Source: a virus (Duplodnaviria > Caudoviricetes). Taken from it: a stretch of 37,298 nucleotides of DNA. A program made the translations under genes and the position numbers. Location of the stretch: IMG/VR virus record IMGVR_UViG_3300032332_000938, positions 1-37,298 of that record; one strand, given 5' to 3'. Below the pieces are notes generated by a model. That model worked only from the letters and a program-made list of their open reading frames with translations. It did not search any database and was not told the origin of the DNA. Numbering within the stretch: the first letter of the stretch is position 1; every line of letters starts with the position of its first letter. Shown piece by piece: positions 1 to 37,298 of this stretch.

Positions 1-330
1 GGTATGCCTGCTGATCAGGGTGGTATGCCTGCTGGTATGCCGATGACTGGTGGTATGGGTATGCAGATGTCTGGACAGTTTCCTTCTACTGATCCGATGT
101 CGATTGCTCAGTTTATTGCTGGGCTGTTTAAGCAGATGTCTGAGGCTGATCAGAATGCTTTGGAGATGCAGCAGCAGGCTGCGTTTGCTCAGGCTGATCC
201 GCTGATTCGTGCGATTCTTGGCGGCGAGGGTGAGCGTGGCATGATGGGTGCTGGTATGCCTGGTCAGATGCCTGCTGGTCAGGCGTATGGTGAGGGTGGC
301 CAGCCTGGTATGGCATTTGGTGAGGACTGA
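1..330 (+). CDS. Met/Gly/Pro/Gln-rich hypothetical protein upstream of the portal (5' part lies at the window end, 37240-37298)
   Basis: Open from base 1 with the same codon style as the late genes; the GMP-rich composition continues the ORF starting at ATG 37240; stop TGA overlaps the next ATG at 330. Confidence 0.75.
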   Translation, partial: GMPADQGGMPAGMPMTGGMGMQMSGQFPSTDPMSIAQFIAGLFKQMSEADQNALEMQQQAAFAQADPLIRAILGGEGERGMMGAGMPGQMPAGQAYGEGGQPGMAFGED

Positions 331-473
331 TGGCTTTGATTAAGAAGGCTCATAATCATTGGATTGTTCAGTCGAAGGATGGCACTAAGACGCTTGGTGT
401 TCATTCGACTAAGGCTGAGGCTTTGAAGCAGTTGGCTGCTGTGGAGATTTCGAAGAAGAAGCGTGGCGAGTAG
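330..473 (+). CDS. 47-aa small basic protein (MALIKKAHNHWIVQSKDGTKTLGVHSTKAEALKQLAAVEISKKKRGE)
   Basis: Below the ORF-track cutoff; fills the gap exactly with TGATG and TAGTG overlaps; resembles the small W-x-V...LG-x-H-x-T...A..Q domain often seen in phage head modules (recalled, not searched). Confidence 0.75.
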   Translation: MALIKKAHNHWIVQSKDGTKTLGVHSTKAEALKQLAAVEISKKKRGE

Positions 474-2221
474 TGTCTGCTAATAGTTCTTCTGGGCTGA
501 GTGATGATGCGTTGTTGAAGCAGGCGTTGAATCGTCTTGCTTCTTCTGAGCGTCATATGGATCCGATTGTGGAGCGGATTCGTCGTGCTCGTCTTGTTGC
601 GCTTGGTCGGTCGAATCCGAATTATAAGAAGTTGCGGGATCCTGATGATCCGACGTATTGGCGTTCTATGATTTTTCCTCCTATTGCTAATGAGCAGTGG
701 GAGTTGTTGAATGCTGAGATGACTGTGGATGATCCTCGGTTTGCGTGGACTCCTCGGGATCCTCGTCATTTGGATAATGCGCGTGTTGCTGAGCAGGCGT
801 TGGATTATTTTAATGATCGTGATCGGTTTGCTCGTAAGTTTCGGTTGGCGATGCGGGCTGTTGCTCGTGATGGTGGCCAGGTTGTTAAGACTGTTTGGTC
901 TGCTGATGATTACCATGATGGTGGTCGGCTGAAGTCGATTCTTTGTCGGATGGAGGATATTTTTCCTGATCCGACTGCGACTGATTTTGATGAGTGTTCG
1001 TTTGTGTTTCATCGTACTCGCGCGACGTTGGATGATTTGCGTGGTCGTACGGATGCTGATGGTAATCGTTTTTATTCGAATCTTGATTTGTTGGTAGATT
1101 CGGGTGGTGGCGATGATGGTGAGCAGAAGCGTGAGGGTGAGACTACTGAGCAGTTTGAGGCTCGGCGCACGGGTGTGCATACGTTGCATGAGATGTGGAC
1201 GATGTATGGTCGTGTGACGATTGCGAATAAGTCGGTGATTATTCGGCGTGATGAGTGGGATGATTGTCGTCCGTTGCCGTTTACGATGATTCGTATTATT
1301 GATGATGAGGATTGTATTGTCGGTGTTTCGCCGATGACGCTGATTGATGATATTCAGGAGGCGTATTGGAATCTTTTGAATGCGTTGATTGATGCTGTTA
1401 ATTTGGCTGTTGATCCTCCTATGCTGGTTGATATTGAGGAGGATCCGCGTGCTAAGGAGTATGTGGTGCGTCCTCGCGCTAAGATTCCGGCGCGTAATGG
1501 TGAGTCTACTGTTAAGGTTTTGCAGGATGTTGCGAGTCTTGATAAGTATAATGTTGTGAATTTGATGGGTGCGCTTCGTGAGTTGATGGAGCGTATTACT
1601 GGTATGAATTCGGCGATTGCTGGTGTTTCGTCGGCGAGTACGGCTACTGAGGCTGCGATTAATGTGCGGCAGGGTAAGGGTCGTTCGTCTGCGATGATGA
1701 GTGTTGCTGATGAGTGTTGGGCTCAGCTTGCTCAGAAGCAGTATGCGTTGGTGCAGCAGTTCGCTTCGGAGGATGTTCGCGGGTTGTTGTCGAATGGTGC
1801 TAGTGTGGAGTTTGTTCCTGAGCAGCTTGTTGATATGTTTATTACTCCTAAGCCTGCGTCTTCTGAGCGTACGTTAAAGGATTTGGAGCGTCAGGATGCG
1901 CAGGCTGCGTGGGATGCTGTGCTTGCTGCGGTTACTGATCCTGCTTCTCAGCTTCCTAAGGTGGATCCGTCGAGTGTTTTGCGCCGGTTGTTGGAGGCGT
2001 TTGGTATTGATGCTGATAGTGTGATTGTTGGTCCGTCTGGTGTGCAGCAGCCTGGTGGTATGGGGATGCTTTCTGCTGGTGCTCCGCAGGGTGGTGTTGC
2101 TCCGAGTGTTCCTGAGTTGCCTCCTGCTGCTCCTGCGCCTGGTATGGCTGAGGTTCCTCCTGGTATGCAGCCTGGGGCTCCTGATGTTGTTGGTCCACGG
2201 CCGGGGGCGTTCCTTGGATGA
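473..2221 (+). CDS. portal protein (P22/T7-like head-tail connector)
   Basis: 582 aa, located between terminase and scaffold/capsid; motifs IFPDP.A..FDEC.FVFHR, LPF, G.SPM..I.DIQ, N.LID, MERITG, TATEA; Gly/Pro/Met-rich tail. Confidence 0.9.
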   Translation: MSANSSSGLSDDALLKQALNRLASSERHMDPIVERIRRARLVALGRSNPNYKKLRDPDDPTYWRSMIFPPIANEQWELLNAEMTVDDPRFAWTPRDPRHLDNARVAEQALDYFNDRDRFARKFRLAMRAVARDGGQVVKTVWSADDYHDGGRLKSILCRMEDIFPDPTATDFDECSFVFHRTRATLDDLRGRTDADGNRFYSNLDLLVDSGGGDDGEQKREGETTEQFEARRTGVHTLHEMWTMYGRVTIANKSVIIRRDEWDDCRPLPFTMIRIIDDEDCIVGVSPMTLIDDIQEAYWNLLNALIDAVNLAVDPPMLVDIEEDPRAKEYVVRPRAKIPARNGESTVKVLQDVASLDKYNVVNLMGALRELMERITGMNSAIAGVSSASTATEAAINVRQGKGRSSAMMSVADECWAQLAQKQYALVQQFASEDVRGLLSNGASVEFVPEQLVDMFITPKPASSERTLKDLERQDAQAAWDAVLAAVTDPASQLPKVDPSSVLRRLLEAFGIDADSVIVGPSGVQQPGGMGMLSAGAPQGGVAPSVPELPPAAPAPGMAEVPPGMQPGAPDVVGPRPGAFLG

Positions 2222-2471
2222 GGAGTTGGAGCGGAGTCTCAGGGTCGAGCACGCCTACGTTAATGATCTTGTCCATTCGGTTTCGTTCCGATGGTTTCTT
2301 GGGAAGTTGGCGGAGCTTCAGGCGCGGGAGGCTCGGCGGGCTTTGAGTCGTGAGTGTGTGTCTCGCGAGTTTGATGCTGGTGTTGTTGATGGTGTTGTGA
2401 AAGCTATTAGGTTGATTGAGTTGGAATCTGATCGTATTACTGGGGAGATGCGTAAGTATGGGAACTCGTGA
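2214..2471 (+). CDS. small helical protein following the portal (85 aa)
   Basis: TTG start overlapping the portal end, within ORF 2025..2471; typical position for a small head-module protein. Confidence 0.6.
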   Translation: MDEELERSLRVEHAYVNDLVHSVSFRWFLGKLAELQAREARRALSRECVSREFDAGVVDGVVKAIRLIELESDRITGEMRKYGNS

Positions 2472-2742
2472 TATTAACGATCCTCGTTTTTTTGATGATC
2501 GTAATTTGGATAGTATTGGGGAGCCTGCTCGGTTTTCTGATTATGGTCCGGGGCCGAATGAAACTATTGAGTATGCGAAGGCGCAGTCTGCGTTTGTTCG
2601 TCAGGGGATGAGTGCTGTTCCACAGGTAGAGCCTGCGTCTTTTTATGAGCAGCCTGTTGCGCAGGGTTCGTCGGGTGATCCGGTTGATAAGATTGCTGAT
2701 CTTGTTCTTGAGCGAGTGATGCGTAAGTTGCAGGACTTGTAG
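2458..2742 (+). CDS. 94-aa protein, apparent mini-paralog of the scaffold
   Basis: ATG 2458 after GGGGAG; N-terminus DINDPRFFDDRNLDSIGEP matches scaffold DINDPGFLSDDNLNQIGEP. Confidence 0.75.
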   Translation: MGTRDINDPRFFDDRNLDSIGEPARFSDYGPGPNETIEYAKAQSAFVRQGMSAVPQVEPASFYEQPVAQGSSGDPVDKIADLVLERVMRKLQDL

Positions 2743-2758
2743 GACTTGGGGGGAATAT

Positions 2759-3886
2759 ATGAGTGATGACAAGTTGGATATTAATGATCCTGGGTTTTTG
2801 TCGGACGATAATTTGAATCAGATTGGGGAGCCTGATGAGAATGATTGGTTCACTGGTGGAGTTGCCGATTCGGGTGGTGGTGAATCAGCCGACGCCGTTG
2901 TTGACGGAGATGTTGGCGGTGGAGCGGGAGAGTCTGCTGATGGAGTCGGGGGTGTTGACGATTCGGGGCAGGACGAGAGATCGGTCGAAGATTCCGGGGT
3001 TGATGATTCCGAGTCAGACCCAGCTCCCCAGTTGAAGGATTTGTCTACGGCTAAGAAGTCGTATGCTGATCTTCGTGCTTGGGCTAATTTAACTAAGCAG
3101 GAGTTGGATCAGGTTAAGTCTGAGTTGGAGTCGTTGCGTAATTCGCAGTTGGCTTCTGATGATGATTTTTATGATGAGGATCAGTTCCAGTATTTAGCTG
3201 AGAATGCGCATCCTGCTGAGGCTTTTCAGTATGCGTTGGAGAATAATAGTCCTCAGGATGCTTTGCAGGCTATTGCTCGTGTTCAGGCTGATGCTGCTGA
3301 TATCGCTGCGCAGGTTGCTATTGCTCGGCAGGAGGGTGATGAACAGACTGCTGCGAATTTGTCTGCTGCTGCGGCTAATGCGTCTGCGCTTGCTGAGCAT
3401 CTTCGTAATCAGTTGTTTTTGGCGCAGCAGGAGCAGCAGCTTGCTCCTACTCGTCAGCGTGAGATGATGAATGATATGGCGGCTGCGTCTGCTCGGGTGC
3501 GGGCTAAGCATCCTGATGCTGTTCAGTTGGCTGATTCTATTGGTCGTATTGTGAATGATTTCCCTCAGATCCTTGGTGATGGTTCGCCTATGGCTATTGA
3601 GGCTGGTATGGAGAGGGCGTTGTTTATGGCTCGTGGTCAGGCTTCGGCTCAGCAGGGTGTGAATATTGATGAGTTGGTTGCGCAGAAGGTCGCTGAGGCT
3701 CTTGGTGAGTCTCGTAAGGTGAAGCGGTCTTCGGCGAGTGCTGCTATGGGTGAGGATTCCGGTCGGGCTTCTTCTGCTAATCAGAAGCGTTCTTCTGAAG
3801 AGGATCTTGTTCGTGAGGCGATGGGTCTTGGGGATAAGGGTGGCGCGATTGGTTTTAAGGGTTTCTGGAATTTGAATAATTCTTGA
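2759..3886 (+). CDS. capsid scaffolding protein
   Basis: Acidic disordered N-terminus, coiled-coil (KSYADLRAWAN..KQEL), helical body, immediately upstream of the capsid gene. Confidence 0.75.
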   Translation: MSDDKLDINDPGFLSDDNLNQIGEPDENDWFTGGVADSGGGESADAVVDGDVGGGAGESADGVGGVDDSGQDERSVEDSGVDDSESDPAPQLKDLSTAKKSYADLRAWANLTKQELDQVKSELESLRNSQLASDDDFYDEDQFQYLAENAHPAEAFQYALENNSPQDALQAIARVQADAADIAAQVAIARQEGDEQTAANLSAAAANASALAEHLRNQLFLAQQEQQLAPTRQREMMNDMAAASARVRAKHPDAVQLADSIGRIVNDFPQILGDGSPMAIEAGMERALFMARGQASAQQGVNIDELVAQKVAEALGESRKVKRSSASAAMGEDSGRASSANQKRSSEEDLVREAMGLGDKGGAIGFKGFWNLNNS

Positions 3887-3921
3887 CCCTTTGTGGGTAT
3901 AATTGTGTTGAGTTAGTTTTT

Positions 3922-4003
3922 GGTGGACCCGCAAGGCAATCCGCTTTGTTAGTTTTGTACCGGGCTTAGTCCTGAAGCAGACCCCTTTTGGGCAATCTGG
4001 GTA
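3922..4003 (+). ncRNA. structured leader of the capsid gene with two hairpins sharing an identical asymmetric internal loop (C-loop-like)
   Basis: GGTGGA-C-CC-GCAA-GG-CAA-TCCGCT (3922-3945) and CAGA-C-CCC-TTTT-GGG-CAA-TCTG (3978-3999). Confidence 0.55.
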
Positions 4004-4054
4004 GCGCATCTTGTGTGCGTATTTTGTTTTGTCTATTTTTGATTGGAGTCTGTA

Positions 4055-5224
4055 ATGGCGGATCGTACCCCTACAGTGGCTTCTGGTGCTCGCACCACGG
4101 TTGCTGGTATTGTTTCTACTCGCTTGAAGGTCGATATGGGCGACCTGTTTAAGTGGGAATCACAGGGCGCTGCTCTGTACACTTCGGTTGCTCTTCTTGG
4201 TAAAGAACGTGCTATCGCTAAGACTGTTAGCTGGCACACTTCCGAGCTTCGACCGAAGTTCGCGCGTATCAACGCTGGTATTACGAACGGTCTTACTGAC
4301 CTTACGTTCACGGTTGATAGCCCGATGGGTAACTATGTTAAGCCTGGTTTCCTTATTCAGTTCACGCGAACTGGTGAAACTTGTCTGACTACTACTGGCG
4401 GTTCGGCTACGACTATTGTTGTGACTGCGCGCTCGTGGGGCCCGGTGGCTGCTGCTACGATTGTTGATAACGACGAAATTCTGATTATTGGTCCGGCTTA
4501 TGCTGAGTCTGCTTCGCTGCAGTCTGCTATTAGCGTGACTGAAACTCAGTACTCGAACTATCTGCATACCATGCGACACAACTGGAATGTTGGTGGTCTG
4601 CTGATGGAGCTGTCTAAAAATGGCGGCACGTATAACGGTGATGAGGCTGCGCTGCAGCGCAAGGATATTCTGGCTACGCATAAGCGTGACATTAACCTTG
4701 CGATGCTGTTCTCGGAGGGTGCTACCAGTGGTGGCACAGCTACGATGGCTGGTCTGATTCCGTTCGTTAATACGAACGCTCCGGGCAATGTTAATACTGC
4801 GACTGTGCTGACTGAACCTGTTTTTGAGGCTGGTAATAAGCAGTGGTTCCGTGGTGGCGAGTCTAGCCAGCGTGTTCTGGTTTGTAGCCGCAACTTCCAT
4901 GCTATTGCTTCTGGCTTTCCGAAGGCTCAGATTCGCACTTCAACGGGTGACACTAAGTACGGACTGCGCATGGAGGATTATATTTCTGCGCATGGTGATG
5001 TGAAGCTTGTTCGCGAAATTGCTCTTGAGGGTGATGAGTACGATAAGTATGCTGTCGGCTTCGATCCTACGATGGTTAAGATGAAGTATGCTCGTGATAC
5101 TCGTCTGATCAAAGATCGTCAGGGTGTATCCGAGGACGGGTATGAAGAGGAAGTGCTTACAGACTTCAGCGCGGTGTGGGGCCACGCGGAGACTTGCTAC
5201 CTCTGGACTGATGTAGCCGCTTAA
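4055..5224 (+). CDS. major capsid protein (HK97 fold, SU10/DUF5309-like)
   Basis: 389 aa, GGAG RBS; motifs W....L, N...Q/T, HKRDINLAMLF, M.GL, YISAHG.VKLV; more C-ending codons, as in a highly expressed gene; followed by a strong hairpin. Confidence 0.88.
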   Translation: MADRTPTVASGARTTVAGIVSTRLKVDMGDLFKWESQGAALYTSVALLGKERAIAKTVSWHTSELRPKFARINAGITNGLTDLTFTVDSPMGNYVKPGFLIQFTRTGETCLTTTGGSATTIVVTARSWGPVAAATIVDNDEILIIGPAYAESASLQSAISVTETQYSNYLHTMRHNWNVGGLLMELSKNGGTYNGDEAALQRKDILATHKRDINLAMLFSEGATSGGTATMAGLIPFVNTNAPGNVNTATVLTEPVFEAGNKQWFRGGESSQRVLVCSRNFHAIASGFPKAQIRTSTGDTKYGLRMEDYISAHGDVKLVREIALEGDEYDKYAVGFDPTMVKMKYARDTRLIKDRQGVSEDGYEEEVLTDFSAVWGHAETCYLWTDVAA

Positions 5225-5229
5225 TAGAA

Positions 5230-5269
5230 TGCCGCCCCCCTGCTCCCCAGGTCGGGGGGGCGGCAGTTT
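5230..5269 (+). terminator. GC-rich hairpin/terminator after the capsid gene
   Basis: TGCCGCCCCCC (5230-5240) pairs with GGGGGGCGGCA (5255-5265); only a short T run follows. Confidence 0.7.
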
Positions 5270-5287
5270 ACCTGGGAGGAATAAGTT

Positions 5288-5875
5288 ATGGCAAAGGCAG
5301 TTTCTAAGCCGAAGAGTAATATCCTTGATAAGGCCACTGAGCAGGTTAAGGGTAAGTTTGTTTTTGTGAAGTCTCGTCGTGGTGGGACTATGCCGTTGGA
5401 GTGGCCTCGTGTTGATCCGAAGTATGATCGGCGTGCGATTGATTTCGAGGTTAAGGATCGTGACGGTAATGTGATTGAGCGTGTGGAGTACCGCAAGCTT
5501 GAGTTTGGTCACGAGGGTCTTGCTAAGTTGAATCTTGCTGATCCTGATGATTTCGAGTTTTTTGAAATGGTGAAAGACTGGTACGAGAATAGCAATGATA
5601 AGCGTATTGCTAAGTACCAGGTTGAGATTATTGAGAATGGTAATGTTGAGCCTCCGCCGTTCCCTCGTTATGAGAATATGAAGGCTAGTGTTGTTGCTGA
5701 TATGATTGCTAACTTTATGGGCGAGGATGCTGCTGAGAATGAGCAGTTCTTGTTGAAGTGTGCTCGTTACGAGTTGCAGATGAAAGAACCGCGTGCTTCT
5801 GTACTGGATGCTATTGAGTATCTTGGTGTGGATGCTGGTGATGAGTCTGGTGATGGAGAGGTTATTGAGGCATGA
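5288..5875 (+). CDS. hypothetical protein (post-capsid)
   Basis: 195 aa, GGAGG RBS, late-gene codon usage; C-terminal YE....PR..VL.AI resembles short head-accessory domains. Confidence 0.8.
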   Translation: MAKAVSKPKSNILDKATEQVKGKFVFVKSRRGGTMPLEWPRVDPKYDRRAIDFEVKDRDGNVIERVEYRKLEFGHEGLAKLNLADPDDFEFFEMVKDWYENSNDKRIAKYQVEIIENGNVEPPPFPRYENMKASVVADMIANFMGEDAAENEQFLLKCARYELQMKEPRASVLDAIEYLGVDAGDESGDGEVIEA

Positions 5876-6372
5876 GTTTCAATACCTTCAGGATGGATCC
5901 GTATGAGAAGTGGAGGCGTGAGGAGCTTGAAGCTAGAGAGTTCCGTAACGCTGAATACTTAGCTCGTAAGGATCGTGAGACTCTTAATGATGATCATACT
6001 CCTGAGGTGATTCAGCCTGGTGATCTTGATCATGTGTCTCAAATGACTTTTGATTTTTCTCAGGGCTGGGAGGATCGTGCGTATGCTCGTCTTCGCCGTT
6101 TTCGGGAGTCTGGTTATTTGAAGCCGCGTCAGATTATTGATCATGGTGATCATTTGGAGCCGGTGTACGAGTCTGAGATTGATTTGGAACCGTTCCAGAA
6201 TGCGGATGCTTGTGTTCGTTGTCGGAACTTTCAACCTGATAATGATATGGAGCGTTCTCAGCTTCATCGTAGGCTTTCTGATCAGACTGGGTATGTTATA
6301 CCTGAAGGATTAACTATTCGTGACTGCTGCTGTTATTGTGGTGGCCGTCTTGATACACAAAAAGTTGCTTAA
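5872..6372 (+). CDS. hypothetical protein with putative Zn-binding Cys pairs
   Basis: ATGA overlap; CVRC and CCCYC motifs. Confidence 0.75.
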   Translation: MSFNTFRMDPYEKWRREELEAREFRNAEYLARKDRETLNDDHTPEVIQPGDLDHVSQMTFDFSQGWEDRAYARLRRFRESGYLKPRQIIDHGDHLEPVYESEIDLEPFQNADACVRCRNFQPDNDMERSQLHRRLSDQTGYVIPEGLTIRDCCCYCGGRLDTQKVA

Positions 6373-6384
6373 AGAGAGGGTACT

Positions 6385-7017
6385 ATGGCAGTTCGTGATA
6401 ATGCGTCGGCTACAGAACTGGGCCGGTTTCTAAGTCTTGTTGATACGGTTGATGCGAGTGTTTCGAAGCTGGACGCTTCGAAGCCTATTGTTCGTTCTTA
6501 CCGAGAACTGTTCGCTGAGCAGCTTCCGTTTGATCATGTTTCTGAGATTGAACTTAACTCGCTAGTGATTGCTGAAGGTGGCGCTGCTGCTAAGGCGTTT
6601 GGTCAGAAGATCGCTACGTTCCCACTGGGCTTGATTCGTCCTATGGGCGCTGAGATTGCTTTCACTATTAAGACTGCTGCTACGACTGCTACTGCTGGTG
6701 AGATTGGTCTTGGTACTGTGATTGGTAGTGGTGCTAACGCTACGCTTGGTGCTGTTGGTGCTACTTCTGAGAACATTATGGAAGGTACGACACTGGCGAA
6801 TATCACTTCGACAACTACTTCATACTTCCGGTATAACGATCCGATTATTGCTGGTACGCATGCTGCTACTGCTGGTAGCGGTGCGATCATTAACGGTTCC
6901 GCAACGGCTGCTCCTATTTATCTGAATATTTGTTCTACTTGGGGCGCTGCGGAAAATCTTACGCTTTCTGATGTGCGTATTCGTATTCACTGGAAGTACA
7001 TCGGTAAGGGTGCCTGA
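6385..7017 (+). CDS. virion structural protein (possible head decoration)
   Basis: 210 aa, Ala/Thr/Gly-rich beta-type, GAGGG RBS, within the structural operon. Confidence 0.7.
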   Translation: MAVRDNASATELGRFLSLVDTVDASVSKLDASKPIVRSYRELFAEQLPFDHVSEIELNSLVIAEGGAAAKAFGQKIATFPLGLIRPMGAEIAFTIKTAATTATAGEIGLGTVIGSGANATLGAVGATSENIMEGTTLANITSTTTSYFRYNDPIIAGTHAATAGSGAIINGSATAAPIYLNICSTWGAAENLTLSDVRIRIHWKYIGKGA

Positions 7018-7343
7018 TGCCTGATCGTTTTGGTCTTCTTGATCCTGTTACTAACCTGAACGCGGTTGTTGCGACTGGTGCTGGTGCTGCGATTGATGCT
7101 CGTCGTAGTACTGGTAGTACTTGGCAGATTGTTGCTACTGGTGTAACTACTGGTGGCACGGTTAAGGTGCAGGGCAGTGTTGATAACCTTAGTTGGTATG
7201 ACATTAATACTGTTGCTGTGAGTGCTACTGGTAATCAGAAGTCGCTTGTTGACGAACCACACCCATATTTGCGTGCGAATGTTAGTGCTCGTACTGATGG
7301 TACGTACACTGTTAAGTGCGCTTTGTGGGAAGGTCCGAGGTAA
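7017..7343 (+). CDS. small beta-sandwich virion protein
   Basis: 108 aa with TVKVQGS.D...W and YLR.NV pattern; TGATG overlap. Confidence 0.7.
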   Translation: MPDRFGLLDPVTNLNAVVATGAGAAIDARRSTGSTWQIVATGVTTGGTVKVQGSVDNLSWYDINTVAVSATGNQKSLVDEPHPYLRANVSARTDGTYTVKCALWEGPR

Positions 7344-7346
7344 GAT

Positions 7347-8978
7347 GTGGCAGATTCGTTTGTTCAAATACCGAAGGACGATGGTTCCGACGATGTAAAG
7401 GTTCGCCTTACCGATAATGGTGATGGCACTTTTAGTGTCGCTACGTCGGGTGGCGGTGGCGGAGCAGCAAGCTCCGTCACCGTCACCAATAGTTCTGGTG
7501 CGAGTGCTGTTAATATCCAGGACGGTGGTAATAGTATTACCGTTGATGGTATTGATTTCGATATTCGGAATCTTACGGCGTTGACTGATACTGTTGATCT
7601 TGGTGTTCAGCAGGATATTTTTGGTCACATTGAGGTTGTGCAACCGTATAATCAGGTTGAGATGCGGTTTGATGCGGCTGATTATGCGTCGTATATTAAT
7701 CAGGCTACGGTTACTACGGGTACGATTACGCAGTCTGGGGGCTTGGTTTCTCTTGCTACTGGTACGTCTACGACTGGTAGTGCTATAGTTTCGTCGATTG
7801 ATTCGATTGAGTACCGTCCTGGTATTGGTATTTTTGCTGCTGGTACGGCTGTGTTCACTACGGGTGTAGCGGGTAGTGTGCAGCGTGTTGGTTTCTCTAG
7901 TGATACGAGTTTTACGAATAGTGTGACGTTTGGTTATGAGGGAACGTCTTTTGGTATTCGTTATTCGCGTGGCGGTTCGCAGATCGCGTTTGTTCCACAA
8001 TCATCTTGGACTGATCCGTGTGATGGTATAGCAGCGAATACGCTATTTACTCGTGGTGGTGTTAAAGAAGCGTTGAATCCTACTAAAGGTAATCTTTATC
8101 GGATTCTTGCTGGGCTGTTTGGGTTCGCTGGGTTTATTTGTCAGGTGTGGTCGCCTGATAATGGTTGGATTACGGTGTATACGTATCAGCATATTAATGC
8201 TAATACGGATCCTGTTTTTACAAGTAACTCGTTAAAGGTTGTGCTTGCGTCTACTAAGACCAGTGGTGCTACGAGTTTGACGATGAATTCTCAGTGTTGG
8301 GCTGGTGGTACTGGTAGTGCGCTTGAGCGTATCGGTGCGACGCTTACTGATCGTAAGTTGGCGCAGATTGTTCGTAGTGTTCTTGCGGCTAAGAAGCCGG
8401 GTGGTAATTATACGAATATTGATGCTACTGCTGGTGGTAATCTAAAGGTTAGTATTGAGGAGTCTGATCCTACGGCTACTCTTAAAGTTGTTGGTGATGT
8501 TGCTTCTGATGCGGTTGATTCTGGTGATCCCGTTAAGGTTGGTGCTAAGGCTACTACGCAGCTTCATGCTATTACGACAGTTGCTGATGCTGATCGTACG
8601 AATATTCATGCTGGGGTTGATGGGGTTCAGATTGTACGCGAGCATTCTAATCTTGAAAGTATGGCATCTGGAACGATGTCGAATACTGATGGTGCGAGCA
8701 CAGCGATGACTGGGTTTGGTGCTGCTGGTGCTGGTGTTAAGTGGTATATCACTGATGTAATTATGAGTAATAGTAGTGCGACGAATGTTACGGTTGATCT
8801 TCGTGACGGGACGGCTGGTAGTGTGAAAGCTACGTTCCCGGTGCCTGCTGGTGGCGGTGTGGTTCATCGTTTTGCGGTGCCGATTGGTTTTAGTGCGAAT
8901 ACGGCTGTTGCTGTGGATGCGCTTACGCCGGTTACGACACTTAATGTTACGTTGTGCGGGTTTAAGTCTAAAGTCTAG
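7347..8978 (+). CDS. virion fibre/accessory structural protein
   Basis: 543 aa, Thr/Gly/Ser-rich, modular (V.I.DGGNSITVDG; lectin-like middle; GDVASDAVDSGDPVKVG; C-terminal beta domain). Confidence 0.7.
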   Translation: MADSFVQIPKDDGSDDVKVRLTDNGDGTFSVATSGGGGGAASSVTVTNSSGASAVNIQDGGNSITVDGIDFDIRNLTALTDTVDLGVQQDIFGHIEVVQPYNQVEMRFDAADYASYINQATVTTGTITQSGGLVSLATGTSTTGSAIVSSIDSIEYRPGIGIFAAGTAVFTTGVAGSVQRVGFSSDTSFTNSVTFGYEGTSFGIRYSRGGSQIAFVPQSSWTDPCDGIAANTLFTRGGVKEALNPTKGNLYRILAGLFGFAGFICQVWSPDNGWITVYTYQHINANTDPVFTSNSLKVVLASTKTSGATSLTMNSQCWAGGTGSALERIGATLTDRKLAQIVRSVLAAKKPGGNYTNIDATAGGNLKVSIEESDPTATLKVVGDVASDAVDSGDPVKVGAKATTQLHAITTVADADRTNIHAGVDGVQIVREHSNLESMASGTMSNTDGASTAMTGFGAAGAGVKWYITDVIMSNSSATNVTVDLRDGTAGSVKATFPVPAGGGVVHRFAVPIGFSANTAVAVDALTPVTTLNVTLCGFKSKV

Positions 8979-8992
8979 TAAGGGGTTTTAGT

Positions 8993-9460
8993 GTGGCTGA
9001 TTTTGTTTTTAATGTTGGCTTGGGTCGTGTAGTTGAGTATTGCAATAGGATTAATACTAATGATCCTACTAACTCGGCGCTGGTACTTGTTGTTATTGAC
9101 GCAAACGGAGCGTCAGATGCGACAATGAAAGACTTCGCTACGCTCGCTGATCTTCTCGCGGCGCTTCCTAATGAAGTTACGAATACGGGTTATTCTCGTA
9201 AAGTGCTTCCTGATGGTGCGAACACTATTACGATTACGAACGCTTCGGATAAGGTGGAAGTTGATTTTGCTGATCAGACGTGGACGGCGGTGGGTGCTGG
9301 TACAGCATGGACGGATCTTGTGATTTGTTACGATGCTGATACTACGACTGGTACTGATACGAATATCATTCCGCTTACGTCACACGATTTTGCGGTGACG
9401 CCAAATGGCGGTGATATCACATTCCAGGTCAACGCAAGCGGCTTCTTCCGAGCTACCTGA
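8993..9460 (+). CDS. virion structural protein
   Basis: 155 aa; EV...GY.RK, DFAD..W, TPNGGDITF...SG.F pattern typical of phage tail/accessory proteins. Confidence 0.7.
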   Translation: MADFVFNVGLGRVVEYCNRINTNDPTNSALVLVVIDANGASDATMKDFATLADLLAALPNEVTNTGYSRKVLPDGANTITITNASDKVEVDFADQTWTAVGAGTAWTDLVICYDADTTTGTDTNIIPLTSHDFAVTPNGGDITFQVNASGFFRAT

Positions 9461-9462
9461 TT

Positions 9463-10269
9463 ATGGCTATTACGACGCTTGATGGTGTACTTGCGGGCAT
9501 GCAGCCTACGTCACACTTCCTCAAAGTTGGTGTGGCGATGGAAGGCGCTGGCATTATGCATTCGCACGCCTATTCGACGGGTTCGCCCGGTGCGATTGCT
9601 ACGCCTGCGCCCGGTATTGCTGGCGCAGCGCTCACCACATTGAGTGGGTCACTACCATGGACTAACCCAGTTAGCGGCAATAGCTATCTAGCGCGATTAA
9701 CAGCGAACGCGAACGCGGCCGGTACGCTGATATTGGTTGACAGGTTGTGGCATAACAGCGGAATCACGGTGACGACAACGACCGCGCAGACCGTAAACAG
9801 TGCGACGTTTCCAGCGCGCGATCGCAACGGTACGACAAACGGCGATGACATCCTGATCGGCATCGAGGTGTCAAACGCTACTGGTAACGGTGCGAACATC
9901 ACCAACACCACGATGTCGTACACCAACAGTGCTGGCACGGCTGGTAAGACTGCAACGATGGCATCATTCCCGCAGACGGCTAATGCTGGCACGTTCGTGC
10001 CGTTCCAGCTTGCGGCTGGTGACGTCGGTGTGCGTTCGATTCAGAGCCTTACGCTGGGCACATCTTATTCGAGCGGTACCATTCACCTTGTCGCCTACCG
10101 CGTTCTATCACGCGTAGATGTAGCAGTCGCAAACATTGGCAACGCAGTGGACGCGCTGACAGGTGGCTTTCCGCGGTTGTATGACAACACTGTGCCGATG
10201 CTGCTCTGGCTTCCATCGGCGACTACTGCTGTCACTATTCTCGGCGAGTTCATCGTCACGCAGGGGTAG
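9463..10269 (+). CDS. virion structural protein
   Basis: 268 aa, MAITTLDG start, DRLW, L.AGD.GVRSIQS; codon usage differs from flanking genes. Confidence 0.7.
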   Translation: MAITTLDGVLAGMQPTSHFLKVGVAMEGAGIMHSHAYSTGSPGAIATPAPGIAGAALTTLSGSLPWTNPVSGNSYLARLTANANAAGTLILVDRLWHNSGITVTTTTAQTVNSATFPARDRNGTTNGDDILIGIEVSNATGNGANITNTTMSYTNSAGTAGKTATMASFPQTANAGTFVPFQLAAGDVGVRSIQSLTLGTSYSSGTIHLVAYRVLSRVDVAVANIGNAVDALTGGFPRLYDNTVPMLLWLPSATTAVTILGEFIVTQG

Positions 10270-10272
10270 CCG

Positions 10273-11013
10273 ATGGCTATCAACGGTCAAGGCGATACGC
10301 TGAGGTCAAGCTGGCTGCAGCTTGCCCGAGGGTACGGCCAATCAGAAGGCAATACACGTCTGCTGTATCGGCCGATAACGACCGCAAATATATCTGCAGA
10401 TTCTGCAGGCATGTGGAAGCAATTTGTTTTTGGTACTGCTACTACCGTTGCTGCAGGTATTAGTGCTGAGGCTAATACGAGTCTTGCTGGTACTGCGCTT
10501 CGTGGTGCGGTGCTTGTTAGTGGTGGTATTACTGTTGAGTCTGATGCGGCTCTTGCTGCTACAACGCTGTTCTCGTTTAAGCAGCTTGGTGGTATAACAG
10601 TTGAGACTGATACGGCGCTTGCTGGTACTATTTATAGTACGCATATTGAGCCTGGTTTTGTTGCTAACGAAACCGATTCGTCGCTTGCTGCTACTCCTGT
10701 TCTTACTAATAGTGTTACTGGTGGTATAAGCACTTCTGTTGAATCGGCTCTTGCTGGTACGCTTATTACAGGATCAACTTTCCATGCTGGTATCAGCACG
10801 GAAACGGATTCTGCACTAACTGGGTCTGTGCTTCTTAGTGGCCGGTTTGTTGTTGGTGGTATAACAACAGAATCTGATGCGTCGCTTACTGGTACTGTTG
10901 TTGTTTCAGGAAGTTTTGTTGGCGGTATTAGTAGCGAAACAGATGAGGCACTTACTGGTAGTGCAATAACACAAACATACGTGAAACCATTACTTTTGTT
11001 GGGCGTTGGGTAG
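10273..11013 (+). CDS. repeat-containing fibre-like virion protein
   Basis: About 8 imperfect repeats of roughly 22 aa with core GGI(T/S)xE(T/S)DxAL(A/T)G; ends LLLLGVG. Confidence 0.7.
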   Translation: MAINGQGDTLRSSWLQLARGYGQSEGNTRLLYRPITTANISADSAGMWKQFVFGTATTVAAGISAEANTSLAGTALRGAVLVSGGITVESDAALAATTLFSFKQLGGITVETDTALAGTIYSTHIEPGFVANETDSSLAATPVLTNSVTGGISTSVESALAGTLITGSTFHAGISTETDSALTGSVLLSGRFVVGGITTESDASLTGTVVVSGSFVGGISSETDEALTGSAITQTYVKPLLLLGVG

Positions 11014-11033
11014 ATTATTAGAAGAGGTAAATT

Positions 11034-11462
11034 ATGAGTGTTAATCCTGGAAATCCAATCGCTGTAAGCACCGCAGGGTCACACAAAACGTGTGATGTTA
11101 TGTTCGGTGGTAGCGTAGTCGCTCAGGCTGTTGTATCAGAGGGCGCGAAGGGTTCAACGGTTGCGTTTGTTGATGGTAGTGTCACGGCGCGTTATGGGCC
11201 TGGTGAGTACGAGTTCAAGTTTTATGGTGGGTCGAGTCCATTGAGTCGGATGTCTGCTCGGGTGAATGATTATGATGATCATGCTGAGCAGGGTGTGGCG
11301 CTTCCTGAGCCGATTGGTTCGCATGGTTGGCTTGTTGTGCATGATGAACCGCAGCAGCCGGTTGTGAATCTTGATGTGGATGCTTCACATAATTTTGTGC
11401 ATGTAGCGATGATTATTGTGTTGGCTAATCTTATTGCTGATGTGGTGCTGCGTTATGTCTAA
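11034..11462 (+). CDS. hypothetical protein with hydrophobic C-terminus
   Basis: GAGG RBS; C-terminal FVHVAMIIVLANLIADVVL could be a membrane segment. Confidence 0.7.
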   Translation: MSVNPGNPIAVSTAGSHKTCDVMFGGSVVAQAVVSEGAKGSTVAFVDGSVTARYGPGEYEFKFYGGSSPLSRMSARVNDYDDHAEQGVALPEPIGSHGWLVVHDEPQQPVVNLDVDASHNFVHVAMIIVLANLIADVVLRYV

Positions 11463-12153
11463 TGCTGCTGCGATTATTGATCGCGTGTGTGCGATGGCTA
11501 AGTTGAATACTACGGCTGGTAGTACGGATCGCGCGTTAGTGTTGTCGTTCTTGAATGAGGCGATGGCACGAGTATGTAGTGCGGTTGATATTCGTGTGCT
11601 TGCTGATACGACTGTTTCGCTTACGCAGGGACAGGCGGTGTATACGCTGAATAGTAGTCCGTTCCCGACGGATATGATTATGCTACTTGATGTGGTGTTG
11701 ACTGATAATAGTGTCACTAATCAGCCGATTCGTCAGGTGAGTATGACTCGTATGCGTGAGCTTCGTGGTGGTGCTACTACGAACGAGTCGCCGTATGTTT
11801 ATGCTGTTGACTACCCGCAGTTTGTTCTGTTTCCGAATCCTGATACGAATGCTTCTTTAAGTATTAGTTATAGTAAGGATCCTGCTGCGCTTACTGATGC
11901 TGGTACGAGTATTACGTTGTTTCCTGAGGCGTTCCAGTGGGGGTGCTTGTACGAGTTCGCGCTTGCTAAGGCTTTTGAGTTTAAGAAGCAGCCCGAGTCT
12001 GGTGAGCATATGAATGCGTTCTTGTTGGATCGGGTTGCTGGGTTGCCTGCGTTGAAGCGTTGGAAGGCGCTTAGTGGTGGCCGTAATTTGCCTGTTGACG
12101 AGTCGGGTAAGTGGAAGTATCGGACTACTACCAGTCAGGACTTCGGATTTTGA
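11455..12153 (+). CDS. head-tail adaptor (P22 gp4/T7 gp11-like position)
   Basis: ATG 11455; FLNEA, G...Y.L, P.PD......I.Y, P..F....L...AL..AF pattern typical of podoviral adaptors. Confidence 0.75.
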   Translation: MSNAAAIIDRVCAMAKLNTTAGSTDRALVLSFLNEAMARVCSAVDIRVLADTTVSLTQGQAVYTLNSSPFPTDMIMLLDVVLTDNSVTNQPIRQVSMTRMRELRGGATTNESPYVYAVDYPQFVLFPNPDTNASLSISYSKDPAALTDAGTSITLFPEAFQWGCLYEFALAKAFEFKKQPESGEHMNAFLLDRVAGLPALKRWKALSGGRNLPVDESGKWKYRTTTSQDFGF

Positions 12154-14012
12154 GTAACCAGATCTCTTATAGTAATGGGAAGTTCACTCTTGTATTAGAC
12201 GAAGTTTTGTCTAATTGTCCGTACCCTAAATATAATCGTAAAAGTTCTGATGCTGATCTTGTCATAGGAACTATTCACCACGACGAGTTTGTTTCTAATC
12301 GTGGTCGTGTTGTTAAAGCCACGTCTGGTGCTGCTCAGGCTACTGGCGCTACGAATGGATTTGCTTCGTATCTTGGGCGCCCTAAAAGTGGTTTGAGTTA
12401 TTCTACGTATTATGCGCTTGGGTCGGTGAATCAAACTAAGTATTATCGTGATTCTGATGGTGCTTGGGTTAATACGAATTATTCAGCATCAACTATGCTG
12501 TCAGCTAATCCGTATTTAACTGCCTCTACAATGGTTAGTGACATTCTTGTTGCTGGTATGGGATCGCTTAATGTTGGTGCTGCGCCCCAGGTTGATCCTG
12601 ATCGTATGATTCTTTTTGGTGGCACGTCGCATACCACTATTACTACGGGCACTGCTACGTTTACTACTGGATCAAAAACCGTTTCACTATCTAGCGCATT
12701 GTCTGCTGGTGATCAGACGGCTATTGTTGGGTCTTTTATTGTTAATACGCAGGATACTAATCAGTGTGCGTATCGTGTTACTTCCGTAGCGTCTTCCACA
12801 AGTATCACCATTGACCGTAATTATGGTGGCAGTCGCAGCGCTGCTGCGTCTACTTACATTATTAGCCCAGCGTATAGTTTTACTGTTGACTCTACTGTTG
12901 ACGCTTCTAGTGGTAATTATCTTGTTGGCCGTTCGTGTGTAAGCGCATGGGGCCGTTTGGTAGTTATGAATACTACGTCTAATGTGTCTTCTGCGTCGAA
13001 GGATTTTGTTCGTAATCGTATTCGTTGGAGTGGAGCGATTGGTTCAGTAGTAGAAGGAGCCGCTCCATTTATTGGAATGTATGCTTGGGATGCGAATGGG
13101 TACTTGGATCTTCCCGCTCAGGGTGGTGCTGGTGTTCAACTTATTAAGCATGGCAATGCTGTTGTCGCTATGCAACAGTTTGGTATGACTGTTATTTATG
13201 GTTCTCCAACATTTAATGACATTGGATCATTGGATGTATCAACATACTTCGATAATTTGCGTCCATTGAAGGGTGTTAGTACACCATACGGATTGTTCTT
13301 TTTGGATCGCTTTAATGGTCTTATGGTGTGGAATGGTGGAACACCGAGGGTTGCCACTAATTTTGATTCTGTTAATTATGTGTTTAACGACATCGTTAAT
13401 CAGGCTTCTGGTACTGTAGAAATTGAATACTATAATGATTATTTGATTATTTCTTCGTCTAAGAATTCTGCATCAAAAGCATTCTTATATCACATTCCTA
13501 CTGCTAAATGGTCGTGGATGATTTTTGGTGATGGTAATGGATACTCATGGGTTCAAAAGGGAAGAACTTTTGGGTCGCTAACAGAAAAAGTTGACCACCC
13601 AATTGTTGCTATTAGCAGTGGTTCTTATACTGATCTTGTTATTCTAAGTAATGTTATTGATAAGAATGCAACAGAAGACTTATCCACGGTAGATTTTTCT
13701 GACTGGGATAACACGTCAACTAATTTTTTGCTAACAACAACTAAGCAATTTGGCGACCCAAGCGTTCGCTTGCGTCCAGAACGCTTAAATATTACGTATA
13801 AAACGTCGGTAAATAATTACACGACAATTACAATGCCAAGTAATGAGACCATTACGCTTCCTACAACTTCTGGAACTTGGCAAACAAGAGTGTTCGAACT
13901 TCAGCAAGCCGCAGCAAGAAACGAAGTTTATTTAAGTATCGTTGGCGCTAATTGTGTAATAGCTTCCATTGTTATTGAAGGAACTATTGAAGGAGAAGTT
14001 TCTTCAGTATGA
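12150..14012 (+). CDS. tail nozzle/tubular protein (beta-propeller type)
   Basis: TTGA overlap start; about 620 aa; GRLVV, RIRWS, TPYGLFFL..NGL..WNG motifs typical of gp10/gp12-like proteins. Confidence 0.7.
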   Translation: MSNQISYSNGKFTLVLDEVLSNCPYPKYNRKSSDADLVIGTIHHDEFVSNRGRVVKATSGAAQATGATNGFASYLGRPKSGLSYSTYYALGSVNQTKYYRDSDGAWVNTNYSASTMLSANPYLTASTMVSDILVAGMGSLNVGAAPQVDPDRMILFGGTSHTTITTGTATFTTGSKTVSLSSALSAGDQTAIVGSFIVNTQDTNQCAYRVTSVASSTSITIDRNYGGSRSAAASTYIISPAYSFTVDSTVDASSGNYLVGRSCVSAWGRLVVMNTTSNVSSASKDFVRNRIRWSGAIGSVVEGAAPFIGMYAWDANGYLDLPAQGGAGVQLIKHGNAVVAMQQFGMTVIYGSPTFNDIGSLDVSTYFDNLRPLKGVSTPYGLFFLDRFNGLMVWNGGTPRVATNFDSVNYVFNDIVNQASGTVEIEYYNDYLIISSSKNSASKAFLYHIPTAKWSWMIFGDGNGYSWVQKGRTFGSLTEKVDHPIVAISSGSYTDLVILSNVIDKNATEDLSTVDFSDWDNTSTNFLLTTTKQFGDPSVRLRPERLNITYKTSVNNYTTITMPSNETITLPTTSGTWQTRVFELQQAAARNEVYLSIVGANCVIASIVIEGTIEGEVSSV

Positions 14013-15190
14013 ATCCTTCTGACAACAATTTTGAGGATCGTGTTCTTTCCATCATGGATAGTCGGCTAAAGCCAAGCCGACATGAGAATGATGATCATCT
14101 TGATAAGGCGTTGCTTGTTCAAAAGTTGAAGCCGGGTAGTGCTGGTCAGGTTATTGGTTCATCGGATGGGAAGAACGCTATTTGGTCTTCGCTCGCTGGC
14201 CTTGGATTATTAACTAATACTGCGCTTACTGGTGTGCCGACGGCTCCGACGGCTGCGGCGGGTACGAATACTACGCAGGTTGCTACGACTGCTTATGGGA
14301 TGTTGATGGCTGCGGAGTCTGTGGCTGCGATGTATCCTGGGCAGGAGGGTGTTGTTACTACTAATAGTACGCCGTGGATTAATAAGACGGATGGTACGGA
14401 TACTGGTAGTGGTATTCCTGGCGAGTATGCGATGACTGCTGGTGGTGCGGCGTTGCAGGTTGTGGTTGCTGCTGGTCGCGTGTTAGCGAAAACTACGACG
14501 GGTGAAGTGGCTTATGCTCGTACTACTGCTTCAACTACGATTACTGTTACTACTGCTAATGCTACTAATCCGCGTATTGATCGTGTGGTTGTTGATAGTA
14601 GTGGTGTAGTTAGTGTGGTTGCTGGTACTCCGACGGTTGGTGCTACGCTTACGAATGAGACTGGTATCGCTGCTGAACCGTCGAATAGTATTACTGTTGG
14701 TGCGATTCTTGTTCCGGCTTTGTTCGCTAGTACGTTTACTCCTGCTACGCATTTTAAGGATAAGCGTAAGATTTGTGTGAGTCCTGGCGCGGTGGTTGCT
14801 GTTGCGTATCGTAGTACGTTCTTAAATATTGTTACGGCTAATACTGATGAGAAGATCACTAATGCAGATATTGTGAATCTTATTAGTCCGTGTACGGGTG
14901 TTATTTTGAATGGTGCTTGTACTCGTCAGCGTATGGGAACTGCGGCTGCTGCTACTGATAACTGTCGTCTTGGTATCTGGGAAGGTACTGCTATTGCTGG
15001 TGGTACGAAGTTGATGGAACATTTTTCTACGAGTGGTGTTGCGTCTTCGTATGTTGGTGGTCACGCACCGAAGTATCATTATGCTCCGTGGGATGGTACG
15101 AAAAGTTTTTTTCTTGCGCATCTAATTAGCGAAGTGACTGGTACTCGCGCTACTGAGGCTCCTATTTATTTGGAAGCAATTGCTAGATAG
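14009..15190 (+). CDS. tail fibre/spike protein
   Basis: LTGVPTAPTAAAGTNTTQVATTAY fibre motif and NPRIDRVV motif. Confidence 0.75.
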   Translation: MNPSDNNFEDRVLSIMDSRLKPSRHENDDHLDKALLVQKLKPGSAGQVIGSSDGKNAIWSSLAGLGLLTNTALTGVPTAPTAAAGTNTTQVATTAYGMLMAAESVAAMYPGQEGVVTTNSTPWINKTDGTDTGSGIPGEYAMTAGGAALQVVVAAGRVLAKTTTGEVAYARTTASTTITVTTANATNPRIDRVVVDSSGVVSVVAGTPTVGATLTNETGIAAEPSNSITVGAILVPALFASTFTPATHFKDKRKICVSPGAVVAVAYRSTFLNIVTANTDEKITNADIVNLISPCTGVILNGACTRQRMGTAAAATDNCRLGIWEGTAIAGGTKLMEHFSTSGVASSYVGGHAPKYHYAPWDGTKSFFLAHLISEVTGTRATEAPIYLEAIAR

Positions 15191-15238
15191 TGCGCTTATT
15201 TGTAGGGGTTTTACGGGTACATATAGTGGGGGGATTGT

Positions 15239-15820
15239 ATGAGAACATCTTTTGGAGGGGGCGGTGGTAGTGCCGCTCCTAAAAGTAGGCAGAAACCGAA
15301 GAAGTCTAGTGGTGACAAGATCGGTACTGTGCTTGCTGATTTAATTAAGAATGTGGGTACGACGGTTCAGAAGTCGGCTAATGAAGCGACTGCTAAGCAG
15401 ATGCCTAAAGTTGCTAAGCAGCGTGGGTTTCATGTTGTTGGTAATCAAGCATATTTTTCTAATGCTTCCGGCCAAGTGCAGCCTGTTCTGGGTAAGAAAT
15501 TGTCTGAGCTTCTGGCTGCTGCTAATCCTTCTGGTGGTAAGTATGGGGCGCGTGTTTATCGTAACAATGTGCGTCTTGGTGGGGCTGATGTTCTTGCGTC
15601 TTTGCAGTCTGCAATCGACCAGATCAATCATGGTAATAAGGCTTTTAAAGCGCAGCAGGATAAGCTTGTTGTTCGTACTGGCCCAAATAATCGTCCTGTG
15701 ATGCCGATGGTGTGGGGTATGCAGCCTGGTGGTGTGCAGGGGCTTGGGCCTGTTGTTAATACGCCTGAGTATGATGCGTATAAGCCTGGTGAGATTGTTT
15801 ACAAGTCTGGTGGTTTTTAG
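15239..15820 (+). CDS. basic hypothetical protein (putative internal virion protein)
   Basis: 193 aa, G-rich RBS, first gene of the Lys/Ala/Gln-rich block. Confidence 0.7.
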   Translation: MRTSFGGGGGSAAPKSRQKPKKSSGDKIGTVLADLIKNVGTTVQKSANEATAKQMPKVAKQRGFHVVGNQAYFSNASGQVQPVLGKKLSELLAAANPSGGKYGARVYRNNVRLGGADVLASLQSAIDQINHGNKAFKAQQDKLVVRTGPNNRPVMPMVWGMQPGGVQGLGPVVNTPEYDAYKPGEIVYKSGGF

Positions 15821-15821
15821 G

Positions 15822-16541
15822 ATGGCTGTTGCTCCTAAATATTTTTCCGGTAGCCCACTTGTTAATTATGGTGGTGCTACGAATCGTATGGTTCAGAATA
15901 AGTCTGCTGCTGCTATGCGTGGTGGTGCGGCTGGTAGTACTACTAAACCGCGTCCTTCTCGCGCTCAGATACATACGATGTATACGAAGCAAATGACAAG
16001 AACTGCTCCTCCGCAGAAAACTGTGTCTACGTATAAGCCTGGGATTCTGAATCCGAATGCTACTAAGCAGACTCCTAAGCCTACGACTGCTCCTGGTATT
16101 GGCAAGGAATGGCGTTGGGTTAAGGGGCGTGGTTGGGTTCCTGCGTGGATTGGTAGTGTGGATCCTCGTAATGCTGCTTATTGGTCTGCGTATCAGCAGG
16201 GTGCTGCTCAGTACGAATCTCAGAAGGCTGCTAATGCTCGTGATTATGCGCGTGGGTTGGCTGCTCAGCGCGAGTCTGCGTTGAGTGATTTGTATTCTCA
16301 GAATGCTGCGCTTGCTTCGCGTGGTCTTGCTAGTAGTGGTGGTGTTGGTCAGGCGTATGATCGTCTTGGTCGTGCGAATGCTGCTGCGCTTGATCAGCTT
16401 AGTGCGCAGTATGGTGATGTAGCTGCGCAGAATCTTGCGAATACATGGGCTATGCAGCAGCTTGATTTGATGAATCAAGCGGCGCGTGATTATGCGGCTG
16501 CTCATCCTGGTAGTAAGTATTTGGCTCAGTATTTGAAGTAG
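15822..16541 (+). CDS. putative ejection/internal virion protein
   Basis: ATG 15822; A.LASRGL..SG motif and Ala/Gln-rich helices typical of podoviral injection proteins. Confidence 0.7.
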   Translation: MAVAPKYFSGSPLVNYGGATNRMVQNKSAAAMRGGAAGSTTKPRPSRAQIHTMYTKQMTRTAPPQKTVSTYKPGILNPNATKQTPKPTTAPGIGKEWRWVKGRGWVPAWIGSVDPRNAAYWSAYQQGAAQYESQKAANARDYARGLAAQRESALSDLYSQNAALASRGLASSGGVGQAYDRLGRANAAALDQLSAQYGDVAAQNLANTWAMQQLDLMNQAARDYAAAHPGSKYLAQYLK

Positions 16542-16551
16542 AGGTCGGTTT

Positions 16552-17787
16552 ATGGCTAAGAAGAAGAATCAGAAATTAGATCCGCTGTATAATCGTCCTC
16601 CTGTTGTTGGAGTGCCTGGTGGTGGTAAGCCGTTTCCGCGTCCTGGTCGTCCTGGTGCTAAGCCTAAGCCTGCTAATCCTGTAGTTTCGAAGCCTATTGC
16701 GCCTAAGCCAATTGTGCCGAAGCCTATTGCTCCTACTCCGGTTGCGCCGAAGCCTGTTGCGCCGAAGCCTCCTGTGAAGCAGCAGCAGCCTCCTAAGCCT
16801 TCGACTGCTCCGAAGAGTGGGTTTCGTTGGCATTTTAAGAATGGTAAGTGGCAGCAGGTTAAAAAGCTGGATTATATTAGTAATGAGATTGAGAATCAGA
16901 TTGCTCAAGCTCAGCGTGTTAGTGATTATCAGCAGAAGTTCGCTAAGAGTGTTTATGATCAGATGGCGTCTGATGCTCAGCGTCTTGCTGCTGCGTACCA
17001 ACCGACTCAGTTTACTGGACCAGAGGCGTTGTCTGGTAATCGGTGGGCTGATTTGTATGCGCGTACTGGAGGCGCTGCGGCTGCTGCTCAGAATCTTGCT
17101 ACTCTTCAAAGTGTTGGCGCATCGCGTGCGAATCTTGGCCGGCAACAATTGGAGTATGCTCGGTACTTGCGTAGCCAGAAGCCTTATTTGCAGCAGCAAT
17201 ACCAGTCAGAGTTGGATAAGCAGCGTCTTTCACAATTACAGGCTGATATAGCTGCGCAGTATAAGCAGGGCCAGTTGAATCTTGGTTACGATAAGCTGGC
17301 TTCGCAGGAGCGTGTTGCTGCAGCAAAGATTACTACTGCTAATCAGCGTGCGCAGGCTAGTGCTACTGCTCGGTTTACTTCTGACCAGCAGAAGCAGCTT
17401 GCTAGTCTTCGTAAGGAACTATTTAAAACAACTGTTTTTAAGAAGCCTGATGGTACGCCTGATACGCGATGGGTTGCTCCTCGCCAACCGTTCCGTACGT
17501 CTATGGAGCGTATCATGGAACTGGGGTATCGTCCGGTTGATGCTGCTCGTATCGCTGCGCAATGGGCGTCTGCTTCTGACAAGCAAGCAGGAAAACCTAT
17601 TACGTTCAAGCCTAACGCTGCGTATGGGTTGTATAAAGCAATGGTTAATCGTGGTGTGCGACCGCGTTATGCTGAGTCGATTGTGCGACAATACTATTCT
17701 GGGTTTTCAGCTAAGGCTTCCGCTGCTCAGCGTAAAAAGATGGCTGATCTTATGAAGGCTGCTGCTAACGCGGCGCACGGTAGGTAG
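16552..17787 (+). CDS. putative ejection protein with Pro/Lys-rich N-terminus
   Basis: PKP(I/V)(A/V) pentamer repeats, then Ala/Gln-rich coiled-coil. Confidence 0.7.
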   Translation: MAKKKNQKLDPLYNRPPVVGVPGGGKPFPRPGRPGAKPKPANPVVSKPIAPKPIVPKPIAPTPVAPKPVAPKPPVKQQQPPKPSTAPKSGFRWHFKNGKWQQVKKLDYISNEIENQIAQAQRVSDYQQKFAKSVYDQMASDAQRLAAAYQPTQFTGPEALSGNRWADLYARTGGAAAAAQNLATLQSVGASRANLGRQQLEYARYLRSQKPYLQQQYQSELDKQRLSQLQADIAAQYKQGQLNLGYDKLASQERVAAAKITTANQRAQASATARFTSDQQKQLASLRKELFKTTVFKKPDGTPDTRWVAPRQPFRTSMERIMELGYRPVDAARIAAQWASASDKQAGKPITFKPNAAYGLYKAMVNRGVRPRYAESIVRQYYSGFSAKASAAQRKKMADLMKAAANAAHGR

Positions 17788-17791
17788 TCGT

Positions 17792-20689
17792 ATGCCAGTA
17801 TACGGAGGATCATCTTCAGCACCCAAGAGGAAGCAGAGTAATAGTCATTGGTATTCGCCAAGTACTATTGGTCATAATTTCCTTGAAGATATTAAAGCCT
17901 TGCGGGGTATCCCTGCTGGGCTGAAACTTACTGGGCAGGCTATTGCGCATGATGTGCAAAAACCGTTTGGTGCTAGTAGTGGCCAGTATCTTCTTGACAA
18001 TATTATTGGTGGAGCGGTTAAGCAAATAGAGCATAACTGGTCGCCTCTAGTACACGGAGATTTTAAGCAGTTCGCTAAGAATTTTGCTGCACACCCACTA
18101 GACATGGGGTTGGATGTAGCTAGCCTAGCGACGGGTGGTGCAGCCGCCGCTGGTAAAGCAGCGAATGTTGCTAAGGTTGCTGGTAGTACAGGGAAGATTG
18201 CTGGCAAGCTAAGTAAGTATGAGCTTGCTTCTCCTGAGCTTGCTGCTAGTCTCGCTGAGAAGGCTATTATTCCTGGTGCTAAGGCTGGTCGTGGGGCTGT
18301 TTCTGGACAATTCTTTGTTCCGAAACAGTATGCGCTTCGTGATGTTGGTGGGAATGTTACCGCTAATGTGCCGCTTGCTGCTAACCCGTTGGTTCGTGCG
18401 CGCCAGGTTGCGCGTGAGAAGGCGCTTGCTGCGGGTGTGTTGGGTTCTCGGTATCAGCCTGCTGCGCGTGGTGCGAGAATTACTGCGAAGCAGGTTGATC
18501 GTATTGCGAATCGTACTCGTTTGCAGTTGAAGAATAGTGCTGCTGTTGCGTTGGGTCGTTTGAAGAAGAATGAGCAGCAGGCTGTTTTTTTGGCGGCGCA
18601 GGGTTTTGATAATGCGGCGGCGATTGATGCGTTGTTGAAGTTCCGTGCGAATACGGTATCTGAGATGGCTGCTAAGAAAGTGTCTGAGATGCCGGTTGAG
18701 GATCGGAACTTGTTGCCGTCTGCGGATTCGAATCTTTCCGAGGTTGCTGATCCTTCTACGCCAAAGCAGCTTTTTGAGGCGTCGCGTATTGCTAATGATG
18801 TTACTCAAATTAATAAGTTGCGTTCGTTGTTGGAGAATCCTACTACTCGTATGCGTGAAGCGATTGATGCGCTCGCTGCAGTCGAGCAGCATACAACAGA
18901 TACGCTTATTAAAATGGGTAGGTTGACCGCTAAGGAAGCGGTGGATCGTCGTAGTCTTCCACTACGCTTGGTTGGTATTACTCCTGCGGAGAATCAGCGT
19001 CTTGTTACTATTACGCATATCGCTCCGAGTCGTTCTCGTAAGGATAAGCGTGCGCGTAGTCGAGGGTTGACGATTCCTGTTTTGGATGAAGCGAAGAAGA
19101 ATCGTGGTGTGAATTTTGCTACGGCTAATTATTCGTTTGATCCAAAGAGTGTGCTTGATAGTTTTGATCGTGTAACTGGTGCGCATCGTATTGCTATGCG
19201 TCTTGAGTATGCGATGAGTCTTGCTCGTCCTGCTACTAAAGCAGACATTGGTAATGAGGATCTTCACCTTATTAAAAAGGGTGGGCAAGATAGTGTACTG
19301 CTTCGGGATATTCAGAGTTTCTTGGATGAGGAGTTGAAGCCGAATCTTGGGGATATGAATGATGAGCAGTATGCTGCTGTTAAGGGTGCTATTGATTCTG
19401 CTGTGAGTAAACTTGAGAATTCTGATATGGGTCTTGTCATGGACAAGAATGTGTACGCAGAATTAACACGCGAAGTACGCGGCGCTAAAGGGCTGATTGC
19501 GAAACTGGCATCGTCTGCTATTGGCCAGTGGCGGCAGATTGTCCTTAATCTTAAGGGCACTTTTTATGTGAACAATTTTTTGGGTAACTTGATGCTTGGC
19601 TTGGTTACTCATCCTGCTCGTTTTGTTCCAGCGTTGGTAGCAGAAACAAGTCGTGTTGGTAAGAAGTCTGCTGATATTCGCGCGGCTGTTCCTGATATTC
19701 CACGTCACGCTGCTGGTATTGCATTGAATAAACAGGCGAGTCGTCTTGCTCGTATCAAAGGCTTGGAAGTTCTTGGTGATAAGGTTGCGAAGTTTATGGC
19801 GCACGTCACCGATGATAACTTTCGTCGCGCAGCGTTCCGTATTGAAGCTAACAAACTGGTAAAAGAACACGCTAAGCGTAGTGGCATTAGCAAGGGTGAT
19901 GCTTGGGAGCAGATCCTTAATGATGCTCAGGCTGTGGATCATATTGCTCAGAAGATGTATGGCGATCTTCTTGACTATTCTAGAATGACTGAATCAGAGC
20001 GGTTGATGCTAGTTCCGTTCTACCCGTTCTGGTCGTTTACGCGCAGTATGGCTGGTCGCACTATCCAACTTGCAGGCGATGAACCATGGAAAATGCAGGC
20101 ACTTCTTATCTGGGGTGATTATGGTATCCAACAAACCGAGAAGCAAGTAGGACCACTTCCAGATTTCCTGCGTGGACTGATTCTTTTAGACAGTAGCAAA
20201 ACGCAACCGCTCGCACTACCAACGTACGGCATGAACCCATTTACCGCTCCGGTAGATACCGCTTCGCAACTATCACAACTACTCGGAGTAACTAGCTCGT
20301 CGGAGCCTGGTGCAACGAACCCGGTGACGAGTATGAACCCGTTGGTAAAAGCGGGTATTGAGACGCTTACTGGTCGTGATGCTTTTTATGGTACGCCGGT
20401 TGAGTCGAATGTTAAGGGGTTCGCTGGGCAGCTTGCTCGGTCTGCTCCTCAATATGTTATATACCATAATCTTGTTCTTCCTAGTAAGAGTCCGAGTTTG
20501 CAGCGTACGCCGGAACAGATGCTTCAGGGATACTTCGGGTATCCGGTTGGTCAGCTTAATATGGAGAACGTGCGGCGTAATGAGGCGATCTCTGCGATGT
20601 ATCGTCGTAAGGATGTGCAGGCTGCTATTAAGCGGAAGATGCAGGAAGAGGCGCGGCGGCGCTCATTGTCGGAGGCGTTGAATGGCTAA
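17792..20689 (+). CDS. large internal virion/DNA ejection protein
   Basis: 965 aa, helical; C-terminal DY..MT..ER....PFY.F, NPLVK..IE.LTGRD.F.G typical of large podoviral ejection proteins. Confidence 0.75.
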   Translation: MPVYGGSSSAPKRKQSNSHWYSPSTIGHNFLEDIKALRGIPAGLKLTGQAIAHDVQKPFGASSGQYLLDNIIGGAVKQIEHNWSPLVHGDFKQFAKNFAAHPLDMGLDVASLATGGAAAAGKAANVAKVAGSTGKIAGKLSKYELASPELAASLAEKAIIPGAKAGRGAVSGQFFVPKQYALRDVGGNVTANVPLAANPLVRARQVAREKALAAGVLGSRYQPAARGARITAKQVDRIANRTRLQLKNSAAVALGRLKKNEQQAVFLAAQGFDNAAAIDALLKFRANTVSEMAAKKVSEMPVEDRNLLPSADSNLSEVADPSTPKQLFEASRIANDVTQINKLRSLLENPTTRMREAIDALAAVEQHTTDTLIKMGRLTAKEAVDRRSLPLRLVGITPAENQRLVTITHIAPSRSRKDKRARSRGLTIPVLDEAKKNRGVNFATANYSFDPKSVLDSFDRVTGAHRIAMRLEYAMSLARPATKADIGNEDLHLIKKGGQDSVLLRDIQSFLDEELKPNLGDMNDEQYAAVKGAIDSAVSKLENSDMGLVMDKNVYAELTREVRGAKGLIAKLASSAIGQWRQIVLNLKGTFYVNNFLGNLMLGLVTHPARFVPALVAETSRVGKKSADIRAAVPDIPRHAAGIALNKQASRLARIKGLEVLGDKVAKFMAHVTDDNFRRAAFRIEANKLVKEHAKRSGISKGDAWEQILNDAQAVDHIAQKMYGDLLDYSRMTESERLMLVPFYPFWSFTRSMAGRTIQLAGDEPWKMQALLIWGDYGIQQTEKQVGPLPDFLRGLILLDSSKTQPLALPTYGMNPFTAPVDTASQLSQLLGVTSSSEPGATNPVTSMNPLVKAGIETLTGRDAFYGTPVESNVKGFAGQLARSAPQYVIYHNLVLPSKSPSLQRTPEQMLQGYFGYPVGQLNMENVRRNEAISAMYRRKDVQAAIKRKMQEEARRRSLSEALNG

Positions 20690-21485
20690 TAGTCGCGCAT
20701 ACTATGAAAGTCTTGCTCGCAAGGCAGCGGTAGCGAATGGGATTGATCCTGATCTTTTTGCCCGACAGATTAATGCTGAGTCTGGGTTTAATCCTAGTGC
20801 GCGTAGTGGCGTTGGGGCGCAGGGTATCGCACAGATTATGCCTGCTACTGCGCGTGGTTGGGGTGTGAATCCTAATGATCCTCAGGCTGCGTTGAATGCT
20901 GCGGCTCGTGCGATGAGTAAGTATGTTAAAAGTTATGGTGGGTATCGTAACGCGCTGGTAGCGTATAACGCTGGTCCTGGTCGTGTTGGTAAACCATTGT
21001 ACGCTGAGACTCGTAATTATATTAATCGTATTATGGGTGGACAGTCTGAGCCTTCAGTGCAGTATGCGCCTACGACTCCTGCAATGCAGCAGGATAATAG
21101 TGGTGTGCTGGCGTTTATTTTTAAGGGCTCGCCACTAGCAGGGCTAATGAGTACCATGCAAGCCGGTCAGGCGTCTGCTACTCAGCCAACTACTCGCGCG
21201 ATGAATGCGCCTAATGTTCCTAGTGGCCAGAAGAATTATAAGTGGTTGCAGCAGGTCGGACAGAGCGTGTTCAAATTGAAGAATGATCCTGGTACTTCGC
21301 AGACTACGGGTGGTAAGCATACTGCTAATAGTAGGCATTATGCTGGTATGGCTGTGGATTTTGGTACGGCGCGTAATAGTCGAGATAAGTTGAATGATTG
21401 GTATCAGTGGGCGCAGCAGAATAAAAACAAGTATGGGTTTAAAGAAGTGCTAGACGAGGGTGATCATATTCACGTCGCATTCTAA
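20682..21485 (+). CDS. lytic transglycosylase (SLT) fused to a putative M15-like Zn peptidase domain
   Basis: ES.FNP.A.S..GAQG.AQ.MP.TA and AYNAGPG.V; C-terminal S.HY.G.AVD and DHIHV. Confidence 0.85.
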   Translation: MANSRAYYESLARKAAVANGIDPDLFARQINAESGFNPSARSGVGAQGIAQIMPATARGWGVNPNDPQAALNAAARAMSKYVKSYGGYRNALVAYNAGPGRVGKPLYAETRNYINRIMGGQSEPSVQYAPTTPAMQQDNSGVLAFIFKGSPLAGLMSTMQAGQASATQPTTRAMNAPNVPSGQKNYKWLQQVGQSVFKLKNDPGTSQTTGGKHTANSRHYAGMAVDFGTARNSRDKLNDWYQWAQQNKNKYGFKEVLDEGDHIHVAF

Positions 21486-21494
21486 GGAGGTTGT

Positions 21495-21656
21495 ATGACT
21501 GCTTCACAATTTGCTATTCTTATCGAGCGCCTTGATAAATTCGAGGAGAAGTTCGAGAAGCGTCTGCGCCGCTTAGAAATTTGGGCGGGCACCGCGATGG
21601 GGGGACTTATGCTAGCAGGTTTTGCGATTGCAAACAATCTGGTGCAGCTTGGCTGA
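21495..21656 (+). CDS. 53-aa coiled-coil plus TM protein (holin/XhlA-like)
   Basis: AAGGAGG RBS; MTASQFAILIERLDKFEEKFEKRLRRLEIWAGTAMGGLMLAGFAIANNLVQLG; not in the ORF track. Confidence 0.75.
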   Translation: MTASQFAILIERLDKFEEKFEKRLRRLEIWAGTAMGGLMLAGFAIANNLVQLG

Positions 21657-22566
21657 TCAGATACGCGGAGCGCTTTGGCGCGACCCGGTATGGCTGGAAG
21701 CCAACCTAGCAAGGCACGGAGGCGCAATTCCAGGAGCAGCACCACGCTTAGCCGCAGAGCTTGGTGTTGATCCTACAACTATCACGAAGTGGATTCGTAA
21801 GCATAAAGCTGCGAGTCTTATCCACAGAGAACCATCACCGGTTACTTTGGTGCGCGACGTGATTCGTCTTGAAGGTGATGTTGCGCCGAGTAGTGACTGG
21901 CATCTTCCTCTTACGCGCTACGACCTGTTCGAGAACTGGCTGGAAGCAGCTTATGATGCTGGTATTAAAACCGGCGTATGCGCAGGAGACATGGTTAACC
22001 TTGATTATTGGAGTGACCATTATCCTAAGCAGGAAGGTTGCAGTGTTGAGGTTGAACAAGAACACGCCGCGTATGCTGTAAGCATGGCACTTGATGTATT
22101 TGACGAGCTTGTTATTTGTTTGGGTAATCACGATGAGCGGGCTGTTAAAAAAGTCGGGTACTCTACATCGTTTGATAATGCCATGCGTAGTTTGTTGCAT
22201 AAACTACCATCAGATAAGCAGAAGCGTATTCGTATCACTAGCAGGGATTATGTGATTGTTGATACGGAAGAAGGCGAGTGGCGTATTTGCCATACCAAGT
22301 CGTATAGCAAGCAGCCGCTTGCGTATCCAATCAAACTGGCGCTCCGCCATAATCAGCATATTGCTGCTGGTCATCGGCACCATTTAGCGCAAGGGTATGC
22401 GCCTAATGGCAAGATGGTTGTAGAACTTGGCGGGTTCTATGATGCGAGCGTTACAGAATACTTGGATCGTTATACGAACGATTTCCCTGAGTGGCAACCA
22501 GGCTGGTGGTTACTTCAGGATGGTAGAATGAATTGTCCGATGCTTTATACAAAGGGGAAAGTATGA
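21649..22566 (+). CDS. HTH plus calcineurin-like metallophosphoesterase
   Basis: HTH LAAELGVDPTTITKWIRK; motifs SDWH, AGDMVN, GNHD, CH, GHRH; start uncertain (TTG 21649). Confidence 0.85.
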   Translation: MADQIRGALWRDPVWLEANLARHGGAIPGAAPRLAAELGVDPTTITKWIRKHKAASLIHREPSPVTLVRDVIRLEGDVAPSSDWHLPLTRYDLFENWLEAAYDAGIKTGVCAGDMVNLDYWSDHYPKQEGCSVEVEQEHAAYAVSMALDVFDELVICLGNHDERAVKKVGYSTSFDNAMRSLLHKLPSDKQKRIRITSRDYVIVDTEEGEWRICHTKSYSKQPLAYPIKLALRHNQHIAAGHRHHLAQGYAPNGKMVVELGGFYDASVTEYLDRYTNDFPEWQPGWWLLQDGRMNCPMLYTKGKV

Positions 22567-22700
22567 GTAAGAATCTGACACTCGTCGCAGCACTATGCGT
22601 TATTGGCGCGGTAGTTCTCGCAGCGATGGATAAAGACGGTGTGCAAGTCGCGTCACTAATTGGTCTTGCTGGTACACTCGCTGGTCGTGGCAAAGCATGA
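22563..22700 (+). CDS. 45-aa holin-like membrane protein
   Basis: MSKNLTLVAALCVIGAVVLAAMDKDGVQVASLIGLAGTLAGRGKA; two hydrophobic stretches; ATGA overlaps on both sides, directly before the endolysin. Confidence 0.7.
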   Translation: MSKNLTLVAALCVIGAVVLAAMDKDGVQVASLIGLAGTLAGRGKA

Positions 22701-23203
22701 AAAAGCCTCGTCTTACTGTAGACCGCCGGAAAACTGCGAATACGCATGGAGAGCATAAGCCTGTGCGTATTGTGTTGCATTCTACCGAGTCGCATGATCA
22801 GAAGGGAATTAAGGACGTTGTAGGTGTCCTTAAATTCTTAGAGCAAACCGCAGACGAACTTGGTATTCATTTTGTTGTAGACCTTGAAGGTAACATCGGC
22901 CAGGGCGCTACGTGTAACAAGATCGCATACCATTGCGGTGGGCATAACACTGGCAGTGTTGGTATTGAGATGATCGGGTTCGCACGATTCTCTGCGCTGC
23001 AATGGTATAAGCGTCGTAAGCAGCTTATGCGAGTAGCGGAACTGCTCGCTTGGTTGCATCAACGATTCGAAATACCACTAACACATAAGACTGGTGTTTT
23101 TCTTCACCGAGACCTAAGTGGTCCTGGTGGTCACTGGGATCCAGGTTATGGATTCCCTACGCGAAGGGTGCTGCGTTGGGCACGCAAAATGGCCAAGCAC
23201 TAA
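22697..23203 (+). CDS. endolysin, N-acetylmuramoyl-L-alanine amidase (Amidase_2)
   Basis: IVLHST, IHF, AYHCG..N..SVGIE, HRD...H.DPG motifs. Confidence 0.9.
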   Translation: MKKPRLTVDRRKTANTHGEHKPVRIVLHSTESHDQKGIKDVVGVLKFLEQTADELGIHFVVDLEGNIGQGATCNKIAYHCGGHNTGSVGIEMIGFARFSALQWYKRRKQLMRVAELLAWLHQRFEIPLTHKTGVFLHRDLSGPGGHWDPGYGFPTRRVLRWARKMAKH

Positions 23204-23436
23204 CCTCGGAAGAGGAATACAAGCTCCGCAAGTTAGGACGATTAGCAGCACGACGCTTAGCTTACCGTCTTCTTATGGACTACCCGGAGCTTATTGATCT
23301 TGCGGTACGACGCGCTCTTGAGCAGGGGGCTGAGTATGAGGGCGCGTCATATCGTAAGACAAAAGAACAACTCCTCGTCGAAGGGGACGAGGAGTTGGCT
23401 GACGCTATATTCTATGAACACCTACGAATAAGCTAG
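23176..23436 (+). CDS. small helical protein, possibly MazG/NTP-pyrophosphatase-like
   Basis: G..Y...EELADAIFY motif; start uncertain. Confidence 0.55.
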   Translation: MGTQNGQALTSEEEYKLRKLGRLAARRLAYRLLMDYPELIDLAVRRALEQGAEYEGASYRKTKEQLLVEGDEELADAIFYEHLRIS

Positions 23437-23654
23437 ATTGGTCTAGTCTCGTAGTAGCCGTCTTTAATTTCGTCGGCTAAGTCTATTTGCCGACACGCAC
23501 AACAATCACCATCCTGGTATTTTTCGTGTGCGTCATACGCGCGTTCTAAATAATAATAGATAGCAAATCGTTCGTCTTTACGCCCACGATTATACGCTTC
23601 GCGAATAGCACTACTAACACTAGAAGCTGCTTTAGATTCGATACTGTCAAGCAT
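23433..23654 (-). CDS. hypothetical protein
   Basis: 73 aa, GGAGG RBS, AY.RG...ER motif and CCAC. Confidence 0.7.
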   Translation of the reverse strand: MLDSIESKAASSVSSAIREAYNRGRKDERFAIYYYLERAYDAHEKYQDGDCCACRQIDLADEIKDGYYETRPI

Positions 23655-23792
23655 CTAATCCTCCGGGTCTTGTTCCACGCCACTACTCTGATACCCGCTA
23701 CACGACGCGCACGCACGCTTCCCATCAAACGCACGCCAACACGATTCTGTAGCAGTAATCATCCGCCGACAAATAGAACAAAACCTATTCAT
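23655..23792 (-). CDS. 45-aa Zn-finger protein (MNRFCSICRR...ACASCSG...)
   Basis: CxxC..CxxC; ATGA overlap upstream and stop abutting the next ATG; not in the ORF track. Confidence 0.65.
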   Translation of the reverse strand: MNRFCSICRRMITATESCWRAFDGKRACASCSGYQSSGVEQDPED

Positions 23793-23911
23793 CGCTGCGG
23801 GCGGAACACAGGCTCGGGAACCTGGATAGGTTCAGTGGGCACAACGGGCACAAGCCACGGTGGGACAATACCACCATTCTTGGGCTGCTTAATGACTGGT
23901 GTGATAATCAT
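23789..23911 (-). CDS. 40-aa Pro-rich protein (MIITPVIKQPKNGGIVPPWL...)
   Basis: AGGAG RBS; fills the operon gap; not in the ORF track. Confidence 0.55.
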   Translation of the reverse strand: MIITPVIKQPKNGGIVPPWLVPVVPTEPIQVPEPVFRPQR

Positions 23912-24128
23912 CTTGTTCTACTCCTGTAAGTGTGTGTTCTACGTTCAGTGCTACGCTCCCGATATTGGTTGCTGCGCCGCGTAGGATTTCTGTGTCTTCT
24001 GATAATTCTGGGAATCTAATAGCCAACTCGGTTTCTTCGATTAGGCTTATAGATTCAAGTACGTATGCGTATGATTGTCCTAATACTTGCAATAGTTCAC
24101 TTAAACTATTCTGAATTTCGGTAATCAC
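23889..24128 (-). CDS. hypothetical protein
   Basis: 79 aa, GTGA overlap with the upstream gene. Confidence 0.65.
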   Translation of the reverse strand: MITEIQNSLSELLQVLGQSYAYVLESISLIEETELAIRFPELSEDTEILRGAATNIGSVALNVEHTLTGVEQDDYHTSH

Positions 24129-24406
24129 CGCTTCGTACCTTTCGCTGCTACACGACCGTTAGCGAGCTGAATCACATTCGACCACTCCCACTTCGACATG
24201 CTAATAGGAAACCCTTTTGTATTTGCGTGATCAACAATATCGCCTAGCGTTATACCAGCATCGTTCTCTTCAAGATCAGAACACTGATCCGTACTAATAA
24301 TCGCATGACCGACACCGTGTGGTCCAGCTGCGTGCATCTGCGCAGCACCCCGTAGTTTCGCCATAAGCGCGTCAACACACACGTCTAACAATTGGTTCTT
24401 ATCCAT
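24125..24406 (-). CDS. hypothetical protein
   Basis: ATG 24406 (MDKNQ) after GGGAGG. Confidence 0.65.
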   Translation of the reverse strand: MDKNQLLDVCVDALMAKLRGAAQMHAAGPHGVGHAIISTDQCSDLEENDAGITLGDIVDHANTKGFPISMSKWEWSNVIQLANGRVAAKGTKR

Positions 24407-24728
24407 GCTTACTGATCGCCTCCCGTAGATCACTAATAGTTTGAATCGCTCGGTATGTAATAGCAAACGCCGCTTCACTCATAGACACATTATTCACACC
24501 ACTGCGCTGCATCGCTTCAACATACGCGCTAGCAGCATCATTAAGCAGTGAGAAGAAGTGTTCAACCGTGACGTGATCCACGCGACTGACCAAACTATCA
24601 ATAGCCTGGTCAGCCGCGTTGGATACTGTGCCGACGTTCGCCCCACACCCAGTACACGTATTCTGCCCACGTTGAATACTCGTGGTATACGCATTACACC
24701 CCAGGTAGTTAGTGCAGGGCTTCGTCAT
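24399..24728 (-). CDS. hypothetical protein with Cys motifs
   Basis: 109 aa, C....C and CTGC; TAATG overlap. Confidence 0.65.
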   Translation of the reverse strand: MTKPCTNYLGCNAYTTSIQRGQNTCTGCGANVGTVSNAADQAIDSLVSRVDHVTVEHFFSLLNDAASAYVEAMQRSGVNNVSMSEAAFAITYRAIQTISDLREAISKHG

Positions 24729-25507
24729 TACACAACCTCAGTCGGATTAAAAGCAGCATCGAACTCTGCTAGCGAATCATCAACAGTCGTAGCTTCAACA
24801 ACCGTTTCAGTAGTAGCAACCGGCTCGCGACGAGTCAGCGTCTTAATCACCGGAATGAACGCATCAATCTGCGCTGCTTGCTCAGCACCCAAATCACTAA
24901 CCGGCGTGAAATTAACGGCACTATAACTATTCGTACCTTTCACCACGCGCTCAGCACTAATCTTTGTAACAACATGATGCAACTTCTTGCCCTTCAGCAC
25001 AATACGCTTCAGCATGTAATCATCAAACCGACTAAGACTCGCCGGGCTCAGCGTTACCAATAGTGGCAGCATCTCCCCGGACGGAAGAATATAAATACGA
25101 CGCTGATTCTTATTAGCTTTCGCACGCGGATTCGCATCCGGGTCCACAATCTGCGCACTACCCCACTGGTTATACGGACAATCAGCAAGCGTTACACTCG
25201 GAGTGGGCAAACCTTTAGCTTTTACATACTCCAACCCAGCTTCGGTCACAACCTGTGTAACACCATCAAGACTATAAGCATGCGGCGAACCCACCATACC
25301 CTTTGATAGCCAGAGGACACTAGAAGCGTGCTGGTCAACAATAACGCCGGTAATATCCTTGGCTACGTCGGGACTATCGGTACCGTTTGGAATCTCAAAA
25401 CCGGAGCCTTCAACTTTCACACGATCAAACGTGATACTCATCCCTGCCAGGTCGGCGGGGTCGATGGTTGCTAGGCTCGGTGTCTCATATTTCACGATGC
25501 TACTCAT
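24728..25507 (-). CDS. putative ssDNA-binding/replication accessory protein
   Basis: ATG 25507 (MSSIVKY); CP.NQWGS, RR.YIL, LSP.SL..F..Y pattern with acidic tail; located in the helicase operon. Confidence 0.65.
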   Translation of the reverse strand: MSSIVKYETPSLATIDPADLAGMSITFDRVKVEGSGFEIPNGTDSPDVAKDITGVIVDQHASSVLWLSKGMVGSPHAYSLDGVTQVVTEAGLEYVKAKGLPTPSVTLADCPYNQWGSAQIVDPDANPRAKANKNQRRIYILPSGEMLPLLVTLSPASLSRFDDYMLKRIVLKGKKLHHVVTKISAERVVKGTNSYSAVNFTPVSDLGAEQAAQIDAFIPVIKTLTRREPVATTETVVEATTVDDSLAEFDAAFNPTEVV

Positions 25508-25673
25508 TGGGTTCCTTGTCTCGTTGTTGTCTGTGATTCTCCGCCCACGCTTTCGCATCAGCAGGAGAAACCTGTGGGGTGCTTTCACCACACGTCGCAC
25601 AATACGCAACCATTCTAAACGGCGCGGATGATGGCCTACGACTCGTACTACTAACAATCACACGATGCTTCAT
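25500..25673 (-). CDS. 57-aa protein with CxxC...A..WA..H motif
   Basis: MKHRVIVS...YCATCGE...AKAWAENH; ATGA overlap; not in the ORF track. Confidence 0.65.
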   Translation of the reverse strand: MKHRVIVSSTSRRPSSAPFRMVAYCATCGESTPQVSPADAKAWAENHRQQRDKEPNE

Positions 25674-26074
25674 GATCTTTTCACCCTCGGATGAATATCA
25701 ACCTGAATCATGCCAGCGAGTTCGTCGGGAATAACCACTTCACTATTCTCGTTAATCATCGCCTCACGCAAGAAAGCATCACGCCGAGCCCAGTGCATAC
25801 TCGGCTGTACCAGGTCGGCGCCACCATTCTGCTCGATCCAATCCACGACCTTCTGCGAATACTCTTTCACCGGGCGAATACGAGTGGTCGTATCGAGCTT
25901 CCATCCAACACCGTGCGCAGTGAACTCTTCGGGTACGTCGCCCCTAATCATTGCGTCTGTCAGCGTTTTTTCTGCGTCGCGTAGTTCTGCTTGTGCTTCG
26001 CGTAAGTTGTACTCTAAGCGGCTTACGCGATCCTGCTTATTGATAATGTTTTGTGTCATGTCTTTATAGTTCAT
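25670..26074 (-). CDS. coiled-coil DNA-metabolism accessory protein
   Basis: ATG 26074 with ATGA overlap to the helicase stop; N-terminal coiled-coil. Confidence 0.7.
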   Translation of the reverse strand: MNYKDMTQNIINKQDRVSRLEYNLREAQAELRDAEKTLTDAMIRGDVPEEFTAHGVGWKLDTTTRIRPVKEYSQKVVDWIEQNGGADLVQPSMHWARRDAFLREAMINENSEVVIPDELAGMIQVDIHPRVKRS

Positions 26075-27411
26075 GCTAGGAGACTCTTCCACTTGTTCTG
26101 TACGAGGTCTGCGATATCCTGCTTACTGCGTAGGCTACTGGTAACAATACAATCCACCGTATCGTCTGCAACAAGATGCAAGTACGTGACTTTGTTCTTC
26201 TGGCCAATACGGTGAATACGGCCGCGTGCTTGCTGGTACTCGGCAAGACTCCACCCCGTTGAGAAGAACACGGCAGTATCCGCCGAGGTCAGCGTGATAC
26301 CAAGGCCAGCAGACTGGATTTGTGCGACGAACACGCGCGTATCCTCATCATCTTGGAATTGTTCAACGATCTCACCACGATCCTTCATACTAACGCTACC
26401 GTCGATAACAACAGGATTCATACGCAGCGATTCAGCAAGACGTGTGATTGCGTGGATCTCGTTTGTGAATCGTGCGAACACCACAATCTTCGACGGGGTA
26501 TCCTGCAGGATATCTTTCAGCGCGTCGATCTTCGCGAATGAAACTTGGTGGTAAGCATCCGAATCGTCTTTCACGAATCCGCCAGTAACCTGTTGTAGTC
26601 GCATGATACGAGTCAGAACATTTGTCGCTACCGCTGCGGTCTGCTCAGAAAGATACGCAATACTTTCCTTCTTCAACTCGTCGTAAAACTTGCGTGCCTT
26701 CGGCTCAAGTTTTACGGGAATATCCACGTCAACAAAATCAGGAAGATCCAGGGCCTCTTCTTTCGTGACAGTATGCGCAATACTATGCGCCTTCTCAGAA
26801 AGCTCAGCGAGCATATCGGCGCGCATGCCAGTAACCATCGTGCCACCACCAGGAAGCGGAACAGTATACGCATACCGCGCTTTGAAAGCAGTATAGGAAG
26901 AACCAAAAATACTGGGATCAAGAAACTGGTAGATACCGAACAAGTCCAAAGCAAGGTTAGCGACCGGCGTGCCAGTCATTGCAAGACGATACTTCGCTTG
27001 CTTACCTAGCTTATAAATAGCCTTCGACTGCTTCGCCGTATGATTCTTCACACGGTGTGCCTCGTCAAGAATCACCATGTCCGGCTTAAAACTTTTCAAT
27101 AACGCTTCTTGAATGGGCGCACTACGACCAATAGCCTCGTAGTTAATAACAACTACTTGTAGTCGCTTATCGGCTTTAGGCATGCGCTTGATCGTATCGA
27201 CGCGCTTCGCTGCCGTACCCTGCGCTGCGACCACTACCGAATCAAACGCACCCCACTTAGCCACTTCTGCGGGCCACACGGGCACCACGCTCACCGGAGC
27301 GATAACCAGTACGCGGCGTACCAGTCGTTTGTTAAATAGTTCGCCCATGATTGCCGTCGCTGTGAGTGTTTTACCACACCCGACATCATGGTAAAGCGCG
27401 AAACTATTCAA
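26071..27411 (-). CDS. SNF2-family (SF2) helicase, main body
   Basis: GCGKT, DEAH, MTGTP, GLGITL, QARGRIHRIGQ motifs; likely TTG start at 27411 with GGAG 10 nt upstream. Confidence 0.92.
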   Translation of the reverse strand: MNSFALYHDVGCGKTLTATAIMGELFNKRLVRRVLVIAPVSVVPVWPAEVAKWGAFDSVVVAAQGTAAKRVDTIKRMPKADKRLQVVVINYEAIGRSAPIQEALLKSFKPDMVILDEAHRVKNHTAKQSKAIYKLGKQAKYRLAMTGTPVANLALDLFGIYQFLDPSIFGSSYTAFKARYAYTVPLPGGGTMVTGMRADMLAELSEKAHSIAHTVTKEEALDLPDFVDVDIPVKLEPKARKFYDELKKESIAYLSEQTAAVATNVLTRIMRLQQVTGGFVKDDSDAYHQVSFAKIDALKDILQDTPSKIVVFARFTNEIHAITRLAESLRMNPVVIDGSVSMKDRGEIVEQFQDDEDTRVFVAQIQSAGLGITLTSADTAVFFSTGWSLAEYQQARGRIHRIGQKNKVTYLHLVADDTVDCIVTSSLRSKQDIADLVQNKWKSLLA

Positions 27412-27761
27412 GGAATCATTACTCCGTACAATCGCATACACATACTGAACGCCTGTTTCTGATGCTGGTACGGCGTGCCATTTACAGGAAGCACCGCATC
27501 TGATAATGATTCACGCGCGTGTAAAGCATCAGCAATCACCGCTTCCTTCCGAGCTACCGCACTAAAAACATCCTCGCTAATATCAGCCTCCGGTAAGCGC
27601 GTAAGAATCAGCGCAAGACTTTCACGAGTACACGGCAAGCGGTACGCGCGACGCGAGCGATCATACTGAACCCCGCCGATACTACGAATCGTTGCAGTAT
27701 CCTTCAACGACACAACACCATCATAAATTATCGTGTCATTATCAAGAAAGAAACTAGGCAT
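27408..27761 (-). CDS. N-terminal part of the split helicase (carries the Q-motif)
   Basis: Ends ...TPYQHQKQAFSMCMRLYGVMIP; HARP-like I..IGG.QYD....AY.LP; stop overlaps the helicase TTG. Confidence 0.7.
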   Translation of the reverse strand: MPSFFLDNDTIIYDGVVSLKDTATIRSIGGVQYDRSRRAYRLPCTRESLALILTRLPEADISEDVFSAVARKEAVIADALHARESLSDAVLPVNGTPYQHQKQAFSMCMRLYGVMIP

Positions 27762-27847
27762 ACGGCAACACATACAATCCGTAAGCAATAATAAGAATTT
27801 CCCAGACTGTATCCACAACAATCCCCTCTCGTCGTCGGTGAAGCATC

Positions 27848-27877
27848 ACCCTACCATATATGCTAAGCGGATGACAA
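27848..27877 (-). promoter_or_regulatory. leftward sigma70-type promoter overlapping a rightward -10
   Basis: Minus strand TTGTCA-18-TAGGGT with TG extension; plus strand TATGCT (27859-27864) 6 nt before ATG 27871. Confidence 0.5.
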
Positions 27878-28260
27878 AACACACAACATACACACTAATC
27901 CTATCCGCGTGGCTATTCCTCATACTCACACTGCCCCAAGCCAAAGCCGCGACACAACACGCACCACAACCAATCATCAACGCCGCACACCACACACAGC
28001 CACCACCACGCAGCACACCACAAAAACGCGCGTGGGTAATCTGCCGCATCTTCCCGAACTGCACACCCGCCGTGAACGTCGCATACTGCGAATCGAAACT
28101 ATCAACACACGCAACAAACGGACAATACAAAGGACTCTTCCAACTCGGAATCCGCGAACGACGCATATACGGGCACGGGCGTAGCGCGTGGACACAAGCC
28201 AGAGCAGCATACACCTACTACCAAATAGCAGGATGGTTGCCATGGTCCTGCAAACCATGA
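27871..28260 (+). CDS. secreted Rpf/lysozyme-like lytic transglycosylase
   Basis: Signal peptide ending AKA; CES catalytic motif, NGQYKGLFQ, Q...A, GW.PW.C. Confidence 0.8.
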   Translation: MTKHTTYTLILSAWLFLILTLPQAKAATQHAPQPIINAAHHTQPPPRSTPQKRAWVICRIFPNCTPAVNVAYCESKLSTHATNGQYKGLFQLGIRERRIYGHGRSAWTQARAAYTYYQIAGWLPWSCKP

Positions 28261-28324
28261 TACTATCCACAAACCAACATAGGTAGCATCCTTAGCTACC
28301 ACGCCCACTCCTAAGGGCACACCT

Positions 28325-28359
28325 AACCCGCTTCAAACCGCATCTTGAAGCGGGTTTCT
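28325..28359 (+). terminator. intrinsic terminator
   Basis: Perfect 12-bp stem AACCCGCTTCAA/TTGAAGCGGGTT followed by TCT. Confidence 0.75.
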
Positions 28360-28370
28360 ATATACCCCCA

Positions 28371-28399
28371 TTGTAACTCCGACACCACACCTATACTAT
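28371..28399 (+). promoter_or_regulatory. promoter for the prim-pol operon
   Basis: TTGTAA-17-TACTAT. Confidence 0.55.
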
Positions 28400-28406
28400 G
28401 CAGCTC

Positions 28407-28490
28407 TGGGCAGGCACACCAAAGTTTCAGGGGGATCCTCGAAGCCTGCCCAAGACACGGGGATCCCCCTGATTACCTGGGGGCAGGCAC
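28407..28490 (+). promoter_or_regulatory. structured 5' leader (15-bp stem; loop complementary to two flanking GGGCAGGC copies)
   Basis: Stem 28427-28441/28458-28472; loop GCCTGCCCA 28444-28452; partners at 28407-28415 and 28481-28488. Confidence 0.6.
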
Positions 28491-30401
28491 ATGAACGAAA
28501 GTCCACTAGCACTCGCACGACTCGGACTACCAATACTACGACTCGACGGCAAAATACCACTACCAGGAACGCGCGGAAGCCACGACGCAACCACCCACCA
28601 AGACCAAATCGGGTTATGGATGGCCGAGCACGACGGGAACTGGGGCATCGCCACCGGCCACCCCCTCGACCCCAACAACAACCTCACCGTCATAGACGTA
28701 GACACAAAACACAACGGCGCCCACAACCTCACCCAACTCGAAACACTACTCGGCAAACTCACACCCACACTCACCATCCGCACCGGCACCGGCGGCACCC
28801 ACCACTACTACAAAACACCTGCACACACACCAATAAAAAACAGTGCAAACAAACTCGCACCAGGCATCGACATCAGAGGCATCGGCGGGTACGTCGTAGC
28901 ACCAGGAAGCACACACCCAGACACCCAACAACCATACGTCACCATCCGCGACTACCCAATCGCAGAACTCCCCTCAAAATGGGTAGACCACCTACACACA
29001 CAAGACACCACCCCCAGCAGTGTCCTTGAAGAAGACGAAGTAATTGTCGAAGGCAGCCGAGACAGGTCACTCTTCGAATACGCATGCCGCCTACGAAGCA
29101 GCGGCGCGAACCCCGAAGAGATCCTCACCGCACTCACAGCGCGTAACCTCAAACGAGTTAAACCACCACTACCCCAAACAGACATCAACCGCATCGCAGC
29201 ACAAGCCGCGAAATACCCCATCGGCGAACGACTCACCACCATCATCACAGACATCGCTGAAACCAGCGGCCTCGTCACCATAAACAACGGCGTAGAAGCC
29301 GTCATCACCCGAGAAGAACACGCCAACAACCAAACAAAAAAACTCGTACGAAGCCTACGAGAATGGTTTGCCACAGAAGACGCAGAAACACCGTACATAA
29401 TCCCAGGATTCCTTGTACACGGCGGGCTCGGAATCATCGCAGGAGAACCCAAAACAGGAAAAAGCTGGCTGGTATACCACCTCATGCTCTGCGTAGCCGC
29501 AGGCATACCCATGCCACCCTACACCTACGAACCCGACGGACCCAAGAAAGTCCTGCTTGTAGCGAACGAAGGAAGCCAAGCAGGTATGAAGCATCGTATC
29601 GCCGCACTCGCCAACGGACTGCACATAAACATCGACAGCATCGCAGACAACATCGCGATCATCGCAGGACACGACTTCACCATCGACAGCGTAGAAAACA
29701 CTGCACTGCTACAACACGCCTCGAATACCGTAGACCTCATCATTATCGACACACTGTCGAACGCTTGGTATGGGAAAGAAGATTCCAACGACGAAATGAA
29801 ACAACTAATTGGCCGCATAAGGCCAATCATTAACAACAAAACCAGTGTCCTACTCGTCCACCACCTAGCCAAACCATCACAAGACACAAAGAGTCGAAGG
29901 CCCGGACTGCGAATGCGTGGAGCGTCAGCACTATACGGCGCTACAGATAGTGGCATCTACCTAACACGAGAACCAAACGACACTACCACTAGCGTAGAAA
30001 CAGAACAAAAAGACACCGCACCAGCAGCACCATTTACATTCTCATGGCCCGAAACCACCATCACCGCATCAGACACCGTAACACTCAACACCAACAGCAC
30101 CATAAAACGCATAGAACCAGTAAAGGAAACCGTGCTTGAGGCCATGGAAAAAGCAATCCTCAACAGCCCCCATGGCATCACAAAAAAAGAAATCAAAGAC
30201 AACGTACCAGGAACACACGCTAGAAAGCTGGAAATCTTAGAACAAAAAGTAGCCAGCGGAGAATGGGTAGCCAGCACCGAATCCAGAACAAATCTCACCG
30301 GAAACACATACGAAGTAGTCGTATACAAAAAAGCAGAATCGGACCAAATACTTACAGCCATGGCCAGTATGCTAGGTGAAGACCAAGTATGGTTCACGTA
30401 G
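28491..30401 (+). CDS. bifunctional primase-polymerase, PriCT-like domain and AAA/RecA-type helicase fusion
   Basis: NWGIATG, VIDVD, TGTGG.HHYY, GIDIRG.GGYVVAPGS.H; EGSRD..LF...PPL; GEPKTGKS, IIIDTL, LVHH, RGASA. Confidence 0.92.
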   Translation: MNESPLALARLGLPILRLDGKIPLPGTRGSHDATTHQDQIGLWMAEHDGNWGIATGHPLDPNNNLTVIDVDTKHNGAHNLTQLETLLGKLTPTLTIRTGTGGTHHYYKTPAHTPIKNSANKLAPGIDIRGIGGYVVAPGSTHPDTQQPYVTIRDYPIAELPSKWVDHLHTQDTTPSSVLEEDEVIVEGSRDRSLFEYACRLRSSGANPEEILTALTARNLKRVKPPLPQTDINRIAAQAAKYPIGERLTTIITDIAETSGLVTINNGVEAVITREEHANNQTKKLVRSLREWFATEDAETPYIIPGFLVHGGLGIIAGEPKTGKSWLVYHLMLCVAAGIPMPPYTYEPDGPKKVLLVANEGSQAGMKHRIAALANGLHINIDSIADNIAIIAGHDFTIDSVENTALLQHASNTVDLIIIDTLSNAWYGKEDSNDEMKQLIGRIRPIINNKTSVLLVHHLAKPSQDTKSRRPGLRMRGASALYGATDSGIYLTREPNDTTTSVETEQKDTAPAAPFTFSWPETTITASDTVTLNTNSTIKRIEPVKETVLEAMEKAILNSPHGITKKEIKDNVPGTHARKLEILEQKVASGEWVASTESRTNLTGNTYEVVVYKKAESDQILTAMASMLGEDQVWFT

Positions 30402-30402
30402 C

Positions 30403-30550
30403 TGGTAGCCGGGTGGTCCCCTGGCCCCCTAAAGGGGGCCTAAGGGGGGGGCTTTCGGCCACCCCCCCGACGGAGACCTAACCCGGCGCTACCAATGCGA
30501 AGTGCCAATGCAAAACAAATAAAACAAACAAAACAAAACGCAAACAAAAG
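30403..30550. other. branched GC-rich palindrome cluster plus CAAAA repeats; candidate replication origin
   Basis: GGCCCCC-TAAA-GGGGGCC, a G8/C7 hairpin, outer stem TGGTAGC-CGGGT/ACCCG-GCTACCA, then (C)AAAAC repeats, right after prim-pol. Confidence 0.45.
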
Positions 30551-30564
30551 GCGCGGGGGGCACA

Positions 30565-31014
30565 ATGGGACCAGAGACAATCATCACCAAACAAATATGT
30601 GACTGGCTCAACCGCCAACCCAAAACCATCGCCGTAAAAATTCACGCCTCAGCAATGCAAGGCAGAGGCATACCAGACATCATCGCCTGCCATCATGGAC
30701 AACTACTGGCAATCGAAGTCAAACGACCACAACTAGGACGACTCACCCAAATCCAAAAATACACACTCCAAAAATGGTCACAAGCAGGAGCAAAAACAAT
30801 CGTCGCAACACACCTAAACGACATCAAAAAACTGATAAACTCAAAACAACACGACGAACAGGAGCAAAGCACATGGAAACCGAAGAACACAAACAAACCC
30901 AGCGAACCCGACAACGAAACAAAATCGTCAGAGACTCGCACCAAAAACACCTCACAAAAATCTTCGCAGCATTCCAACAAGCCGCAGGAGACAGAGGGCT
31001 CGCCGCAGACTTAG
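30565..31014 (+). CDS. VRR-NUC (PD-(D/E)XK) nuclease / Holliday junction resolvase-like
   Basis: E..I, GIPDII, AIEVK, LT..Q, AG motifs; low-complexity C-terminal extension. Confidence 0.88.
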   Translation: MGPETIITKQICDWLNRQPKTIAVKIHASAMQGRGIPDIIACHHGQLLAIEVKRPQLGRLTQIQKYTLQKWSQAGAKTIVATHLNDIKKLINSKQHDEQEQSTWKPKNTNKPSEPDNETKSSETRTKNTSQKSSQHSNKPQETEGSPQT

Positions 31015-31067
31015 CGGACGCAGTAGATGAAGTGATGGATATTCGGGGGGAAGCATGGCCAGTTTGA
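30873..31067 (+). CDS. 64-aa hypothetical protein
   Basis: AGGAG RBS, ATG 30873; overlaps the VRR-NUC tail. Confidence 0.55.
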   Translation: METEEHKQTQRTRQRNKIVRDSHQKHLTKIFAAFQQAAGDRGLAADLADAVDEVMDIRGEAWPV

Positions 31068-31531
31068 ATTTGACAACCGAGCAGGCTGATAAGGCGTATG
31101 AGAAGTGGATTAAGCAGCAGGACGTTCGGCAGTATGTACCCGTCGAGATGGTTGCGCGTTGGATTCATTCGAGTAATTTGAAGCATGAGAACATTCAGTA
31201 TGCGACGGGCATAACGGTGCGGAGTGTTGGTCGGATTGCGCAGTTGGCTCAGAATGTAGTGCGTTCGGATTATGCGCTTCGTATTGCTTGGGCGACGAAT
31301 AATTTTGAGGAATGTAACGAGTATTTGGCGTTTGATCCGCCTGGTTTGGATGGGTGGAATGAAGAGGATCGGTACTGTAGGGAGTGTGGTACTTGGTTTC
31401 ATCCACATTTCAAGCGAGGGCTATGTGAGGCTTGTTATGACGCTTGGATTATGGGGAGGTGTCAGTCTTCGAAGCGGGTGTTGCAGGGCGACATCCCCAA
31501 AACAGGAGTTTTAAGCTGTTCACATGCCTAA
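31055..31531 (+). CDS. putative DNA-binding protein with C-terminal Zn finger
   Basis: CRECG...H..RGLC..CY; possible HTH (ATGITVRSV). Confidence 0.7.
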   Translation: MASLNLTTEQADKAYEKWIKQQDVRQYVPVEMVARWIHSSNLKHENIQYATGITVRSVGRIAQLAQNVVRSDYALRIAWATNNFEECNEYLAFDPPGLDGWNEEDRYCRECGTWFHPHFKRGLCEACYDAWIMGRCQSSKRVLQGDIPKTGVLSCSHA

Positions 31532-31602
31532 CTGGTATGATTCCCTTCATAATGCGTGCGAGCCGCCTAGGAAGGCTCTCACAAGCTCTCAGGGGGGTAA
31601 TA

Positions 31603-31854
31603 ATGTCGGATAAGCACCATAACTTTCAGGATATGGATTCGGAAACGCGAGGAGACCTACTTAGTATGAGCAGTCGCGACCGAGAAGCATTCCTAACTGA
31701 AATCGCTCGGGAAGCAGCGATTGTTGCAGCGCACGAAGCGATTGATCGACTTGAGCAGATGGATGCCGAAGATGAAAAGCCGAAGGGCATGGTTGCCAAG
31801 TTGAAGGATAAGGTAAAGAAAAGCGCCCCGACCGAAGAAGGTCAGGGCGCTTGA
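31603..31854 (+). CDS. 83-aa hypothetical protein
   Basis: AGGGGGG RBS; upstream extended -10 TGGTATGAT (31533-31541). Confidence 0.65.
   Translation: MSDKHHNFQDMDSETRGDLLSMSSRDREAFLTEIAREAAIVAAHEAIDRLEQMDAEDEKPKGMVAKLKDKVKKSAPTEEGQGA
31821..31852 (-). terminator. terminator for the leftward early operon
   Basis: AAGCGCCC.GACC/GGTC.GGGCGCTT stem with a T-rich tail on the minus strand, at the convergence of two operons. Confidence 0.55.
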
Positions 31855-31901
31855 GTCTCCCGACGAAAGGAGCGCGCACAAAACGTGCGACTCTTTTCAG
31901 T

Positions 31902-32483
31902 CTAGCACACTACGCGACGTACCGTATGAAGCGTGACGCTATGCGTGCTGGCATTGTCGCGAAGACTCATCCCTAGACTGTGCTTGCGTTGGATTGATTC
32001 AACAATGGCTTCGTCTAAATCGCGGGGCGGTCTGCCGAGTGGTAGGCCGTCCCGTTTTCGTTGTGCTAGTCCTTCACGTGTTCGCTGTGCGATCATGTCT
32101 CGCTCGTATTGGCCTACTGCGGCCAAAACATGAGCCATCATCTTGCCTGCTGGTGAAGACATATCAAGGTTATCCGAAACGCTGATAAGGATCTTCTGCT
32201 TTAATTCGAGTGTGTCTACCCACTGGCAGAACTGCAGTACGCTGCGGACGAACCTGTCTAGGCGAATAACGATTAGCCCGTCGGCGTGTTCGAGTGCGTT
32301 GATTGCTTTGTCAAGTATTGGCCTCACGCTGGCCGCTCCGCTGGCCTGCTCTTTGAATACGTTGACGATATTGTGGCCGCATCGTTCGGCGTATTCTCGT
32401 ATTGCGTGTTCTTGCGCACCGAAACTGTAGCCGTGGTCTGCTTGTTCCGTGGTAGATACTCTGCAATATGCGACTAGGTTCAT
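31902..32483 (-). CDS. small serine recombinase (resolvase/invertase family)
   Basis: ATG 32483; AYCRVST..Q, SG....RP, RLDR..RS, ER..I..RT..GL, LGRP, short C-terminal HTH; 193 aa. Confidence 0.92.
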
Positions 32484-32818
32484 AGTTTGATTCCCATCGC
32501 TTCGCAGATTTGATTTGCTGTTATCCCAACCGCCCCGCGCAAATTGGCCCAGCTCAGATCGGCCTCGCGCAGATTGGCCTCGCGCAGATCGGCCCCGCTC
32601 AGATCGGCCCAGCGCAGATCGGCCACGCTCAGATCGGCCCCGCTCAGATCGGCCACGCTCAGATCGGCCCAGCGCAGATCGGCCCAGCGCAGATCGGCCC
32701 CGCGCAGGTCGGCCCCGCGCAGATTGGCCCAGCTCAGATCGGCTTGCTTCCCGGTAGTCTTGTTTTCTATCCATTTTGCGTGCTTAACTATGATTCGGTC
32801 GAGTTCAGTCTTGTTCAT
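32480..32818 (-). CDS. pentapeptide repeat protein
   Basis: A(D/N)L(S/R)X repeats; N-terminal L..I...H..W typical of the phage family; AAGGAG RBS. Confidence 0.9.
32535..32745. repeat. 15-bp tandem repeat encoding the pentapeptide units
   Basis: About 14 copies of the CAGATCGGCCC(A/C)GC(G/T)-like unit. Confidence 0.9.
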
Positions 32819-33002
32819 TGGTCGCTCCTTTGTTTTGTTGCACCCATGTAAACACTTCGTTGACATTCCTGGCGGTCGTGCCAGTTAGTGGCTTGGGGAA
32901 TCCTGGCTGTTTGGTCCAGTTGTAGATAGTTTGTCGTGATACTTTGAACGTGCGTGCCAATACGGTTACGTTCGCGAATGGGCCAGTGTGAGTAGTAGTC
33001 AT
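32805..33002 (-). CDS. AlpA/excisionase-like HTH protein
   Basis: [13 protein letters not shown]....GFPKP...EV..W; GGAGGAG RBS. Confidence 0.85.
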
Positions 33003-33042
33003 AGGGTTACTCCTCCGGTATAGTAGTTTGTTGGTATTGCAA

Positions 33043-33083
33043 GCGTCGGCCGGGAATCGAATCCGGCTACAACCATTCGACGC
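33043..33083 (-). ncRNA. minimal tRNA-like element (acceptor-like stem plus T-arm)
   Basis: GCGTCG-AATGGTTGTA-GCCGG-ATTCGATTC-CCGGC-CGACGC, intergenic in the early operon. Confidence 0.5.
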
Positions 33084-33091
33084 GGTAGTGG

Positions 33092-33544
33092 CTATTTGAC
33101 TTCGGTGTACCCGTCGAACCATTCGCCTTCTTTGCGTGTTTTGGGATCGTTGCAGTGATGGTGTGCTTGGGCTAGTGTCATGGGTGGATGCGGTAGTTTT
33201 CTCGATCCTCCTCCATAACGAAAACGCACTATCTTGTATGGATGCATTGACGCGTATTTCTGTGCTATTTCTGCGAGTTCGCTGGAGGAAACTTTGTACA
33301 TGCTCAAATCTGCAGCGGCTAATGCAGCGGCTGATCTCATGTGGGATTGGTGCTTGCTTGTTGTATTACTGTATCGGCGGTCTGTGTGGTAGACGCGAAC
33401 GCTGCCATCTGGCATTGATTCGCGTACTGCGATCACTGCGTTATATGACTTCAAAATCCTGCCGTCGCTGGTAAGTGCGCTTGATCCGCTGGCTGGTAAT
33501 CCCTGTGCCCATTGCTGTGCTACTTGGCGTGCTGTGTATCGCAT
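33092..33544 (-). CDS. early hypothetical protein (two-module fusion)
   Basis: AAGGAG RBS; SY...IA...YS.TTSKHQ module plus YKIVRF...TL.QA..HC.DP.T...WFDGY module. Confidence 0.8.
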   Translation of the reverse strand: MRYTARQVAQQWAQGLPASGSSALTSDGRILKSYNAVIAVRESMPDGSVRVYHTDRRYSNTTSKHQSHMRSAAALAAADLSMYKVSSSELAEIAQKYASMHPYKIVRFRYGGGSRKLPHPPMTLAQAHHHCNDPKTRKEGEWFDGYTEVK

Positions 33545-33580
33545 GATCTTGCTCCTTGTCGTCGATTGCTTGCACTTTCC

Positions 33581-33609
33581 AGCATATCGGATACTTGTCA
33601 CTGTGTCAA
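33581..33609 (-). promoter_or_regulatory. strong sigma70-type early promoter
   Basis: TTGACA-17-TATGCT on the minus strand, directly upstream of the early operon. Confidence 0.8.
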
Positions 33610-33619
33610 CCACTTGGGG

Positions 33620-34010
33620 CAGGCCAAGGCGGTGGCCCATTAGGCCGGTATGTACTCGCATGCGTGCGCGAGATGCGCCGTGCTACGCACTGCGCTGCGT
33701 ATAGGCCGCGTAGCGCGTATTGTGCGTTGCGAGATGCTCACGCAGTGCGCCCGGTGTGCCCGTTGCGTTTGGCGGCGTGGTGGTGTTGCGTTCGGCGGTC
33801 CTGGTGGTGTGCGGGAATCGAATGTATAACGCACACATTGTGTCGTTTTGCAGGTGTTTCCCCGGCAGATGGGGGGGTGGGGTATGCGATGATGCCGCCG
33901 ATCATGGGGGGATACCCCCTACCCCCGCGTGTAACTTTATGATCATTTATATATGACATTGCAGGCATTTTTTTTAATTTTTGGTTTTTGGGTTTTTGGT
34001 TCTGGTAATG
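33620..34010. other. non-coding region upstream of the small terminase; candidate packaging/terminus region
   Basis: Inverted repeats, G-run/C-run hairpin 33871-33926, phased T tracts 33968-34003. Confidence 0.5.
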
Positions 34011-34018
34011 TTCTGGTT

Positions 34019-34534
34019 ATGGCGGGGAGACCGAAGCGTAGACAGCGTTTGGAGGAGGCAGGATTGTGGCCTCCTGATGAGAATAAGATTCCTGAGCGGC
34101 ATAAGTTTTCTGATGATGACCGCGATAAGAGCAAGGCTGTTTTGAGGGAGAAGCGGTTGCTGCAGAGGGCTGGCGCGATTCGTCGTGAGGAGGAGATCCA
34201 GGAGGCGTTGAAGCGTAATGCTCATCGTCATGTTGCTGTGCAGGATCGGTTGTTGAATGCGTTGGAGCGTTTGGCTGAGCGTGCTGAGTCTGGGTCTTTG
34301 GAGAAGGATGATGTTCCTTTGTTGAAGATGTTGTTGGCTGAGGATCGCGCGAATTTGGATCGTGTGTTTGGTAAGACTACGCAGCGTCAGCAGATTGATC
34401 AGCATTCGACGAGTACGCATGTGGATGTGGCGGAGTTGATGAAGGCTGCTCGTGCGTTGCCGTCTGGGTTTGATTCTGTGGGGGATGATGTGGTGTTGGA
34501 TGCGTTGGAGGTGGTGGATGATGATGTTGGTTGA
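34019..34534 (+). CDS. probable terminase small subunit
   Basis: MAGRPK start, helical body, LDRVFGK..Q motif, position upstream of the large terminase. Confidence 0.7.
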   Translation: MAGRPKRRQRLEEAGLWPPDENKIPERHKFSDDDRDKSKAVLREKRLLQRAGAIRREEEIQEALKRNAHRHVAVQDRLLNALERLAERAESGSLEKDDVPLLKMLLAEDRANLDRVFGKTTQRQQIDQHSTSTHVDVAELMKAARALPSGFDSVGDDVVLDALEVVDDDVG

Positions 34535-34655
34535 GACTGAGGTTCGTGGGTTTGGGTGTTTGGTGTCTGATGTGGGTGTGTTGCCTGAGGATGCTGAGTC
34601 TTTGATTCGTGTGTTGTTTTGGTTGAGGTTTCTTGGTTTGGGGGGTCGTGGTTGA
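34518..34655 (+). CDS. small hypothetical protein
   Basis: GGAGG RBS; stop overlaps the next ATG. Confidence 0.5.
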   Translation: MMMLVETEVRGFGCLVSDVGVLPEDAESLIRVLFWLRFLGLGGRG

Positions 34656-34861
34656 TGGCTGGTCGTGTGTCGTATTCGAGGGATTTGATTGACGAGTTTG
34701 GGTTGTCTGCTTCTCGTTTTAAGCATTCTGATTCGGATGGTTATGGTGTTTTGTCTGTTCGTGATATGCGCCGTGTGTTGTGTGCTCGTGTGGGTGTTGA
34801 TATTGAGCGTGAGGCGCTTCGTCGTAGGCGTGAGGAGTCTGGTGGTTCTGGTGAGTGTTAG
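34655..34861 (+). CDS. small hypothetical protein (possible HTH)
   Basis: TGATG overlap; SVRDM...L....GV.I..EALRR. Confidence 0.6.
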   Translation: MAGRVSYSRDLIDEFGLSASRFKHSDSDGYGVLSVRDMRRVLCARVGVDIEREALRRRREESGGSGEC

Positions 34862-35099
34862 TACGAGGTTGTCTGGTTCGTTGATGCCTGATTGTGAGTT
34901 GGTTCCTGTGGTTTCGACGGCTGGGTTTCGTGAGGGTGATGTGGTGCAGTTTGTGACGAAGTTGGAGGATCGGCGTGAGACTGCGTTGGTTTTGTCGGTG
35001 ATTAAGCATTCTGCGTTGGTTGTGGATCGGTGGGAGTCTTCTCGTGGGCAGTTTGGTCCTGGTGCGTTTGTTGAGCGTGTGGGGCGGGTTGTGTTGTGA
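34851..35099 (+). CDS. small SH3/KOW-like hypothetical protein
   Basis: GAGGAG RBS, GTG start; FREGDVVQF motif. Confidence 0.55.
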   Translation: MSVSTRLSGSLMPDCELVPVVSTAGFREGDVVQFVTKLEDRRETALVLSVIKHSALVVDRWESSRGQFGPGAFVERVGRVVL

Positions 35100-35347
35100 T
35101 TTGTGATGTGTGTGGTGGGCCTACGGTTGAGGTGGTTGTGGCTGGGTCTGTGGTTGTTTTGTGTGATGGTGTGTGTTGTGATCCTGGGTGTTGTGCGTTG
35201 GGTGAGTGTGATTCTTCTGGGCGGTCGGGGTTGGTGTCGCATCGTGGTGCGAAGACGCGGATTGTGTCTGGTTCGCGGGGTGTGTGGCGTGAGGTGTCTG
35301 GGTTTGATCCGGTGTCGGGTGTGGATTTGTGGGGGCGTGGGTTGTGA
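35096..35347 (+). CDS. Cys-rich hypothetical protein
   Basis: GTGA overlaps at both ends; CDVCG and further Cys clusters. Confidence 0.6.
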   Translation: MICDVCGGPTVEVVVAGSVVVLCDGVCCDPGCCALGECDSSGRSGLVSHRGAKTRIVSGSRGVWREVSGFDPVSGVDLWGRGL

Positions 35348-37221
35348 AGCCGACGCCGTTTCCTCGTGATGGGTCTCCGTTGGAGCAGTTGTATTGGCGG
35401 TTGGCGTTTGATTTGATGTGGGTTTGCGCTAATTTGGTGAAGATTACGGATAAGCAGAATCGTGTTGTTTCGCTTGTTTTTAATCGGGGTCAGCGTTGGG
35501 TTTATTGGAATATGTTGGATATGGAGCGTCGGGATTTGCCGGAGCGGTTGTGGATTTTGAAGGGCCGCCAGTTTGGTATTTCGACGTTGATGACTGCTGT
35601 TAATACGATTCGTGCGGTGCGTGGTGGTGGTGCGAATGCGTTGATGTTGGTTCATAAGGAGGCGCCTGGTAGGACGATGTTTCAGAAGGTTGAGCGTGTG
35701 TTGAAGAATTTGCCTTCTGTGCGGTCGAATAATCGGGTGATTTCGTTGGCGCCTAAGCCGACTACGCATAATACTGGGGATATTTTGGCGTGGAATACGC
35801 CGGCGTTGAATGCGTTGATTAAGCGTGAGTCTGGTGAGAATGTGGATGCTGGTGTTTCTGAGACGTACCAGTTGGCGCATTTGACGGAGGTTCCGTTGTG
35901 GAAGGATGCGCATCATACGATGGCTGGTTTTTTGCCGACGATGGCGAATAAGCCTGGTACGAGTATTGTGGGGGAGTTTACTGCTCGTAATGAGGGTGAT
36001 TATACGCATGGGGTGTGGCAGTCTGCGATGCAGGGTTTGTCGATGTTTCGTGCGATTTTTTTGCCGTGGTATTGGCATGAGGATTATGTGCGTGAGAGGC
36101 GGGTTGATGATCGTCCGTTTTCGCGTGAGGAGCGGGAGTATCGAGCGATGGTGGCTCGGTTGGGGTATGAGTATCCTCTTGTTGATGGTGGGGGTTCGGT
36201 GCTGTTGAAGAAGAAGTTTGTTGGGTTGAATTCGAAGCGTGGGTTGTTGCCGTCTGATTTGGCGGTTGGTTTTAAGTTGTCTGATGAGCAGTTGTTGTGG
36301 CGTCGTGATGTGTTGGAGTCGTTTCGGGGTGATTTTGATCGGTTTAAGCGTGAGTTTCCGGCGCATCCTGAGGAGGCGTTTAGTACTGGTGGTCGGCGTT
36401 TGATTCCTGCTGGTGTGATGGATGCGTTGGATGTGGCGGGTTCTGCGGTTGAGTTGTTGGATCGTGGTGAGTATGAGGCGTTTCGTGGGTCGAATGGTCG
36501 GTCGAAGCGGGTTTATCGTAAGCGTGATGATGGTCGGGTGTGGCGTTGGGAGGCTCCTCGGGCTGGGGCGTATTATGTGGTGTGTGCGGATCCTGCGAGT
36601 GGTGTGGGTGATGATTTTTGTGGTGCGCATGTGTTGAGGGTGGAGTTTAAGCGGGTTGTGGTTGTTGCTTCTTTTCAGGGGAAGGAGCGGCCGCATGAGT
36701 TTGCGCGTGTGTTGTCTCGGATGGGGCAGCATTATCGGTCTGGTGCGGTTGAGGATTTGGAGGGTCGGGTGTCTGGTGGGTCTCCGTCGTTGGTTGTGGT
36801 GGAGCGTAATGGGTTTGGTGAGCATGTTTTGTATGAGTTGGATCAGACGTTGAGGTATCGTCGGTTGTATCGGCAGGATTTGCAGGGTAAGTCTGATAAT
36901 TGGAAGTATGGTCATCGGCTTGGTTTGGGGATTACTAAGTCTACGAAGATGCCGATTTTGCAGCATTTGGTGCAGTTGGCGTTTGATGGGAACATTGTGG
37001 TTCCGTGTTCTCGGACGAGGGCTGAGTTGCGGTCTTTGATGTTTTTGGATGATTTTGATGCTACTGCTGGTGCGCCTCGTGGGTTGCATGATGATTTGGC
37101 TATGTCGTTTGCTGAGGGTGTGTTTGTTGCGGCTCAGAAGGGGGCGTATAGGAGGGAGTTTTTTGAGTTTGGGGATGTTGGGGATAATAGTGGTAGGATG
37201 TTCCCGAAGGCGGGGCGTTAG
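35344..37221 (+). CDS. terminase large subunit
   Basis: Walker A ILKGRQFGIST, Walker B AHLTEV, coupling motif EFTA, F.PW, FKREFP..PEEAF, nuclease ADPASG...D, VERNG.G, HDDL.M. Confidence 0.95.
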   Translation: MKPTPFPRDGSPLEQLYWRLAFDLMWVCANLVKITDKQNRVVSLVFNRGQRWVYWNMLDMERRDLPERLWILKGRQFGISTLMTAVNTIRAVRGGGANALMLVHKEAPGRTMFQKVERVLKNLPSVRSNNRVISLAPKPTTHNTGDILAWNTPALNALIKRESGENVDAGVSETYQLAHLTEVPLWKDAHHTMAGFLPTMANKPGTSIVGEFTARNEGDYTHGVWQSAMQGLSMFRAIFLPWYWHEDYVRERRVDDRPFSREEREYRAMVARLGYEYPLVDGGGSVLLKKKFVGLNSKRGLLPSDLAVGFKLSDEQLLWRRDVLESFRGDFDRFKREFPAHPEEAFSTGGRRLIPAGVMDALDVAGSAVELLDRGEYEAFRGSNGRSKRVYRKRDDGRVWRWEAPRAGAYYVVCADPASGVGDDFCGAHVLRVEFKRVVVVASFQGKERPHEFARVLSRMGQHYRSGAVEDLEGRVSGGSPSLVVVERNGFGEHVLYELDQTLRYRRLYRQDLQGKSDNWKYGHRLGLGITKSTKMPILQHLVQLAFDGNIVVPCSRTRAELRSLMFLDDFDATAGAPRGLHDDLAMSFAEGVFVAAQKGAYRREFFEFGDVGDNSGRMFPKAGR

Positions 37222-37239
37222 TTTTGTGAGGGGTTTTTG

Positions 37240-37298
37240 ATGGCTGGTATGATGCCGGGGGCTAGTGGGCTTCCTTCTGATGGTGGTTTTCCGATGGA
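37240..37298 (+). CDS. 5' fragment of the Met/Gly/Pro-rich gene continuing at the window start
   Basis: GAGGGG RBS, MAGMMPGASGLPSDGGFPM..., runs off the end. Confidence 0.7.
   Translation, partial: MAGMMPGASGLPSDGGFPM

Follow-up and report, generated by a model that had tools for sequence, protein, structure and literature searches.

Extreme silent-site strand skew of both signs, arranged about two edges, in the genome of a 37-kb tailed phage

Introduction

Skews of silent-site composition are known from several systems that resemble in part the phage genome described here. In bacterial replichores, and in MMR-defective E. coli as described in bioRxiv 10.1101/346874, the G+T-rich strand lies along the fork direction and the skew changes sign at origin-like and terminus-like points. 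The phage is similar along its inferred fork direction, changes sign near a candidate origin and at a terminus-like point, and has both transitions biased in one way, but the effect reported there is about two-fold and here it is more than 100-fold. Unlike replichores, moreover, the phage has a pair of edges separated by 3 kb, skew that spikes at them, and very unequal arms. Vertebrate mitochondrial DNA, according to PMC9561281, also has a single strand that carries both C>T and A>G changes, with a positional gradient and reshaped codons. The asymmetries given there for mammalian codons are 0.93-0.95 for the C>T arm and 0.52-0.70 for the A>G arm, i.e. one sign with a weak A>G arm, whereas the phage has both signs and an A>G arm that is at least as strong. 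GRINS, as presented by Nivina et al. 2021 (PMC8256042), share with the phage intense and correlated GC and TA skews that are strongest at third positions, abrupt switches, and shifts between Gly/Val/Trp and Pro/Thr/His/Gln, and error-prone synthesis was proposed for them in that paper. They are however duplicated chromosomal patches of ~1 kb, while the skewed phage DNA occurs in one copy, and its skew extends over the whole genome and is arranged about two landmarks.

Skew along the genome

The window is the whole stretch of DNA that was analysed, 37,298 nt. Its skew is real, extreme and not due to gene direction. We express it as K, the G+T fraction of the + strand at four-fold sites, with the pentapeptide-repeat gene excluded from pooled counts. 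Silent-site G/T on the + strand goes from 99% just past the likely packaging-start region to ~10% beside the primase gene, and skew of both signs is found within the genome. The zones and features are:

1..21485: G/T arm, running on across the contig join
21486..24128: terminus-like region in which the skew passes through zero; the late and early operons converge close by, at 23,433-23,436
24125..27770, - strand: early operon with SNF2 helicase, DUF7307/Pam3 gp33-like and Pam3 gp34-like genes; + strand K ~0.33
27871..31027: zone where A/C is extreme on the + strand; K is 0.13, and 2/42 in the VRR-type gene
28491..30401, + strand: prim-pol (PF09250) with PriCT_1 and an AAA_25 helicase of the RSF1010 RepA type
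30402..30500: stem-loop, candidate pRN1-type origin; no other 100-nt window of the genome has as stable a DNA fold
30501..30547: non-coding element, A-rich on the + and T-rich on the - strand, 47/47 identical in the close relative G001
30565..30870 (matched part; ORF to 31014), + strand: VRR-NUC/Hjc-type nuclease gene, lowest K in the genome
31025..31034: edge 1, flip from A/C to G/T, within the small ORF 30873-31067
31035..34134: intermediate block, genes on both strands, K ~0.71
33867..34018: pre-terS region, candidate pac by its position
34135..34216: edge 2, where K steps up from 0.72 to 0.99 within the probable terS (34019-34534)
34201..37298: G/T-extreme zone, including terL (35344-37221), 507/512

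The initial annotation had described A/C-ending codons in the + strand genes at 27.9-31.0 kb and G/T-ending codons in those at 34.0-37.3 and 0-3.9 kb, and the counts bear this out, with K at 60/461 (0.13), 525/534 (0.98) and 568/613 (0.93), respectively (Fisher p 8e-197 for the first two, sites taken as independent). The single genes terL and prim-pol have 298/301 and 44/328. Genes on the minus strand follow the local strand as had been claimed, 224/635 (0.35) to the left of the flip and 146/200 (0.73) to the right, and the independence from gene direction holds as well, the coding-strand term being close to zero in the better of the fits that include position (-0.23 to +0.06).

A fade at about 20-23 kb, also proposed earlier, was recovered (K 0.78 at 17.8-21.5 kb and 0.62 at 21.6-23.2 kb); the cumulative skew peaks at 23,489, and zero is crossed near 23 kb. 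A shared 77-aa gene lies here (23203-23436) that looked MazG-like, but a search for family or PDB support for that identity gave none. The label "Rpf-like" for 27871-28260 found no backing, with no match in Pfam, NCBIfam or PHROG. Also not confirmed is a peak of the skew within a few kb to both sides of the flip, since K is only 206/291 (0.71) at 31.03-33.6 kb and the G/T-extreme zone begins at a second step at ~34,200 (34,135-34,216). Within 3-5 kb of each edge the effect is at its largest, and on each strand the G+T enrichment covers the stretch beyond one edge when that strand is read 5'-3'. In the G/T arm K is 0.93-0.96 at 0-2.9 kb, ~0.87-0.93 in conserved virion genes and lower (0.57-0.78) in variable tail genes and beyond 17 kb, a gradient with rho -0.70 across 30 + strand genes. 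The capsid genes are less skewed than their neighbours, and non-coding gaps and variable genes have the same sign of skew, more weakly.

Both transition classes are affected about equally. At 34-37 kb the GC skew ranges from +0.45 to +0.55 and the AT skew from -0.33 to -0.57, and the four-fold sites at 34.5-37.2 kb amount to G424:A1 and T408:C8 (G343:A0 and T488:C6 in G001). The A>G change is at least as enhanced as C>T; ln[(T/C)/(G/A)] is -1.8+-0.9 in the extreme zone against +0.6 near the zero-crossing, which are equilibrium ratios and not measured rates. Leucine codons are shifted too (terL has TTR 56, CTN 4), and GATC occurs 13 times within the 3.1-kb extreme zone. Correlated GC and TA skews with absolute values >0.15, as in GRINS, are present at 34-37 kb, while the GRINS duplication of >500 bp at >80% identity was found nowhere in the window, where the skewed DNA is single-copy. 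The shift in protein composition that had been reported is real, but only modest: terL has gained more V/G/F/W/C than it has lost against 24/25 homologues, and prim-pol is richer in T/P/H/N/Q/K than 6/6 distant homologues, the homologues in both comparisons not being independent of each other.

The two edges

The sharp flip placed earlier at ~30990-31040 is confirmed by a change-point at 31,028 (support 31,025-31,034), where K of all third positions goes from 0.10 to 0.79; it divides the small ORF in which it lies, with 4/50 before and 7/11 after. In G001 edge 1 is inside the next gene, at the equivalent of ~31,360 and thus ~330 nt further on, which means that the flip is not a fixed site. The intermediate block holds a 158-aa HTH-like gene, a serine resolvase gene, the pentapeptide-repeat gene and other variable genes. 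Edge 2 has the same landmark, the probable terS, in the window, in G001 and in the distant relative G002, terS and pac being assigned by position only. The pre-terS region has an inverted repeat of G/C runs and then an AT-rich and a G/T tract before the probable terS; its 24-nt run of G/T only, at 33,978, is the longest in the genome, and the region is identical to G001 at 43/61 and 63/91 positions. The inverted repeat is no more stable than shuffles (z -0.9 and 0.05), no fold at 30960-31070 or 34120-34230 is significant, and promoter-like sites at the flip are at chance level (5 vs 5.0).

Prim-pol and candidate origin

The prim-pol has 636 aa. Its helicase is a RecA-fold AAA_25 and not of superfamily 3, matching the RepA-family structure 1g8y with E 8.6e-8 (TM 0.76 by target), and its C-terminus, read from the topology of a predicted model, is probably winged-helix-like (residues 548-614). 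An exonuclease domain was not detected in it, the 48 ORFs scanned contained no DNA polymerase or exonuclease family, and a search of the scanned ORFs for a mutator gene gave no deaminase or polymerase family. The earlier guess of an origin at ~30.4-31 kb gains an origin-like candidate in the stem-loop at 30.4-30.5 kb, which ranks 1/744 windows in folding (z -3.6) and has a G001 counterpart that ranks 2/779 with an identity of only 47/99. The 47-nt element beside it may be an unwinding or helicase-loading site. Edge 1 sits 0.5-0.9 kb from the candidate origin, at a position that shifts between relatives, and the hairpin and prim-pol C-terminus also differ between relatives.

This arrangement is similar to the pRN1 ORF904 type as described in PMC4234260, with a prim-pol, a helicase and a C-terminus predicted to be winged-helix-like, and with a stem-loop of ~100 nt downstream of the rep gene that has diverged beside conserved DNA; pRN1 has however an SF3 helicase, and the origin of the phage is a candidate. 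The IncQ plasmid RSF1010, in the account of PMC8567376, also combines an AEP-type primase with a RepA-family helicase. In the phage the two are fused, and no separate RepB' or RepC, iterons or inverted ssiA/ssiB pair were found. With SPP1 and its theta-to-sigma replication (outlined in PMC3485210) the phage would share two functional sites, inferred in its case, packaging by terminase, and a nuclease of the resolvase type, which might function in restart primed by recombination; in SPP1 the primase and polymerase come from the host, and equivalents of its G38P, G35P and G34.1P were not identified in the phage. It differs from the protein-primed type of phi29 and PRD1, as no pPolB, terminal protein or inverted terminal repeats were detected.

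Relatives and assembly

The skew pattern is common to G001 and the more distant G002 phage. Between the window and G001, 88/93 of the four-fold differences in terL are G-T swaps, so that these sites evolve freely within two letters. The A/C arm gradient is not significant in G001 (rho -0.28, p 0.40), and its prim-pol has a 1-kb patch with weak skew. K in the G002 phage falls from 0.91 to 0.06 (rho -0.86, 32 genes in assumed order), with early genes that are co-oriented with the late genes and prim-pol, as seen directly on contigs C54 and C55; its helicase is of the DUF927/Cch type, unlike that of the window, and its capsid genes have a low K (0.48) although the phage is skewed. Some relatives by capsid are weakly skewed (L011 0.54-0.56, L014 0.48-0.66). 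K reaches its minimum immediately after the replication gene in 3/3 phages. Three other prim-pol phages, two of them lacking an annotated DNA polymerase, have no skew (K of their genes 0.32-0.75), and a prim-pol is thus not sufficient for the skew. Beyond G001, scans of viral sequences with prim-pol, terL, capsid and the 47-nt element gave a single terL locus of 25% identity, and a metagenome scan with prim-pol returned no further relative.

One source contig covers 23,013-37,298, across the flip, contigs of runs X3 and X4 join over it in the same order, and G001 is collinear with the window, which together rule out an assembly chimera at the flip. Both assemblies, window and G001, read through the 31.0-33.9 kb block; both contigs break inside repeats, and a terminal repeat was not found in the assembly.

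Discussion

A replication-linked, strand-specific mutation process acting on the genome is supported, because the skew is independent of the coding strand, graded, conserved in two relatives and not a chimera. This part of the model in the initial annotation stands, but a single origin with divergent displacement disagrees with the data, because there are two edges 3 kb apart and a flip that moves between relatives, the profile looks more like edge spikes on plateaus than a linear ramp of single-stranded time, three known strand-displacement replicons are unskewed and the A>G arm is far above that of mammalian mtDNA. The fallback offered with that model, a strand-specific mutator process, is at least an equally good fit. 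A spike-on-plateau model is the best in-sample in the window and in G001; in blocked cross-validation it is favoured in the window (2546 vs 2567-2693 for the others) and is worse than all other positional models in G001 (2206 vs 2039-2096).

We give a probability of about 40% to the reading that the two-edged bias is the footprint of uncorrected G-T mispairs on the leading strands of two oppositely directed starts. The prim-pol/RepA-type helicase would load at the stem-loop and 47-nt element (30.40-30.55 kb), and leftward synthesis would be primed at a short site of variable position, 0.5-0.9 kb to the right. Rightward synthesis would have its own start, the dominant one, at the terS/pac region, where recombination from a 3' end cut by the terminase might provide the primer. 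Prim-pol, with no proofreading domain detected, may copy the first kilobases of each leading strand and place T against G and G against T. The partner strand would be copied more accurately by the host; the 3-kb block between the starts could be copied either way and so stay intermediate. Several observations speak for G-T mispairs: the independence of gene direction, including the co-oriented G002 phage, edge 2 at the probable terS and the lowest K after the replication gene in 3/3 phages, a stem-loop anatomy like that of pRN1, two strong transition arms, the lack of a DNA polymerase or exonuclease family in 48 ORFs, and terL sites that vary within two letters. Against them stand the extra assumption of a movable primer, needed because the A/C zone ends 0.5-0.9 kb right of the stem-loop, and the size of the bias, as MMR-less E. 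coli has both transitions biased with the same polarity but, in the data given in bioRxiv 10.1101/346874, only two-fold where >100-fold is needed. One phage-like prim-pol with Mn2+ misinserts dATP and dGTP, which is not G/T-specific. The three unskewed prim-pol phages, the poor cross-validation of the spike model in G001, the flat A/C arm and weakly skewed prim-pol patch of that phage, the assignment of terS and pac by position, and the weakly skewed capsid relatives count against the mispairs as well.

Asynchronous strand displacement of the IncQ or mtDNA kind, from two priming sites and with deamination of C and A on long-lived displaced ssDNA, has the correct polarity, and mtDNA has both the C>T and the A>G gradients; the helicase is like RSF1010 RepA, and RSF1010 replicates in the leading-strand mode only. 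A two-parameter linear model of single-stranded time also beats two plateaus in the window (AIC 5148 vs 5311, CV 2578 vs 2693), but it underfits the 0.99 zone and loses to a step model in G001. We find displacement somewhat unlikely, as phi29 (21 genes, 0.44-0.68), PRD1 (16 genes, 0.43-0.66) and the IncQ backbone, with an IncQ-3 plasmid as control (7 genes, 0.41-0.58), are all unskewed, the A>G arm is no weaker than the C>T arm, the G002 phage has the same pattern with another type of helicase, and no matching pair of ssi-like hairpins was found in the window. Linear virion DNA with a terminal repeat of ~3 kb (31.0-33.9 kb), where end-primed synthesis or resection and refilling marks G/T inward and the repeat is mixed, would account for both edges and the intermediate block in one step; its polarity suits end-primed displacement, and 3/3 phages have edge 2 at their probable packaging genes. 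It is nevertheless unlikely, because between close relatives the left edge moves by ~330 nt, the skew crosses zero far from the centre (~27 vs 7.5 kb), neither a terminal protein nor a pPolB was detected, and both assemblies read through the block.

Local recoding as in GRINS, with patches rewritten by error-prone repair or gene-conversion synthesis and no genome-wide replication polarity, matches the keto signature, the abrupt changes and the amino-acid shifts, and the segments are indeed patchy in the window and G001, with flips within ORFs. The skewed DNA is however single-copy, its polarity is ordered genome-wide and conserved in three phages, and the patches fall on variable or swapped domains, which makes this decidedly unlikely. 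Selection for strands of only G/T or only A/C, through secondary structure, avoidance of restriction sites or codon/tRNA preference, gains something from the incapability of two-letter strands to form Watson-Crick hairpins and from the shifted leucine codons, but we hold it very improbable, since the same host tRNA pool reads terL with G/T ends and prim-pol with A/C ends, GATC persists in the extreme zone, and the capsid genes, where codon selection is expected, are the less skewed ones. Restriction-site avoidance is rejected on the palindromes retained in the extreme zone. A transcription-coupled bias, or a chimera or recent module swap at 31 kb, has the zero-crossing near the operon convergence of the window and the variation of the prim-pol C-terminus and hairpin in its favour, yet is hardly credible: coding-only models are worse by 900-1300 AIC units, and on these fits and the minus genes that follow the local strand, transcription or codon usage is rejected as the cause.

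Conclusions

That a phage clade recodes its genome to two letters per strand through almost pure G-T wobble errors of its prim-pol, on DNA begun at the origin and, primed by packaging, at the terminase cut site, and that the same engine drives skews of the GRINS type, is a speculative extension which we think rather unlikely. If the mispair reading is true, silent-site composition would map the starts of DNA synthesis in an uncultured phage, with one start tied to the packaging region. A 636-aa enzyme and a 150-nt element would then be a small, defined system for telling polymerase mispairs from ssDNA damage as the cause of extreme keto skews, a question left by GRINS. A bias of this kind alters protein composition, and gene calling, binning, host prediction and trees can all be misled by it.

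The genome and its strand bias

The window is a single virus record of 37,298 nt, and we treat its map as circular because both ends lie within one low-complexity gene and their sequences nearly adjoin in a close relative, G001. It carries genes for an SU10-type capsid, portal and adaptor, for the large subunit of the terminase and for lysis. It also encodes an SNF2 helicase, a serine resolvase, a nuclease of the VRR-NUC/Hjc type and a prim-pol to which PriCT_1 and an AAA_25 helicase are fused; a scan of 48 ORFs turned up no DNA polymerase family. The landmarks are:

28491..30401, + strand, prim-pol gene (636-aa product)
30402..30500, stem-loop
30501..30547, 47-nt element
31,028, flip of the skew (first edge), within ORF 30873-31067
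about 34,200, second edge
34019-34534, probable terS
35344-37221, terL

The probable scaffold gene and its neighbour just before it start with a duplicated N-terminus (2470-2527 and 2777-2834, 76% identical over 58 nt), and a tail-region gene has 66-69-nt repeats (10451-10965) with no counterpart in G001. At 31902-32866 the short serine resolvase/invertase lies beside a pentapeptide-repeat gene, in a genome without an integrase, and the G001 assembly breaks within the repeat of the latter gene.

The G+T fraction of the + strand at four-fold sites (K) is 525/534 for the + strand genes of 34.0-37.3 kb, against 60/461 for those of 27.9-31.0 kb. Two-fold sites behave in the same way, as seen from terL (T129:C4, G146:A0) and prim-pol (T16:C123, G11:A88). 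Minus strand genes follow the local bias of the + strand (K 224/635 left of the flip, 146/200 right), and on the same side of the flip + and - genes agree (K 0.66 versus 0.73, p 0.27; our p values and AICs assume independent sites, which overstates their certainty). Models with the coding strand alone fit far worse than positional ones, so that the initial annotation was right to see the skew as independent of gene direction. Its sharp flip near 31 kb was recovered as a change-point at 31,028, but that annotation had missed a second step at about 34,200, where K goes from 0.71 to 0.99. After this step K falls along 30 + strand genes (rho -0.70) and passes 0.5 near 23-24 kb, which bears out the fade previously placed at about 20-23 kb. 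At 22929-23013, inside the amidase gene and close to the zero-crossing of the skew, two contigs of the probable source run stop with adapter-like tails, and this may be a mere coverage dip.

Shape models were fitted outside the intermediate block (about 31.0-34.1 kb). Judged by AIC, the best fit to the window and to G001 alike is a soft step to which exponential spikes are added at the two edges, the right spike extending over about 4 kb; blocked cross-validation backs this model in the window and not in G001, where plain steps perform best, and a linear single-stranded-time model improves on the step in the window only. A gradient is therefore present, whatever its form.

Landmarks at the two edges

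Directly 3' of prim-pol lies the DNA fold that ranks first for stability among 744 windows of the genome; its counterpart in G001 ranks 2 of 779 and is identical at 47 of 99 positions, while the non-coding 47-mer that follows is the same in both. As described in PMC4234260, the origin of pRN1 is a stem-loop of about 100 nt after a prim-pol-helicase gene, divergent in sequence and with conserved flanks, and the window resembles it in having a divergent stem-loop after such a gene beside conserved DNA. A PDB sequence search with the prim-pol helicase, run along with a fold search, matched RSF1010 RepA only, and the predicted model ends in a C-terminal helix-helix-helix-strand-strand unit. The C-terminal domain (30090-30401) is unlike that of three close homologues, which agree among themselves, and the adjoining stem-loop also differs from G001; from sequence comparison it is possible that an origin-binding domain and a candidate origin were swapped jointly. 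Just upstream of prim-pol there is a 15-bp inverted repeat (28427-28472, z -2.6), possibly an operator or a terminator.

The second edge falls within the gene at the expected terS position, although no match in our family searches confirms that identity. Pac sites are frequently found in or beside terS.

Relatives

G001 (39,018 nt) is collinear with the window at 68-84% identity across long aligned blocks. The proposed comparison with a prim-pol-bearing relative gave the same profile, with terL at K 283/285 and a minimum after prim-pol. The G001 flip, at 37,814, lies one gene further on than the ORF that holds the flip in the window. Of the first 95 scored codons of that further gene, 82 have G or T at the end in the window versus 17 in G001, and its remainder is alike (35/53 and 36/54). 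In two sequencing runs, X3 and X4, the flip is likewise bridged by contigs in unchanged order, which are mostly G/T there. The G001 prim-pol contains a weakly skewed patch of about 1 kb (35358-36342, equal to 15958-16942 of locus L006; K 0.48) over its linker and helicase portion, which suggests a domain import.

A more distant phage, with a capsid 66% identical to that of the window, is spread over five contigs in the genome bin G002; from synteny they appear to be one phage, their order being deduced in the same way, and the three contigs tested showed no overlapping ends. On contig C54 its early genes point the same way as the late genes, on contig C55 the same way as prim-pol, and its helicase is of the DUF927/Cch type. 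In the inferred contig order, K declines over 32 genes (rho -0.86), starting at 0.91 in the terS-like gene and reaching 0.06 two genes past prim-pol, and the G/T onset is 70-100 nt upstream of the terS-like gene. Short inverted iteron-like repeats after its prim-pol (L018 4670-4860) replace the GC stem-loop. A 77-aa gene common to all three phages (window 23203-23436; conserved E-Y...EEL pattern) may be MazG-like, but family and PDB searches gave this no support. In four short capsid-bearing contigs the skew is weak (L011, L014), moderate (L012) or strong (L013). The G002 bin is labelled Candidatus Saccharibacteria and holds phage contigs adding up to at least 33 kb (L015, L018, L024, L028, L029), which are either contamination or a clue to the host, co-binning in itself being no evidence of host.

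Origin of the skew

Phi29 and PRD1 replicate by strand displacement. So does IncQ (PMC8567376). The view that displacement is enough by itself fails on these controls, since K stays at 0.41-0.68 across all 44 scored genes of phi29, PRD1 and the IncQ backbone, and because three other prim-pol phages are unskewed, neither displacement nor prim-pol alone is sufficient.

The explanation we favour is that a non-proofreading enzyme would leave mispairs on one strand only. Uncorrected replication errors in E. coli bias both transitions in the direction of the window, albeit just two-fold in the data reported (bioRxiv 10.1101/346874). We rank deamination on long-lived ssDNA second; in mammalian mtDNA, the model for such damage, the A>G arm is much weaker according to PMC9561281, whereas here it is strong, with G:A 424:1 and T:C 408:8 in the extreme zone (343:0 and 488:6 in G001), and a stronger skew does not bring a higher ratio between the arms in any of the three phages. 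A terminal-repeat model comes third, behind both deamination and one-sided mispairing.

Our literature search, which covered few subscription journals, found no phage described as having a two-letter skew across its genome, and weaker cases may figure in older surveys of strand asymmetry in viruses. GRINS share the skew signature, but as described in PMC8256042 they are defined as duplicated patches, which does not hold in the window; the supplement of that paper lists phage-associated elements that may bear on it. Further literature is PMC3269016, PMC8567376, PMC8718748, PMC11724360, PMC7557826 and PMC3485210. The skew, with its apparent link to the packaging region, is real and shared at the level of the clade, and is an exceptionally strong form of replication-associated strand asymmetry.
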